From Nemertoderma westbladi (lineage: Eukaryota; Animalia; Xenacoelomorpha): DNA of 64,000 nt. The position numbers and the translations under genes are program-made. How positions within the stretch are numbered: the stretch's first letter is position 1; each line of letters opens with the position of its first letter. The DNA is taken from the NCBI GenBank assembly GCA_032718475.1, contig JAUCBJ010002949.1, positions 105,102 through 169,101 on the forward strand, written 5' to 3'. The notes beneath the pieces are model-generated. The model saw only the letters and a list, made by a program, of their open reading frames with translations, had not been told where the DNA came from and did not search any database. Shown here piece after piece: positions 1 to 64,000 of this stretch.

Positions 1-3000
1 TCGATTGTATTTTCCTCGTCAAATAATTGGGTAATATCGTCGTTATCTGAGGAGTATGGTGTTCCCTCAGGTGTGATCTCTCCCTCACTGATTTCTTCTT
101 CCCATTCACTCACCTGATGTATTTGTTCGGTAGGTAATCTTTCCATGAGTGTTCTACGGGAAGGTCCAGTGAAGTACCAACCTACTCTAGTTCTTCCCGC
201 ATAGGTTTGCAATGGTTGCAGTCGAGCAGGCCGTTTCTCTAATGTCTCAAGCGCCTCATGCGCATTTTGGCCGATCAATATTTGCACCCCTGGGTAGTCG
301 GTGTTGAATCTAGGGATATTATGTTGCTGGGTAAAATCGTCTTCATCCCAGTTGTAAGGTTCTACTTGGCTGGTAGCAAAGTTCTTTATCGCCACCATTT
401 TTACTGACCTTATGCTATGTTCTCCTAGTTCGTCCTGGGGAGTGGACAACGCGCCTACATAGTAGTCTGTAGCTACTGTAGATTTCCAAACCTGCATAAT
501 TCCTGAAAGGTTCAACTTAGTTCGGAACTTGGGTTGTCCAGCAAAGATGTCTTCGGCTAGTTCTTTGTCGATGAATGTTCCTGTGCTGCCGGAGTCCAGG
601 AGGGCGTTGACTATAAAACTCTTACCTGATCCATGGACTCTCAGCTGAACTACGGGGAATTCCCGGATTCCGACGTTGGAAGTTGGCGCTTTCCAAGATG
701 GTTGTCGGTCAGGAATAGTCGGGTGCGCTTCGTTATCGGTTTCAGTCTCATACGTAAGCGCTCGATACACCGCGGTGTTTATCATATAACAGGATTCGTT
801 TTCGTCGGAGAATTCGTCCGTGTAAAATCCTTCCATCTCAGAACTGTGGTCAGTGTCGTTCACATCACTGAATTGGACATGTAGTTCGGACTCACTTACC
901 TGACTCGGGCTGGTTCTTTCAAATTCGGTGTGCAGCAAGATATGATGTTTCGCGCCGCACTTAGCACACCTCGCGTTGGAGTAACAGGTTCGCCGTTGGT
1001 GTCCTTGTCTGAGACAATTATAACACAACTGCTTATCCCACATGACATCGCGTCTATCCTTAAAGGATTTCTTTAAGAATTCATCACACACACTTAAACG
1101 ATGGGGCCTGTCGCACAATGCACATTTTGGTTTGATGTTACTTACTTTACCTTGGGTAGTGTTGTGCACACTCGTTCTTTCCTCGGGCTTTCTTCCATGA
1201 ATTATCTTAGGAGCTTTGGAGGAGTTTTTGTTACCTGTTCTCTCCTGTCACTGGTTCGAGACTTAAATTTACTTATGTCTTTAGGTGCTTTGTTGACATA
1301 GTAAGATCTTTCGGTGTCTTTCCCGCTGTTCTCCTCTTGAGAGGTTTGGCTTTCGCCGTCATCTGTATAACACACTGGGGTGACCTTTCTCCTAGAAACG
1401 GGTTTTTCAATTACCTTATTTTCCGGTGTCTTCTCTCGGGACTGCTTTAGGAGCTGTAATCTTACCTCTCCATTTAAGAATGACATGAGATCAGCCATGG
1501 TAGGGTCTCTTTGTTGCTGGTCCATCATATAGAGCACTCTCTTGTCCCAACGCGTACCTACTCCACCCTTCGGCAAAGTAGATGCTACGGCTCCAACAAC
1601 CATGGAACTCTGATATTCATGAGACTTACCTAGCCAATCTAGCTGTCTACAGATCTCCTGGATCTCATCAGAAAACTCTATAATCCCGCTGCTAAGGAAC
1701 TTTCGGGGCGCTACTAATTTCGCATACAAATACCTAGCTATGTTAGTCCTATTACCATACCTGATGTTTAGTGTATCCCAAACTTGTCTTAATCCATCTG
1801 GATGTCCAATAAACATTTTATCGCCATTAACTTGGGAGGTCCTTCCAAGCACTCGATGAGGAATCTAAGTTTCTCTCCGTTAGATAGTACAGAGCTCTGT
1901 ATGTTATCTTTATAATATTCATTAAAAGGTAACCATTTCATCTCATCTCCATTGAATTTGACGATCTCTCCCACCTTTACCACTTGACGGGCTTCGGTTC
2001 TAGCCATTTGACGCGTAAAACTTTCTTGGGCCATCGTATTATTTAATATCGAGTTATCGGTATATAAATTTCTCGGATTATGATCAGGTCTATATGGAAT
2101 ATCATTATCAACAGGTTTATAATTATCCTTGATAGGGTTTACTATAGGAGTTTCTACTTCACTAGCAGTATAGATGCGTGTAGGCTCCACACGTTGCGCA
2201 TGAAATACTTCAGACCTAACAGGTTGACACATTGTTACAGGGGGTGGTGGTATACCCCTTTGTATATTTACTAATTTATCGCGTTCTAACGCGATACTCT
2301 GCTGCACTTCTTGCAGTTCTAACCTCCCTCTCTTACTGTTCCCTTTAACTGCTGAACAATCCCTTCCAACTCCCGGACCTGTTGGGAGGAACGTGCCCGA
2401 TGTTCCTCCATTTGTCCGAGCAGGAGATCCATCCCCCGCCGTCGCTCATCCACCCACTCTACCGCCGAAGCGGGTGCCGCCAACATAGTAGGGAGTCTTT
2501 CTACTATAATAATTTGGTCTGTGTGTTCTGTACTACCTAAGTCTGCACTAGCTAGTTGCCTTCTCACAGCTGGGGGCAAATTAGGCAATTTCTGACGGTG
2601 GGGCGTTCTTCTACGTCTGCTGGAACGAGATCTATTTCCTCCGCCTTCAGGATCTGTTGTATCGCCTTCATCAGATGATATAAATCCCTGTCTCTTGGGA
2701 GTAGATCGACTTATCATCTGCATCTGACTAGCTGTTCTCTGTTTATCCATGTAGTCTTGCTTCTCTTGAAGATTTTCCAACTCTAGTTGGGTTGTCTCTT
2801 CAGACACCCTCCGTTCTGCTTCTGCCACTGCCTCTGCCGCTTTTCTTTCCGCTTCAGCCGCTGCTACTTTTCTTTCAGCTTCTGCCTCTGCCACTGCCGT
2901 TGCCGCTGCCGCTTTTCTTTCCGCTTCTGCCGCTGCCGCTGCCGTTGTCGCTTTTCTTTCAGCCTCTGCCGCTGCAGCTGCCGCTTTTCTTTCAGCCTCT

Positions 3001-4238
3001 GCCGCTGCTGCTGCCACTGCCGCTTTTCTTTCAACTTCTGCCGCTGCCGCTGCTGCTGCCAATCTGTCTTCTATCCGTTTTTTCTTTAATTGTTCCTCCT
3101 ATTCCCTAGCGATGAGGATGCTTTCATCAAATTTAGCCTGCACTGCGGCTAACATTTCCGCATCTAATGAGTCTAACACAAATTTGGCTCCCTCACTATT
3201 AGGGTGAAGTCCAGCTAGCCGTCTCCTTAGCTCTTTGTTACCTATAAATCGTTGATAGTCCGACAGATAGATGTCAATAGCATCCTTCTTCTGAGGTTTC
3301 TCCGATGTCGCTTCGCTTTCCACTTGAGAAAAGGTAGCGTCTGTTGATTCTCCGTGGGTTGAGCGCTCAGTTAGCTGAATTTTCCATTGGGTCGTTCCTT
3401 GGACTTTAAGACTCGCCCGTTGGAACCAAGTCTTTACGGCAACTTGCAACGACGTGTCTTGGCTTCTCTTCGAGGCTTCCTCAAAGGCCGAAAGGATTAG
3501 TCTGATTCTTAGGATTCGTTCTCGAACTTGATAAAGCAGCTCTCCCTGCTCTTGAGGTCCTTGGGGTTGTTGAAACAGTTGTTCCTCTAATCGCTCCAAA
3601 GAGCTGAAGAATCCCTGTACATATCCTGCTGCTGACCTCTTCCACACAGCTGGATCTCTAGTGTCCTTTACCACTCCCATCCTGTATAAGTCCTCCCAGG
3701 CAGCTTCCGATAAGTTAAACGGGAGTCCGGGTCCGGGGAAGTTCCATTGCGTCTCGACAATAGACTTCAGTTCCTCCTTCGTGTATCCCGCATAACTGTC
3801 CTTGGTCGATCGCTTACTTCTCGCCCAATCGATTTGATGTTCCTCCACCGCAATCAATACCCTAGTGAGTACGGCTTCAGGAAGAATGAGAAGTGGATCC
3901 GAATAAACTGCTTCTGCCATCTTTGCTCCGCGCTCGGGTGTCAACTCTACAGTATCTGAACTACTGGAGCTATCGGGCTGCTGAGAAATAAGTTCTCGGT
4001 TCGGGTGTTGCTGCTGTTTAACAGCTGCCTCTTGGTCCCGCTTGACTTGAGCCCGAGTGCCTATGATAGACCTACGGTGCTTTACTAGCCTAGGATCTGA
4101 TACTACTACTGGAGGGATGACCTTTCTTACAGTAGGAGGGGACTTGGACTTTGGTCTCAAATGTTCGGCACTCCTGTCGGAGTCGCAGACTGTTCTTTCT
4201 AGGAGACTATCTGACAGAGTTTGCTTTGTGTCAGCCAT
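1..4238 (-). pseudogene. Disrupted gag-protease(-pol) of copy A
   Basis: ORF pieces 3099-4238, 2319-3062, 1789-2307 and 1202-1852 match consecutive parts of the intact 46109-50275 protein, separated by frameshifts and stops. Positions 1-1200 encode the knuckles and aspartic protease. Confidence 0.92.
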
Positions 4239-6148
4239 GTTTGATTGTACAGTTGAATGCCTACTACTATAAACGACAGTTAAAGCAAGTCTAGTAATTC
4301 AGTATCAACTGTAAGCCTAGTAATTAATTACCGATACCGTTACTCAGTGTAACGCGATATATATATAATATATTAGAATACCGGTATACACTTATAGTAT
4401 ATATATAAGTATTATTACAGACTAGGATTTAGTCACAGAATACCGGTATATAATTTCAGCATAAATATATAGAAATATATATAATAAGCCTACCGTAAAT
4501 ACCGGTATACAGCATACACTTATAGTATATATAAGTATGATTATAGACTAGAGATTAATTACAGAATACCGGTATATAATTTCAGCTTAAATTTATAGAA
4601 ATAAATATAATAAGCCTATCGTAAATACCGGTAATGTCAATTATTTTACGATGCCTAAATTTCTGAATTTTAGGGTTACTTTCCTTTACTTTATTACTGT
4701 TATTAAGCAGTAGTCCAACTGATATTAAGACCTAATTGATGTATGACAGGCCTACTATTTTATAAATCGGTTTGAGTTGATTTATAATATATATATACCC
4801 GTATAATGGGTTTTTGACAATATTTGAAATAAATGTTATTATTTCCAAGTAAGGTGTCACTACACAGACGCTGAACGCTCTCAGTGGAGTGCTACCTGTT
4901 AGACACTAAAACAAATAATTCTACTTTACTAAGTTACTTATTACTACAAATTACGTACAATTACTGTGTAGGATTACAATTTCTAAATAAACACCAAAAG
5001 TTACACGTACAAATTTTAGGGTAATTTTACAGGAAATCTACAAACCAGCCTAACAAGGAGTTAGAATTTCTGGTTATTACAAACGGACAGGATACTACGG
5101 TATTTGAAAATAATTAAGCAGTAGTAAATAAATTGCGTTGTCCAGATAAGAAAATACCACCGTCTGACGACTTATAGTCTTTAGCTCTACAGCTCTATAA
5201 GTACTACGTTATGTACCCGGAGTGTCCTTACCTAGAAGTTAATTACCGCAGCCAACCAGAGCTAACGTGCCTATTAACCACTTTACAACACAAATATACT
5301 GCCTACACACCAATTACCTTCGGAAAGTACTGTACACTAAACCCTAAATTAGGTACAAGTACTTATACAACAAATAACCAGCAGTTAAATATACTTGTAC
5401 AGCTAAAAGAACCACGGTATCTGCTGGAGTGACTAGAGCATAAAATCACCAGTCTTTACCTACGCCAAGCAGCCCTGATGTAGTACCGGGGTTAATTTAA
5501 CTATAACGGTATGTATAACAAGCACAATTACTGTAGGAATAAACTTAGGGGTATGTAAGTTGCGAATACTCGCATAGACTCTGAATAATAAATAAATACG
5601 CTACCCGTGCAGACTACACAAACAAAATACAGACCAAACGCTGGCAGACTACTATCAAGCCTAAATAAACTACAGTATATGCAGACTCCGAAATGGTTAG
5701 TTAGTATGCGTTCTAACCGAGTAGTACGACTTATTCTTTCGGGGGGGATTTACCTTACAGCACTGGATGCCCCCACCTTCCTAACTAGTACTTTATCGGA
5801 CATACACTCTACACACACTGCAATCTCTTCAGACTTAACAACAGTCAGACAACAATCCAGCCTACAAATTATTTGTACAATTTGAGCGGGCTTACACGCC
5901 TTCTGCTCAATATTACACTTACAGATAAATAAAACTGACAGAAATAAATAAGCTCTAAAAGAAACAAGGGGTGTACAGTCCCTAATCTCTTAAACAGCCT
6001 ACCAATATACAATATCACAATCGAAATAATACTGGTACCGGTAAGTACCGGTTCGGGTGGTTAGGTAGTTAGGCCTACAGGTTACCGTCCGACCGGTACA
6101 TTCGACTTTATTGCCTACGGTGCAATAAAGAAACTAAAAATCTATTAT

Positions 6149-7321
6149 TGTTCGCGCTTTCAGACCTTTAGCAGTTTAACCTGCCAATTTTAGGTGTCCT
6201 CTTGTTTATAAATCGACTTTAGCCTATAACAAGTATTTAGTGCACATGAAGTAACATTAGCCGAAGCCAGTCTATGCGCGATCATTCACCCACAGTTAAG
6301 GGAGACTGGATTCGGGTGCTTTGAAGTTATTGCGTTGCAGACCTACTGTATTATTCGATTGATCGTTACTATATAATCTCTGACAATATTATTCACTTTC
6401 GGGGAAATATTAACAGTTCCTTTAGGACGTGGCGCTTTAAGTATAAAACAGAGTTATGACTTATACTAAACACAACGAGATGGCTACTGATTTTCGTAAA
6501 TAGCGCATTCTTTAGGAGATGCTTTATTATCTGTCACACTACTGCATACGACTTCACACTGCTGCACACTGATCTGCCGACCGTCACTGAATTTGATCAT
6601 ATATAAGGAGGATAGCAACTGACACATGTAGGGATTATGAAATAGCATTTAATTCACACTAAAACCACTATAATGTAAGTCGCAATTGCTACAGGTAACC
6701 GGTCCCTCTTACCTTCAGTAATCAAGAAGATTGGGGGTTTTATGATTATTTATCGGTATTCTCCAAATATAACAACATATCCATCAACATATAACAATTA
6801 ATAACAGACAGTAAACAGAAGTAAAATAATGCGGTGTATGGTATGCGTATGCAGTACCAGTGTATGGTTGCAGTGACAGTGTGCTCAGTGCAGATAATAG
6901 ATTTACGTTCTTATAATCAAAGCCGTCTAATGTTGGCCAAAGTCTGAAACTTCTACAGAAGCACAGAAATAATTTCCAAGCCGATGTTCTGAGGCTCAGA
7001 AAGGTAAACAAAAACCGTAATGCATTGCGCGGTTTTCCGTAGGCCTCTGTACAAGATAAAATGAAAATCGCTCTGATTGGCTGAGCTGAGCGAGCTGAAC
7101 AAAGAGATGTTCCACGTTTACAGTAAATCAGCTGACAGATTTCGTCATCTGAGTTCCAGTCTTTTAGAGTATTAGGCGCATTGCGGCAGAAAATGGCTTG
7201 TTATGTCCGCTAAAACACCCACACGGTACATTGCGGAGAAAATGGCTTGTTATGTCCGCTAAAACACCTACACGGTATATTGCGGAGAAAATGACTGGTT
7301 ATATCCGCAAAAGCTTTTACA
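6149..7321 (-). repeat. 5' LTR of copy A
   Basis: On the minus strand it starts TGTAAAAGC and ends GCGCGAACA, like the other LTRs; contains CCAATCAGAGCG. Confidence 0.93.
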
Positions 7322-7329
7322 GGGTTCAT

Positions 7330-9433
7330 TGACTTTCCTTGAGTTTGATATATCATTGGGGCAATGGTCCCCTCCATATCTCAGTGTCGCATGATTTCTT
7401 TGGATCTGAGGGGGTTGCAATTTGTAAAACTGGTATTATATTCTGTACTGGGGTAGATGTCATTATATTGGGACCCATACACTTATCTGCAATACCCCCA
7501 CCCCCCTCCCCTGGGTATATATTATATCTTTCCATATTATAGTCATACTGGCGTGCAGGTACCAGTATAGGCCTAACGGGTTGTTCCCTACTCACCAGTA
7601 TGTAAGCCGCGACTTCCGGATCTAATCCCGGCATTCGCATTACCCTATAACCAACACTATCTCTCCCAGCATGGCCTATAGTATGTGCAGTAAGACCTAC
7701 AGTATGTCCTGCAGTCTGAAAGTGGTCCTCCAGATTTAATCTTCTTGAATATTCCGAGAAGTCCTCCCCGCAACTACCATATCGTTGATCGGCAGTTACG
7801 TTACAGTGGGAAGTTTCCCTTTGACCCCTTCTTCTCCCATCATCTTCATCCCAGTATACTCTATGCCCTTCTCCTGGTGTGCAGTAAATGTTGCCAGGTT
7901 GCATTCCTTCAGGGTGATGGCAATATCCCAATTTACAACCCCACGATTCTCTCCCTCCACTACAACTATCGACAGTTAGCTGTCCGTCCTATCTCGGCAC
8001 CTCTGGTTGCCTGTAGCAACATTTCCTCGTGTATCCCTATCGTCCTCCTCACGACCTTTACTCCCCGGCATCATATCTACGTTCATGAGATCTCGTATCG
8101 ACCTCATGGATGAACCCTACTGCTCTCCTTCCATCTTCCGAATGGGTTCGACGTTCCCTCATTTGGCCGTTTGAGGTGCGAATGCTTCTTCCCCTTTCCG
8201 GTTGTATGGCCCCATAGATACTCGCTGACCCTCTATTATCCTCTTTTGTTGGGAGCCTTGGTTCACTTGACTCACCGCATGCATTCCCCACCAACATCTG
8301 TGGGGCATTCATTGCCCCCCCCCCCCCCCTCTCATCACTAGCTGGTTGTGGTGGGGTACCCATAGCCCCCCCCCCCCCCACCGATCACTTCTGGTTGCAC
8401 CCCCTTCATCTCTCTCCCTACGCTCTCTTCCAGTTGACACATCGCTTCTGTTTTCCCTGGGTTCATTCGCCTGCGTCTCCTTCTGCATTTCTACGCGGCT
8501 TTGTAGGCCTCTGTCAGGCAAATTATTTACTTCATTGTTGTTTATATTAATTATACCATTATTACTTTCACTATCATTATTTATTATATTATTATTATTA
8601 TTTAAATTATTTAAATTATTTACTGTACCGCATTAACATTATTATTATTCACCAAAACATTATTACATGTAAGAAGAGTGCCCTCGTTATTATTAGGATT
8701 ATCAACTATGGTATTATTAGTATTAACGTTCTCATTAAATGTTATTAGACCCCCCCCCCCCCCCCCATCTGTCCGGTCGCACCAGTTTTGTGTTTGCTGT
8801 CCGGTCCCAGTAAGTGGAGTATTAACAAAAGTTTCCATTACTCCTGGTTCCTCATAAATACTTCCCAAACCAGCCTCACTTTCTGATAAATACAGTTTTG
8901 GCATTTCTAACCAGCGTTTCAGTCTTACCTGATACTGCATTAACCCCCTCAACCAGGTATGCATATCATCCCGCATTCTCTTACCAGCCTCCTTCTTTCT
9001 CTATCCTATCTAATACTCTGGTTGGATAGCATGTTTTCCCTCTCAATCCTCTCAGCTTTCCTCGCATCTCTCTCTTTGCGCTGGTTCACCTCTCTCGCCT
9101 CCCTTTTTTTTACACTCACTCAGTTCCTTCTCCTCCTGTTCTTTACACTCACTCACTTCATTCTCCTCCTGTTCTCTACGCTCACTCGCTTCCTTCTCCT
9201 CCTGTTCTCTATAGTCTCTCGCCATCTTTTCGGCCCACTCTTTACATTCTCTCGCTAACTCCCTTTCCCTTTCTAACAGAGCAGTCCCCTCATCCAACTG
9301 TCTCTCTAACTCCCTTTGGTCCAGTGTGACCATGTCTAGCTGACACGCAGATCTATCTCTAACACTCTTCTTGCTTTCACGGAGGGTGTAGTGGACTTTT
9401 CAGTTGTGACGGACTCCCGTCGCCTGGCGGTTT
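7330..9433 (-). pseudogene. Decayed low-complexity ORF (coiled coil, N-rich, G/R-rich) of an older repeat, copy E1
   Basis: Fragments 9052-9333, 8620-8976 and 7353-7931 are homologous to 36374-36685 and 33920-34627 (shared LDQ.ELERQL.EGTALLERERELARE and QTAGHTVGLTAHTIGHAGRD). Confidence 0.7.
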
Positions 9434-9453
9434 TACTACTTTTATTATGCCTG

Positions 9454-10305
9454 CTAGTGAGTGGTCTTACTAACGGACGACACCAAATCCTCTGGGTTTA
9501 CCTCGGCTTTGGTGTCGTTCAAACCCGCCCATCCCACTAACTTAATCCCCTGTGCATCTACCAGATAAGGCCCTATGTATACATACAGCATTATCCCCAA
9601 TCGCCACAATTCAAACAGTTCTGTGGCAACCTCCCTTGCCCTGTCATTCGACAATTCGCCCTGCCCAAATCGGAATAAGTAGTGGAAATGTTTATTGCAC
9701 TCACCGAGTTTGCGGCTTAACTTGAGCTCATCTACCTTTCCTCCTTTCTTGGCGTCGTTGAGGATCTTTCTCGTGGCAATGTATCCACATTGTTGCGTGA
9801 TCGCTCATCCCAACGTCCTCCTCCTGAACTTCCTGACCTCCCCTCCTCATTCGACGTGGCACTGTCGGCCCTACCATTGTCGTTCTAGTGGGCCGTCGCC
9901 ACCTGTAGCCACTGGTTGGCTGGTGACCCCAGTGCTCTTCTCGCAACTCTCATCCCGTGTCGACTCGCATTCCTCGTCACCAAGTACCCGTCCATCTTCC
10001 TTCTCTCCAACCGAACCGTCGTTCTTTGGCGAATCTGGTGTGGTGGGTGGGTACCACCTCGTTGCCGCCTCCCGAATCGTTGCTTCCCTGTCGCTGGGAG
10101 TGTGCGGCAGACTTCCGCCCTTCTCCAAACATTGGGGAGTTCTTGGTTCGCTCATGTTGGCATCTTTCCTTTTCTAATACTCTCGTCTTTAACTGTGGAT
10201 GTTCATTACAACGAAGTCGGTTTAAACTGTGATGGGATCCGAGTTGGCGAGGGATTCCAACCGGTATTTGTGTCGTGGTTAATATGCATCACCGCGTCCG
10301 CTAAT
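9454..10305 (-). pseudogene. Decayed unidentified ORF interrupted by copy B
   Basis: ORF pieces 9871-10155 and 9454-9654 lie in one frame and are linked through a few stops; coding-like composition, no recognised domain. Confidence 0.4.
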
Positions 10306-10310
10306 GTGAC

Positions 10311-11497
10311 TGTAAAGGCTTTTGCGTAATTAGCCGGTTATTTTCCCCGTAAAGTACTCTGTAGTTGGTTTAACCGGCATAAAAGGCCGTGTCCTTACTG
10401 TACTGTTGTTTTAGAGGACATAAAAGCCATTTCTTCTGTATGTGTACTTTAGCGGACATAATTCGCAATTCTATGACGCAATACGCCAAATCCTCTGTAA
10501 ACAGTGTAGCTACCATGACGACGGCTAACAGCTGATGCTGTACACGTGGAGCTTGTTCTTTGTTCTCTGTTCCTTCTTTGTTCGGTCGACCAATCAGAGC
10601 GTTTTTTGCCTCTGTGTTGGAGATTGTATATAGAAACTCTTGGAGTTGAGTCAGTATGTGATTTTGTCCACAGCCTACAACACCGGCTTTGGAACCTCCG
10701 TGTTTCAGTCTTTAGCCCAACATTAGTAGGCTTAATTATAGAACGTATATCCGTTATCATATCAATCCATACATAACATATCATATCTCATTGATCACAT
10801 ATCTGCATTCATAACCATTCATACCTTAAACTTTGTACTGCTATTTACTGTCGGTTATTCATTATATTTGTTAATGGAATATTATATTTGGAATACTGAT
10901 AAATAATCAGACACCCCAATCTTCTTGATATACTAAAGGTTAGAGAGACCGGTTACATATAACGATTGCGACTTACATTAAATGGTTTGAAGTGAATCTA
11001 ATGCTATTTTATAGGCCCTACATGTATTGTCTGTTGTTCTCTTTATATGTGACTAAAATTAGTGAAGGTCGGCAGATCAGTGTGCAGCATTGTGCAGTAT
11101 TGTGTATGATTGTGACTGATAACAAAGCATCTCCTAAAGAATGCGCCATATACGTGAATCTATAGCCATCCCGTTGTGTCTAGTTTAAGTCATAACTCTG
11201 TTTACATATTTAGAGCGCCACATCCTAAAGGAACTGTTAATATTTCCCGAAAGTGAATAATATTTGTCAGAGATTATATATTACGATCAGTCGAATAATA
11301 CAGTAGGCCTACCCCGCAATACGGTGAGGCTTCCGAATCCAGTCTCCCGGGTATATCCAGCGGGTGAATGATCGCGCATAGACTGGCTTCGGCTAATGTA
11401 GTGTATCAAATACTTGTCATAGGCTAAAGACGATCTATCATCTAAAAGACATCCCAATTTGGCAGGTTAAACTGCTAAAGGTCTGAAAGCGCGAACA
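10311..11497 (+). repeat. 5' LTR of copy B
   Basis: TGTAAAGGC...GCGCGAACA; about 7 differences from 24345-25530 seen by eye. Confidence 0.97.
10590..10634 (+). promoter_or_regulatory. Probable LTR promoter: CCAAT box and TATA-like element
   Basis: CCAATCAGAGCG is kept in every LTR variant although the surrounding U3 diverges; TATATAGA follows ~35 bp downstream in B. Confidence 0.5.
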
Positions 11498-11536
11498 ATA
11501 ACGGATATTGCTTCTGTATTGCAGTAGGCAATAAAG
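11333..11536 (+). ncRNA. Conserved cis RNA structure at the U5/leader boundary, in place of a PBS
   Basis: Stems CCGAA/TTCGG and CCAGTCT/AGACTGG, and a loop TCGCGC complementary to terminal GCGCGA. All three change compensatorily in copy D. Confidence 0.7.
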
Positions 11537-11777
11537 CTGAAGTACCGGCAACCGGTACCCAGTAGGCCTGACTACCTAACCACCCGGACCGGTACCTACA
11601 GCAGTACAGGTACAGCAGTATTATTCGATTTTGATTATTATATACCAGTAGGTCTTAATAATTAATCGGGGACGCCTGGTTTTTATTGGGATTTTACTTA
11701 GGCCTATTTCTGTCAGTTTTATTTATTTGTAGGCTAATATTGAGCAGAAGGCATGTAAGCCTGCTCAGATTGTACAG

Positions 11778-12350
11778 ACAATTTGTAGGCTGGACTGTTG
11801 TCTGACTGTTGTTAAGTCTGAAGAGACTGTAGTGTGTGTAGAGCATATGTCCGAAAAAGTACTAGTTAGGAAAGTAGGGGCTGCCAGTGCTGTGAGGTGA
11901 ACCCCCTCGAAAGAATAAGTCGTACTACTCGGTTAGAACGCATACTAACTAACCATTTCGGAGTCTGCATATACTGTAGTGTATTTAGGCTTGATAGTAG
12001 TCTGTCAGCGTTTGGTCTGTACTTTGTTTGTGTAGTTTGTACGGGTAGCGTAATATTTCTTATTTAGATAATTTGTAGGCTGGATTTTGTCTGGCTGTTG
12101 TTAGGTCTTGAGAGATTTCGGTGTGTGTAGAGTGTATGTCCGATAAGGTGCCGGTTAGGAAAGTAGGGGCAGCCAGAGCTGTAAGGTAAATCCCCATCGA
12201 AAGAATAAGTCGTACTACTCGGTTAGAACGCATACTAACTAACCATTTCGGAGTCTGCATATACCATAGTTTGTTTGGGCTTGATAGTAGTCTGTCAGTA
12301 TTTGGTCTGCATTTTGTTTGAGTAGTCTGTACGCGTAGCGTAATATTTAT
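11778..12350 (+). repeat. ~290-bp tandem duplication in the leader
   Basis: Units start near 11778 and 12068 and share an identical ~60-bp core. Also duplicated in D (~51570-52140); single in A (~5600-5880). Confidence 0.85.
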
Positions 12351-13681
12351 TATTCAGAGTTTATGCTATTATTCGCAACATTCATATCCCCAAGTTTATT
12401 CCTACAGTAATTGTGCTTGTTATATATACCGTTATAGTTAAACTAACCCCGGTACTACATCAGGGCTGCTTGGCGTAGGTAAAGACTGGAGATTTTGTGC
12501 TTTGGTCACTCCGGCAGATACCGTGGTTCTTTTAGCTGTTCAAGTATTTTAACTACTAATTATTTGTTGTATAAGTACTTGTACCTAATTTAGGGTTTAG
12601 TGTACAGTACTTTCCGAAGGTGATTAGTGTGTAGGCAGTATATTTGTGTTGTAAAGTGGTTAATAGGCACGTTGGTTCTGGTAGACTGCGGTAATTAACT
12701 TCTAGGTAGGAACACTCCGTGATACATAACGTAGTACTTATAGCGATACGGCTATAAGTCGTCAGACGGTGGTATTTTCCTATCTGGACAACGCAGTATA
12801 TTTACTACTACTTATTATTTTCAAATACCGTAGTACCCTGTCCTTTGTAATAACCAGATATTCTAACCCTTTGTTAGGCTGGTTAGTAGACTTCTTGTAA
12901 AATTACCCTAAAAATTCGTACTTGTAAATTTTTTGTGTTTATTTAGAGATTGTAATCTCACCCCGAATTGTATGTAATTTGCAGTATTAAGTAACTTAGG
13001 TAAATTAGAATTATTTGTTTTAGAGTCTAACAAGTAGCACTTCACTGAGAGCGCACAGCTTCTGTTTAGTGACTTCCCCAGAAATAATAACATTTATTTC
13101 AAATATTGACAAAAACCCATTTTAACGGGTATATATATTATAAATCAACTCAAACTGATTTATAAAATAGTACGCCTGTCATACAACAATTAGGTCTAAA
13201 TATCAGTTGGACTACTGCTTAAATAACGGTAATAAAGTAAGTTAAAGTAACCAAGTAACCCTAAAATTCAGAAATTCAGTTATTCTAAAATAATTGACAT
13301 ACCGGTATTTACAATAGGCTTATTATATTTATTTCTATAAATTTTAGGCTGAAATTATACCGGTATTCTGTAATTAATTCTAGTTCATAATTATACTTAT
13401 ATATACTATAAGTGTAAGCTGCATACCGGTATTCACGATAGGCCTATTATATATTTATATATATTTGTGCTGAAATTACCTACCGGTATTCTGTGACAAA
13501 CCTAGTCTGTAATAATACTTATATATACTATAAGCATACCGGTATTCTAATATATTATATATATATCACGCTACACTGAGTAGCAGTATCGGTAATTAAT
13601 TACTAGGCTAACAGTGATACTGAATTACTAGACTTGCTTAAACTGTAATATAGCAGTAGGCATTCAACTGTGCAAACAAAT

Positions 13682-14767
13682 ATGTCTGACACAAAGCAAA
13701 ACCTGTCGGACAGTCTCCTAGATACAACCATCTGTGACCCAGACAGGAGTGTGGAACGAGTAGGACCGAAGTTCAACTCACCTCCTACTGTAAGAAAGAT
13801 CATCCCTCCCGTAGTAATATCAGACCCTAGGCTGGTCCAACATCGTAGGTCTATCATAGGCACTCGAGCTCAGGTCAAGCGGGACCAAGAAGCAGCAGAA
13901 CAGCAGCAACCCGTGAGCCAAGAACTTATTTATCAGCGGCCCGACAGCTCCAGTAATGCAGATACTGTAGAGCTGACACCCGAGCACGGCGCAAAGATGA
14001 CAGGTGCAGTTTATTCGGACCCCCTTCTCATCCTTCCTGCAGCCGTCCTCACTAGGTTATTGATTGCGGTGGAAGAACACCAGATCGATTGGGCGAGAAA
14101 TAAGCGATCCACTAAAGATAGTTATGCGGGATACACAAGGGAAGAACTGAAGTCTATTGTCGAGTCGCAATGGAACTTCCCCGGACCCGGACTCCCGTTT
14201 GATTTATCAGAAGCTGCCTGGGAAGACATACACAGGATGGGAGTAACCAAGGAAACCATCGATCCAGCTGTGTGGAAGAGGTCCGCAGCCGGATACGCAC
14301 AGGGATTCTTCAGCTCTATGGAGCGATTAAAAGAACAACTGTTTCAACAACCCCAAGGACCTCAAGAGCAGGGACAGCTGCTTTATCAAGTTAGAGAAAG
14401 AATTCTACGAATCAGGCTAATCTTATCGGCCTTTGAGGAGGCTTCTAAAAGAAGACAAGACACGTCGTTGCAAGTTGCCGTAAAGACTTGGTTTCAACGG
14501 GTGAGCCTCCAGGTTCAAGGAATGGCTCAGTGGAAAGCTCAGCTGGAGGAGCGCTCAACCCATGGAGAATCAACAGACGCTACTTTTTCCCAAGTGGAAA
14601 GTGAAGCGACGGCAGAGAAACCGCATAAGAGGGATGCCATTGACATCTATCTGTCAGACTATCAGCGCTTTTTAGGAGATGAAGAGTTGAGGAGAAGGTT
14701 AGATGGACTTAGCCCTAATAGTGAAGGAACCCAGCGATGTGGATATGAGAGCTGCGAACCAAGCTAG
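13682..14767 (+). CDS. Gag N-terminal part of copy B, frameshifted from the downstream ORF
   Basis: Homologous to the N-termini of 46109-50275 and 3099-4238. A net 17-nt deletion near 14732 relative to D breaks the frame. Confidence 0.85.
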   Translation: MSDTKQNLSDSLLDTTICDPDRSVERVGPKFNSPPTVRKIIPPVVISDPRLVQHRRSIIGTRAQVKRDQEAAEQQQPVSQELIYQRPDSSSNADTVELTPEHGAKMTGAVYSDPLLILPAAVLTRLLIAVEEHQIDWARNKRSTKDSYAGYTREELKSIVESQWNFPGPGLPFDLSEAAWEDIHRMGVTKETIDPAVWKRSAAGYAQGFFSSMERLKEQLFQQPQGPQEQGQLLYQVRERILRIRLILSAFEEASKRRQDTSLQVAVKTWFQRVSLQVQGMAQWKAQLEERSTHGESTDATFSQVESEATAEKPHKRDAIDIYLSDYQRFLGDEELRRRLDGLSPNSEGTQRCGYESCEPS

Positions 14768-17700
14768 ATTTGATGAACGCCTTCGCATCACTAGAGTCCA
14801 AGAAGAACAAGTGAAGAAAAAACGTGTAGAAGACAGAAAGGCAGCGGCAGTGGCAGCAGCAGTGGCAGCTGCAGAAGCAGAAAGAAAAGCGGCAGTAGCA
14901 GTGGCAGAGGCAGAGGCGGAAAGAAAAGCGGCAGCGGCAGAAGCGGAAAGAAAAGCGGCAGTAGCAGCGGCAGAGGCAGAGGCGGAAAGAAAAGCGGCAG
15001 CGGCAGATGCGGAAAGAAAAGCGGCAGTGGCAGCGGCCGAAGCGGAAAGAAAAGCGGCAGAGGCAGTGGCAGAAGCAGAACGGAGAGCGGCTGAAGAAAC
15101 CACCCAATTAGAATTGGAAAACATTCAGGAGAATCAAGACTGCATAAATAAACAGTTAACAGCTAGTAATATGCAGATGATGAATCGATCTACTCCCAAA
15201 AGACAGGGATATACATCATCTGAGGAAGGCGATACCACCGATACTGAAGGCAAAGGAAATAGATCTCGTCTAAGCAGACGTAGAAGAACATCCCACCATC
15301 AGAAATTGCCTGATTTGCCTCCAGCTGTTAGAAGGCAACTAAATAACACAAACTTAGGTAGTACAGAACCCACAGACCAAATAATTAAAATAGAAAGACT
15401 CCCTACTATAGTAGATGAGCCTGAAATAATTAGGCCTATTCCCGAAGCCACCCTTTCGGTGGTAGAGACACCTGTACTCCCTGAACCTACCTCTAAATTC
15501 CCTCTGCACAGCACTAAGCTACCTGTGCCCAGCAGAACAGCCCATGAGACAATCCATGTCCTGGACTCCGAGCGAAATATTAATGATTTGTCGCCCGTTG
15601 TCCCTCGTCCGCCCGCTACAACGTTGGCGGCTCCCGCTTCGGCGGTCGAGTGGGTGGATGAGAGACGACGGGGGATGGATCTCCTGCTCGGGCAGATGCA
15701 GGAGACCGTTCAGCAATTCAAGGGCACAGTAAGGGAAAGTAGGTTAGAGTTGCAAGAAGTGCAGCAAAGTATCGCGTTAGAACGCGATAAATTAGTAAAT
15801 ACACAAAAGGGTATACCACCACCCCCGGTAACAATGTGTCAACCTGTTAGGTCTGAAGTATTTCATGCGCAAGGTGTGGAGCCTACACGCATATATACTG
15901 CTAGCGAAGTAGAAACTCCTATAGTGAACCCTATTAAGGGTAATTATAGACCTGTTCATAATGATATTCCCTATAGACCTGATCATAATCCGAGAAATTT
16001 ATATACCGATAACTCGATATTAAATAACACGATGGCCCAAGAAAGTTTTACGCGTCAAATGGCTAGAACCGAAGCCCGGCAAGCGGTAAAGGTGGGAGAG
16101 ATCGTCAAGTTCAATGGAGATGAGATGAAATGGTTACCTTTTAATGAATATTACAAAGATAACATACAGAACTCTGTGCTATCTAATGGAGAGAAACTTA
16201 GATTCCTCATCGAGTGCTTGGAAGGATCTCCCAAGTTAATGGCGTTAAAGTTTATTGGACATCCAGATGGATTAAGACAAGTTTGGGATACACTAAACAT
16301 CAGGTATGGTAATAGGAATAACATAGCTAAATATTTGTATGCAAAATTAGTAGCGCCCCGAAAGTTCATTAGCAGCGGGATAATAGAGTTTTCCGATGAG
16401 ATTCAGGAGATCTGTAGACAATTAGATTGGTTAGGTAAGTCTCATGAATATCAGAGTTCTATGGTTATTGGAGCCGTGGCATCTACTTTACCGAAGGGTG
16501 GAGTAGGTACACGCTGGGATAAGAAAGTGTTGTACATGATGGAACAACAACGACGAGACCCTACCATGGCTGATCTCATGTCATTCTTAGATGGAGAAGT
16601 GAAATTACAGCTCCTAAAACAGTCCAGAGAGAAGACACCGGAAAACAAGGTAAGTGAGAAACCCGTTTCTAGGAGAAAGGTAACACCAGTGTGTTATACA
16701 GACGACGGCGAAAGCCAGACTTCTCAAGGAGAGGATAGCGGGAAAGACACTGAAAGATCTTATTATGTCAATAAAACGCCTAAAGAACAGGTAAGTAAAT
16801 TCAAGTCTCGAACCAATGACAGGAGAGAACAGGTAAGAAAAACTCCTCCTACGTCTCCTAAGAGAATTCAGGTGAGAAAGCCCGAAGAAAGAACGAGTGT
16901 GCACAATGTTATTCAAAATAAGGTAAGTAACATCAAACCGAAATTTGCGCTATGTGACGGGACCCACCGTTTGAATATGTGTGATGAATTCCTGAAGAAA
17001 TCATTAGCGGAGAGACGGGAAGTCATGTGGGATAAGCGGTTGTGTTATAATTGCCTCAGACAAGGACACCAACGGCGAACCTGTTACTCCGACACAAGGT
17101 GTGCAAAGTGCGGTGCGAAACATCATATCTTGATGCACACTGAATTCGAGCGAAACAGCCAGAGTCAGGTAAGTGAGTCCGAACTACATGTCCAATTCAG
17201 TGATGTGAACGACACTGACCAATATTCTGAGATGGAAGGATTCTATACGGACGAATTCTCCGACGAAAACGAATCCTGTTACCTGACAAATACCGCAGTG
17301 TATCGAGCACTTACGTATGAAAAGGACACCGACAGCGAGCTCCCCCTAACTACTTCTGACAGACAACCATCTTGGAAAGCACCAACTTCCAATGTAGGAA
17401 TCCGAGAATTTCCTGTAGTACAGTTAAGGGTCCACGGACCTACAAGGAGTTATATAGTGAACGCCCTCCTTGACTCCGGTAGTACAGGAACATTCATCGA
17501 CAAAGAACTAGCCGAAGACATCTTTGCTGGACAACCCAAGTTCCGAACTAAGCTAAACATGTCAGGAATTATGCAGGTTTGGAAATCTACCGTAATAGCG
17601 GATTATTATGTAGGCGCGTTGTCCACCCCCCAGGATGAACTAGGAGAACACAGCATAAGGTCAGTAAAAATGGTAGCGATAAAGAACTTCGCTACCAGCC

Positions 17701-18374
17701 AAGTGGAACCTTATAACTGGGATGAGGACGATTTCACCCAGCAGCTTGAAATACCTAGATTCAACACCGATTACCCTGGAGTCCAAATACTCATCGGTCA
17801 AAATGCGCATGAAGCGCTCGAGACATTGGAGAAACGGTCTGCTCAACCGCAACCACTACAAGCTTATGTGGGAAGAACTAGAGTGGGTTGGTACTTTACT
17901 GGCCCTTCCCGTAGAACTCTCATGGAAAGATTACCGAAAGATCAGGTATATCAAGTAAGAGAATGGGAAGATGAGAGCAGTGAGTTAGACGATCCAACTG
18001 AGGGAAGACCATACTCCTCAGATAATGACGACATCAACTCCAATGTAGATCAATGGAGACATTGCCCCGAGACGATTAATCTAGCCGACATCGCCTCCAG
18101 AGGAGCAACTCCTCAAGAACTGACAGATACTCCAGACTGGTTAGGTGAACCCGACTTCCTAAGTAAAGAAGATGAATGGCCTCCCCACCTTAACCCGGCT
18201 GAGATTAGACAGGCCAAGGGAGCGGAGAAAGTAACACAACAACTCAAGCGCCCAGCTGGTCGTTTATATTTACTAGAAAGAGACCGAAAACTGTCCGGAA
18301 ACTATGGAAGGCAAGATACTCTTCCTACGACCACTTCCCTAATCCGACAATTATCTAGGGACTCCATAACGTAA
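14703..18374 (+). CDS. BEL/Pao Gag-protease with remnants of RNase H and integrase
   Basis: Capsid-like KFNGDEMKWLPF...EKLRFL, knuckles CYNCLRQGHQRRTC and CAKCGAKHHILMH, protease ALLDSGS, RNase H end QWRHCPETINLADIASRG, integrase tail KRPAGRLYLLE. No YxDD RT and no DDE core. Confidence 0.92.
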   Translation: MDLALIVKEPSDVDMRAANQARFDERLRITRVQEEQVKKKRVEDRKAAAVAAAVAAAEAERKAAVAVAEAEAERKAAAAEAERKAAVAAAEAEAERKAAAADAERKAAVAAAEAERKAAEAVAEAERRAAEETTQLELENIQENQDCINKQLTASNMQMMNRSTPKRQGYTSSEEGDTTDTEGKGNRSRLSRRRRTSHHQKLPDLPPAVRRQLNNTNLGSTEPTDQIIKIERLPTIVDEPEIIRPIPEATLSVVETPVLPEPTSKFPLHSTKLPVPSRTAHETIHVLDSERNINDLSPVVPRPPATTLAAPASAVEWVDERRRGMDLLLGQMQETVQQFKGTVRESRLELQEVQQSIALERDKLVNTQKGIPPPPVTMCQPVRSEVFHAQGVEPTRIYTASEVETPIVNPIKGNYRPVHNDIPYRPDHNPRNLYTDNSILNNTMAQESFTRQMARTEARQAVKVGEIVKFNGDEMKWLPFNEYYKDNIQNSVLSNGEKLRFLIECLEGSPKLMALKFIGHPDGLRQVWDTLNIRYGNRNNIAKYLYAKLVAPRKFISSGIIEFSDEIQEICRQLDWLGKSHEYQSSMVIGAVASTLPKGGVGTRWDKKVLYMMEQQRRDPTMADLMSFLDGEVKLQLLKQSREKTPENKVSEKPVSRRKVTPVCYTDDGESQTSQGEDSGKDTERSYYVNKTPKEQVSKFKSRTNDRREQVRKTPPTSPKRIQVRKPEERTSVHNVIQNKVSNIKPKFALCDGTHRLNMCDEFLKKSLAERREVMWDKRLCYNCLRQGHQRRTCYSDTRCAKCGAKHHILMHTEFERNSQSQVSESELHVQFSDVNDTDQYSEMEGFYTDEFSDENESCYLTNTAVYRALTYEKDTDSELPLTTSDRQPSWKAPTSNVGIREFPVVQLRVHGPTRSYIVNALLDSGSTGTFIDKELAEDIFAGQPKFRTKLNMSGIMQVWKSTVIADYYVGALSTPQDELGEHSIRSVKMVAIKNFATSQVEPYNWDEDDFTQQLEIPRFNTDYPGVQILIGQNAHEALETLEKRSAQPQPLQAYVGRTRVGWYFTGPSRRTLMERLPKDQVYQVREWEDESSELDDPTEGRPYSSDNDDINSNVDQWRHCPETINLADIASRGATPQELTDTPDWLGEPDFLSKEDEWPPHLNPAEIRQAKGAEKVTQQLKRPAGRLYLLERDRKLSGNYGRQDTLPTTTSLIRQLSRDSIT

Positions 18375-18928
18375 CAACATATGGAGTGGGTGTGTGACTA
18401 TATTATTTTATATTTATATTTATTTTTATTATTTTATATTATGTATGTATTATTATGTAATTTTATTATAATCGTTTTCTTTAATTTTATTTAGTCAAAT
18501 GTTATTTAGCGATTATTTAGTAGATTAGTGCAATATATTAGTGTTTATTACTTAATTACTTATATATTATATTTAGTGCGAAGGCGAGAAATAATTCTTT
18601 TTCTCTTTCCTTACTGTCCGTATCATATTATAAATACGCGACTACAGTAAGATGAAATATCCGTACTTATTAAAGTACAATAAAGCTCCTACTATATTTA
18701 AGTATTATTGGTAAGCAGAGTATTAGGAATGCAAAATTCAGATCCTTGTGTCTCGGCTAAACCAAGCTCTGGGTAGACCTTGGAAACGACTTGCCTCTTC
18801 CTCACTGACATTGCTTCGTGCGATATTGCTCTCATACCGTATATTAAATAATACATATAGTAGCGTGATGTCCTTTTAACAGTAGCGTATAACGCAAAAT
18901 AAATCTGTTAAACCCTTTGACCATCTGT

Positions 18929-19191
18929 AATTCTAGTCGATTAAGATATCGCGGCACCCACCGATATACTTGAAAGACAAATTCTAGAATCAGTGGTTAA
19001 CGTCCCCAGACAAGTTCTGGAATAAACTGGTGCCCATCCTAAATATTAATTACTAATATTTACAAAATCTGTCAAATTCTAGATCCTTTAAAATTCTAGT
19101 CGATTAAGATATCGTAGCACTTACCGATACTCTTAAAAAGACAAAATTACTAGAATCGAGGATCCCAGTCCCCAGACACGTTCTGGAATAA
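18929..19191 (+). repeat. Duplicated hairpin-forming unit in the ORF1-ORF2 spacer
   Basis: TTCTAGTCGATTAAGATATCG...CGATA..CTT(G/A)A..GAC...CTAGAA occurs twice ~165 bp apart, each followed by CCAGA...TCTGG. Conserved in D at ~45300-45560. Confidence 0.75.
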
Positions 19192-19824
19192 AATTACGTC
19201 TATTTAACATTAAATAATAAAATTTATGGGAATAAATTTAAATTCATATATTTCAATGAATTTAATAAATTGTCATTTTATACAATTTATAACATTCCCA
19301 AAATTCCATTAATTAATAGATCATGGGAGCGGAGATTCACTCTATTAAGTGTATTTGTGTGCGAGAATCTCCAATATATAGTCAATAGCCGATAAAATTC
19401 ATAAAATCATATATAGAGAGGATATTGACAATTAAAGCATTACTATTAAATAGCATCCCAGATCTGTATGCATGAGAATTACCCTAATTCTACCGCTAGC
19501 TTTCCATAATGTCACCATGGCAACAACCACGCTAGAATTAGAAGTGAGTTAAAAGAACAATAGAAGGCTTGCTCCATTGAATAGCATAGGGAATAAATAG
19601 CATACTGCTAGTATCCAAGGATACATAATAAATAAAGTGACATTCTGGAAGGTACTGACTAACGGACAAATGGCCCGAATGTGTACAGTTTATGGCAGTT
19701 GTGTTGAATTTGTGCGTTCATAGGTGAATGTTACTGCTAAAGTGTGTTTACAGTAGCTAGTCGCAATTGTGAAAGTAGCCCTAACTCTCCAGAAAGAACC
19801 TGAAGTACATCTAAGCCTTTGGGA

Positions 19825-19971
19825 CGGACAGTGGAGTGACTTGTGCCGGTTATCGTTGTCGTTGTGTAGCTACATCGTTGGCGAAAGCACAGCGACGACG
19901 GTACATCGGCGCTGAGGATCTTGCACTGTCCGGGGGCAAAAGAGGGGTAGGCAGCGACGCCCGCTAGCCTA
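19825..19971 (+). ncRNA. Conserved structured RNA element upstream of ORF2 (IRES candidate)
   Basis: Nested stems with compensatory and wobble-preserving changes among copies B, C and D; ends ~40 nt before the ORF2 ATG. Confidence 0.75.
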
Positions 19972-20012
19972 ATATATAAACTCATTATAATATTGATAAA
20001 CTCATAGCAGAT

Positions 20013-23000
20013 ATGACTGAGTTGATAGAAGATGATCTTGGTATCAGGGAGCGATATACTCTACCTTTACAAGCGTTTGTCGATATCTTGATACGCGGCG
20101 ACGCTGGTCCAACCACTACGGAGGATGATGGTCGTTATATCGAACCACCAATGTCACCGGAGCAACTTACGCGTGAATTGGATTATAGAAAGTTCACCGC
20201 TCGCTATACGCATCGTAATGGTACGTATATGGACTTCTTAACTACTGGCCATCCTATCGATTTACACGATACGGACGATGTAGACACTGAAAGGGAAATG
20301 GTTTTATTTAAATATCATACCCAGCGGAGTCGGAACGATAAACCGAGAATAGAACACGAGAACTCTATTCGAAACAAACTCGAAAGGGAAGACGTTGAAG
20401 AGCCGGATAAACGCCGCGACTTTAACGATTATCTGGAATTCCTGAGAGAGACATATCTCAATATTGCCAGCCAACAAAATCTCGAAACTAGATATCCTCA
20501 AGGTATACATCATGACCCTATGATAGAACTCAAACGACTCTATTTCACTATAATGTATCTTACCGCCGATCGACCGCTACCTGTCGTCCCAGATAGCTTC
20601 GAACAGATGGAGGAATATTGTAAAACTGGAGAACGATCACCCGCGTTTCCCCTGCAGGACGTGTGTCTTTGGTATTACTGCGACGAGTGCCCTAGACCCA
20701 ATCAGCAAACGGAAAGACATAAACATCCGCGGAGACGTTGCGCTAAACACAGTTTTACACAATATACTTATGGGAGTTTCGAGCGAAACCTGTTCAACAT
20801 ATCCCCTACGGTTGCTCGGCTCGAACGATCCTTGAACAAACCAATGATCAGAGTTCCGGAATACTCGGTCAGACCTCCTCATTCCTCAGTTAGACCTCAG
20901 ACTCTTGATCCTAATAGTATCACGGATCCTCCCGAACTGTATTCGCTGTTCAAAGATCTAGTGTTACCCGAACAGTTGATTGGTGGCACTCCGGTAGTAG
21001 GCTCGCTAGATATTCGCCAACCCTACCGAGCTGGATTGGGACGCAGTCATCTAATATCGCCGTTTAACCCACACAACCGTCCCGGCTTCACCTCGATACA
21101 ACCCGTTACGGAAGTCGAAGAGAGCGTCGTACGAAACGCGTTAGACGCTATTCGGCAGAAAATCGGAAAGGGAACTTACGATTGTTTGGAGAAACGTAAA
21201 TTGCAACAACAAGTCCAAGCGGTGAAGGAATTAGCTTTACCCCAGTTCGATAGAGAAATACAAAATCTCGAGGAGGACATCGAACGTGGACGAACCTACT
21301 CTTTACAAGAGTTCCTAGATGAGCGTCTACAACAACAAGCGGAGGAAAATCAGCTCGAGGAGAGACATATAGAACTAGATGAGAGAGAAGAAGCAGCTTT
21401 AGCTCAACCCGAAGCTCAAATCCTTATGACGGATCTCTACTCTAAAACCATCCTTCATCCCTCGATGGTTCCCCATTTCGGAGACAAACTCTTTGCGACG
21501 ATACAACCCCAACCGGTTGATATCAACCTAAGATCTAGAGATCTTATCGCTGACGCTCCCATGTTGCAACGTCCACCCATCGAAGCCGCTCATGTAGATG
21601 GTATACTCGTTGAACCTCCGGACAATAGAGCGGATCTTGTCCGTCGCATGGTACACGATGTAAACATACGCGCTAGACCTTTACCGGACTCGTTTTATGG
21701 GATCAAAGATCACCCTTATTACGTTAACCTAACACAATATTACATGGTAAAACCGGAAGATCCTACACATAGTCTGAGGTTTCTGCCACTCATAAATCCT
21801 CTCGATCTTGTCGAACTCGAACAACTGCATAAACATCTGGATCAGTTGGTTAAAATAAACTCATTTCGAAAACCATACAATGTTTCCAGAATAGAGAAAG
21901 AAACAATACCTCCGTATAATCTTGATGGATTCATCAAAACTCGTTTAGTACACTGGAATCTTGACGTGTTATTCGTGGAGGAAAGAATACAACGATATGG
22001 AGATGTGGAAACATATACCACACAATATTTAAAGTATAGAGACCTACCTAATGCTAGCAAATGCGCTACCTTGTGGCATCCTGTGGGAATGACCCTCGAA
22101 AACGCCACTAAAGAGTGGAATGAGACTCTTAACGTTATCGAGATGTATGGAGTTGTCACCTATGACAACGAAGGTAGCGTTCCGGTTGGAGAACTGGGAA
22201 CTACGCGGATGATACACATACGAGGACTCGCTGGTTCTACCCACGTATTTACTCGAGCGTGTTCCGATGTGATTGATTATTCTTTTGAAACTCTTACTGA
22301 GACACAAAAGAGACTCCGACATGGACAATTCGAGCTCGCGCAGCGTTACGTCGCCGACACCGAGCGCAAACCGGCCATGGGTATCGATGGATCGATGTTA
22401 CCCCAGCCCGTGCTCGAGATGTTGTTTAACGAAAGAATCCTTAAAATCGGCTCAGCTGTTTATGGAGATCTAAAAAACGACTTTCGGAATATGGAAAACA
22501 TTCCATATCCTTTCGTGGATACTCAGCTGATTGCTCCCTGGGCAGAAGGCCGAGGTTTCTTCCGCACTATGTATGCCAATACACCCAGCGGCATTACTAA
22601 AGTACAACGAACCTCCATCGGACATCTTGCCTTTCAAGAATACGGATGGAATTTCAAGGTTGGAAATCCTATAAATTACCAACAAGTATATGGAGATCAT
22701 TATTCTCATTTATACTTTGATGGACCATTGACCGCACCTGGCGCCGTGTATAGCTTTATGAGTGTTCCACTTCGTCCCTCCTTAGCTATATACACGATCT
22801 TTGAAAATGCAGCACTTGCCGGTTGGCTAGCCGATGTGTGCAGTCGTACCATACGCGCCCATCCCTTAATACTTGGAACCAAACTCGCCAAGTTAGATGA
22901 ACACAATAAATTCCTCCGCTTCGAATGTTTCAGGCGCTTTCTGACTCCGTTCCGTAACGTTGATAGTCAGTTCAAGGACTGCGCTCTGACCAAACTCAGC

Positions 23001-24266
23001 CTAAGAGACTCAGCTGCGGAGAAGCTAAATAGTGCGGGATTTGCTCTCTTTCAGGACGTTTGTATACAGAACTTACATTCATCTGTTATACAAAGACCCC
23101 GAATACCCACGGGTTATTCTGTCGTGGAAGTTCAGACAGTGGGTCCGCTTGCAGAGACAGCTGCACCTACCTCAGCTATGCAATTGGAAGACGAACCAAT
23201 CTGCTTAGAGTCTGAAGCGATCCAGCCTACAGCGCCCCGGAGCAGCGATAACGATTACGTCTTGGAGTGGTATCAAGGTCCACAATGTCTCACCGCATAC
23301 GATTATCGACACGCCAACTATGTTTCTCGAAAACGTTGTCGATTATGCGCATTGAGAGACCATTTCACCCCTATGGACTCAGACGTACCCTGCTCCTATT
23401 TCCACGAACAACCGATGATGGAGATCTATTGTGCGTATTGCAGACTTAATAACTCGCATATTTTTGCAGTCTGCCCCCAATTTATGACCCAATGTCACCA
23501 CTGTCAACTTAAAGGACATGCCAGTTATAATTGCCCCTTTAACCGCGATTTAGAAAGCGTAGATGAGATGATTACCTTGCGCTACATACGAGCTTGGGAA
23601 GCGAACGCGGATTTACATTGTGAGGCCCGCCATCGCTACTACCCTGGACGGTCTTACGAGGGAGTTTACGCGTTCCATCCTTATTTATTCGCGTCTGTGG
23701 AACAAAAAACACGCACACCGAGTTACGAACTAATGAAGCGTGTTGGTGAGTGTATTTCCACCAAATTTGTTCGAAAATATCTTAGGAACGTCAATCCTAA
23801 CGATATTACTTCATATCATTTGATCAATTTCATCCGTCAAGACCCTGAGTATGGCGATTTATTTATCAACTCGCACCCTGAGTTACAGGAAGTATCTCGA
23901 CGGCCCTACGAATATCGAGCCCGAGAACGCGAGCTGGAAAGAACCATTAAACCAAGGAAGTTTCTCACCACTCACGGTCCGCCTACTGCCATTGTCCAGA
24001 TGACCCGTCAAGGACCCGTAGGAGCTGCTGTCCTAAGACGCGCCCTAAAAGCCGTTAGACCTCGCTCCACTGAAGTTGATATCAATCAACCAGGTACCTC
24101 GACCGGCGGATACACCGATCGTAATCCTAAACCTTCTGATGCAATTGTATTGCACCCTTCACCCAGGAGTTACAGCCCTCCTAGTAAAGTGGCTCGCCCC
24201 AAAGAGAAAAGGACTCTTGCTAGCCTCAAAAAACTGCGTAAACGCCATCCGCATAAGAAAGACTAA
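20013..24266 (+). CDS. ORF2, 1417 aa: DEDDy-type 3'-5' exonuclease domain, zinc knuckles, basic C-terminus
   Basis: ExoI VVTYDNEG (D718/E720), LPQPVLEMLFNERILKIGSAVYGDL (ExoII D819), FVDTQLIA, SIGHLAFQEYG, ExoIII PLRPSLAIYTIFE (Y927/E931); knuckles CAYCRLNNSHIFAVC and CHHCQLKGHASYNC; no signal peptide or TM segment. Confidence 0.85.
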   Translation: MTELIEDDLGIRERYTLPLQAFVDILIRGDAGPTTTEDDGRYIEPPMSPEQLTRELDYRKFTARYTHRNGTYMDFLTTGHPIDLHDTDDVDTEREMVLFKYHTQRSRNDKPRIEHENSIRNKLEREDVEEPDKRRDFNDYLEFLRETYLNIASQQNLETRYPQGIHHDPMIELKRLYFTIMYLTADRPLPVVPDSFEQMEEYCKTGERSPAFPLQDVCLWYYCDECPRPNQQTERHKHPRRRCAKHSFTQYTYGSFERNLFNISPTVARLERSLNKPMIRVPEYSVRPPHSSVRPQTLDPNSITDPPELYSLFKDLVLPEQLIGGTPVVGSLDIRQPYRAGLGRSHLISPFNPHNRPGFTSIQPVTEVEESVVRNALDAIRQKIGKGTYDCLEKRKLQQQVQAVKELALPQFDREIQNLEEDIERGRTYSLQEFLDERLQQQAEENQLEERHIELDEREEAALAQPEAQILMTDLYSKTILHPSMVPHFGDKLFATIQPQPVDINLRSRDLIADAPMLQRPPIEAAHVDGILVEPPDNRADLVRRMVHDVNIRARPLPDSFYGIKDHPYYVNLTQYYMVKPEDPTHSLRFLPLINPLDLVELEQLHKHLDQLVKINSFRKPYNVSRIEKETIPPYNLDGFIKTRLVHWNLDVLFVEERIQRYGDVETYTTQYLKYRDLPNASKCATLWHPVGMTLENATKEWNETLNVIEMYGVVTYDNEGSVPVGELGTTRMIHIRGLAGSTHVFTRACSDVIDYSFETLTETQKRLRHGQFELAQRYVADTERKPAMGIDGSMLPQPVLEMLFNERILKIGSAVYGDLKNDFRNMENIPYPFVDTQLIAPWAEGRGFFRTMYANTPSGITKVQRTSIGHLAFQEYGWNFKVGNPINYQQVYGDHYSHLYFDGPLTAPGAVYSFMSVPLRPSLAIYTIFENAALAGWLADVCSRTIRAHPLILGTKLAKLDEHNKFLRFECFRRFLTPFRNVDSQFKDCALTKLSLRDSAAEKLNSAGFALFQDVCIQNLHSSVIQRPRIPTGYSVVEVQTVGPLAETAAPTSAMQLEDEPICLESEAIQPTAPRSSDNDYVLEWYQGPQCLTAYDYRHANYVSRKRCRLCALRDHFTPMDSDVPCSYFHEQPMMEIYCAYCRLNNSHIFAVCPQFMTQCHHCQLKGHASYNCPFNRDLESVDEMITLRYIRAWEANADLHCEARHRYYPGRSYEGVYAFHPYLFASVEQKTRTPSYELMKRVGECISTKFVRKYLRNVNPNDITSYHLINFIRQDPEYGDLFINSHPELQEVSRRPYEYRARERELERTIKPRKFLTTHGPPTAIVQMTRQGPVGAAVLRRALKAVRPRSTEVDINQPGTSTGGYTDRNPKPSDAIVLHPSPRSYSPPSKVARPKEKRTLASLKKLRKRHPHKKD

Positions 24267-24336
24267 CTGTTTAGAGTATTTTTATATTTTAGAAACTGTG
24301 ATTTGTTATATTTTATAGACTTAAATCCCATTTTCT

Positions 24337-24344
24337 GGGAGCGG
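24337..24344 (+). other. Polypurine tract-like sequence GGGAGCGG
   Basis: Directly abuts the 3' LTR in B, C (39722-39729) and D (43125-43132). Confidence 0.75.
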
Positions 24345-25530
24345 TGTAAAGGCTTTTGCGTAATTAGCCGGTTATTTTCCCCGTAAAGTACTCTGTAGTT
24401 GGTTTAACCGGCATAAAAGGCCGTGTCCTTACTGTACTGTTGTTTTAGAGGACATAAAAGCCATTTCTTCTGTATGTGTACTTTAGCGGACATAATTCGC
24501 AATTCTATGACGCAATACGCCAAATCCTCTGAAACAGTGTAGCTACCATGACGACGGCTAACAGCTGATGCTGTACACGTGGAGCTTGTTCTTTGTTCTC
24601 TGTTCCTTCTTTGTTCGGTCGACCAATCAGAGCGTTTTTTGCCTCTGTGTTGGAGATTGTATATAGAAACTCTTGGAGTTGAGTCAGTATGTGATTTTGT
24701 CCACAGCCTACAACACCGGCTTTGGAACCTCCGTGTTTCAGTCTTTAGCCCAACATTAGTAGGCTTAATTATAGAACGTATATCCGTTATCATATCAATC
24801 CATACATAACATATCATATCTCATTGATCACATATCTGCATTCATAACCATTCATACCTTAAACTTTGTACTGCTATTTACTGTCGGTTATTCATTATAT
24901 TTGTTAATGGAATATTATATTTGGAATACTGATAAATAATCAGACACCCCAATCTTCTTGATATACTAAAGGTTAGAGAGACCGGTTACATATAACGATT
25001 GCGACTTACATTAAGTGGTTTGAAGTGAATCTAATGCTATTTTATAGGCCCTACATGTATTGTCTGTTGTTCTCTTTATATGTGACTAAAATTAGTGAAG
25101 GTCGGCAGATCAGTGTGCAGCATTGTGCAGTATTGTGTATGATTGTGACTGATAACAAAGCATCTCCTAAAGAATGCGCCATATACGTGAATCTATGGCC
25201 ATCCCGTTGTGTCTAGTTTAAGTCATAACTCTGTTTACATATTTAGAGCGCCATGTCCTAAAGGAACTGTTAATATTTCCCGAAAGTGAATAATATTTGT
25301 CAGAGATTATATATTACGATCAGTCGAATAATACATTAGGCCTACCCCGCAATACGGTTAGGCTTCCGAATCCAGTCTCCCGGGTATATCCAGCGGGTGA
25401 ATGATCGCGCATAGACTGGCTTCGGCTAATGTAGTGTATCAAATACTTGTCATAGGCTAAAGACGATCTATCATCTAAAAGACATCCCAATTTGGCAGGT
25501 TAAACTGCTAAAGGTCTGAAAGCGCGAACA
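24345..25530 (+). repeat. 3' LTR of copy B
   Basis: Direct repeat of 10311-11497, followed by TSD GTGAC. Confidence 0.97.
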
Positions 25531-26551
25531 GTGACTGTCGCTATAAGGCTTGGGCCTGAAAGGCCGATATAATAAAGATCTGCATTTAAAGCTTGTGGAT
25601 ATTGATAATGTCAGATATATGAGTATCGGTAATACAGCACAATCAGTATTGCACAATGACAGCAGTAACGTCGACGGTTTTAACCATTTAACTTCTACTT
25701 GAATACTAGCCAACTGAATCATAATTAATACTGAATAAAAGTTATATGGAGATTGCATCGAAGATTACACATATTGCCTACTGTATCGACCTACCAATAG
25801 ATGCATGCTAATTTATGGTGTACCGCCCCACTATTGGTTGGTTTACTTTCCTTGGCCACACCCTATCTTTCCTGGCCCTGTGCTGTCTTCCCCCTGAGAT
25901 GTATTGGTATCTCTCTCCAGCTGGCAGTGTATATTGCCTTATTCCCTCTGGTATGCAATATTGGGTTGGACAATATTGCATATCTAATCGTAATTCGTAT
26001 ATCACGATTTCCCCATTTTCTCAATGGGTGGTGCACTGGATTGGATCCGCTAACAAGATGTCCCATATTCACTTTACCACACCTAGAGGCAGACTGGTTA
26101 ACTGTTGTCGATATACACTTTTCGCTGTAATTACTGTAATTGATGTAATATTGATCTAATCTGGTTTGAGAATATTATTGAAAATTGTTTTTGACATTTT
26201 TTTGTTCCGTCAATACTGATAGTTCATTTGTATGATATATGTATTGCGTATGAATATCTAACCCTGGCGTGTGTATGTAGGCCTACATTACTATCCTACA
26301 TGATTGATTTAACATTATTGCGGTTACTTTATTGAGGTTATTTAATTTGCAATTAAACGATGTGTTCACTCTCTTTAATTATCATAAAGTTCTACAAATA
26401 TATATTTCAGTACAAATACAACAATTTTTTACCGGTAACTTTAAAGAGTTATGAACAGACTTGAACTCTCTGTACCTTAGTTTATATTTGTTGTGTATTG
26501 TGTTAATGAATAACGTTTCTTATTGGATGAATACTAAGGCTTTTGGTTATA

Positions 26552-27021
26552 CGCAAATATTTTTTCCTACCTATTTTTTTAAATCATTTCGCCTATTTTT
26601 TCAACTTTTTTTACCTATTTTTTTTTATTATTTTTTTTACCTAATTTATTTAATCATTTTACCTATTTTTTTATGCAGTTACCGTGCTGCAGTGCACAAG
26701 GCCTACTGCAATAGTTAAGTACCAGTACCGGTACTGTAATTTAGAACTAACCTAATCGTTTATTGTTTTGGTTCCTTCTGGCTACCACTGTAACCTGCTC
26801 CTTTATTGTCCTCCGGTTATGTTAAACTCAGGATTTCTCTACCAGTCTGCTAGTTGACATTCTGACTGTCCCTATGTCGAAATATTAATAGGTAAAAAAA
26901 TAATTTGAAAAAAAATAGGTAAAATGATTAAAAAATTAGTTAAAATGATTAAAAAAATAGTTAAAATGATTAAAAAAATAGGTAAAATGATAAAAAAAAA
27001 TGGGTGCCGAAAAATAACGCC
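26552..27021. mobile_element. Foldback/MULE-like MITE
   Basis: Arrays of ATTTTACCTATTTTTT in inverted orientation at the two ends, flanked by the 10-bp direct repeat TTTGGTTATA (26542-26551, 27022-27031). Confidence 0.6.
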
Positions 27022-29815
27022 TTTGGTTATATTGGTTTGTTGTGGAGGGAAATTAGTTTAGTTTAGTCAAAGTATTTCAGTTCTTAGTTAATTCCGTTTA
27101 CCGATAGCAATGGCTTGAGAAAGGAACCAAGGTTTTTGAAGTATTGCAATAATTTTGTTGTTGCGTCATCCTTATCCTGTTAATATTAATAATAATATAA
27201 ATTCATTAGGAAGTGCTTCTCTGAATAGGAACACTACTACTGTAACAACATTACATTATACCCCATGCGGTGTCTCTCTAAGAAATCTCTAAGAGATCTC
27301 TCTTAAGAAATAAGAAAATCAATTTGGTAATTTACAACGTAATAATAACGTTACTGCAAAGGCAGAAAATTTCAGATCAATAGACAGACAATGATGATCT
27401 ACTGTGTATACCTACTACCAACACACACCAGAATTACAACCCTCATATATTATGTATCTTCTATACAATTTATCATATAATATGTAGGCTACCATAGCAT
27501 AGGCGCATGCACTCTGTGTTTCTTTTCTTCGCCAGCCAAGTTTGAATTTTGCTTAGTTTGTCTATAGTTCGTTTACTAGTTTTCTATTTTTATTATTATT
27601 TTATTTATTATTTTTTATTATATTATTTTATATTAATTTATATATTTTTATTATTATATATATTTATATAGCTCATTAAAGTTGTCGAGTTTAAAATTTG
27701 TAGGCAAAAGTCAATAAAACCCAAAATTTGATTTTTTAGAGACTTTCAGACAGCATCATCACTGGCTTTCAATATTTTTTACCTATTTCATCTAGAGCAG
27801 ATTTTTATCAAGATTCCAAATATGAAAACCGTTTAGCCAAATCCATACACTTTTTTCCATACACTTTTCTGTTTTAAAATCTGTCTTACTTTTCGATGTA
27901 TGGCTGTCTGTCCGTTTTACTGCCAATCAATATGGCTGACTGTCCGTCAATATGTCTCCAAAACAAAGGCAAACATAAAATCTGTCTTAAAAAAATTAAT
28001 ATATGGGTTTTCTTGGTCCGTGACTTCATTTCTGATATCAGTATTCAAATTTGGCATCGTCTTTTCTGTCTGTATGCCTGTCAGTCTGTCCGTCAAAATA
28101 TATCCGTCAGCCAGACTGCCAAACAGACAATTTGGGGCCATCAAATCTGCGATAACTAATACGTAACTCCCTATAACAAAATTTTTAGCTAGATGGTGTG
28201 CCCTTTTCTTATATTTAACGGACAGATTGTCAGATAGTCAGAAAGACCGACAGACAGACTAACTAGATTTTATTAAAAATGAAATCTGACCTCAGAAATT
28301 AAACTGGAAATGCTAAATAAACTGGAAACATCAATTTTAGTGCCATTATGGTGCCCTGATCGAAAAGAACATGTAGGAAAATTTTCAAACTGTTCAATTT
28401 TCCTTTGGTTTGGTAATTCTGATTGTAAAGTCCAGTAGTATACCGCCTACCGAATCCTTGTAACGAAATACCTTACTGTAGAATTCAGCAGTGTATACGG
28501 GTTCGTACAGTACCTGACAAGAAATCCCAGTCCAGGGTGTCTAAATAAACAGATACCAAGTACACAAGCTACTACTGGCGAGGAACGGGGCCTGATGTCT
28601 CTTCTAATACTTGGGCGAATAAATTGCACGGGCTAACTAGACAAACAGGATGCCCGGCCTCTAACCGGTGAGGCAGATGTACAGTTTACAGATACAGACC
28701 AAACTCACGGGAAAACAATTCCCGCGTAGCGAATCCTAACTATTGCTAAAGGACCTAAATACTGTAAACTTGCCGCGGTGTGATTTATATGGGTATAATA
28801 CGAGCTAGCGGGTCAACGACACTAGCGTAAGAAACAATACTGCTGACAGGAAAAGGCAGTCAAAAGGTTGCCTGATCAAACAAATACCAAATACCTCTAC
28901 AAATAATAATAACCTATCTGTAAACTTAGTAAATCTCAAGACGCGTGTGTGTGTGTTACGATAAAACAATTTTGGTGTACCGCTGTTAGACTAGGTTTTG
29001 GTGATTTTAACAAAATAACAATACCGGGCGCTAGCTACTTGAATAAGCTAGTCGCACGCTGTAGGCGCAATACTTACAAACTGACGTCAAAAGGGCTCTC
29101 TCCTCCTATATTCACAACTCAGTCGGGCAATTACGGTGTTAGTAACTACACCCGGATCAGCACTAATACCAAATTCTGATTGTGAGATAAGGAAATAGGG
29201 TGTTAATTTACTACCGTACGTCTAGCTGATCTGGTATGTAATTTGATTCTAAAATTTTGTTACCGTGGTGGTCTGCAGTAAATACCTATCAGTACGTGGC
29301 AAGGGCGCGGTAGATTGTTAGTAAACCTCCCTCAGCCAAAATGCGTGTCGGTAGCAGAAAGCTGCCTCTTGCCTGAGCAAATACTTTGGACTCAGACAGG
29401 TCAGTCAAACTGCGAGGCCTTCAGAGCTAACCAGTACTGTACCACTTGTACGGTAAATCACCAAATTATAGAGCGTGTTATTCGCATCTAAGTGTACTTG
29501 CACATACTGACAAACAGCATCATCTCGCACCTGTGACCCGGGTTTTTTCCTGTCTGAATCTGAGGTATTTGGTCCAAAATTTTACGGCGTCCCAGGATGG
29601 CGTGCTTCACCCTGATCTAAGGATCTTACGGTGGGCAAAGGCGTCAAATAAAGTCTTACCTCCTCTGACGTGGGCGCGATCAGGCAAAAGGGCATGCTTC
29701 CAAATGGAAGTGGGCGAAGATAGTGCAGGTTCCGTTATGCGTCATGGACATCCCTTCCCCTTGCGTTTGATTTGGTATGTGCAGCCAGTTGGTGGCCAGC
29801 CAGTAATGCATCCAG

Positions 29816-30243
29816 GTGCAGATAATAGATTTACGTTCTTATAATCAAAGCCATCTAATGTTGGCCAAAGTCTGAAACTTCTACAGAAGCACAGAATAAT
29901 TTCTAAGCCGATGTTCTGAGGCTCAGAAAGGTAAACAAAAACCGTAATGCATTGCGCGGTTTTCCGTAGGCCTCTGTACAAGATAAAATGAAAATCGCTC
30001 TGATTGGCCGAGCGAGCTGAACAAAGAGATGTGCCACGTTTACAGTAAATCAGCTGACAGATTTCGTCATCTGAGTTCCAGTCTTTTAGAGTATTAGGCG
30101 CATTGCGGCAGAAAATGGCTTGTTATGTCCGCTAAAACACCTACATGGCATATTGCGGAAAAAATGGCTTGTTATGTCCTCTAAAACATCTACACGGTAT
30201 ATTGCGGAGAAAATGACTTGTTATATCCGCAAAAGCTTTTACA
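29816..30243 (-). repeat. Partial LTR (U3 segment) nearly identical to the start of LTR A
   Basis: Matches 6888-7321 including the TGTAAAAGC terminus; homology stops at 29816. Confidence 0.88.
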
Positions 30244-32505
30244 GGCTATTTGTTGTTCTAGGTTATCGGTTCTTAACGCTAGAGACTTGTTTTCATGTGA
30301 CAAGGAATCATTTCTTTATAACAAAGAATGAATGATTTCTCATGAATCGTCATTGTCCAGGGGTCTGGGTTGTCTGACTTCTGGCACACGACTGTGAGTG
30401 TTATGTAGGTTGGGGTCTAATGGGGGTGCATAGGCCTCTGAAGGTGTAATAAATCACCTTGGGGGAACACCTCAATTGGAGTGCCTGGCGCAAACCTGAC
30501 ACCACCCTTCTTGGGGTAAGACTTTCCCAGCCCGTTATTGGGGACTGGGGCCTGTCTGCCGGATGACAACGGCGTTCCTGGCCCCGGATGCCGGGTCCCC
30601 ACTACCACTGGTGCAATCGTGGCCAAGTGGCTCGATCCGGGAGCCAGGTGCCTGCCATCCGGTCGGTTTTGTTGGCTGTAATAAATCGTTGAGCGAGGAT
30701 TTATCTCCGCTTTTGTAATTGGGGATATGTCAGTGCTGAATGATACCCTTTCGTCCTTTGCCTTAGATAAAGTGCTAGACAGGTAGTTAGGCTTGGGGTG
30801 TTCTGGGCAACCCATACGAGGAATATGGTTCGAGATGGGGCCTATCAGTGGTGTAATAGCTCTAGCGTGGTAAGGGGTTGCTACTGGGTCAATCGGCTCG
30901 GCTGATACACCACACGATAGGGGTGCTACCATCTGGGACGGCTTCCGTTCCTGCAGATCTATATAGATCTTGAACCCAGGATCGTTTGGCTCGTCTTCCT
31001 CCTGTAACCTACCCAGGGGGGGGGGGGCGCGAATCCAGCAGTCTCGGATGGTTTAAATCAGTCGGCTCTGGGGGTATCCTGTCTCTATTATATGGAGGCA
31101 GGTCCGGCAGTGCCACTCTAACAGCTCTCATTCGTCTGCCCCGAGAGTAGCTGCCACCCTCACTAGCGTCGGTGGAGTTTCCTTCATCCAACGAAGCATA
31201 AGTCCCTCTATTCGGTCTATCTCATCCTCGGTTTGAACCTAACCTTTCCTTGTGCTGATTTTCACTTAATCTCTTTAGCGCTATTTGGTTTTGCAAAGCT
31301 GATTCCTGCTGATCAGCTTCCAACTGTAATCTATTACATTGTTGAGTTGCATTTAATTGCAATTCCATTTCTAATAATTCCTTATCAGCTGCGTGCCCTT
31401 CTGCCTGTGCTTGCATGTCACGCTCAGCTTCTATTCCTTCTAGAACTGCCATTTATTCAGGGCTAGAGGGGGCTAAACCCTTTAACTTCCTACGTAGTTC
31501 AGCCTCTCCTACTATAGCTATGTAATGCTGTAGGTGCCATGATATGGCGTCCATACCTTCATTTTCGTCGGAATCCTCCGAGTCTGTGCGCAAGTCTCGC
31601 AGTGCTACTGTACCAGAACAAGCCACATCCATACCCGGGGTGATGGTCGGCCCATGTAGCCTTTCAAGGGCGAGTGCCTTCCCGGCTATCACAGCTACCT
31701 ATGCTAACTGCCTGCTGACTATGGCAGATAATTCGGCGTCGTGATGTCTTCTAGACACTTCCCAGAACGCGCATAAAACTAGTCGGATTCTGCAAACTAG
31801 TTCTTTGATTTTAAAGTATACAGCTGGGTTAGTTCTAGTGTCAGGCTGTACTGTCTGCAGCTCATGCGTAAGGGTTCCAATGCGCTGATTGAATTCGGCT
31901 ACTTGACCATAAACCAACGCAGATAGTTCTCCCGTGCTGCATGGGACCTGGGGAACCTTTAGCTTATACAGGTCCGCCCATGCCATGCCATTAAACCGGA
32001 AGAACCTATGAAGCTCCAGGTGGTTGTAATGTAAGCTTATTAAATGGTGCAATTCCTCCCCATAAACTTCCTGTTCAACAGCTACAGCTCCAGTTGCTAT
32101 TCTTTCCTGGTAACTGTCGATCTCCTCCAACAGGCGAGCTAGTCTAGCCTGTGGGTGAACAGTGACAGTCTCGTCCACAATATTCTGAGAAAGGGTGTTG
32201 TCGCTCAGGGGATGTAATTCCTCATTGCTGTTAGGTGAGGGGGCGATCATAATGGGGGATGTGTTCATACTGGAAATATGTTCACAGTGATGGCGAACTT
32301 ACTCCAACTTGTACAGGGCTAGGTTGGCGTTATTCACAATCCCTCCAGTAAACTGCCTAGTTCTTATACGGGACCTGTCCCAAGATTTCTTGCTAGGGAC
32401 GGGTGGCGCAACTGGGTTAATCGTAGCGGGAATTTCAGTAATAGGGACAGTTATAGCTGGTGGACGTCAAGCAAATGGCTCGGTCTCAGTGCCCGATCTT
32501 GACAT
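30244..32505 (-). pseudogene. Decayed gag N-terminus of a distantly related BEL/Pao element
   Basis: RIRLVLCAFWEVSRR and DAISWHLQHYIAIVGEAELRRKLKGLAPSS align with RIRLILSAFEEASKR and DAIDIYLSDYQRFIGDEELRRRLSGLRPNS of copies A/B/D; many stops. Confidence 0.75.
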
Positions 32506-33919
32506 GGTGCTAAGTCAATATAATCTTTATACAAACAAGGTATGGTAGCTACAAATATTTTTAACAATATATTTAACTAAGTATTATTTCTGTAAAGCAA
32601 AGAATTACTCGTTAGTGGGATTTTCTATTTGCCCCACCTAAATAAGTTGACTGTATTTGGGGATACAATGTTTTCTGCTCCCGCTGGGTGGCTTTATTTT
32701 CGATAAACTAAAAAACGCCCTATAAACGAAACGGGAATAACAAGTATCGCAGAAGCGTTTATGCAATTCTAGTCTCTCCGCTAGTAGTCGCTGTTTACAT
32801 TTATTTCCTTAAATGCTGTCCATTACTGTCCATTCGGTGATGGTATTCAAGAATGTCAGTATGAATTACCATTCAATGGGAAGTGGTGGGACTTGAATTC
32901 CACGAATTGGATAAGTAACTAGGTTACACAAGCCAATGAATGTAAGGAATGTCTAACCACTGTTGTACTATTGGTGGTGGGGGTGTATTACGTCTAAACA
33001 CTCAAGAAGAGTTAGCAGCACCAATGATGGGAATGGAATGTTATATGTCGCGACTAGGTAGGTTGAACAATGGAGTTTTAGTCTGAGTTGAAGCCGTTTG
33101 GGACAAGCTGTCTTGAATGGTATGTCGTTGTGGGGCGAGATGTGAATCGCCTTGGGATTGGATTAAATTGCGGGTCGCAATAAATCACTGGTACCTAATT
33201 AATGTGCAAGATTTGTTTATCAATCCCAAAGCACAAGTGCTACTGAGATTATTCCTGCAAATAATGTTGTTATGAATAAATATATACGTCTGAAGTCGCC
33301 TGTAATCCAAACAAATGATTATGCTTAGAATGTAATTGGCGTGAGTGTCCGTTCCCTTGAACTAAATACAAGGATTAATGTGCGTCAATATGTGGCCAGT
33401 TTCTACCTGTTAGATAAACAGTTTAATGGCCTAGAGAAGAATGTAATAATTAAATATGATGATACGTAGGTAATACAATGTACTTACAATATATAGGGGT
33501 TGCAACACTATGTTGCAAGTTTATAATAATAAACAGTTAGTACGAGAGTAAAACGTATGTACAGTAAAATAATGAAAAATATATATACCGGGTTACTTGG
33601 TTATTAATGTAACATTAAACCGCAGTCACACAAGCAGACTCTTTAACTCAATCAGTAATTAGCACGTATATGCACCAGAGGATCCCGACCAGTTGATTTT
33701 AGTCACGCGTCAGCGTCACCGTGTAATTGGAAAATAGTTTGTTGTCGTTCCAGTGTTATTAATAAGGTCCAAATATAATATATGATATAGAGTGTGATAG
33801 CACAGTTTAGATGAAGTAAGATACCGGTAAATGTACAGATGTATAATTGGTGACGGCGGTGACGGTACTAAAGTGTCACCATACTGCCCTATGTGACTGA
33901 GATAACTGACCGGTAAGCG

Positions 33920-36660
33920 TTATGCTGATAATATATATTGATTGTTTCTACACTGCCTTGGCCTCTGTACTGGGGTTGATGTTAATATATTGGGGCCCAT
34001 ACACCTATCCGCAATAACTCTCCCCTCCCCTGGATATATGTTATGTCCTTGCATGCTATAGTCATACTGTTGTGCCGGTACCGGTATAGGCCTATCCACT
34101 CCTGGCCTACCTACCAGTATGTACTCCGCGACTTCCGGGTTTAATCCCGTCGCCCGTGCTGCCCTATGGCATACATTATCTCTCCCAGCATGGCCTATAG
34201 TATGTGCAGTAAGGCCTACAGTATGTCCTGCAGTCTGTATGTGTCCCTCAGGACCGAAGTTTAACCTCCTCGAATAATCCAAGAAGTCCTCCCCGCGACT
34301 ACCGTATCCTCGATCGGCAGCTATATCTTGTCGGGAAGTTTCTCTTCGATCCCTTCTACTATTCTCGCCATCATACCGGTACGCCCTGTACCCCTCTCTC
34401 GGTGTGTAGTACACCTCGCCAGGTCGCGTCTCTCCGGGACGACGGCAATCTCCCGGAGTTCGACCCCACCGACTCTCCGACTCCATCTCTACTACCGACG
34501 GCTCGCTATCCGTCCTCGCTCTCCTGTCGTTTGCGACGACACTTCTTCTACTCTCTTCCCTTCTTCTCTCTGCAGTGTAGCATCCCCGCTCGTGAGATCT
34601 CTCGTCGACCTCCCGGTTAAACTCCACTGTTCTTCTGACTGGGCTCGACGTCTCGTCGCTCGCCCTCTCGTGACGCCAACCTCTCTCTCTCTACCCGGTC
34701 GCACGCCGCTGGGGATACTCGTAATCCCCCTACTATTCTCCATCGCCAGGTGCTGCGGTTCACCTAATTCGCCCCGCGCATTATCCGCCGACGCCTGTGG
34801 GGCACTCTCTGCCCCCCCCCCCCCTCTCACCGCTAATCTCTCGTTGTGGGGCTCCTGTAGCCCCCTCCCCCACTCGCGACCTATCACTTCACTATCTCTC
34901 ACTTCGCCTCTACGCCCCTCTCTAGTCGACGCACTGACTCTACTGCGGATGGGTCTATTCACCCCCGCCTCTCCCTCTATCACTGCGTTGCCTGGCAGGC
35001 TCCCGTCGGGTTGACTCAACCCCGCCACTCCCTGCGCACTAACTACGTGGCCTACCAGGCCCCCATCGGGGTCTCTCACCCCCGTTACTCCCTGCATACT
35101 AGCTACGTGGCCTACCAGGCCCCCGCTGGTCGGACCACCTACATCTGCCACGTTCATATTAATAGCACCATTATCAATACTATTCTCTAAATTATTCAAA
35201 TTATTAGAATTATTCTCTGAATTCGGATTATGTGGTGCAGTGGTGCAGTTCTAGAATCCTGTAATGAGTGGTTGGTTGATAATAAGCTATCCATTCACTA
35301 CGGTAAGACTGAAAGTATTTTGTTTGGTTCCAAAAGAAAGTTAAAGAAGGTAACTAAGTTTGAAGTCACTAGTAATGGACATAAGATTGAAAATAAAAAG
35401 GAAGTTAAATATTTAGGCGCCACATTGGATAACTGCTTATCAGGAGAAAGTACAGTGAAAAATATTTTCTCGAAAGTTAACAGTAGGCTTAGGTTTCTAT
35501 ACAGAAATAAAAATAGTTTGAACACCGACTCCCGCAAGTTACTTTGCTCTTCTTTAATACAGTGTCACATGGACTATGCGTGCTCTTCTTGGTATGAAGG
35601 CTTAACCAAACAGCTTAAATGTAAATTACAAGTAGCTCAGAATAAAGTAGTACGATTTATTAAAGACTACAAACCTAGGCACCACCTAACTCCAGATGAC
35701 TTTTCTGAATCTGGACTACTTAACTTAGATACTAGAGTTAAGCAGCTACGCCTTAACCATGTGCATAAAGTGTATAATGGTAAATGTCCCAATTACCTAA
35801 AACAAAAATTCAACAGAGTACGCGATACACACTCTTACAGTACCAGAGCTAGTGCTTCAAACTTCTACCTCCCGAATTGTAAATCCTTTGAATATGATAC
35901 TTTCTTTTTTAACGGCATAAAAAATTGGAACGCTCTGCCTAATGAAATTAAAAATCTAAATAATCAATATTCTTTTAAATCTGCAGTTAAATCTCATCTC
36001 CGTGTGCAATGTAAAAATAGGTACAATAGTCCTACAGTAAGTTATTAGTTTATTAATTATTTACTATTTATACTGTAATTACGTTTTATAATAAATTGTT
36101 CTGTACATTACATCTTTATCGTTGAGTCGGGCATTGTCACGCTCTCGGTAAAGTTGTACATGTACATAGTGTAATTACGTTTTATATTGGTTTTAGGTTA
36201 GCGTAGTGTAATATTGTATTTGTATCCAAGTAACATAAAGGACCCCCTTGGAAATAAGCTGCAAAGCTTTTGGGGTAATCCTATATGTTATGTTGGACAA
36301 TACCTTTATACCGGTACATTGTTTGGTGTATTTTGTTATTGTTTTTACATAATGTATAAATAAATCTATCTATCTATCTACGTTCGCTCGCCTCTTTCAC
36401 CTCTCTCGCCGCCTCACGCTCTTTACGTTCGTTTGCCTCTTTCACCTCTCGCTCTTCTAGCTCCTTTCCTTCCTTTATTTCTATCTCCCCACACTCTCTA
36501 AAGTTTCTCACGACCCTCTCAGCCCTCTCGTTATTCTCTCTCGCCAGTTCTCTCTCTCTTTCCAACAACGCAGTCCCCTCTTCCAACTGCCTCTCTAACT
36601 CTTTCTGGTCTAGCGCCACCATATCCAACTGACACGCCAGATCTATTTCTAACACCCTTC
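33920..36660 (-). pseudogene. Second decayed copy (E2) of the ORF at 7330-9433, interrupted by a LINE
   Basis: Peptide and DNA similarity to E1 on both sides of 35240-36380. Confidence 0.7.
35240..36380 (+). mobile_element. 5'-truncated CR1/L2-group LINE (RT C-terminal region and 3' UTR)
   Basis: WLVDNKLSIHYGKTESILFGS, KYLGATLD, DYACSSW, IKNWNALP; ends AATAAA(TCTA)n. Confidence 0.88.
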
Positions 36661-36806
36661 TTATTTTTTTGAAAACGGTTTTCACGACTAGGAAGACAAT
36701 AGATTTTTTTAGGAAAAGTCATAAAATTTCAGATACCCAACTGCGTGCGTTTCAGAATTATAACAAAAAAACCACGGGAGGGTCATATTGACCCCCCCCC
36801 CCCCCG
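36661..36806 (-). mobile_element. Terminal fragment of the MITE family seen at 56816
   Basis: Reverse complement of ~56828-56965. Confidence 0.75.
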
Positions 36807-37569
36807 CATTTACATAGCTAGTTTTCTGACTGTGGACCCTTTTTTGCAACCATCTCCAGTATTTTTTGCGCTAAAATAGTTTTTAAAAGGCTTTTTTAAA
36901 AACTTATTATAATTAGTTAAAACGTTTTTATAGTGTTTAATTTAATTACTGCACATTACAATTTACTAAACTCCGGTCTGTGAGTAAAAACATATGTGTA
37001 CATATATATATACGATATTAATGTAGCACAGGGTATCAGTTTGTTGATTTCGATTGGTTTCGCCCCTTTCCACATCTAACTAACGATGTGGGTCTGGGTG
37101 CTCAAAGAGGCCGCCTGGAGAAGGTCCCGCCGTCGCTAGTTTTTATAGTTAAAAAACAAATTAATTTAGTTGCGGTTATGCGGTGTTGTCGATGCTGATC
37201 ACGATTATAGAACTGAAAAATAACATTCGAGAAAATTGTTGGTGATTTTGAATGTGCACTCTGGGGCACGAAAAAAACAAGTAGTGCCAATATGATAATG
37301 AAAAATCACCACGAAATCAAATTGATTTTATGACCATATCGGTTTTTTGGGATGCTAATCACGAATATGACACTCAAAAATATTTTTTTTATCCAACCAA
37401 ATTCGATTTTTGCTGTTTGAAAGTATATCCTACACTTGCTTTTTTCGTCCCACCAGACTTGCACCAAAAACGATAGTTGCTTTACTGCGAATAATTTTTA
37501 TCGAGTTGCATCGTGATCAGCGACCTTGAAAACCAGTATAGCATCAGTGTGGGATTATTTCACTACTAG

Positions 37570-38581
37570 GTAGCTATTTGTAATTTGTAGATTGTAGATA
37601 GTCTCTTTTATTCGCAAACTTATATATATACAAATATATACAAGGCAGTGCACACAATAAGTGTTTACTGATTATTAAGCAAATAAGCGTCATAAACGGC
37701 GCTATCTAAGATACGCCAGTATGTAAAGATAAATAAATATCGCCTCACACAATAATAATAATTATAGTATAAAATAAATTATTGACATTACCTAGAAATT
37801 AAATTAAATTAAACTAACCTTACTAATAATGTACACAGTCTAATAACGACCACAGCACAAACAGGTCTACGACATTTATATGGATTTAGGATTATTAGGT
37901 AATTTCCTCTCTCGCGTATTTTGTTAATAGGATTTTACGGAGCTTGGTCTTGAATTCTGTGAATGAGCGAGTTTGCCGTACGTTCAAAGGCATGGAATTC
38001 CATTTTTTTACGAGTTTTACAGATAAACTATTGTGGCCGTAATTATTATTAGTTTTAGGAATTTTTAACTTAAATGTACGTTTGTTTAGGCTAGGTTCTA
38101 ATTTTGAAAAAAAGGGTAGTTTTAACTGGGAAAATGGTTGTGAAAGGTTGTACAGATATCTAAAGAAAAACAGTAAGTTGAAGTAGTCTCTGTAGGCGGA
38201 TAGTATTGGAATTTTTGCTTTTCGGCGTAGCTCAGTTCCCGATGAATCCCTAAACCCCTTTCCGAAAATCGTGCGTAATGCCATATTTTGGATTTTATCA
38301 ATTTTATAGAGTGACTGTTTATATCCATGTTTGTCATGAAAAGATGTAAGTAATAAGCAGCAATAGTGATGATGGGGTAGTACAATAGATTTATAGATTT
38401 GAATTTTTGTTAAATTTGGCAGCTGGCCTTTAATTTTTCTTAAGCAGGATAGGCTGAGGGCCATTTTTTGTATTGATTTTGTAATGTGGTCGTTCCAGTC
38501 AAGCTTACTGTTTATTATGACACCTAACTATTTTACTGATTTACTTTGATTTAGTTCTGTCTTTTCATTTACTTTCAGTAT
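37570..38581 (-). mobile_element. 3' end of a CR1/L2-group LINE, cut by LTR C
   Basis: ORF 37895-38464 has IYKSIVLPH, KIQNMALRTI and KWNSMP motifs; AATAAA and a short CTACAA-type tail near 37575-37612. Confidence 0.8.
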
Positions 38582-39721
38582 TGTTCGCGCTTTTAGACCT
38601 TTAGCAGTTTAACCTGCCAATTTTAGTTGTCCTCTTGTTTATAAATCGACTTTAGCCTATATCAATTATTTAGTGTACTGAAGTTACATCAGCCGAAGCC
38701 AGTCTGTGCGCGATCATTCACCCACGGTTTTGGGAGACTGAATTCGGATTCCTTGAGAGTTATTGCAGTGTAGACCTACTGTATTATTCGATTGATCGTT
38801 ACTATATAATCTCTGACAAATATATTTACTTTCGGGGAAATATTAACAGTTCCTTTAGGACGTGGCGCTTTAAGTATAAAAACAGAGTTATGACTTATAC
38901 TAATCACAACTAGATGGCCACAGAGTTTCGTAAATAGCGCATTCTTTAGGAGATGCTTTATTATCTTTCACACTACTTCACACGACTTCACACTACTGCG
39001 CACTAATCTGCCGACCGTCACTGAATTTGATCACATATAAGGAAGATCGCAACTGACACTTGTAGGGATTATGAAATAGCATTTAATTCACACAAAAACC
39101 ACTATAATTTAAGTCGCAGTTGCTACCTGTAAACCTGTTCCTCTTACCTTCAGTAATCAAGAAGATTGGGGGTTTTATGATTATTTATTGGTATTCTCCA
39201 AATATAACAGCAATATCCATCAATATAACAACAATTAATAACAGAAGTAAAATAATGCGGTGAACAGTCAGCATGTGTTACTAATGCAGTTATGAAAGTC
39301 AGGCAGTCAGGTGAGTTGGGTATGATCCGATATGAGGTGCGGTGATTCAGGTAGGTTCAGGGTAATAGATTTACGTTCTTATAATCAAAGCCATCTGATG
39401 TTTAGGCCAAAGTCTGAAACTTCTACACAGAAGTACAGAAGATTCCGAGCCGGATCTGGTGCTCAGAAAATAGTAAACAAAGACCGTAATGCATTGCGCG
39501 AGTTTCCATAGACCTCTGTCAGACATAAGGGGGAAAATCGCTCTGATTGGCTGAATAGGCAGAACAAAGAAAAGTTCCACGTCCACAGAGAATCAGCTGA
39601 TAGATGTCGTCACACCAGGTCCAATTCCTTCCCGTCGCATAGTTGGACAAATTCAGGGCTATTTTAGAGTATTCTGCGCATTGCGGAAAAATGACTTGTT
39701 ATGTCCGCAAAAGCTTTTACA
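38582..39721 (-). repeat. 3' LTR of copy C
   Basis: TGTAAAAGC...GCGCGAACA on the minus strand, preceded by the PPT. Confidence 0.93.
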
Positions 39722-39798
39722 CCGCTCCCAGAAAATGGGATTTAAGTTTATAAAATATAAAAATCACAGTTTCTCAAATACAAAAATACTCTAAACTA

Positions 39799-41852
39799 TT
39801 AGTCCTTCTTACGTGAACGGCATTTACAAAGTTTTTTGAGGCTAGTAAGAGTCCTTTTCTCTTTGGGGCGAGCCACTTTACTAGGAGGGCTATAACTCCT
39901 GGGTGAATAACTCCTGGGTGAGGGGTGCAATACAATTGCATCGGAAGGTTTAGGGTTGCGGTCGGTGTATCCACCGGTCGAGGTACCCGGTTGATCGATA
40001 TCAACCTCAGTGGAACAAGGTCAAACAACCTTTAGAGCGCGTTTCAGGACAGCAGCTCTTACTGGTCCCTGACGAGTCGTTTGCACGAGAGCTGTAGGTG
40101 GACCGTGAGTAGTGAGAAATTTCCTCGGTTTGATGGTTCTTTCCAACTCGCGTTCTCGGGCTCTATATTCATAGGGTCGTCTATGAACTTCTTGTAGCTC
40201 TGGATACGAGTTTATGAACAAGTCACCGTGGGATTTATCAATGGTATAAACTTTAAACTGTGTGTAGGATCTTCAGGTTTCACCATATAATATTGAGTTA
40301 AATTGACATAATAAGGATGGTCTTTGATCCCGTAAAATGAGTTTGGTAAAGGTCTAGCGCGTAGATTGACCTCGTGTACCATATGATGGACAAGATCTGC
40401 CCGATTGTCCGGAGGTTCAACGAGTATACCGTCAACACGAGCGGCCTCGATTGGCGGACGTTGTAACATAGGAGCGTCAGCGATAAGATCTCTAGATCTT
40501 AGGTTGATATCAACCGGTTGGGGTTGTACCGTGGTGAAGAGTTTGTCTCCGAAATGGGAAACCATTGAAGAATGAATAATGGTTTTAGAATAGAGATCAG
40601 TCATAAGGATTTGAGCTCCTGGCTGGGCTAAAGCTGCTTCTTCTCTCTCGTCCATTTCGATATGCTTCTCCTCGAGCTGATTTTCCTCCGCTTGTCGTTG
40701 GAAGCGTTCGTCCAAAAACTCTTGCAGAGAGTAGGTTCATCCAAGTTCGATGTCTTCCTCGAGATTCTGGATTTCCCGATCGAACTGAGGTAAAGCTAAT
40801 TCTTTTACCGCTTGGACTTGCTGCTGCAATTTACGTTTATCTAAACAATCGTAAGTTCCTTTTTCAATCTTTTGCCGAATAGCGTCTAAAGTGTTTCGTA
40901 CAACGCTCTCCTCCACCTCAGTGACGGGTTGTATCGGGGTTAAACCGGGACGATTATACGGGTTGAACGGCGATATTAAATGTCCGCGTCCCAATCCGGC
41001 TAGGTAGGATGGGCGAATATCTAGGGAGCCCACAACCGGAGTGCCACCGACTAATTGCTCGGGTAACACTAGATCTTTGAACAATGAGTACAGTTCAGGA
41101 GGATCCGTCATACTATTAGGATCAAGAGTCTGAGGTCTCACTAGGGAATGAGGAGGTCTGACCGAGTATTCCGGAACTCTGATCATAGGTTTGTTTAAGG
41201 ATCGTTTGAGTCGAGCGAGCGTAGGTGATACGTCGAACAAGTTTCGCTCGAAACTGCCGTAAGTATAGCGAGTAAAACTGTGTTTAGCGCAACGTCTCCG
41301 CGGATGTTTATGTCTTTCCGTTTGTTGGTTGGGTCTAGGGCATTTGTCGCAATAATACCAAAGACGCACGTCTTGTAGGGGAAACGCGGGTGATCTTTCT
41401 CCAGTTTTACAATATTCCTCCATCTGTTCGAAGCTATCCGGTACAACAGGTAGTGGTTGATCGGCGGTAAGATACATCATAGTGAAATAGAGTCGTTTGA
41501 GTTCTATCATAGTGTTATGATGTATACCTTCAGGATATCGAGTTTCTAGATTTTGTTGACTGGCTACATTGAGATATGTTTCTCTCAAGAATTCCAAATA
41601 TTCGTTGAAGTCACTGCGTTTATCCGGCTCTTCAACATCTTCTCTTTCGAGTCAGTTTCGAATAGAATTTTCATGTTCGATTCTCAGTTTATCATTCCGA
41701 CTCCGCTGGGTATAATATTTAAATAGAATCATTTCCCTTTCGGTGTCTATATCATCCGTGTCGTATAAATTAAGAAGTTAAGAAGTCCATATACGTACCA
41801 TTACGATGCGTATAGCGAGCGGTGAATTTTCTATGGTCCAATTCACGCGTGA
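39799..41852 (-). pseudogene. ORF2 of copy C; exonuclease and knuckles deleted
   Basis: Matches B ORF2 up to PLINP, then jumps near 40230 to the GDLFINS region; frameshifts. Confidence 0.9.
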
Positions 41853-43124
41853 TGTACGCGCTTTTGAAGACCTTTAGCAGTTTAACCTGCCAAAATTTAT
41901 ATGTCTTTTGATTTATAAATATACTTTAGAAGATGACAAATATTTAATACCAATAAACACAACATTAGCAGAAGCCAGCCTAGTGCGCGTCCATTCACCC
42001 GCTGGATAATCCCGGGAGGCTGGATTCTGTCGGCTTAGATTATTATTGCAGTGAAGCTTACGGTATTGTATTATTCGATTGATCGTTAATAATTAATTTC
42101 TGACTAATATTATTCACTTTCGGGAAATATTAACAGTTCCTTTTAGGACGTGGCGCTCTATCTAAGTAAACAGAGATATGACTTATACTAATCACAACGG
42201 TAAGTCGGTAAGGCTTATAATTCACGTATGAGGCGCATTCTTTAGGAAATGCTTAGTTATCAGCCACAATCATGCACACTACCGGTAACGCACAATACTG
42301 CTCACTAATTTGCCGACCGTCAATGAATTTTATCATATATAAAGAGAATAGCAACGGACTCATGTAGGGCTTATCAAATAGCATTAAATTCAATACACAC
42401 CACAATAATATAAGTCGCAATCGCTATATATATAACCCGCCTCTCTAACCTGTAGTGTATCAAGAAAATTGGGAAATTTGGGTTCTTTATAAATGTTCTC
42501 CAAATAATATTCAATCCACTGATATAAGATATGACAACAGTAAAACATTAAGACGGTAGGTTAAGATATGATATGAACAGATATGTACAGCGATATGCGC
42601 TGATATGGACCGATATGTGAGTTGTTATGAACCGATAACAGTCATACGCTCTATAATCTTAAGCCTACTAATGTTTCTTTCTAGAGCCGTTGTTTCTGGC
42701 TTAGACAGCAATAACAACAAAGTATCAGTAAAAAACTGTAAGACTGAACAATCCCAGTATGATCGGCTCAAAGCTCCACATCGACAGAGAGAATCGCTCT
42801 GATTGGCTGAAGCCAAACAAAGAACCATGCGTCCAATGGCTGTTTCCATTTAAGCAACCAGCTGTTAGATGTCGTAATCTGAATCATCACGGCTAAGCTG
42901 TGTAAAAGTATTTGCCGTATTGCGGGTTTTTTGCCTTACCATGTCCGCTAAAACACGTATATAGCAGAATGACTTTTATGTCCGTTAAAACACCTGTAAC
43001 GGTACCTTGCGGGCGAGGGGAATATATATACAGTTAGAGAACCTTTTTTAGAGTATTCCAGCGCCTGGGGGGAAACTGGATTGCGAAGCAAAGGGGCCAG
43101 TTATATCCCACAGAAGCTTTTACA
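41853..43124 (-). repeat. 3' LTR of copy D
   Basis: Direct repeat of 52589-53860; adjacent PPT. Confidence 0.96.
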
Positions 43125-43202
43125 CCGCTCCCAGAAAATGGGATTTGAGTCTATGAAATATACAAAATCACAGTTTCGAATATACGTAAATACTCTAAAC
43201 GG

Positions 43203-44481
43203 TTAGTCTTTCTTGCGCGGACGGCGTTTACGCAGTTTTTTAAAGCTAGCCAGAGTCCTTTTCTCTTTGGGGCGAGCCACTTTACAAGGAGGGCTATAAC
43301 TCCTGGGTGAAGGGTGCAATATGATTGCATCAGAGGGTGTAGAATTATGGTCGGTGTATCCGCCAGTCGAAGTGCCGGGTTGATTGACATCAACGTCGGG
43401 GGAGAGGGGTCTAACGGCTTTGAGAGCGCGTTTTAAGACAGCCGCTCTTACGGGTCCTTTACGAGTGGTCTGAACGAGGGCCGTGGGTGGACTATAGGCA
43501 GCAAGAAACCTCCGGGGTTTAATGGTCCTTTCCAACTCGCGTTCACGGGCTCGGTATTCGTAAGGCCGTCGATATACTTCCTGTAACTCGATATGCGTGA
43601 TTTCTGTTCGACAGAAGCGAATAGATAAGGATGGAACGCATAAATTCCTTCGTAAGCGCGTCCAGGATAATAGCGATGGCGCGAATCACGATGTAAATCA
43701 GCCTTCGCTTCCCAAGCTCTAATGTAACGTAGTGTGATCATTTCATCTACGCTTTCCAAATCGCGATTAAAAGGGCAATCGAAACTGGCGTGTCCCTTTA
43801 GTTGACAATGGTGACATTGAGTCATAAATTGAGGGCAAACCGCAAAAATATGCAAATTATTAAATCTGCAATACGCGCAATAAATTTCCATCGCCGGTTG
43901 TTCGTGGAAATAGGAACAGCGGATGTTTGTGTCCATGGGCGTAACATGGTCTCTCGATGCGCATAACCGACAACGTTGCCGAGAAACATAGTTGGCATGG
44001 CGATAATCGTACGCAGTGGACCTTGATACCATTCCAGGATGTAATCGTTGTCGCTGTTCCGAGCGCGATAGGCTGAATCTCCTCAGATTCTAGGCATATT
44101 GGTTCGTCTTCCCAGTCTGTTACGAATAGAATTTTCGTGATCTATTCTCGGTTTATCGTTACGACGCCGCTGGGTATGATATTTAAATAGAACCATTTCC
44201 CTTTCGGTGTCTACATCGTCCGTATCATGTAAATCGATAGGATGGCCGGTAGTTAGGAGGTCCATATACGTATTATTACGATGCGTATAGCGAGCGGTGA
44301 ATTTTCGATAGTCCAATTCACGCGTAAGTTGCTCTTGGGACGTCGGCGGTTCGATATAACGACCATCGTCCTCCGTAATGGTTGGATTGGTTTCACTGCG
44401 TATCAAGCTATCCACAAATGCTTGTAAAGGTAGAGTATATCGCTCCCTGATACCAAGATCATCTTCTATCAACTCCGTCAT
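43203..44481 (-). pseudogene. ORF2 of copy D with large internal deletions
   Basis: First ~125 aa joined near 44100 to the zinc-knuckle region and C-terminus; exonuclease absent; frameshifts. Confidence 0.9.
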
Positions 44482-44523
44482 ATTTGCTATCTGAGTTTGT
44501 TAATATCGAAATGAGTTTATGTT

Positions 44524-44666
44524 TAGGCGAGCGGACGTCGCTGCCTACCTCTCTTTGCCCCCGGACAATGGGATCCTCAGCGCCGATGTACCGTTGTCGC
44601 GGTGTTTACGCCAACATGTAGCAACAGTACGACAACGATAACCGGCACAAGTCACTCCACTGTCCG
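44524..44666 (-). ncRNA. Pre-ORF2 RNA structure, copy D
   Basis: Homolog of 19825-19971 with pairing largely retained. Confidence 0.7.
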
Positions 44667-46108
44667 TCCCAAAGGCTTGAATCCACTTTAGGTTCTTTCT
44701 ATAGGAGAGTTGGGTTACTTTCACAATTGCGACTAGCTACTGTAAACACACCTTAGCAGTAACATTCACCTACAAACGCACAAATTCCACACAACTGTCA
44801 CCAATTGTATACATACAGGCCATTTGTCCGTTAGTCAGTGCCTTCCAGAATGTCACGTTATTACTGTGTATCCTTGGATACTAACAGTGTGCTATATTCT
44901 CTATGCTATGCAATGGGACAAGCTTTCTATTGTTCTTTTAACTTGTTTCTAATTCTAGCGTGGGTGTTGCTATGGTGACATTATGGAATGCTAGCGGTAG
45001 AATTAGGGTAATTCTCATGCATACAGATCTGGGATGCTATTTAATAATAATTCTTTAATTGTCAATATCCTCTTTATGCATGATTTTATTAATTTTATCG
45101 GCTATTGACTATATGTTGGAGATTCTCGCACTCTAATACACTCAATAGGATGAATCTCCGCTCCCATGATCTATTAATTAATGGAATTTTGGGAATGTTA
45201 TAAATTGTACAAAATGACAATTTATGAAATTCATTTAAAATATGAATTTAAATTTATTCCCGTGAATTTTATTATTTGATGTTAAAATTGACACAATTTG
45301 ATTCCAGAGCAGGTCTGGGGACATAGGATCCTTAATTCTATGAAATTTGTCTTTTAAGAGTATCGGTAAGTGCTACGATATCTTAATCGACTAGAATTGT
45401 TAACGGATCTGAATTTTACAGATTTTAATAAATATTAAATTAATATTTAAGATGGGCACCGATTTATTCCAGAGCTTGTCTGGGGACGTTAACCACTGAT
45501 TCTAGAATTTGTCTTTCAAGTATATCGGTGGGTGCCGCGATATCTTAATCGACTAGAATTACAGATGGTCAAAAGTTTAACAGATTTATTTGCGTTTTAC
45601 GCTACTGTTATATGGACATCACGCTACTATATGTATTATTTAATATAAGGTAGAAGAGCAATATCGCACGAAGCAATGTCAGTGTGAAGAGGCAAGTCGT
45701 TTCCAAGGTCTACCCAGAGCTTGGTTTAGCCGAGACACGAGGATCTGAACTTTGCATTCCTAATACTCTGCCTACCAATAATACTTGAATATAGTAGTGG
45801 CTTTATTGTACTTTAAGAAGTACGGATATTTCATCTTACTGTAGTCACGTATTTATAATATGATACGGACAGTAAGGAAAGAGAAAAATAATTGTTTTCT
45901 CGCCGTCGCACTAAATATATTATAAGTAATTACGTATGTAATAAACACTAATATATTGCACTAATCTACTAAATAATCACTAAAAATAACATTCTACTAA
46001 ATAAAATTAAATAAAACGATTATAATAAAATTACATAATAATACATACATAAATGTAAAATAAAAACAAATATAAAATGATATAGTCACACGCCCACTCC
46101 ATATGTTA

Positions 46109-49100
46109 TTACGTTATGGAGTCCCTAGATATTTGTCGGATTAGGGAAGTGGTCGTAGGAAGAGTATCTTGCCTTCCATAGTTTCCGGACAGTTTTTGGT
46201 CTCTTTCCAGTAAACATAAACGACTAGCTGGGCGATTGAGTTGTTGTGTTACTTTCTCCGCTCCCTTGGCCTGTCTAACCTCCGCCGTGGTAAGATGAGG
46301 AGGCCATTCTTCTTCTTCTTTACTTAAGAAGTCGGATCCACCTAACCAGCCTGGAGTATCTATCCGTTCTTGAGGAGTTGCTCCTCTGGAAGCGATGTCG
46401 GCTGGATTAATCGTCCCAAGGCAATGTCTCCATTGATCTACATTGGAGTTAATATCGTCATTATCTGAGGAGTATGGTGTTCCCTCAGTTGGATCGCCCA
46501 CATCACTGCTCTCCACTTCCCATTCCTTTACTTGGTATACCTGTTGTTGAGGTAATCTCTCTTTGAGAGTTCTACGGGAAGGGCCAGTGAAGTACCAACC
46601 TACTCTAGTTCTTACCGCATAGGTTTGTAATGGCTGCGGTTGAGCAGGCCGTTTCTCCAATGTCTCGAGCGCCTCATGCGCGTTTTGGCCGATGAGTATT
46701 TGCACTCCAGGATAATCTGTCTGGAATCGAGGTATCTTAAGATGTTGGATGCTCTCATCCTCGTCCCAATTATAAAGGTCTGCTTGGGTAGTAGCGAAGT
46801 TCTTTATAGCCACCATTTTTACTGACCTTATACTTTGTGCTCCTAATTTATCCTGGGGGGTGGACAACGCACCTACATAGTAATCTGCCGTTATGGTAGA
46901 TTTCCAAACCTGCATAATTCCGGACATATTCAACTTAGTTTGGAATTTGGGTTGTCCAGCAAAGATATCTTCGGCTAGTTCTTGATCGATGAATGTTCCT
47001 GTGCTGCCGGAGTCAAGGAGGGCGTTCACTATGTAACTTTTGTTGGGACCGTGAACTCTTACCTGCACTACAGGAAATTCTCTGATTCCTACGTTGGAAG
47101 TTGGAGCTTTCCAAGATGGTTGTTTGGCAAAAGTAGTTGGGGGAAACTCATTGTTGGTGTCCTTTTCATAAGTAAGTGCTCGATACACTGAGGTATTTAT
47201 TAGGTAACAGGATTCGTTGGCGTCGGAGAATTCGTCAGTATAGAATCCTTCCATCTCAGACTCTTGATCAGTGTCATTTACATCACTGAATTGGACATGT
47301 AGTTCGGGCTCACTTACCTGACTCGGGTTGTCTCCTTCGAACTCACTGTGTAACAAGATGTGATGTTTCGCGCCACACTTTGCACACTTTACGTTGGAGT
47401 AACAGGTTCGCCGTTGGTGTCCTGATCTGAGGCAATTATAGCATAACCGCTTATTCCACAGGACTGTACGTCTGTCTACAGGGGATTTCTTTAGAAATTC
47501 AACACACGCACTCAAACGGTGGGTCCCGTCGCACAGCGCACATTTTGGTTTGATGTCACTCACCTTACCTTGGGTAACGTTATGCACTCTCGTTCTTTCT
47601 TCGGGCTTTCTTCCGTGAATTCTCTTAGGAGACGTAGGAGGAGTTGTTGTTACCTGTTCTCTCCTGTCACTGATTCGAGACTTGTATTTACTTACGTCTT
47701 TATAGGTCTTGTTGTCATAGTAAGATTTTGCTGTGTCTTTCCCGCTGTCCTCTTCTTGAGAAGCTTGGCTTTCGCCGTCGTCAGCGTAACACACCGGTGT
47801 TACTCTTCTCCTAGAAGCAGGTTTCTCACTTACCTTATTTTCCGATGTTTTCTCTCTGGACTGCTTGATGAGTTGTAGTTTTACTTCACCATCTAAGAAG
47901 GACATGAGATCAGTCATGGTAGGGCTTCGTCGTTGTTGTTCATTCATGTACAACACTTTCTTGTCCCAACGTGTACATACTCCACCCTTGGGTAAAGTAG
48001 AGACTACTGCTACAATAACCATGGAACTCTGATATTCATGAGACTTACCTAACCAGTCCAATTGTCTACAGATTTCCTGAATTTCATCGGAAAACTCTAT
48101 AATCCCGCTACTAAGGAAGTGTCGGGGGGCTACTAATTTTGCATACAAATACTTAGCTATGTTATCTTTGTTACCATACCTGATGTTTAATGTATCCCAA
48201 ACTTGTCTTAATCCATCTGGATGTCCAATAAACTTTAACGCCATTAACCTGGGAGGTCCTTCCAAGCATTTGATGAGGAACCTAAGTTTCTCTCCGTTAG
48301 ATAGTACAGAGTTTTGTATGCTATCTTTGTAATATTCATTGAAAGGTAGCCATTTCATCTCATCTCCATTGAATTTAACGATCTCTCCCACTTTGACCGC
48401 TTGGCGGGCTTCTGTTCTAGCCATCTGACGCGTAAAGCTTTCTTGGGCCATCGTGTTATTTAATATCGAATTATCGGTATATAAATTTCTCGGATCATTA
48501 TCAGGTCTAGAGGGAACATCATTAACAACAGGTCTATAATCACCCTTAATAGGTTTTGCTATAGGGGTTTCTACTTCACTAGCAGTATAGATGCGTGTAG
48601 GCTCCACACCTTGCGCATGTAATACTTCAGACCTAACAGGTTGACACAATGTTACAGGGGGTATGGGTATACCCTTTGGTATGTTGACTAATTTGTCGCG
48701 TTCTAGCGCGATACTTTGCTGCACTTCTTGCAATTCGGCCCTACCTTCCCTTACTGTTCCCTTAAATTGGTGGACAGTCTCCTGCATCTGTCCGAGCAGG
48801 AGATTCATCCCCCGCCGTCCCTCCTCTACCCACTCAACCGCCGAAGCGGGAGTCGCCAACATTGTAGCGGGTTGACGCGGGACGACGGGAGACAAATCTT
48901 TGATTCCTCTCTCAATGCTCAGGACAGGGGTATTTGCATGGACTGTTCCACCGGGTACAGGCAGTGTAGTACTATGTAAAGGGAATTTAGAGTTAAGCTC
49001 TGGAAGTGCAGGGGTCTCTAGCACAGGAGTGGCTTTGGGAACGACAGGCCTAATTATTTCAGGCTCATCAACTATTGTAGGGAGTCTTGTGACCTGAATA

Positions 49101-50275
49101 ATTTGTTCTGTGGGTTCTGTACTACCTAAGTCTGTGCTAGCTAGTTGTCTTCTGACAGCTGGGGGCAAATCAGGCAGTTTATGACGGTGAGATGTTTTTC
49201 TACGCCTGCTTAGACGAGATCTATTTCCTCCGCCCTCAGGATCGGTGGTCTCGCCTTCCTCCGATGATGTGTATCCTTGGCGCTTGGGAGTAGATCGACT
49301 CATCATCCGCATTTGATTAGCAGTTAACCGTCTATTTATGCCGTCCTGCGTCTCTTGCAGATTTTCCAACTCCAGTTGGGCAATCTCCTCAGACGCTCTC
49401 CGTTCTGCTTCTGCCACTGCCTTTGCCATTGCCGCTGCCGCCTTTCTTTCTGCTTCTGCTACCGCTGCCTTTCTTTTTGCTTCTACTTCCGCTGCCTTTC
49501 TTTCGGCTTCTACTTCTGCCGCCGCCTTTGCTGCTTCTGCTTCTGCCGCCTTTACTGCTGCTGCCTTTCGGTTCTCTATCTGTTTTTTCTTTATTTGTTC
49601 TTCTTGGACTCTAACGAGGCGGAGTTTTTCATCAAATTTAGCTTGTTCTGCAGCTAACATTTCCGCATCGATTGCGTCCAACACAAGCTTGGTTCCTTCA
49701 CTATTAGGGCGAAGTCCAGACAGTCGTCTCCTCAACTCTTCGTCTCCTATGAATCGCTGATAGTCTGACAGATAGATGTCAATGGCGTCTCTAGTTCGCG
49801 GCTTCTCTGCTGCTGTTAATTCGCTTTTCACTTCGCTTTCCACCTCGCTTTCCACTTGAGAAGAAGTGGCGTCGGCTGATTCTTCATAGGTTGGCCGCTC
49901 ATCATAAACCGTATCCGCCATCTTCGCTCCACGTTCGGGCGTCCGCTCAACAGTATCCGAACTACTGGAGCTATCGGGCCGCTGAGAACTAGGTTCTTGG
50001 CTAGGAGGTTGCTGCTGTTTGATAGCTGCTTCTTGATCCCGCTTGACTTGGGCCCGAGTGCCGATGATAGACCTACGTTGTTCTACTAGCCTAGGGTCTG
50101 ACACTACTACTGTAGGGATGGCCTTTTTTACAATAGTAGGTGACTTAGACTTGGATCTGGGATGTTCTATACTTTGATCTTGGTCACAGATCCTTTTAAT
50201 ACGCTGTCTAAGTCTAATACTCATTCTAACACTTTCTAAGAGACTATCTGACAGTGATTGGGTTGTGTCTGACAT
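46109..50275 (-). CDS. Uninterrupted Gag-protease ORF (1388 aa) lacking RT and integrase
   Basis: Three Cys/His knuckles (CALCDGTHRLSAC, CYNCLRSGHQRRTC, CAKCGAKHHILLH), ALLDSGS, QWRHCLGTINPADIASRG; same deletion junctions as B; ~175-aa in-frame N-terminal deletion near 49900. Confidence 0.93.
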   Translation of the reverse strand: MSDTTQSLSDSLLESVRMSIRLRQRIKRICDQDQSIEHPRSKSKSPTIVKKAIPTVVVSDPRLVEQRRSIIGTRAQVKRDQEAAIKQQQPPSQEPSSQRPDSSSSSDTVERTPERGAKMADTVYDERPTYEESADATSSQVESEVESEVKSELTAAEKPRTRDAIDIYLSDYQRFIGDEELRRRLSGLRPNSEGTKLVLDAIDAEMLAAEQAKFDEKLRLVRVQEEQIKKKQIENRKAAAVKAAEAEAAKAAAEVEAERKAAEVEAKRKAAVAEAERKAAAAMAKAVAEAERRASEEIAQLELENLQETQDGINRRLTANQMRMMSRSTPKRQGYTSSEEGETTDPEGGGNRSRLSRRRKTSHRHKLPDLPPAVRRQLASTDLGSTEPTEQIIQVTRLPTIVDEPEIIRPVVPKATPVLETPALPELNSKFPLHSTTLPVPGGTVHANTPVLSIERGIKDLSPVVPRQPATMLATPASAVEWVEEGRRGMNLLLGQMQETVHQFKGTVREGRAELQEVQQSIALERDKLVNIPKGIPIPPVTLCQPVRSEVLHAQGVEPTRIYTASEVETPIAKPIKGDYRPVVNDVPSRPDNDPRNLYTDNSILNNTMAQESFTRQMARTEARQAVKVGEIVKFNGDEMKWLPFNEYYKDSIQNSVLSNGEKLRFLIKCLEGPPRLMALKFIGHPDGLRQVWDTLNIRYGNKDNIAKYLYAKLVAPRHFLSSGIIEFSDEIQEICRQLDWLGKSHEYQSSMVIVAVVSTLPKGGVCTRWDKKVLYMNEQQRRSPTMTDLMSFLDGEVKLQLIKQSREKTSENKVSEKPASRRRVTPVCYADDGESQASQEEDSGKDTAKSYYDNKTYKDVSKYKSRISDRREQVTTTPPTSPKRIHGRKPEERTRVHNVTQGKVSDIKPKCALCDGTHRLSACVEFLKKSPVDRRTVLWNKRLCYNCLRSGHQRRTCYSNVKCAKCGAKHHILLHSEFEGDNPSQVSEPELHVQFSDVNDTDQESEMEGFYTDEFSDANESCYLINTSVYRALTYEKDTNNEFPPTTFAKQPSWKAPTSNVGIREFPVVQVRVHGPNKSYIVNALLDSGSTGTFIDQELAEDIFAGQPKFQTKLNMSGIMQVWKSTITADYYVGALSTPQDKLGAQSIRSVKMVAIKNFATTQADLYNWDEDESIQHLKIPRFQTDYPGVQILIGQNAHEALETLEKRPAQPQPLQTYAVRTRVGWYFTGPSRRTLKERLPQQQVYQVKEWEVESSDVGDPTEGTPYSSDNDDINSNVDQWRHCLGTINPADIASRGATPQERIDTPGWLGGSDFLSKEEEEWPPHLTTAEVRQAKGAEKVTQQLNRPASRLCLLERDQKLSGNYGRQDTLPTTTSLIRQISRDSIT

Positions 50276-52299
50276 GTTTGTTTACACAGTTGAATGCCTA
50301 CGGCTATAAATACAGTTAAAGCAAGTCTAGCAATTTAGTATCACTGTTAGCCTAGTACCGGTAATTACAGTATTAGAATACCGGTATATACTTATAGTAT
50401 GTATAAGTATTGTAAACTAGTTTTGTCACAGAGTACCGGTATATAAATTTAGCACAAATATATATAAATATATAATAGGCCTATCGTGAATACCGGTATA
50501 CAGCCGACACTTATAGTATATATAAGTATAATTATTACAGACTAGAATTAATTACAGAATACCGGTATGATTTCAGCTCAAATTTATAGAAATAAATATA
50601 ATAAGCCTATGGTAAATACTGGTATGTCAATTATTTTAGAATAATTGAATTTCTGAATATTTTAGGGTTACTTGGTTACTTTAACTTACTTTGTTACCGT
50701 TATTTAAGCAGTAGTCCAACTGATATTGAGACCTAGTTGTTGTATGGCAGGCCTACTATTTATAAATCGTTTGAGTTGATTTATAATATATATATACCCG
50801 TTTAAAATGGGTTTGTCAATATTTGAAATAAATGTTATTATTTCTGGGGAAGTCACTACACAGAAGCTGTGCGCTCTCAGTGGAGTGCTACTTAGGGGAC
50901 ACTAAAACTGATAATTCTATTTACCTAAGTTACTTAATACTACAAATTACTTACGATACGGGTGAGATTAAATCTCTAATTAAACACAACGAAAATATTA
51001 CGTACGAATTTTTTAGGGGTAATTTTACAGGAAGTCTACAAACCAGTCTAACAAAGGGTTAGAATTCTGGTTATTACAACGTACAGGGTACTACGGTATT
51101 TGAAATAATAAGTAGCAGTAAATATATTGCACTGTCCAGATAGGAAAATACTACCGCCTGACGACCTATAACTGTATCGCTATAGGTACTACGTTATGTA
51201 TCACGGAGTGTTCCTACCCAGAAGTTAATAGAGCTAACGAATGTGCCTATCAACCACTTTACAACACAAATATACTGCCTACACACTAATTACTTCGGAA
51301 AGCACTGTACACTAAACCCTAAATTAGGTACAAGTACTGGTATAACAAATAATCAGCAGTTAAATATACTTGAACAGTTAAAAGAACCACGGCATCTGCT
51401 GGAGTGACCGAAGCACAAAGTCACCAGTCTTTACCTACGCCAAGCAGCCCGTGTAGTACCGGGGTTAATTTAACTATAACGGTATGTATAACAAACACAA
51501 TTACTGTAGGAATAAACTTGGGGACATGAATGTTGCGAATAATCGCATAAACTCTGAATAATAAATATTACGCTACCCGTACAGAATACTCAAACAAAAT
51601 ACAAACCAAACGCTGGCAGACTACCACCAAGCCTAAATAAACTACTGTATGTGCAGATTCCAAAACGGTTAGTTAGTATGCGTTCTAACACGGTAGTACG
51701 ACTTATTCTTTAAGAGGGGATTGACCTTACAGTTATGACTACCCCAACTTACTAACTGGCACTTTATCAGACAAACTCTACACAAGCAGCAATCTCTTCA
51801 GACCTAATAATAGCTAGACAACAATCCAGCCTACAAAATATCTGAGTAATAACTATTACGGTACCTGAACAGACCACACAAACAAACACAGGCTAAAACG
51901 CTGGCAGACTACGATCAAGCCTAAATAAACTACAGTATATGCAGATTCTGAAATAGTTAGTTAGTATGCGTTCTAACACGGTAGTACGACTTATTCTTTA
52001 AGAGGGGATTGACCTTACAGCATATGGCTGCCCCAACTTACTAACGGCACTTTATCAGACAAACTCTACACAAGCAGCAATCTCTTCAGACCTAATAATA
52101 GCTAGACAACAATCCGGCCTACAATTATCTGAACAATCTGAGCAGACTTACACGTCTTCAGCTCAATATTAACTTACTAGGAAATAAAACTGACAGAAAT
52201 AAGTAAACTATACAAAAGAATGAGGGGTGATCAATCCCTATTCCCCTGGCAGCCTACAATATACAATAGATCACAATCGAAATAATACTAATGTACTTA

Positions 52300-52530
52300 T
52301 ACTGGAAGTACCGGTTAGGACAGTTGGGCCTACAGACCTACAGAAGTACCGGTTCAGGTAGTTGGACCTACGGACCTACAGCGCTACAGCAGTACCGGTT
52401 CTGGCAGTTGGGCCTACTGACCTACAGAAGTACCGGTTCAGGTAGTTGGACCTACGGACCTACAGCGCTACAGCAGTACCGGTTCTGGCAGTTGGGCCTA
52501 CTGACCTACAGAAGTACCGGTTCAGGTTTA
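52300..52530. repeat. 84-bp tandem repeat in the leader of D
   Basis: CAGAAGTACCGGTTCAGG recurs at ~52341, 52425 and 52509. Confidence 0.85.
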
Positions 52531-52588
52531 CCGGTTGACCGGTACTTTCAACTTTATTGCTTACTGCAATAAAGTCAATGACTGTTAT

Positions 52589-53860
52589 TGTACGCGCTTT
52601 TGAAGACCTTTAGCAGTTTAACCTGCCAAAATTTATATGTCTTTTGATTTATAAATATACTTTAGAAGATGACAAATATTTAATACCAATAAACACAACA
52701 TTAGCAGAAGCCAGCCTAGTGCGCGTCCATTCACCCGCTGGATAATCCCGGGAGGCTGGATTCTGTCGGCTTAGATTATTATTGCAGTGTAAGCTTACTG
52801 TATTGTATTATTCGATTGATCGTTAATAAATAATTTCTGACTAATATTATTCACTTTCGGGAAATATTAACAGTTCCTTTAGGACGTGGCGCTCTATCTA
52901 GGTAAACAGAGATATGACTTATACTAATCACAACGGTAAGTCGGTAAGGCTTATAATTCACGTATGAGGCGCATTCTTTAGGAAATGCTTAGTTATCAGC
53001 CACAATCATGCACACTACCGGTAACGCACAATACTGCTCACTAATTTGCCGACCGTCAATGAATTTTATCATATATAAAGAGAATAGCAACGGACTCATG
53101 TAGGGCTTATCAAATAGCATTAAATTCAATACACACCACAATAATATAAGTCGCAATCGCTATATATATAACCCGCCTCTCTAACCTGTAGTGTATCAAG
53201 AAAATTGGGAAATTTGGGTTCTTTATAAATGTTCTCCAAATAATATTCAATCCACTGATATAAGATATGACAACAGTAAAACATTAAGACGGTAGGTTAA
53301 GATATGATATGAACAGATATGTACAGCGATATGCGCTGATATGGACCGATATGTGAGTTGTTATGAACCGATAACAGTCATACGCTCTATAATCTTAAGC
53401 CTACTAATGTTTCTTTCTAGAGCCGTTGTTTCTGGCTTAGACAGCAATAACAACAAAGTATCAGTAAAAAACTGTAAGACTGAACAATCCCAGTATGATC
53501 GGCTCAAAGCTCCACATCGACAGAGAGAATCGCTCTGATTGGCTGAAGCCAAACAAAGAACCATGCGTCCAATGGCTGTTTCCATTTAAGCAACCAGCTG
53601 TTAGATGTCGTAATCTGAATCATCACGGCTAAGCTGTGTAAAAGTATTTGCCGTATTGCGGGTTTTTTGCCTTACCATGTCCGCTAAAACACGTATATAG
53701 CAGAATGACTTTTATGTCCGTTAAAACACCTGTAACGGTACCTTGCGGGCGAGGGGAATATATATACAGTTAGAGAACCTTTTTTAGAGTATTCCAGCGC
53801 CTGGGGGGAAACTGGATTGCGAAGCAAAGGGGCCAGTTATATCCCACAGAAGCTTTTACA
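52589..53860 (-). repeat. 5' LTR of copy D
   Basis: TGTAAAAGC...GCGCGTACA on the minus strand; flanked by TSD CGTGA. Confidence 0.96.
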
Positions 53861-54060
53861 CGTGAGCTGTTCCTTTGACATTGGCGGTTCGATATAACGT
53901 CCATCGTCTTCCGTAGTATGTTGACTAGCGTCGCCGCTTATTAAACTATCAACAAACGCTTGCAATGGTAGGGTATATCGCTCCCTGATACCAAGATCAT
54001 CTTCTATTAACTCAGTCATAGCTACTATTTGAGTTTATCGATATTATAATTAATAATAAT

Positions 54061-54207
54061 TAGGCTAGCGGTCGTCGCTGCCTCCCCCTCAGTGCCCCCG
54101 GACAGCGCAAGATCCTCAGCGCTGATGTACTGTCGTCGCTGTGCCTCTCGCCAACGTAGTAGCTACACAACGACAACAATAACCAGCACGAGTCACTCCA
54201 CTGTCCG
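54061..54207 (-). ncRNA. Pre-ORF2 RNA structure, copy C
   Basis: Two C-G to U-A compensatory pairs relative to B. Confidence 0.7.
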
Positions 54208-54583
54208 TCCCAAGGGTTACTTTCACAATTGCGACTAGCTACTGTAAACACACTTTAGCAGTAACATTCACCTATAAACGCACAAATTCCACACAACTGT
54301 CACCAATTGTACACATACAGGCCATTTGTCCGTTAGTCAGTGCCTTCCAGAATGTCACGTTATTACTGTGTATCCTTGGATACTAACCGTGTGCTATGTA
54401 TTCTCTATGCTATGCAATGGGACAAGCTTTCTATTGTTCCTTTAACTTGCTTCTAATTCTAGCGTGGGTGTTGCTATGGTGACATTATGGAAAGCTAGCG
54501 GTAGAATTAGAGTACTTCTCATGCATACAGATCTGGGATGCTATTTAATAGTAATTCTTTAATTGTCAATATTCCCCTTATAT

Positions 54584-55714
54584 TTAGGGATGTTTTAGGA
54601 TGGTTCTATCTACTGTAAAGGAGTCCCAAGTTGGAATAAGGATTAGACCAAGTTCTTGACTAACTTCGCGCACTGCTGCATTCCTTTCCAATATCGGCCC
54701 GAGGAGTGCGGGATTGGTTACAGGAGGAGTTTCGCAGAAATATATATTCGTAGGGGAAAAAACTGAGGAACACGCTTTAACCATGTTGCGCAGATTCTCG
54801 TTGAAGTCTGGAATGGGGGCTTTGATTTCATTTGTTCCAATGCCGATAATACACGAATTTAGGTTTTCCTGTTTGTATCGATTTATTAGCCGTGGAGCCT
54901 CAGCGAGTGTGAGTCCCGGGATGAGTGAACCTGAGTCGTCCGATCGATATTACAAGGATCAATATGGTTGAAAATAGTATGTCATAACATTGCGACGTCT
55001 AGGAATATACCCGATGTTGAATTCAGCAGAATTAACTAGGCCTGTATCCGTTATTATTACTGGACTTCCGATTCCAATAACATCGCTGTCAGTACCGGTA
55101 GATACTTTGTCTGTTGTTAGGCTCGGTACTGATATCGGTACTGGTCGGTTCTGACGATTCCGTACTGAATGGTGAATGTAGATGCTCCTGATTGGGTTCG
55201 ACCCATTCCTTGATTGAGTGATTGATAAGTTCGATTTCTTCTGAGTGTCTACCTGGAGGTACTGACTCTGGTACCGGTGGTCCTTCTGGTACTGGTACTG
55301 ATTTTCCTGCCCAATGAAGGTTGAGAACCTTATGCCCAAGGTACAAAATTCTGCACTTCATATTGGCTATAACTGACTCATCTTTGATTCTTTGTTCCTC
55401 GAGAAAAGTAATGCAATCTAATAAGGTGGCACTGATACCCGTGAATTCCGTACTAGTAGGTGGGATGACCGAGTTGTCTTCTTTTCCATCATTACAGTCA
55501 TGATATACATCTTCTCTTCCATCGTCGTCGGAGTCGCGGAAGATTATTGAACAGTTGTGTCCAAGTCTACAGATTCCGTAGAATCTGTACCGGTAACTGT
55601 AGTAGGTAAGCGCTCTGCGCAGAGAAGCATTTCAGCACGAGAACCTGATGTGTCGACATCTTTGCTAGCTAAGAATGATTTGAGTTGTATGTTATTCATT
55701 CCGCGAAAAGCCAT
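54584..55714 (-). pseudogene. Decayed SAP-domain plus SGNH/GDSL esterase ORF, probably LINE ORF1
   Basis: MNNIQLKSFLASKDVDTSGSRAEML is SAP-like. Manual translation gives IPGLTL...CIIGIGTNEI...IYFCETPPV...RNAAVREVSQELGLILI, matching SGNH blocks II-III. Confidence 0.65.
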
Positions 55715-55865
55715 AATGCGATATTGCAGGGTAAACAGTCGGTACAATAATATTAAGCTATACAAAGCATTAATTTTAGGCCTAAAATAGCTCGAAACAA
55801 CCTAAGAAGGCATAATAGGTACTACGTAAAAACTTTCAAAATTCTGACGCATTTGCCTTGTTTTA

Positions 55866-56717
55866 GTATAGTATGGTATTGGTATAGTATGGCGCCCCCA
55901 GACCTTCCAGTAAACTGCGAGGGCTGTGGCGAGCCCTTCGACACTGCGCACGCTCTCAGCTGCAAGGTCGGAGGGCTAGCTATTCGCCGGCACAATGAGA
56001 TCCGGGACTTGTTTGGTGACCTTCTTGCGGAGGCCTTCGGTGTGACTAACGTCAAGCGGGAGGTCACCCTGGCCGAAGGTCACCTGGTCTCGGATGAGCA
56101 GGCGGTGGAGGGAGTGAGGGCGGATTTGGTATCCAGGGGTGTTTGGGCGAACCAGGTAGTGGCGTCTTTCGACTTATCGATTATAAATCTCGACGCCACT
56201 TCCTATGTTCGCTCCAACGCCTCAATGGAGACCTTACTCGCCCAGAGGGAGCGGGTCAAGCGGGCCCACTACCAGGAGGCCTGCGAATCCCGCAGGATGC
56301 ACTTCACCCCATTGGTGTGTTCCACCGACGGTGTGTGGGGTGCGGAGGCGGCTGTATTCATCCGGCACCTTGCGGAGACCCTATGCTCTAAGAGGGTCGG
56401 GATGAGACAGCGGGGTTTGGGAGAGGTTTTGGGTGTGGTGAGGCGGCGGCTGTAGTTTGGTCTCATTCGGGCGACCTCTCTGTGCCTCCGGGGTGGTAGG
56501 AGGCCGTGGCGGGGCCTCGGGTTTGGGGATGGGGCGGGGATTCGGGGTGTTGACCCAGATATGTACTGATTACATATCGTTTTCTTTATTGTAAATATTT
56601 ATTGTTAACCTGTGCTTCAATCTTAATTATTCTACTTTATTAATTTGTGATCATCTGTGCTTCGCCTGATTTTATAATTTAGTAATGGAATAATAAATTG
56701 ATTAATTATCTATTTAT
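55866..56717 (+). mobile_element. 5'-truncated CRE-like non-LTR retrotransposon with restriction-like endonuclease
   Basis: CEGCG...HALSC, RHNEIRD, RADL...FDLSI, KRAHY, FTPLVCSTDGVWG; 15-bp TSD ATTTGCCTTGTTTTA at 55851-55865 and 56718-56732. Confidence 0.88.
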
Positions 56718-56815
56718 ATTTGCCTTGTTTTATCGTTTGTTACAATTTGCATTATTACCTACTCTAGTTATAATTTGGCATGGGTTTCTACTGGCGCAGT
56801 GGTCCAGTAGGTTAA

Positions 56816-58220
56816 CCCTGTTAAACCCGGGGGGGTCAATATTACCCTCCCGTGGTTTTTTTGCTATAATTCTGAAACGAACGCAGTTGGGTATCTGAAA
56901 TTTTATGACTTTTCCTAAACATCTCTTGTCTTCCTAGTCGTGAAAACCGTTTTCAAAAATATTGGGTAGTTTTCGAGTTATAGCATCATTTTTTAACCCT
57001 ACTTTTGGCACTTTTATGAGACGTTTTCTGAAAATTACATTTCATTAAATATAATTTGTAACATCTCTATTTTTGATTTACACCGGTTTTTTGGTGTTAG
57101 CAATTGGATGAAATTCATATAAATTGATTTAGAAATTTCAAACTTGTTTTTTTCGGCGGGTGCCAAATTTTGGTGCCAGCACCAAATTTTGAAGTATGTC
57201 AATTTTGTAAATTGATTGTTTGAAACTTATTCTTTACGCAATTGGGGTTTTTCGGGGTTCTGGTTTCGATGGAATATATACGAGTTGCACCAAGCGAATC
57301 AAACTTGTATTTTTCGGTGCTGTGTGCAAATTTTGGTGCTATCGCGAAATTTTAAAAATCCATTCAATACATAAAATTGCTTGTGACAATTTATTTCTGG
57401 CGTTTTAGAGGTTTATGGCTGTTCTGAATTCAATGGAATATATATTTATCAAACTAGTCATCTCAAACTTGTATTTTTCGGAAGTGGGTGCAAAATATTG
57501 GGCTAGCACCAAATTTTGAAAACCATCAAATATATCAATTGATTGTGTCACCTTGTTTCTTGCGCTATACGGGTTTGTGAGGGTTCTGAATTTAATGGAA
57601 TCAGTAAAAATTTCATAAGAGCTTTCAAACTTGAATTTTTCGCCGGAGGGTGAAAATTGTTGTGCCAGCACCAAATTTTTGAAAATACGCAAATTTATCA
57701 GTACATAGTATCATCTTGTTTCTTGCGTTATACGGGTTTATGAGGGTCCTGGATCCGATGGAATCAATTGGTGTACTTTTTGGTGCTTTTTGGTACTTTT
57801 TGATACTTTTTGGTGATGGGTACAAAATTTGGTGCTAGCACCAAAATTTGCCAAATTATGCCGAAAAATACAAGTAGCAATGATCTGGCATATTAGAAAT
57901 GTATTCCATTAGAATCAGCGCCATAGAAAACCTCTAAATGTGAATTTATAGCATCGTATAAGTGAATAAAACATTTTGTGTTCTAATTGAAAAGTGCTGG
58001 TTACTTGTTTTTTTTCATTTTTAAACAGCGATTTATAGTAATCATATCATTTTTAAATATTTTCCAAAATATTTTGTGCCCCCGAAATCCTGTATTGAAA
58101 AACAATTAGCCGAAAAATGTAACTATCAAATTTTGTGAAAATTGTGCACTACTTGTAATTTTGGTGCTGCAAAATAACCACTCCGGTACATTTTTTCGAA
58201 ATTTTTTTTTTCGGTCGGAT
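56816..58220 (+). mobile_element. Non-autonomous DNA transposon, piggyBac-like terminus
   Basis: TTAA|CCCT start; ~165-bp internal repeats with palindrome TTTGGTGCTAGCACCAAA; related copies at 36661-36806 and 60512-61548. Confidence 0.6.
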
Positions 58221-58221
58221 C

Positions 58222-59340
58222 CCGACTAGTAGTCGCAATTTCGTTTCTCCCAAGTTCAGTATCCCTTTCAAGTTGATCTATATATGTTATCTTTCCATGA
58301 GTTGGTTGCCAGAAAAGTAGATCTGGTATGACCTCGTCTTTACTTCGCCAGCAGTGCCCACTGAATCTTAATCTGCGTTCACGGAGGGTGGTTGATACAG
58401 GCGGTATTGTACCATAAAGCTCGGCGTTTGTCCAGCCAAGCTGTTTCTTTTTTCGTTTTTTTTTCCCCTCACTATTCTGGTGCAATATATATTTGGTATC
58501 GGTACTTGTTTAGTTCAGAGTCTTCTTTTTACATATGCATTATGCAAAGCATAATATCTATTTTATTTAATATTCCTATCCTATTTTATTTAATATTCCT
58601 ATCCTATTTTATTTAATATTCCGTAACACTATAACTTATATCTGAATATTGTGTCGCCCCACTATATGTACTTACTAATTCGTCCCTGCTATGCAATTTA
58701 TTCTGCGTGTAAATCGAACTCTATGACAACTATTGTGTAATTTGTACATATTTTTATTATGATGTCGCCGTGTGCGAATGAAATAAACGAATAATAAAAT
58801 GTCATGTGTTGTCTCCAGCTGATGTTTAGGGCTGCCCTTAGTAGTCTTGTGTAGCAACCATCAATTCGTTGTTCAATTGATTTAGTCAGTGTCCAGGTCT
58901 CACCACCGTATAAAAATACACTTTCCGCTGTGGCTCGAAAGAACTTAGTCTTCAGGTGCCTGGAGAGATCTGATTTCCAGATGGTATCCATTTTTGATAG
59001 AGCTACCCAAGCCTTTGCTTTCCTAACTTCTATGTCCTTTTTGCTACTCTCTATCCATGATCCAAGGTACTGGAAGTCGTCGACCTTCCTTAGTTGATTA
59101 TTATCAATGGTTGTCAAGTTTCCATCAACATTAAAGGTCATGAATTCGGTCTTGGTAGCATTTATATATATGAAATCCAACCTCCTTAGCAGGCCTCTCC
59201 ACTTTATTTAGTAGTAGCTGTGCATCTGCTAGCGTTTTAGAGAGCAGGGCGATGTCATTCGCAAAGTCTGTGTCTGTGACTGTAGTTACCGGATATCTAC
59301 TACTTATGCGTTCTTGAAGTGAGAATCCCAGATCTTCACC
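58222..59340 (-). mobile_element. Decayed RTE-clade LINE RT fragment
   Basis: DFANDIALL, INATKTEFM, FQYLGSWI, ESVFLYGGETWTL, RRLRFSGHCWR; split by an AT-rich insertion at ~58440-58800. Confidence 0.85.
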
Positions 59341-59634
59341 CTTTTTTTTTATTTAAAACTTATAATTTACATATATAACTTATAAGATATAACTTATTAT
59401 ATATTTACATATATAACTTATAATTTAAGGAATTAATTATTACTAAACAAGATTTCCATCATTTTGATTACTTTATAAATGAATTACTCTACATTAGTTG
59501 CTGTTGCTATAAATTAATGCTTTAATTATTTCAAAAAATTATCGAAATTTATAATGGATTTATTCTGTTATTAGTTTTCGAATTATAATAGAATATAGCA
59601 GCCTCCTATCAGGCATCAGTATAAGTGTACAACA

Positions 59635-60351
59635 ATGGGATGTCATCATACCAAATCACTCTATGCTGTTTACTTGGCAGTAAACATTACTGTCTGTTAC
59701 AGTGTAATGTGTTATCATGAAGTTGCAGTAAATGTTACATCTATTAATCAAGTGTTAAAACAAGAGGTGCTTGGTAAAATTGCAATTCTACAAAATAGCA
59801 ATGCAGAAGATACCAAACGTGCAGGGCTCACAACTTCTCGATATGAAATAGAAAATATTCGAAACAATTGCACCGAATGTCTTGAAGGTTTCTACCGAAG
59901 TATCGGTGTTCATGAAGATAGTGGTGATGAGATCATGGTTGATGTATATCTTGCAAGGTGCACGATAATAGGAAATGATAACCCATTTGAACACATCTGC
60001 TTTGCTCTAGATGAAGAGAGATGCGTACTATTGAGAGATCAACTTCTACAAGACCATAGCACATCAGATCGCGATGCCGACCCTGAGCTAGATCGATTTT
60101 TCCGCCAGATGTTATACCTTCAGGAACATCTGCTATTCGGATTGTCCCTCACATACGATTCATGTCAATCCAAGTGCTGTGCTGGTAAGTGTTCCGGTGA
60201 CCTAACCTGGGAAGTTGGTTTAGCTACAACAACTAGCAGCCCACACATTGAAACAACAGAAGAGTTAATTACCACAGAAAGCAGTTCGGTGATCCCCAAA
60301 CCTCTAATAGCTATGGTTTTATTGATAGTTACATTTAATGCGGTAGCTTAG
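59635..60351 (+). CDS. Putative host gene: Cys-rich secreted or GPI-anchored protein, 238 aa
   Basis: Open frame in AT-rich DNA; N-terminal hydrophobic segment, many Cys, Thr/Ser-rich stalk, hydrophobic C-terminus; AATAAA near 60468. Confidence 0.65.
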   Translation: MGCHHTKSLYAVYLAVNITVCYSVMCYHEVAVNVTSINQVLKQEVLGKIAILQNSNAEDTKRAGLTTSRYEIENIRNNCTECLEGFYRSIGVHEDSGDEIMVDVYLARCTIIGNDNPFEHICFALDEERCVLLRDQLLQDHSTSDRDADPELDRFFRQMLYLQEHLLFGLSLTYDSCQSKCCAGKCSGDLTWEVGLATTTSSPHIETTEELITTESSSVIPKPLIAMVLLIVTFNAVA

Positions 60352-60511
60352 ATGAATTATTTAAGCAATTCAGACTGACAATACCATTCAAACTTTACTT
60401 AACTCATAAACTATATCCAAATACTCATTACTTTGTAATAATTCTTATAACTAAAATTATTATATTTAATAAATATAATTATATAATATATTATAGGCCT
60501 ATATCATATCA

Positions 60512-61548
60512 TTTTGAACAAACAGTTTTAATTGACATATACGATGCTATAAATTGACATTTTCAGATTTGCTGGGGCTCTGATTCTAATGGAATACATT
60601 TTATTGGAATGGAATGGAATTCATTCTAATTTATAGAATCAGTGCTTCTCGTATTTTTCCACATAACATGGCAAATTTTGGTGCTTGCACCATATTTCGT
60701 ACGCATCATCAAAATGTACAAGTTTGAGATGCCCTGTGCCGTTTTTATTGTTTCCATCGAATTCAGGACCCTCATAAACCCGTATAACGCAAGAATCAAG
60801 ATGATACTATCTATTGATCAATTTGCCTTTTTTCAAAAATTTGGTGCTGGCACAAAAGGTTTCACCAACCGCTGAAAAATACCAGTTTGAGTACTCTTAT
60901 GCAATTTTAACTTATTCCATTGAATTCACAACCCCCACAAATCCGTATAACGCAAGAAACGAGTTGATACAATCAATTTATATACGTATATGATGAATTT
61001 CAAAATTTAGTGCTAGCACCCAATTTTGCACTTTTAAAAATACAAGCCGGAGATGTCTAGTTAGATAATTATTTATTCCATTGAATTCAGAATCCACATC
61101 TTTATGCGAGAAATAAGTTGTCACAACCAATAATTAAAATATTGAATAGATTTTCAAAATTTCGTGCTGGCGCTAAATTTTGCACAAAGCAACGAAAAAT
61201 AAATGTTTGACATGCTTGGTGCAACTCATATATTTTCATTCGAAACCAGAACCCCAAAAGCCCTATTGCGAACAATCAATTTGCAAAATTGACATATTAG
61301 AAAATTTGGTGCTAGGACCAAAATTTGGCTTTCGCCGAAAAATTTTTTTAGCTTATTTTGTAAGAATTCCATCAAAAATAGATATGTTACAAGTCATATT
61401 TCATGAAATGTAATTTTCAGAAAACATCTCAAAAAAAAGGTACCAAAAGCAGGTTTCAAAAATATGCCATAACTCTAAAACTTTCAAGATTTTAAAAAAC
61501 CGTTCTCACTATTAGGAAGATAATAGATTTTTAGGACAAGTCATAAAA
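60512..61548 (-). mobile_element. Diverged inverted copy of the 56.9-58.0 kb DNA transposon arm
   Basis: Colinear reverse-complement similarity to ~56900-57985. Confidence 0.75.
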
Positions 61549-63239
61549 TATTTTTCAAACTCATCGAAAATTGATAAAATTAGTCCCTTTAATATTTTTA
61601 GTATATTGGCAAACATGAATTTTGTTTAAATACTGCTTATTCTAGAACAAATTAATGTTTCTTCATTAAACCTTCCTTATGTCCCTACGTACCCAACACC
61701 ACCACCACCCCTGCCATTTCTTTAAACTAGCTACCGGAAATTTTTGAAGATTTGTTTGATAGGTTCTAAAACATATGTTGGTATTATAAAGATATTTATG
61801 GTAAAAAAAAACATTCTAGAATAAGAAAAACATGTTCTGGGACTATTATTTTTAAGAATGGAAACTTTTCTGACCAATAAAATTATTGCAAAATCTAGTT
61901 ATATTTGCGAATGATTTCATAATACTTGTTGACTTTTTAATAAAATGTTCTAGAACTTATGCAAAAATAAAAAATATCAACAATTAGCAAGTATGTATAT
62001 TGTATATGATTTGTTCTCTTTTTTAATTAGTTTTTGACTATACAAATTATTCTAGAACAATATTTTCATTAACTCAGATGCAATTCGCGGCTGTTTCATG
62101 CTCACCATTAATACAATCGACGTTAAATTTGGATATGTTCCAAAATGTAGCCTACTATATTTATCGTTAAATAAGTAAAATGACACAATAACTGAGTAGG
62201 TTGCCTTTATTCCATTCCTTTTGTTTCCAGTATTATTAATGTTGTTGGGCGTATCCTAAATCTATATGTCAGATTTAGTTACTAACTTTGATTAGATTTA
62301 TTTTATAATTAATTTGGAAGTCAATGTTTGTATCCTATGATTCATGTTAGTTTTCTTGACGTTTTTTCCATAAAACATTCTAGAATAACAATGACGATTT
62401 ACATTTTTAGTGATTTCAGATAAATTAAAGATTATGCTATATAAATAAATCCCGATATAATATATTAAATTATTTTCTTCTAACTTTTAGAGAGATTCTA
62501 GTTAAGATATTGTTAAATCGAATGTAAAATTTTAGAATATTGATGTTTCTGTGTTTATATTGACAGAAATATTGAGGAATTTATGTGCAGCCTCATAAAT
62601 TAATTAATGATTTAATTACTATCTCATAATATATCGTGACCATAGAGCCAGAACAACACATAGCACAATTTCTAAAAAAATTTATCTCACCAAAATGACG
62701 CATGATGGCATTATGCATCTTATATTAAAATCCTAAAGCCGTATATTGGTCTATTTAGAAGTTATTATTGAGGTAATAAGAGAACCCACACAACACTAAA
62801 GTTGGAAAATCTCAGAGGTAAAACAACCCAGACCACACAAATCCAAAGTCATGGAAGTTGTGTGAGTTGTTATTTCTCTATGCCAAAAAAATCCCAGAGG
62901 TAAAAAACCCTCACAGGTAAAGAGAAATGTTAATTGTGTCGTTGTGCCACTCTTTAATGGGGGATACTTTTTGGTATGTGTTGTTCTCTGGCTCTATGCT
63001 CACTATATTAGAGTATGTTTAATAGTTATATCGGATAGTACTTTTATCTCCTTAAAGATACCTTAGTAATTTTAATCGACGATGATATATACATTCTAAC
63101 GCGGTCGAAAATGCAAGTAATGCAATCAACATGAATTGTATATGATATTCTCATCAATGCGTCAACGTTTTTGTTTTCGGTGAGACATAAATAACCATAA
63201 ATAGTGAATTATTTGTATCTATATTACAATCGATGAAAT

Positions 63240-64000
63240 ACATATATATATATAGGGGTTATATTCGTTTATATATATATATAATTTAACCAACACATAA
63301 TAAAATATATATTTATCAAACCGCACCATAAAGTAGGTTGGCACATATATATGGCTTACTATTCGTTTATCTATATAATTTAACAAACACATTATAAAAA
63401 ATATATATATCATACCGCACCATAAAGTAGGTTGACACATATATATGGCTTACTATTCGTTTATCTATATAAATTAACCAACACATAATAAAATATATAT
63501 TTATCATACCGCACCATAAAGTAGGTTGACACATATATATGGCTTACTATTCGTTTATCTATATAATTTAACCAACACATAATAAAATATATATTTATTA
63601 AACCGCACCATAAAGTAGGTTGGCACATATATATATGGATTACTATTCGTTTATCTATATCATTTAATCAACACATAATACAATATATATTTATCATACC
63701 GCACCATAAAGTAAGTTGACACATAAAAGGCTTACTATACGTTTATCTATATAAATTAACCAACACATAATACAATAAATATTTATCACACCGCACCATA
63801 AAGTAGTTTGACACATATATATGGCTTACTATTCGTTTATCTATATAATTTAATCAACACATAATACAATATATATTTATCATACCGCACCATAAAGTAA
63901 GTTGACACATAAAAGGCTTACTATACGTTTATCTATATAAATTAACCAACACATAATAAAATATATATTTATCATACCGCACCATAAAGTAGTTTGACAC
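63240..64000. repeat. AT-rich tandem repeat, ~94-bp unit, about 8 copies, runs off the window
   Basis: Recurring CCGCACCATAAAGTAGGTTGACAC...GGCTTACTATTCGTTTATCTATATAA. Confidence 0.95.

Follow-up and report, generated by a model that had tools for sequence, protein, structure and literature searches.

A candidate self-primer and a U5 pseudoknot point to probable Tf1-like priming in a BEL/Pao-derived LTR element family

Comparison of the window (the whole 64-kb stretch of DNA analysed here) with itself revealed four related LTR elements, here called A to D, together with fragments of further copies. The LTRs and neighbouring features that define these elements are as follows (coordinates are those of the window):

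10311-11497, + strand: 5' LTR of element B, 1187 nt, with TG...CA ends
24345-25530, + strand: 3' LTR of element B
10306-10310 and 25531-25535, + strand: 5-bp target-site duplication of element B, GTGAC
24337-24344, + strand: short purine-rich tract adjoining the 3' LTR, identical in B, C and D
53860-52589, minus strand: 5' LTR of element D
43124-41853, minus strand: 3' LTR of element D
7321-6149, minus strand: 5' LTR of element A
38582-39721, minus strand: 3' LTR of element C, which has the U5 structure and lies next to unrelated flanking DNA, the negative control for the primer-binding site (PBS)

Element D is likewise flanked by a 5-bp target duplication, TCACG, and the LTR boundaries of both B and D are thereby confirmed. 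The two LTRs of each element are nearly identical (1180 of 1186 aligned positions in B; 1268 of 1271, or 99.8%, in D), indicating that both moved recently and did so with the PBS they now carry. Element D (41848-53865, minus strand), together with its 5-bp duplication, sits within the start of ORF2 of copy C, a member of the same family. Public contigs bearing the same organism label show that the family is large and diverse (10863 records in X1 and 2892 in X2).

The coding content was followed in element B, where two long coding regions occupy the interior:

13649-18374, + strand: Gag-protease, in two overlapping frames (13649-14767 and 14703-18374)
19980-24266, + strand: ORF2, 1428 codons from stop to stop

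The first of these carries a DUF1759 Gag domain (PF03564, 42.9 and 48.1 bits against a Pfam cut-off of 25.4), and the four Gag homologues recovered among 4530 candidates are all full BEL/Pao polyproteins, every one of them carrying PF05380, PF03564, PF17921 and PF18701. The protease of B is followed directly by some 40-50 residues that resemble the end of a BEL RNase H. When the four full BEL polyproteins were searched against the 64 kb with tblastn, matches were restricted to Gag-protease and these ~40-50 residues at the RNase H end, and no match to reverse transcriptase (RT) or integrase was obtained. The elements therefore present a divided picture: a BEL-type Gag and protease and TG...CA LTRs with a target-site duplication are present, while a pol with RT, RNase H and integrase is missing, as is an 18-nt tRNA PBS (judged by the missing TGG and by variation at 5 of the 11 PBS positions). 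By these sequence characters the family is BEL/Pao-derived, and the copies in the window are non-autonomous rather than full BEL/Pao members. An autonomous partner was not found among the window ORFs, by tblastn with the BEL polyproteins or in metagenome scans; the 13 further window ORFs gave no Pfam hits, a metagenome scan for Gag returned 16 pattern matches and no confirmed relatives, and one for the conserved hairpin motif described below returned no matches. Within Gag, an alanine-rich, coiled-coil-like repeat varies in length among the copies (14810-15107, 2787-3069 and 49415-49568).

ORF2 contains a 3'-5' exonuclease-like region (~22160-22810) and a zinc-knuckle-like region (~23420-23550). 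It has no Pfam hit and no PDB hit, and a word index yielded no homologues among 4663 candidates. A representative library held a single distant relative, P0005 (E 4.6e-7), which shares the exonuclease-like block and the zinc knuckles with ORF2 and itself matches PF01612 weakly (E 0.2); a search from P0005 produced no further relatives. In the Atlas, 24 of the 30 hits to ORF2 are clusters of PF01612 3'-5' exonucleases (score 0.90), with 144-149 shared features, fewer than for most true family members. Candidate DEDDy acidic motifs were located by eye at residues 728, 824 and 938, and the structure model (pLDDT 29.9) was too low in confidence to use. Assignment of ORF2 as a 3'-5' exonuclease is, on this evidence, only a lead. 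Approximately residues 137-1086, including the exonuclease-like region, are missing from the ORF2 of element D; since D has nevertheless moved recently, that part of ORF2 is not needed in cis. The first-pass annotation had suggested a possible link between the U5 structure and an ORF2 nuclease, for which we found nothing beyond the co-occurrence of the two, with the identity of the nuclease itself a lead at most; any role of ORF2 in priming would be speculation.

The leader of B between PBS and gag is long (~2.1 kb, 11509-13648) and contains a duplicated 290-bp block at 11776-12358 and AT-rich inverted repeats near 13300-13570; these leader features are conserved in A and D. An array of 84-bp tandem repeats lies just downstream of the PBS region of D (52307-52558), and B has no such array.

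The sequence that follows the 5' LTR is where a primer would be expected to bind, and here all three available 5' LTRs (A, B and D) continue with ATAA and not TGG, as the first-pass annotation had observed. The nearest TGG lies 179 nt downstream of the 5' LTR in B and 144 nt downstream in A, and in D there is none within 200 nt. What does adjoin each 5' LTR is a stretch of 11 nt that is perfectly complementary to a segment inside the same LTR:

10747-10757, + strand: candidate 11-nt self-primer of B, fully complementary to 11498-11508
11498-11508, + strand: PBS of B, 11 nt, abutting the terminal CA of the LTR, without TGG
6894-6904, minus strand: candidate self-primer of A
6138-6148, minus strand: PBS of A
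53371-53381, minus strand: candidate self-primer of D
52578-52588, minus strand: PBS of D

In A, B and D alike, this 11-nt Watson-Crick complement begins immediately downstream of the terminal CA, and its partner occupies the same alignment column of the LTR, 740-782 nt upstream of the LTR end. When the 14-mer following each 5' LTR was scanned along the whole of its own LTR, that column ranked first in all three. The longest perfect complement was 11 nt in A, B and D versus 4, 5 and 5 nt for the flanks of three 3' LTRs (this test took in 1101 of the 1140 nt of the C LTR, which fell 39 nt short at its 5' end, and the duplex scan took in all 1140). Under a Markov null, an 11-nt match anywhere in the LTR arose in 27, 28 and 12 of 20000 trials (one figure per LTR), and control offsets of 12-399 in the leader gave such a match in 1 of 1164 cases. 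Because the elements are kin, the three Markov probabilities are not independent and covariation is the better test.

By that test the pairing is strict. All 33 primer-PBS pairs in the three elements are Watson-Crick, with no G-U pair among them, and each of the five positions (of 11) that vary is compensated on the other side, two on the A branch, one on the B branch and two on the D branch; when the primers are crossed between elements, only 7-8 of the 11 positions pair. The match ends abruptly, with a T.T mismatch at position 12 in A, B and D, and in all three the primer is preceded by T and followed by C. The C at 10752 of B is a minority letter in the public contigs, where T accounts for 88% (X1) and 96% (X2) of summed contig depth, a quantity that is not a copy count, and the PBS of B has the G that matches this minority C. 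The 3' LTR of C has a change in the last base of the primer column. Folding of the predicted 5' RNA assigned the primer-PBS pairs probabilities of 0.55-1.0 (A) and 0.36-1.0 (D), mostly above 0.8, and only 0.11-0.52 in B; the model cannot represent crossing helices, and from copy to copy the program forms either the U5 stems or the terminal helix described below. We regard the 11-nt complement, as seen in three copies from one window, as a candidate Tf1-type self-primer/PBS pair.

Other candidate primers were considered and set aside. One picked by eye at ~11168-11178 can pair only by including G-U pairs and a bulge, comes fourth in B and lies outside the top six in A and D, and a further match to the 11-mer, at 61520, falls in an unrelated repeat array. 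ARAGORN detected no tRNA genes in the window, so there is no element-encoded tRNA. A truncated A-type LTR at 29816-30245 (minus strand) ends a few bases past the primer column.

Downstream of the primer column, the U5 end of the LTR is predicted to fold into a compact structure that engages the LTR terminus:

11333-11392, + strand: U5 stem domain, with helices 11333-37/11388-92, 11339-45/11380-86 and 11346-48/11362-64 and loop 11365-11379
11369-11377, + strand: loop segment complementary, apart from one mismatch, to the final 9 nt of the LTR (8 pairs)
11489-11497, + strand: LTR terminus, partner of 11369-11377
11459-11478, + strand: invariant 7-bp hairpin

The first-pass annotation had drawn these helices, including the conserved TTGGCAG/CTGCTAA hairpin, which proves invariant over its 7 bp, and a pseudoknot between the loop and the end of the LTR. 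All of them hold: across six LTR copies from four lineages the 30 pairs are intact in 180 of 180 cells, where slid controls are 27-42% paired, and the pseudoknot helix extends two pairs past its mismatch (11369-70 with 11496-97) to reach the last base of the LTR. The double changes that had been described for them are likewise borne out, with caveats. Three of the 30 pairs change on both sides, one has a single-sided change (C-G to U-G, in copy C) and 26 never vary; the three double changes all fall on the D branch, whose two LTRs (D5 and D3) belong to a single element. No covariation comes from the CCC/GGG and TTGGCAG/CTGCTAA helices, as these are invariant. The contrast between paired and unpaired columns is steep: relative to B, A, C and D differ at 0, 1 and 6 of the 60 paired columns and at 34, 38 and 35 of the 117 unpaired ones. 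The six paired-column differences between B and D make up three complete pairs, an outcome with a probability of 8e-5 by a simple count for a structure that was chosen post hoc. Folded alone, the 221-nt region is not unusually stable (z -1.36, with 18 of 200 shuffles as good).

The domain had also been proposed as an RNA-processing element, and this found no support: Rfam gave no family near its gathering score in either B or D (best E 0.49 for the B region and 0.33 for the D LTR). A hammerhead-like reading of the UGAAUGA loop, made by eye, fails on its spacing and on the changes in D. The most suitable interpretation of the U5 pseudoknot is that it forms one of the two arms flanking the primer duplex in a Tf1-like structure of three duplexes, namely the arm on the 5' side, and that it is neither a primer nor a processing ribozyme. 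As for the tRNA-independent priming that the pseudoknot had been taken to indicate, the proposal gains far stronger support from the covarying 11-nt self-primer at 10747-10757, which lies outside the interval first annotated, while the pseudoknot is not itself the primer.

A candidate for the remaining arm of such a structure was obtained by scanning the LTR with the 19-25 nt that follow the PBS, a scan that was not blind, since the end of the query had been set at a conserved block:

11307-11331, + strand: 5' strand of the third arm, pairing with 11510-11529
11510-11529, + strand: 3' strand of the third arm, which can alternatively form a local hairpin with the following GCAATAAAG

In B the resulting helix has 19 bp (-24.7 kcal/mol), ranks first in the LTR and is equalled by none of 60 nulls. 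That of D has 14 bp (-15.1 kcal/mol), also ranks first and is equalled by 7 of 60 nulls, and that of A has 13 bp (-13.4) and ranks third, with the best duplex of A equalled by 27 of 60 nulls. In all three elements the helix lies at a homologous place just upstream of the U5 stem domain. It competes with the local hairpin and is in part palindromic. A both-sided change in the B helix breaks the competing hairpin, and D has another both-sided change. Taken on these comparisons, pairing of the post-PBS leader with the LTR as a third arm is probable. The arm also includes a 10-nt palindrome (11303-11312 and the homologous place in D), whose central two pairs differ in concert between B and D and which could be a dimerisation site.

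The arrangement resembles that of the yeast element Tf1. According to the accessible part of PMC7175516, the first 11 bases of Tf1 RNA pair with the PBS, RNase H cuts between bases 11 and 12, and the plus-strand cDNA ends in PBS sequence; self-priming with the RNA's own 5' bases is described as well in the accessible parts of PMC4600332 and PMC5341516, and a three-duplex 'pretzel' in that of PMC10085805. As far as PMC7175516 and PMC10085805 are accessible, the elements studied here share two things with Tf1/Tf2 (Schizosaccharomyces pombe), Tj1, Tosmo1-3, Tcry1 and the Tf1/sushi (Tcn1) chromoviruses, namely an 11-nt complement between the LTR interior and the sequence after the CA, and two more duplexes that join PBS-adjacent sequences with the LTR downstream of the primer, the one from the post-PBS leader being probable here. 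All three elements have the ~11-nt complementarity of the post-LTR sequence to the LTR interior, and all six LTR copies have the 8-pair duplex that joins the LTR terminus to upstream U5, with one both-sided change among them. Unlike Tf1/sushi elements, which are Ty3/gypsy, those described here have a BEL/Pao-type rather than a chromovirus Gag, no integrase and presumably an animal host. Their primer and PBS are 740-782 nt apart, they have no RT/RNase H in cis and their priming is predicted from sequence; in addition, it is the loop of an extra stem domain that offers the LTR-terminal arm for pairing. By the comparison of sequences, the element resembles Tf1 in how its priming region is built and is not a Tf1/sushi member.

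With BEL/Pao elements (Belpaoviridae, Semotivirus) the family shares the DUF1759 Gag, TG...CA LTRs of ~1.2 kb and a short purine tract. According to the ICTV description, Belpaoviridae have a complete pol and are primed by tRNA-Arg or tRNA-Gly at a PBS of 18 nt (PMC8742986); such a pol and such a PBS are both missing here. Outside BEL/Pao, the accessible part of PMC6317226 states that self-priming has been reported for Tf1/sushi and is predicted for the plant Tcn1 and TAR lineages, the latter (Houba and Osr-1, plant Ty1/copia elements) from a complement of at least 10 nt between the post-LTR sequence and the 5' LTR. The elements described here have a complement of that kind; they differ from the TAR lineage in superfamily and host, and no flanking structure is described for TAR in the accessible part of that source. 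A further parallel concerns ORF2: Juno and Vesta of bdelloid rotifers encode a DEDDy exonuclease in ORF3, proposed to act in RNA 3'-end processing (PMC5408684, accessible part), and thus likewise have an extra ORF for a DEDDy-like 3'-5' exonuclease downstream of gag-pol. Set against them by description, as far as that source is accessible, ORF2 differs in its 1428 codons and its zinc knuckles, and Juno and Vesta are not described as BEL/Pao elements.

The term PBS does not occur in the text on Juno and Vesta in PMC5408684, and PBS, primer and tRNA are absent as terms from the main text of the BEL/Pao survey PMC3118150. The accessible parts of PMC3601003, PMC5443660 and PMC6934838 include no case of BEL self-priming. 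The literature consulted, a scope that excludes most subscription papers, Repbase/GyDB entries and supplements, has no description of BEL/Pao self-priming. New here is the predicted occurrence of the full pretzel, comprising primer and both arms, in a BEL-derived family.

How the primer might be generated depends on where the transcript begins and ends, for which the LTRs offer several conserved signals:

10898-10903, + strand: column of a candidate poly(A) signal, recognised by inference only, GATAAA in A and B, TATAAA in D

This column lies 151-155 nt after the primer start and has U-rich sequence upstream. A conserved CCAAT box is found 157-176 nt upstream of the primer, and there is no TATA box at -30 of the primer start; a conserved ATTATA is present at -12/-13 relative to the primer in all three elements, and could fit a poly(A) signal at least as well. 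A transcript that began at the primer would have an R+U5 of 750-790 nt, which is long. The dinucleotide GT stands directly before the primer (10745-10746 in B, and likewise in A and D), and a conserved AACATTA lies ~30 nt upstream.

We consider it likely that these elements prime as Tf1 does, with the 5' end of their own RNA and with two helices bracing the primer duplex, and very likely that they self-prime in one form or another. The transcript would have base 1 of the 11-mer (10747 in B) as its initial nucleotide, a placement suggested by the sharp pairing boundary, the T|A step, the CCAAT box upstream and the poly(A) signal column downstream. The 5' end of the RNA would then fold back ~750 nt onto the PBS, and the flanking helices would stack on the primer duplex and present the bond after base 11, where a helper RT/RNase H, acting in trans from an autonomous BEL relative, would cut. 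Extension of the new 3' end into the LTR terminus would melt the pseudoknot, the terminus being the first bases copied. A poly(A) site ~170 nt downstream of the primer start would leave an R region for strand transfer. Plus-strand synthesis would copy the primer back into the PBS, so that every change would be mirrored and the pairs kept strictly Watson-Crick. ORF2 would be an accessory gene. A more ambitious version, in which BEL/Pao independently evolved the whole Tf1 apparatus together with a U5 pseudoknot that gates the start of cDNA synthesis, the ORF2 exonuclease matures the primer 3' end and the cis module parasitises a helper RT, seems to us rather doubtful.

Self-priming could also proceed from the other end of the RNA, with the 11-mer marking the cleavage/poly(A) site in the 3' LTR, the RNA 3' end annealing to the PBS and an exonuclease, possibly ORF2, trimming the tail. 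The ATTATA 12-13 nt before the primer, and hence ~23 nt before the primer's 3' end, in all three elements speaks for this, ATTATA being a rare poly(A)-signal variant; the CCAAT box 157-176 nt upstream would permit an earlier start, and ORF2 does resemble 3'-5' exonucleases. The 60 nt after the primer, however, are not U/GU-rich (T 20-32%, G 3-15%), the better signal column, with its U-rich upstream sequence, lies 151-155 nt further downstream, the sharp 11-nt boundary at the T|A step is explained more simply by a transcription start, and nothing links ORF2 to the LTR, all of which makes priming from the 3' end unlikely. Also conceivable is a primer cut from an internal position or taken from a separate LTR-derived RNA, either a second transcript or an excised intron, as the GT directly before the primer in all three elements and TATA-like and initiator-like motifs seen by eye ~300 nt downstream of it might suggest. 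A primer assembled at a splice junction was rejected because the 11-mer is contiguous in the DNA and requires no splicing to build, and the donor-like hexamer varies freely with the PBS; we hold an internal or separate origin of the primer to be quite improbable.

The two remaining readings give the pairings or the U5 domain another role. If the pairings were long-range RNA structure serving packaging, dimerisation or regulation, priming might fall to a host tRNA fragment or some other RNA, in keeping with the description of BEL/Pao as tRNA-primed (PMC8742986) and with the half-tRNA primers of copia-type elements (PMC6317226, accessible part). Yet the complement begins exactly after the CA and has no G-U among its 33 pairs, no TGG occurs within 140 nt of any 5' LTR, and one host tRNA cannot match the PBS of all three closely related elements when these differ at 5 of its 11 positions, so that we find this very unlikely. 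Least credible in our estimation, with hardly any chance of being right, is the idea that the primer is released by the U5 domain, acting as a novel catalytic or processing RNA. The domain is compact and conserved, with 0-6 changes in 60 paired versus 34-38 in 117 unpaired columns, its joining loop never varies and its architecture goes beyond that of a simple helix, and the element is without an RNase H of its own. Against catalysis stand the absence of any Rfam family near its gathering score in B or D and the failure of the hammerhead-like reading; moreover, known ribozymes leave a 2',3'-cyclic phosphate, which is unable to prime.

BEL/Pao elements are listed as tRNA-primed, and their replication is poorly understood (PMC8742986). 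If Tf1-type priming from the RNA 5' end is correct, the same RNA architecture would have arisen again in a third superfamily, a recurrence that would suggest that RT/RNase H imposes a common structural requirement where synthesis is initiated. The start base, the cut site and three helices are all specified exactly by the prediction, which also offers annotators a rule to apply when a BEL element seems to lack a PBS.

Beyond the LTR elements, the window holds a second repeated family, which is C-rich (7442-8391 and 33964-34890) and near which lie open frames of 150-275 codons without a Pfam match. Two arrays of ~160-bp units occur in inverted orientation at 56900-57979 and 60518-61549, and a satellite of ~94-bp units occupies the window end (63246-64000).

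Follow-up and report, generated by a model that had tools for sequence, protein, structure and literature searches.

A selected plus-strand RNA structure ahead of ORF2, with a twin inside ORF1, in an unusual BEL/Pao-like retrotransposon of Nemertoderma westbladi

The 147-nucleotide stretch at positions 19825-19971 of the window, as we call the whole 64,000 nucleotides of Nemertoderma westbladi DNA analysed here, forms a real plus-strand RNA structure that is under selection: its pairing is preserved in the copies of the family that carries it. The structure has no family match and lies before ORF2 of an unusual BEL/Pao derivative; its function is putative. We also describe a new feature, a twin of its main hairpin (H1) inside ORF1, and the two are the strongest folds of the element. 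We propose, at a probability of roughly 40%, that H1 and its twin form a putative binding handle on the full-length RNA for packaging, dimerisation, export or transport.

Results

The host element and its copies

H1 is carried by copy B, a 15.2-kb LTR element on the plus strand (10311-25530) with the following main parts.

10311-11497, plus strand: 5' LTR with TG..CA ends, preceded by the target-site duplication GTGAC
13682-18374, plus strand: ORF1, a BEL/Pao Gag (DUF1759) with a protease and what is left of the RNase H end
20013-24266, plus strand: ORF2, 1,417 amino acids, with three zinc knuckles (amino acids 1109, 1140 and 1161)
24345-25530, plus strand: 3' LTR, 99.4% identical to the 5' LTR and followed by GTGAC

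Three relatives of B (copies A, C and D) lie on the minus strand of the window; A runs to about 7.3 kb and is clipped by the window start, and D (41853-53861) is nested in ORF2 of C. The TG..CA LTRs, the 5-bp target duplication, the DUF1759 Gag (42.9 bits against a Pfam cut-off of 25.4; the protease match is weak) and the resemblance of ORF1 to the BEL/Pao polyproteins P0001 and P0002, at the Gag knuckles and the RNase H end, are all features of BEL/Pao elements. Neither reverse transcriptase nor integrase gave a Pfam match in ORF1 of B or D or in ORF2, and these frames thus lack the set of reverse transcriptase, RNase H and integrase domains found in an autonomous BEL/Pao element. Judged by its sequence, the element is a non-autonomous BEL/Pao derivative. 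The identity of the two LTRs, 99.4% in B and 99.6% in D, indicates that the family inserted recently, and the summed contig depths of the DNA runs, at most two million, suggest that it is very abundant, although they do not give a copy number. ORF1 of B is broken by a frameshift near 14.7 kb; a programmed frameshift joining the two pieces was considered and dropped, since copy D keeps a single frame.

Several further observations concern the surroundings. The 2.2-kb leader (11498-13681) shows no obvious tRNA primer site directly after the 5' LTR, and a tRNA scan gave no tRNA. The spacer contains a tandem duplication (18901-19062 and 19065-19226, 75% identical), each unit of which forms a plus-strand hairpin with a z-score of about -3 to -4. 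Elsewhere in the window, 29814-38464 and 55889-61549 hold further repeats with ORFs of 170-270 codons and no Pfam match, 56900-57979 and 60518-61549 form an inverted pair with internal repeats, and the window closes with a tandem array (63246-64000) that repeats every ~95 nt.

ORF2 begins 1,639 nt past the ORF1 stop, in agreement with the 1.6 kb of the original prediction, and occupies the position of env. Its dN/dS against C and D is 0.10-0.29 in all eight aligned pieces (dS 0.17-0.79), which indicates a real gene under purifying selection. No Pfam domain scored above cut-off and no transmembrane stretch was found in ORF2. Amino acids ~710-945 are probably a DEDD/EXD-type 3'-5' exonuclease domain: the language-model neighbours of ORF2 are PF01612 3'-5' exonuclease clusters (0.93; 171 of 256 features), and candidate ExoI-III residues placed by eye are D718, E720, D819, Y927 and E931. 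Two structure predictions of the domain gave a pLDDT of 30-31. A homologue search of 1.84 billion representative proteins returned one protein, P0003, the single relative of ORF2, which aligns at amino acids 796-942 and at the knuckles and itself has only a weak PF01612 match (E 0.2). Among 7,991 candidates of lengths near the query there was no homologue, and P0003 as query, over lengths near its own, retrieved only itself. The PDB sequence search with ORF2 matched at the zinc knuckles only, pattern scans of metagenome and viral contigs gave no match, and none of the 81 stretches matched in a protein scan was confirmed. The likely exonuclease part (22140-22850) is present only in B, as C and D carry internal deletions.

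Anatomy of the structure before ORF2

The structured stretch and its flanks consist of the following parts, all on the plus strand in copy B; the last two lines give the counterparts in copies D and C.

19799-19823, plus strand: H0, a weak 7-bp hairpin 5' of H1, with most of the UGGGA stretch paired
19825-19932, plus strand: H1, the main hairpin, with two stems totalling 40 predicted pairs (-60.8 kcal/mol, z -7.6)
19837-19839 (UGA) and 19917-19919 (GAU), plus strand: internal loop with U.U and tandem G.A, the earlier kink-turn candidate
19854-19860 (CGUUGUC) and 19894-19900 (GACGACG), plus strand: 7-bp helix, identical in the twin (15596 and 15664)
19869-19883, plus strand: apical motif of H1, common to the twin: a 4-bp GCUA/UGGC stem whose loop ends in YGU
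19933-19947, plus strand: purine-rich linker, its G run constant in the three copies and the remainder highly variable
19948-19971, plus strand: H2, a hairpin of 9 bp with one bulge (-11.6 kcal/mol)
19972-20012, plus strand: AU-rich spacer, predicted unstructured, with a conserved AG at 20006-20007
44524-44666, minus strand: H1 to H2 in copy D
54061-54207, minus strand: H1 to H2 in copy C

The outer stem CGGACAGTG (19825-33) / CACTGTCCG (19924-32), the long inner stem and the 3' hairpin at 19948-71 are all present as originally described, and the distance to ORF2, given there as ~40 nt, is 41 nt to the ATG at 20013. H1 contains a 3x3 internal loop with tandem G.A and a small apical stem-loop, and its single bulges (19904, 19913 and 19923) are all on the 3' strand. 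The structured stretch probably extends further 5' than had been thought, to the small hairpin H0, which has a predicted energy of -3.8 in B, is better paired in D (-6.5) and is deleted in C. The AU-rich spacer measures 41, 42 and 41 nt in the three copies and is 74-83% AU; its TATA-like stretch occurs in copy B only.

The likeness of the internal loop to a kink-turn stood only in part. The tandem G.A / A.G is there, UGA (19837-39) facing GAU (19917-19), and the three-nucleotide bulge that lies directly before the G.A pairs in a standard kink-turn (PMC8191799) is absent. The loop is predicted to be a symmetric 3x3 loop with its flanking bases paired, and this pairing is backed by U19922C, which turns G-U into G-C at 46-66% of depth, and by U19842C in copy C. 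The pair next to the G.A tandem is Watson-Crick, and such a pair has been reported to prevent kink-turn folding in ions alone (PMC4382518). On the predicted fold, the loop is thus not a standard kink-turn, which leaves room for a protein-induced or complex one. Hammerhead, HDV-like and SECIS readings were also dropped: judged by their motifs, no GAAA follows CUGAGGA, ORF1 ends in UAA, the stem above the G.A loop has 28 bp, and Rfam gave no match.

The pairing of the stretch is selected on the plus strand

The stretch folds at -74.4 kcal/mol in B, -68.1 in D and -72.4 in C, with z-scores against shuffled sequences of -6.31, -5.33 and -5.13, and none of 200 shuffles was equally stable. The minus strand of the B stretch reaches a z-score of -1.95, with 7 of 200 shuffles as stable. 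A preliminary z-scan, with 12 shuffles per window, was used as a lead only. B and D differ by 7.9% in the ORF1-ORF2 spacer, 7.8% in the H1-H2 stretch, 10% in the leader and 17% in the LTR part; the H1-H2 stretch therefore stands out by its fold, not by its identity. The entire spacer (18375-20012) looks constrained: between B and D it has changed far less than have synonymous positions (dS about 0.35-0.7), which suggests either additional cis elements or that lineages have recombined.

Compensatory mutations had been claimed from the copies within the window. The variants themselves are as reported: in the outer stem D changes a G-C to G-U and C a U-A to U-G, copy C has two double changes, both C-G to U-A, and 96.9% of 161 cells in the three copies are paired. 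The evidence from these three copies alone is thin, because 55 of 500 shuffles reach the two doubles and both are CpG-type transitions. The claim is carried instead by other genomic copies, which add a double change not of the CpG type, A19852G with T19902C. These variants come from contigs of four of the seven listed public runs, compared over 19815-19990 for changes of at least 4%; 40 of 41 variants were available, of which 27 (19846-19937) were checked against the predicted pairs and 13, in the unpaired linker, were excluded from this check. Among the variants listed, 11 transitions fall in the 32 Watson-Crick pairs of the H1 stems: eight lead to G-U pairs, and in each of the three that break a pair the partner base changes too. 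Unaccompanied breaks are thus 0 of 11 over 64 positions (P about 0.003, a value that uses the B structure and treats sites that are not independent events). A further five listed changes in H1 turn G-U into Watson-Crick pairs, and one listed transversion, at 19891, breaks its pair. The CpG-type changes all keep pairing (5 of 5), and the seven possible pair-breaking ones are absent among the variants listed. In run X4, record 17 (depth 558.3) carries A19852G together with T19902C, as phased by depth arithmetic, and records 18 and 20 (185.3 together) carry both CpG doubles, so that these two belong to one C-like lineage. In the G.A loop, G19917A reaches 15% (X1) and 24% (X3) of depth. The H2 end is under-reported in the run variants, where the A>C change at 19966 present in contigs is missing; therefore, invariance of H2 is not claimed from the DNA runs.

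A neutral inverted repeat or DNA cruciform, in which CpG decay mimics compensation, would account for the CpG-type doubles of copy C, for the lack of significance in the three copies alone and for an H1-H2 stretch no better conserved than the spacer around it (divergence 0.078 against 0.079). It is already disfavoured, and we regard it as extremely improbable, because changes to and from G-U work only on the plus strand, which favours RNA over a cruciform, and because of the accompanied breaks, the pairing kept by every CpG-type change and the non-CpG double. A small-RNA precursor, H1 being cut by Drosha and Dicer to yield a miRNA-like product from its 5' arm, would fit the stem of about 40 bp and the lack of any listed variant of at least 4% at 19821-19845. 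Both arms vary from 19846 onward, however, by up to 37% of depth, which is unlike a mature miRNA; cleavage would destroy the genomic RNA, and no Rfam miRNA matched, so that we consider this origin very improbable. The strand-specific fold and the pair-keeping variation support the part of the original prediction that proposed a selected cis-acting RNA structure.

A twin hairpin inside ORF1

15585-15682, plus strand: twin hairpin within the ORF1 coding region, apical motif at 15615-15629 (z -7.0)
48801-48898, minus strand: twin hairpin in copy D (-61.9 kcal/mol, z -7.5)

The three strongest local folds in the 15.2-kb element B are the twin (-82.1), H1 (-67.2) and a third at -47.6. The twin folds on the plus strand of the element (z -7.0 in B and -7.5 in D, against -2.9 and -3.0 on the minus strand). 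Both hairpins end in GCUA-loop-UGGCG and have the helix CGUUGUC/GACGACG in common, with a U-G at the same place. The pattern CTAC-N(1-4)-GTTGGCG, chosen post hoc, has six matches in the window where 0.06 are expected, three per site, and all sit at H1 or the twin, in whichever copies have these sites. Of 60 local shuffles, 2 gave an equally good 15-nt match to H1, and the twin makes up 0.8% of the target; the joint chance of the match at the twin is about 3 in 10,000. In five of the six window loops, the last four bases are the self-complementary AYGU; the H1 loop of B is the poorest self-pairer among the intact hairpins (-5.3 against -8.0 to -11.9).

The overall local score of H1 with the twin is 37.5-39, and other windows score up to 47.5 (2,492 windows, mean 20.4, sd 4.8); as their likeness is not the best in the element, a common origin is not established. 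No dip in synonymous changes was seen at the twin, and between B and D, the two copies folded, five changes keep the pairs of B's fold and four break them. The twin has no G.A loop, H0, linker or spacer, and these features of the H1 region need a separate explanation. Copy A has lost the 5' arm of its twin: near 2481-2491 it lacks the B stretch 15410-15615, a gap that ends exactly at the apical motif of the twin and might be the trace of template jumping at this structure. Within 15675-15706, at the base of the twin, two in-frame AUGs (15675 and 15696) are retained by copies B, D and A alike; in B and D the twin is followed by a 7-bp hairpin, CUCCUGC/GCAGGAG.

Discussion

How ORF2 may be expressed

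The leader of ORF1 is poor in AUGs, with 5 in 2,184 nt in B (35 expected) and 4 in D (36 expected), which fits scanning to ORF1. The first 1,356 nt of the spacer hold 19 (27 expected), so that scanning from the ORF1 stop to ORF2 is unlikely and ORF2 needs splicing, a start of its own or internal entry. In the last 282 nt before ORF2, B has no AUG (4.3 expected), C none and D one, in the apical loop. On unspliced RNA, the form to which this applies, ORF2 is thus a selected frame beyond scanning reach, as an IRES presupposes.

The original prediction held that an IRES or another cis-regulatory role was likely, and it is the selected cis-acting structure, more than the IRES, that is borne out. 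In the IRES reading, H0-H1-H2 would recruit ribosomes in the full-length RNA, with the AU-rich spacer as a landing pad for the ORF2 AUG; by extension, the twin might do likewise for the in-frame AUG at its foot (15675 or 15696). The selected ORF2 (dN/dS 0.10-0.29), the contrast between the AUG-poor ORF1 leader and the AUG-rich first part of the spacer, the predicted unfolded AU-rich 41-42 nt before the AUG in all three copies, and the IRESs reported in gypsy (PMC4276936) and in a Steamer-like element (PMC10974842) all agree with it. Yet the Rfam search that had been suggested gave no match to the structure, with two chance matches (E above 5) elsewhere in 18300-20200 and none at gathering score in 10300-25600. 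The structure is a single long hairpin in which a pseudoknot or multi-domain fold is not evident, and the UGGG stretch is predicted to be paired in B (unpaired probability about 0.05). From the foot of the stem to the next AUG, H1 leaves 81 nt, whereas in the twin the AUG lies inside the stem or 15 nt away. Third ORFs of LTR elements are, in the accounts of PMC5408684 and PMC4276936, usually spliced. Above all, the upper half of H1 recurs in the ORF1 coding region, which a pure ORF2 IRES does not explain. We consider an IRES unlikely, albeit a serious candidate.

A conserved splice acceptor had been thought to be missing; AG is in fact retained in all three copies at 19722, 19752 and 20006, among other sites, each time with a weak pyrimidine content. 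Strong splice-donor-like sites (AG|GTAAGT and similar) are clustered within ORF1 at 16435-17175. No joint appeared in the contigs of run X5, tentatively taken as RNA, a result that does not bear on splicing. If ORF2 were expressed from a spliced leader with its acceptor at 19722 (TAG|G) or 19752 (TTTACAG), ribosomes could bypass H1 by a shunt or be throttled by it, and those past H1 would land in the AU-rich spacer. The AG in all three copies at both sites, the absence of AUGs from the final 282 nt of B and of C, and a 10-codon uORF (19728-60) present in all three copies and overlapping a candidate acceptor are consistent with this, as is the order of a large stem followed by a UA-rich stretch. 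In pararetroviruses, a short uORF ends a few nucleotides before a stable stem and a UA-rich landing site follows it (PMC5902531). The uORF of B ends 64 nt before H1, however, against 7-8 nt in the plant viral shunts described there, both acceptors are weak, with 7-8 pyrimidines in 14 positions, the apical loop of D contains an AUG, and the AUG-free count is small and post hoc; we judge this route improbable. Less probable still is that ORF2 is spliced to the AG at 20006-07, with the structure in the intron limiting splicing or marking unspliced RNA, and with H2 half-hiding the branch-like CCUAA (19968-72). The first AG after CCTAA in B and C is indeed 20006, which lies 35 nt downstream of that motif and 5 nt upstream of the AUG; in D it comes 2 nt earlier. 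The acceptor is putative, however, with no pyrimidine tract (7 of 14) and an A-rich spacer.

Two further candidates were rejected. Reinitiation through a TURBS does not fit: U, not a purine, precedes UGGGA, the linker to the AUG is 75 nt against the 12-23 nt given in PMC11921876, and the last uORFs end 252 (B), 124 (D) and 215 (C) nt before the AUG. The UGGGA at the foot of H1 is also likely to be paired by H0, according to the predicted fold. An internal TATA-initiator promoter at 19973-20004 was dropped, as the TATA-like stretch of B differs in D and C.

H1 and the twin as a putative binding handle

A signal that stands before ORF2 and again inside a translated frame is most simply read as a site bound by protein or RNA on the full-length transcript, and a handle on the genomic RNA would fit this repetition better than a pure IRES. 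A protein may recognise the bulged long helix and the GCUA/UGGC apical stem-loop, the simplest binder being the zinc-knuckle Gag of the element itself, and loops of the AYGU type might pair with each other. As the family lacks matches to reverse transcriptase and integrase yet has inserted recently, its RNA must presumably be packaged efficiently. The twin lies in the ORF1 frame, which is under purifying selection, so that ribosomes would pass through it. H1 and H2 lie in front of ORF2, and, bound or folded, would block scanning and so gate ORF2 initiation as a second effect; with its predicted -61 kcal/mol, H1 would affect the translation of ORF2 whenever it is present in the message. The binding-handle, IRES, splicing and other readings are therefore compatible, not exclusive. 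Known packaging signals lie mostly near the 5' end, which counts against the handle.

Little has been written on cis-acting RNA signals in BEL/Pao elements, and our search of BEL elements, extra ORFs, IRESs, export and dimerisation, in literature that includes few subscription journals, found no published one of this kind. In this very abundant family, a structure backed by strand-specific evolutionary evidence occurs together with a twin site and an extra ORF that is itself under selection. Two questions can now be approached with short RNAs: the packaging of RNA from a non-autonomous element, and the expression of an ORF that occupies the env position.

Comparison with known systems

Structured export elements are known in retroelements (PMC4588558). 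In Ty1, kissing hairpins with Gag-assisted dimerisation have been proposed (PMC5454406), a kissing-loop model that was not confirmed in the work described in PMC6844567. The MTE of MusD, the CTE, the RRE and the Ty1 hairpins are, like H1, structured plus-strand cis elements of genomic RNA with long stems and pairable loops. H1 has no sequence or Rfam match to them and, unlike them, lies between a gag-pol remnant and an extra ORF and has a second copy in a coding region. The IRESs of gypsy and the Steamer-like element (PMC4276936, PMC10974842) likewise consist of structured RNA that precedes an ORF of an LTR element, but, as described, lie in the 5' leaders of their own transcripts, and gypsy env is spliced. 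The TURBS of caliciviruses and influenza B resemble H1 in that it adjoins UGGGA and could form a short P1-like pairing, but no upstream ORF ends at the ORF2 start codon.

The coding sequence of the I-factor contains bulged localisation hairpins (PMC13186709). Together with the K10 TLS and the gurken GLS, the I-factor ILS belongs to the hairpins bound by Egalitarian, which share with H1 the single bulges on the 3' strand; a 3'-5' exonuclease homology domain is part of Egalitarian (PMC13186709) and apparently of ORF2 as well. This is a resemblance only, since H1 is much longer and GC-rich, and a LOTUS-like domain, compared with Egalitarian, was not found by Pfam in ORF2. It is improbable, in our estimate, that the exonuclease-like zinc-knuckle ORF2 protein binds both hairpins and controls its own translation and the export or transport of its RNA. 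Such a pair of ORF2 and hairpin would resemble Rev-RRE, or Egalitarian and its localisation hairpins, but in an invertebrate-type LTR retrotransposon. An extra ORF of the ORF2 type has already been reported in rotifer elements: the bdelloid LTR retrotransposons Juno and Vesta carry a DEDDy-type ORF3 (PMC5408684) which, like ORF2, is an extra ORF downstream of pol and likely a DEDD exonuclease. Compared by description, ORF2 differs in its non-autonomous BEL/Pao-like carrier and in its 1,417 amino acids with three zinc knuckles.

Follow-up and report, generated by a model that had tools for sequence, protein, structure and literature searches.

Exonuclease genes and primers in known elements

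The closest described counterparts of the gene considered here are the DEDDy exonuclease genes of bdelloid rotifer retroelements, found in the Juno and Vesta LTR retrotransposons and in the Athena/Terminon elements. There, a separate RNase D-like open reading frame (ORF3) lies between pol and the 3′ LTR; it carries the motif DEED, has no transmembrane helix and is predicted to act as an exonuclease (PMC5408684). A comparable layout is seen in the RNase D of T. brucei (TbRND), a cellular guide-RNA trimming enzyme where a DEDD exonuclease precedes a zinc-finger block. TbRND trims RNA 3′ tails, and its zinc fingers boost both binding and cleavage (PMC7797062). The likeness is one of layout only, and ORF3 of the present element gave no direct sequence match to the TbRND entries of the PDB.

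As for priming, the Belpaoviridae (BEL/Pao elements) are primed by tRNA-Arg or tRNA-Gly, measure 4.2–10 kb and carry an env-like third gene (PMC8742986). Following a different track, Tf1 and sushi elements, which are Ty3/gypsy chromoviruses, have a site directly after the 5′ LTR that matches no tRNA and is complementary to 11 nt of the LTR (PMC7175516; PMC4600332; PMC6317226; 10.1101/2022.12.06.519325). A literature search returned no paper on DEDDy ORF3s, or on self-priming, in BEL/Pao elements.

The window analysed here, 64,000 nucleotides of a Nemertoderma westbladi contig, holds an element that combines a DEDDy ORF3, already known from rotifer elements, with what is new, a self-complementary primer site and no tRNA primer site. 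It differs from the rotifer cases, with which it was compared by description, in its RT-less BEL/Pao-type host and in the 1417 aa of its ORF3, which includes zinc knuckles and a Cys/His cluster. None of the tRNA priming, the 4.2–10 kb size and the env-like third gene of the Belpaoviridae applies to it.

A young BEL/Pao-type element without reverse transcriptase

The family is represented in the window by copies B, C, D and E. Copy C, which bears the gene of interest, is a young, RT-less BEL/Pao-type LTR retrotransposon of 15.2 kb (15,220 bp, with RT and integrase already missing). Its 5′ LTR (TG...CA, 1187 bp; 10311..11497, plus strand) differs from its 3′ LTR (24345..25530, plus strand) by 6 mismatches in 1186 aligned bases, and a 5-bp target duplication, GTGAC, flanks the whole (10306–10310 and 25531–25535). 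Copies C, D and E each have the polypurine tract TGGGAGCGG (in C at 24336..24344, plus strand) immediately before their 3′ LTR. The gag-protease region (13682..18374, plus strand) is split between two frames, 13682–14767 and 14703–18374, by a frame shift near 14720, where copies B and D are uninterrupted. DUF1759, which we take to be a BEL/Pao-linked Gag domain, was matched above cut-off (E 6e-11 and 1.6e-12), while aspartyl protease and knuckle matches were weak. At the 3′ end of the region there are short remnants, presumably of RNase H and of the integrase end, to judge by their likeness to BEL motifs; the RT and integrase cores are missing.

The family thus displays LTRs, a polypurine tract, 5-bp duplications (in C and D) and a BEL-type Gag/protease, and the RT–RNase H–integrase order is deleted in C and D save for those remnants. 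LTRs within 0.2–1.2 kb, the polypurine tract, a DUF1759 Gag with knuckles and the protease are shared with Belpaoviridae (PMC8742986; PMC3118150). That the element lacks RT, as the first-pass annotation had it, is correct for copies C and D. There may be an RT-bearing partner element, copy B being unlike C and D at the deletion joint and extending past the edge of the window.

A non-coding spacer (18375..20012, plus strand; longest frame 91 codons) separates gag-protease from ORF3. It diverges by 7.6% between C and D (ORF3 dS is 0.36–0.68) and contains a second polypurine-like word at 19324 and, immediately 5′ of the ORF3 ATG, a candidate splice acceptor. A candidate splice donor (AG/GTWAG; 10939..10944, plus strand) lies 5′ of the primer-binding site, at the same place in all four LTRs with one match in each. 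A CCAAT box (10590..10594, plus strand), in a block conserved in the four aligned LTRs, is probably a promoter element; it stands 157 nt 5′ of the 11-mer described below. The TATA/TCAGT promoter of LTR C was rejected as a start site, LTRs B, D and E being without it.

Copy D (41853..53860, minus strand) is also young: its LTRs differ at 3 of 1247 aligned bases, and its target duplication is TCACG. It has the pol deletion joint of C and an ORF3 without the exonuclease, and it interrupts copy E (38582..54583, minus strand; 3′ LTR at 38582–39721, no 5′ LTR in view), where the ORF3 remnant is likewise without exonuclease. Copy B (1..7321, minus strand) retains a 5′ LTR (6149–7321) and gag-protease. 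Only copy C has kept the exonuclease domain, which the other two window copies of ORF3 lost through internal deletions (aa 597–1266 and about aa 126–1058). Copy D transposed recently without it; its deletion joint was seen again in two of four sequencing runs of this highly repeated family (38,381 contigs in one run).

ORF3 is a selected gene

ORF3 (20013..24266, plus strand) occupies the interval between the gag-protease ORF, which ends at 18374, and the 3′ LTR, which starts at 24345. The frame is open throughout its 1417 aa, in agreement with the intact ORF between pol and 3′ LTR that had been reported at first. In all five comparisons with window copies its dN/dS is 0.08–0.16, the sign of strong purifying selection that the check proposed in the first-pass annotation was to reveal, and selection on gag-protease is weaker (0.19–0.24). 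The peptide conservation noticed earlier among copies does reflect purifying selection, but the comparison within the window is silent on the exonuclease domain, because the other two copies lost it. For that part, family-wide variants were taken from sequencing runs: among the best 40 of 137, 31 are silent and 9 are replacements, none altering the four acidic positions or the tyrosine of the putative active site. The remainder of the protein, about 1150 of its 1417 residues, is equally conserved. Such strong selection between subfamilies sets this gene apart from the rotifer ORF3s (PMC5408684). ORF3 is very probably a real, selected gene with a DEDDy-type domain.

A predicted RNase D-like domain

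The predicted RNase D-like DEDDy-type 3′–5′ exonuclease covers aa 700–945 (22110..22847, plus strand). D718, E720, D819, Y927 and E931 are where they had been placed, and FVDTQ spans residues 836–840. By itself the loose pattern D-x-E...D...YxxxD/E is no evidence, being present in 461 of 500 shuffles; the strict pattern does not match ORF3. No exonuclease match to ORF3 exceeded any curated cut-off: none came from Pfam or PDB sequence searches with ORF3, nor from PDB sequence searches with the domain of its homolog P0004 and with the ORF3/P0004 alignment, and in PHROGs an exonuclease family appeared at E 0.3 at best. Structure prediction reached a pLDDT of 30.5 from the single sequence and 31.4 from a two-row alignment, too low to model the fold.

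Below the cut-offs, the matches concur. The NCBIfam model of RNase D, TIGR01388, matches the ExoII region (E 0.002–0.004), and a profile built from 71 bacterial PF01612 domains gives ORF3 4.9 bits, versus 2.4 for the best of 300 shuffles. Atlas returns a score of 0.93, a level (at least 0.9) reached by 4–10 of 100 shuffled proteins, with 25 of 30 matches in PF01612 clusters, 50–60% of whose members carry PF01612. A single homolog is known, P0004 (E 3.8e-5; about 30% identical). Word-index searches gave none for ORF3 aa 640–1000 and otherwise returned nothing but P0004 itself; relatives were absent from metagenome contigs, viral contigs, prokaryote genomes and phages, collections with little animal DNA. 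P0004 has in common with ORF3 the DxE, the ExoII D, DTQ, YxxxE and knuckles downstream, and the bacterial profile matches it at E 1.9e-6 from ExoI through the DT motif.

At ExoII, D819 and FVDTQ can be aligned to RNase D without an intermediary. At ExoI, D718/E720 align with D62/E64 of P0004, which in turn fall on DTE in the bacterial profile; when ORF3 is aligned directly to the bacterial set, neither D718/E720 nor Y927/E931 falls on ExoI or ExoIII, and their placement depends on alignment to P0004. MAFFT put the ExoI motifs of the two proteins out of register, and an hhalign value of 4.8e-8 was discounted, because the two-row profile had been taken from an alignment that already included the target set. 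ExoIII reads Y-x3-E in both ORF3 and P0004, P0004 aligning on YAAAD: the canonical D is replaced by E and the acid is conserved, giving a variant D-E-D-Y-E, to be compared with DEED in the rotifer genes. These lines of evidence (NCBIfam, our profile, Atlas and the homolog) are partly interdependent. Weak but concordant matches and one homolog of like layout nevertheless support a predicted RNase D-like DEDDy domain. The DnaQ-like DEDDy assignment made at first holds, with the amendment that, among named matches, RNase D-type proteins and PF01612 clusters come closest.

Downstream, a zinc-knuckle block (aa 1109–1174; 23337..23534, plus strand) comprises two well-formed CCHC knuckles, C1140–C1154 and C1161–C1174, and a third, irregular Cys/His group at 1109–1131. 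Copy D has the same residues: C1109, C1112, C1127, H1131, C1140, C1143, H1149, C1154, C1161, C1164, H1169 and C1174. Pfam zf-CCHC_3 matches ORF3 below cut-off (E 0.0024), and profile matches of the block are to Air2 and HIV nucleocapsid (E 0.001–0.01). The N-terminal Cys/His cluster (aa 203–246; 20619..20750, plus strand) drew only CEBP_ZZ from Pfam (E 0.019) and no match from Atlas; copy E retains its C203, C223, C226, C243 and H246 and has lost C218. The highest mean hydropathy over 19 residues is 1.19, hence no transmembrane helix. The knuckles, the cluster and the basic C-terminal tail (24195..24263, plus strand) had all been noted at the outset, as had the missing helix. The tail may be a nuclear signal, its composition suggesting that the protein resides in the nucleus and not in the particle.

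A self-priming signature

In the LTR of copy C, an 11-mer (10747..10757, plus strand), the candidate self-primer, is the perfect complement of the primer-binding site (11498..11508, plus strand), which directly follows the CA of the LTR, has no TGG and is not tRNA-like. Copies D (11-mer 53381–53371, primer site 52588–52578) and B (6904–6894 and 6148–6138), both on the minus strand, have their 11-mers at the same LTR position in different letters. Across the three copies with a 5′ end all 33 pairs are Watson–Crick, five of the 11 positions vary on both sides of the pairing, as expected of compensatory change, and pairing halts at both flanks. Shuffling the LTRs yielded a comparable 11-nt match in 5, 4 and 4 of 5000 trials, respectively for each copy. 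TGG is absent after the LTR in all three, a self-complement standing in place of the 18-nt tRNA-Arg or tRNA-Gly site; the 64-kb window yielded neither a tRNA gene nor an Rfam match, so that an element-encoded tRNA primer is unsupported. At the level of sequence, this complement with its compensatory changes is a Tf1-like self-priming signature.

The two partners are 740–782 nt apart. Predicted pairing in the three copies is 0.74–0.93 for an RNA that begins at the 11-mer and falls to about 0 for one that begins at least 60 nt upstream; folding prefers a start at the 11-mer or within 3–30 nt. In copy C the predicted pairing vanishes when 100 leader bases are folded rather than 40–60. Just 3′ of the primer site a local hairpin is predicted in all three copies, and the three-duplex ‘pretzel’ of Tf1 is not clearly formed. 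The end of the LTR is predicted to pair with a segment further inside the LTR, the partner in D differing from that in B and C. A longer duplex reaching 5′ of the 11-mer was dismissed, the bases 3′ of the primer site folding on themselves.

With its BEL-type Gag, the element is no chromovirus and would be Tf1-like in working at most; the distance between partners, the missing pretzel and the added exonuclease gene distinguish it from Tf1 and sushi. The signature is at odds with the ICTV account, in which BEL/Pao elements are primed by tRNA, and suggests that self-priming extends to a third LTR superfamily.

What the enzyme may do

Our best explanation, a tentative one, is that the ORF3 enzyme trims the 3′ end of the element's self-primer. 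The LTR 11-mer is complementary to the first 11 bases beyond the 5′ LTR, the pairing ending exactly at the terminal CA. The transcript would start with the 11-mer, or a little 5′ of it, and fold back onto the primer site, as in Tf1. An endonuclease, probably the RNase H of an RT from an autonomous partner, would then cleave in the repeat region past base 11; an imprecise cut would be tolerable because the repeat recurs at the 3′ end of the RNA. Using its knuckles to hold the single-stranded 3′ tail, the ORF3 protein would trim this tail to the duplex, leaving a 3′-OH for extension by RT. Made from a spliced message that omits the primer site, it would work in trans, so that copies without RT or exonuclease would still be mobile.

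Both functions proposed at first, primer processing and anti-silencing, have to be weighed: the former gains the 11-nt signature, whereas the latter acquires no element-specific evidence. The lower dN/dS of ORF3 relative to gag would also fit a core replication role better than fast-evolving counter-defence. The sole tie between enzyme and primer, however, is their co-residence in one element. The Tf1 primer is set free when RNase H cleaves between bases 11 and 12, in an account that describes no extra exonuclease (PMC7175516). Exonuclease ORFs occur in unrelated retroelements, Terminons included (PMC5408684; PMC6431247), which argues for a general benefit. The mobility of copy D, the E in ExoIII and the basic tail also speak against primer trimming. 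It is rather unlikely that the whole scenario holds, namely that a BEL/Pao lineage swapped the host tRNA primer and its maturing enzymes for an 11-nt self-primer and a D-E-D-Y-E exonuclease serving RT-less and exonuclease-less copies in trans. The element offers an intact, strongly selected exonuclease ORF in an LTR retrotransposon and, by way of the signature, a defined candidate substrate: an 11-bp RNA duplex bearing a 3′ tail. Between primer trimming and anti-silencing, the choice thereby becomes a simple one in vitro.

Somewhat unlikely is a counter-defence nuclease that would break down small RNAs or the transcripts from which they are made, or remove U-rich tails marking element RNA for decay, relieving silencing family-wide. 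Several observations would suit it: unrelated retroelements have taken up DEDD exonucleases repeatedly (PMC5408684), TbRND prefers U-rich tails (PMC7797062), the tail of ORF3 is basic, the family is highly repeated, and copies without the domain are amplified, which is expected of a shared good. A dN/dS uniformly below that of Gag would be unusual for an arms-race protein or a shared good, and the rotifer study saw no clear link between ORF and copy number, small RNAs also covering ORF3s (PMC5408684).

It is distinctly unlikely that ORF3 kept the fold with little or no catalysis and serves as an RNA-binding regulator, which might control, for example, how unspliced element RNA is exported, spliced or packaged. 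A parallel is given by Maelstrom and EXD1, reported to be DEDD derivatives without activity that still bind RNA (PMC5408684). The knuckles, cluster and tail, the conserved residues outside the domain, the splice sites, which imply spliced and unspliced RNAs, and the ExoIII E of both known members agree with such a role. Against it, ORF3 and P0004 share the four acidic positions and the tyrosine at some 30% identity, and none is altered among the best 40 variants.

An action on DNA during reverse transcription, where the enzyme would remove mispaired ends, or 3′ flaps when strands are transferred, and so help to preserve a long element, is very improbable: copy C does exceed the 4.2–10 kb of its family (PMC8742986) even without RT and integrase, giant Terminons also have DEDDy ORFs and PF01612 includes DNA-acting members, but the nearest named matches are RNase D, and ORF3, outside the Gag-Pol frame, is not assured of packaging with RT. 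Most improbable is the reading that a conserved protein with some other fold resembles an exonuclease by chance, which the sub-threshold matches, low pLDDT and permissive shuffles would allow, since NCBIfam, our profile, Atlas and the homolog, if not wholly independently, agree on the family and on the ExoII region.

A third gene with a predicted exonuclease domain

ORF3, the third gene of the BEL/Pao-type copy C, is real: as the first-pass annotation had it, an uninterrupted frame runs from an ATG at 20013 to a stop at 24266 (plus strand, 1417 aa), the five named residues (D718 and E720 in ExoI, D819 in ExoII, Y927 and E931 in ExoIII) all stand at the positions claimed, and a transmembrane helix is absent, the top 19-residue hydropathy being 1.19. 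A 1.6-kb non-coding spacer, with a longest frame of 91 codons, precedes the gene, and 78 bases separate its stop from the 3' LTR.

Judged by sequence comparison, ORF3 very probably contains a DEDDy-type exonuclease domain; that this domain is catalytic is predicted less firmly. The bare D-x-E...D...YxxxD/E motif is no evidence, because it is present in 461 of 500 shuffles, and Pfam and PDB sequence searches gave no exonuclease match. Searched in full with HMMER against 1.84 billion proteins, ORF3 had a single match, P0004 (E 3.8e-5), a protein of 648 aa where an exonuclease-like domain is followed by CCHC zinc knuckles, in the order seen in ORF3. The ExoII region aligns with E. coli RNase D (E 6e-5) and, far below cut-off, with NCBIfam RNase D (E 0.002-0.004), while a profile built from 71 bacterial PF01612 domains gave ORF3 4.9 bits, higher than 300/300 shuffles, and matched P0004 from ExoI through the DT motif (E 1.9e-6). 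With Atlas, a feature-based protein cluster search, 25 of 30 matches fell in PF01612 clusters at 0.93, the best being an unnamed cluster (0.94). Direct alignment of ORF3 to the bacterial set did not recover ExoI and ExoIII; pairwise, D718 and E720 fall on the DxE of P0004, the YxxxE of which falls on YAAAD of the bacterial set. Two structure predictions yielded no usable fold. The DnaQ-like, DEDDy call first proposed is carried by the RNase D, PF01612 and P0004 matches; against it stand the Pfam and PDB results and the terminal acid of ExoIII, which is E in both ORF3 and P0004.

The element copies

Copy C occupies 10311-25530 (plus). Copy B (1-7321, minus) extends past the window edge, and copy D (41853-53860, minus) interrupts copy E (38582-54583, minus). 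Copy C is young, because its 1187-bp LTRs are nearly identical (6 mismatches over 1186 aligned bases) and a 5-bp target duplication and a polypurine tract are present. Its Gag-protease region, upstream of ORF3, matches DUF1759 (Pfam, E 6e-11). The gag frame shifts near 14720, a point that B and D read through; short remnants at the 3' end of the region resemble the end of BEL RNase H and integrase. The description of the element as lacking reverse transcriptase holds for C and D, in which reverse transcriptase and integrase cores are absent with an identical deletion joint, but copy B, which is different at this joint, is cut off by the window edge.

The 2.1-kb leader of C and D contains a tandem duplication of about 290 bp (11776-12358 and 51553-52136, respectively), with 14 upstream ATGs in copy C. 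The polypurine-tract word occurs a second time at 19324 in the spacer of C, which also contains an internal duplication of 164 bp. From the pol-remnant end through the spacer (18100-19900) C and D are 90-96% identical, whereas nearby synonymous sites differ by 0.36-0.68, which suggests RNA-level constraint or recent recombination. Within an older related element, 31462-32253 (minus) is distantly related to the N-terminal part of Gag (E 2e-8 at 25% identity).

Selection on the third gene

Against the window copies, dN/dS of ORF3 was low in all five comparisons, 0.086 (aa 53-595, 539 codons), 0.082, 0.160, 0.108 and 0.138, at dS of 0.36-0.68; for Gag-protease it was 0.24 and 0.19. Values of 0.082-0.160 are not near 1, and the conservation initially reported across copies is borne out for the shared parts of ORF3. 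It does not extend to the exonuclease part, which is missing from both D and E. The deletion joint of D (20380 to 23186) was found again in two of four sequencing runs; therefore exonuclease-less copies have been amplified.

Since the window copies D and E have no such domain, variants of the exonuclease part were taken from sequencing runs, two of which covered 22110-22850 with 3279 and 32 contigs. Among the best-supported 40 of 137 variants, 31 were silent and 9 were replacements (28% silent expected, p 8e-11), and none changed any of the five named residues. Across ORF3 as a whole, 37 of the best 40 of 1722 rows lay inside the frame, 21 silent and 16 replacements, many of them being sites where copy C departs from most relatives.

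A self-priming signature

No TGG-type tRNA site follows the 5' LTR in any copy with a 5' end (B, C, D). Instead, the 11 bases adjoining the terminal CA are perfectly complementary to an 11-mer that lies at a homologous position inside the LTR, downstream of a CCAAT box and a conserved block. Five of the 11 positions vary among the three copies, yet all 33 pairs are Watson-Crick, and pairing breaks at the adjacent base on either side; in 5000 shuffles of each LTR, an equivalent match arose 5, 4 and 4 times. Such co-change is as expected were the site recopied from the primer every cycle. In copy E, without a 5' end inside the window, the 11-mer terminates in C. A 96% match to the LTR of B at 29813-30243 (minus) ends about 8 bases past the 11-mer; its break point may be chance, or may have been left by priming or integration that was aborted.

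RNA folding gave the duplex a predicted probability of 0.74-0.93 for transcripts beginning at the 11-mer and of about 0 for those beginning at least 60 nt upstream; in copy C it was gone at start -6, and likewise with 100 leader bases folded. According to PMC7175516, the first 11 bases of Tf1 serve as self-primer, freed by RNase H. The Tf1 primer is placed in a three-duplex structure (10.1101/2022.12.06.519325), which is not clearly formed in the fold predicted here. A splice-donor-like word upstream of the primer site is kept in all four LTRs, and ATAG(C/T)AG lies upstream of the gag and ORF3 starts, from which we infer that element RNA may be spliced.

BEL/Pao elements are listed by ICTV as tRNA-primed, 4.2-10 kb long, with a third gene env-like at most (PMC8742986). 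In the literature searched, mainly open papers and without Repbase, passages on self-priming name Tf1/sushi, Tcn1 and plant copia lineages (PMC7175516 among sources) and do not name BEL/Pao. The words 'exonuclease' and 'primer' are absent from PMC3118150. Within the same scope no paper joined BEL/Pao to an exonuclease, which falls short of showing absence from print.

Possible roles of the enzyme

Base 11 of a self-primer has to carry a free 3' end, and an exonuclease is unable to cut within RNA. A cut somewhere in the repeat region would have to come first, after which the predicted ORF3 exonuclease could trim the tail back to the primer duplex. We tentatively favour primer trimming as the job of ORF3, at less than even odds. 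RNase D-type enzymes trim 3' ends of RNA, and that of T. brucei does so with a zinc-finger block positioned as in ORF3 (PMC7797062). A core job would also fit the selection, which is stronger than on Gag. Against trimming, the self-primed Tf1 manages without such an enzyme, and co-residence is the sole tie between enzyme and primer.

Exonuclease ORFs, moreover, turn up repeatedly in unrelated elements, a further point against trimming. The bdelloid rotifer precedent cited at the outset is indeed in print, with DEDDy ORF3s in Juno, Vesta and Terminon (PMC5408684; also PMC6431247, with a mention in PMC6338049); on priming in rotifer elements the literature searched held nothing relevant, judged by title. 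ORF3 might instead be a counter-defence factor, a reading we rate slightly below trimming. A non-catalytic RNA-binding regulator is unlikely, and a DNA end repair enzyme, for an RNase D-like domain, improbable. That ORF3 is not an exonuclease, as the uninformative bare motif might allow, is most improbable given its matches to P0004 and PF01612.

Other features of the window

A GDSL/SGNH esterase-like fragment (54584-54949, minus; Lipase_GDSL_2 E 4e-5, below the Pfam cut-off) adjoins 54583, where the spacer similarity of copy E starts, with a SAP-like piece upstream (55544-55801, minus, E 0.0024); the fragment may be what is left of a LINE ORF1, or else a second enzyme that was captured. Among rotifer elements both GDSL and DEDDy ORFs occur, at times within one ORF. 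By eye, frames at 35221-36048, 37895-38527, 55757-56455 and 58698-59207 resemble non-LTR retrotransposon ORF ends, with no Pfam match. Stretches 7442-8391 and 33964-34890 are 69% alike. A foldback-like structure (56900-61549) has inverted arms of about 1.1 kb made of 163-bp repeats, enclosing LINE-like remnants together with an ORF of 250 aa (59599-60351) that matched nothing in Pfam. A tandem satellite whose repeat period is about 94/188 bases occupies 63246-64000.
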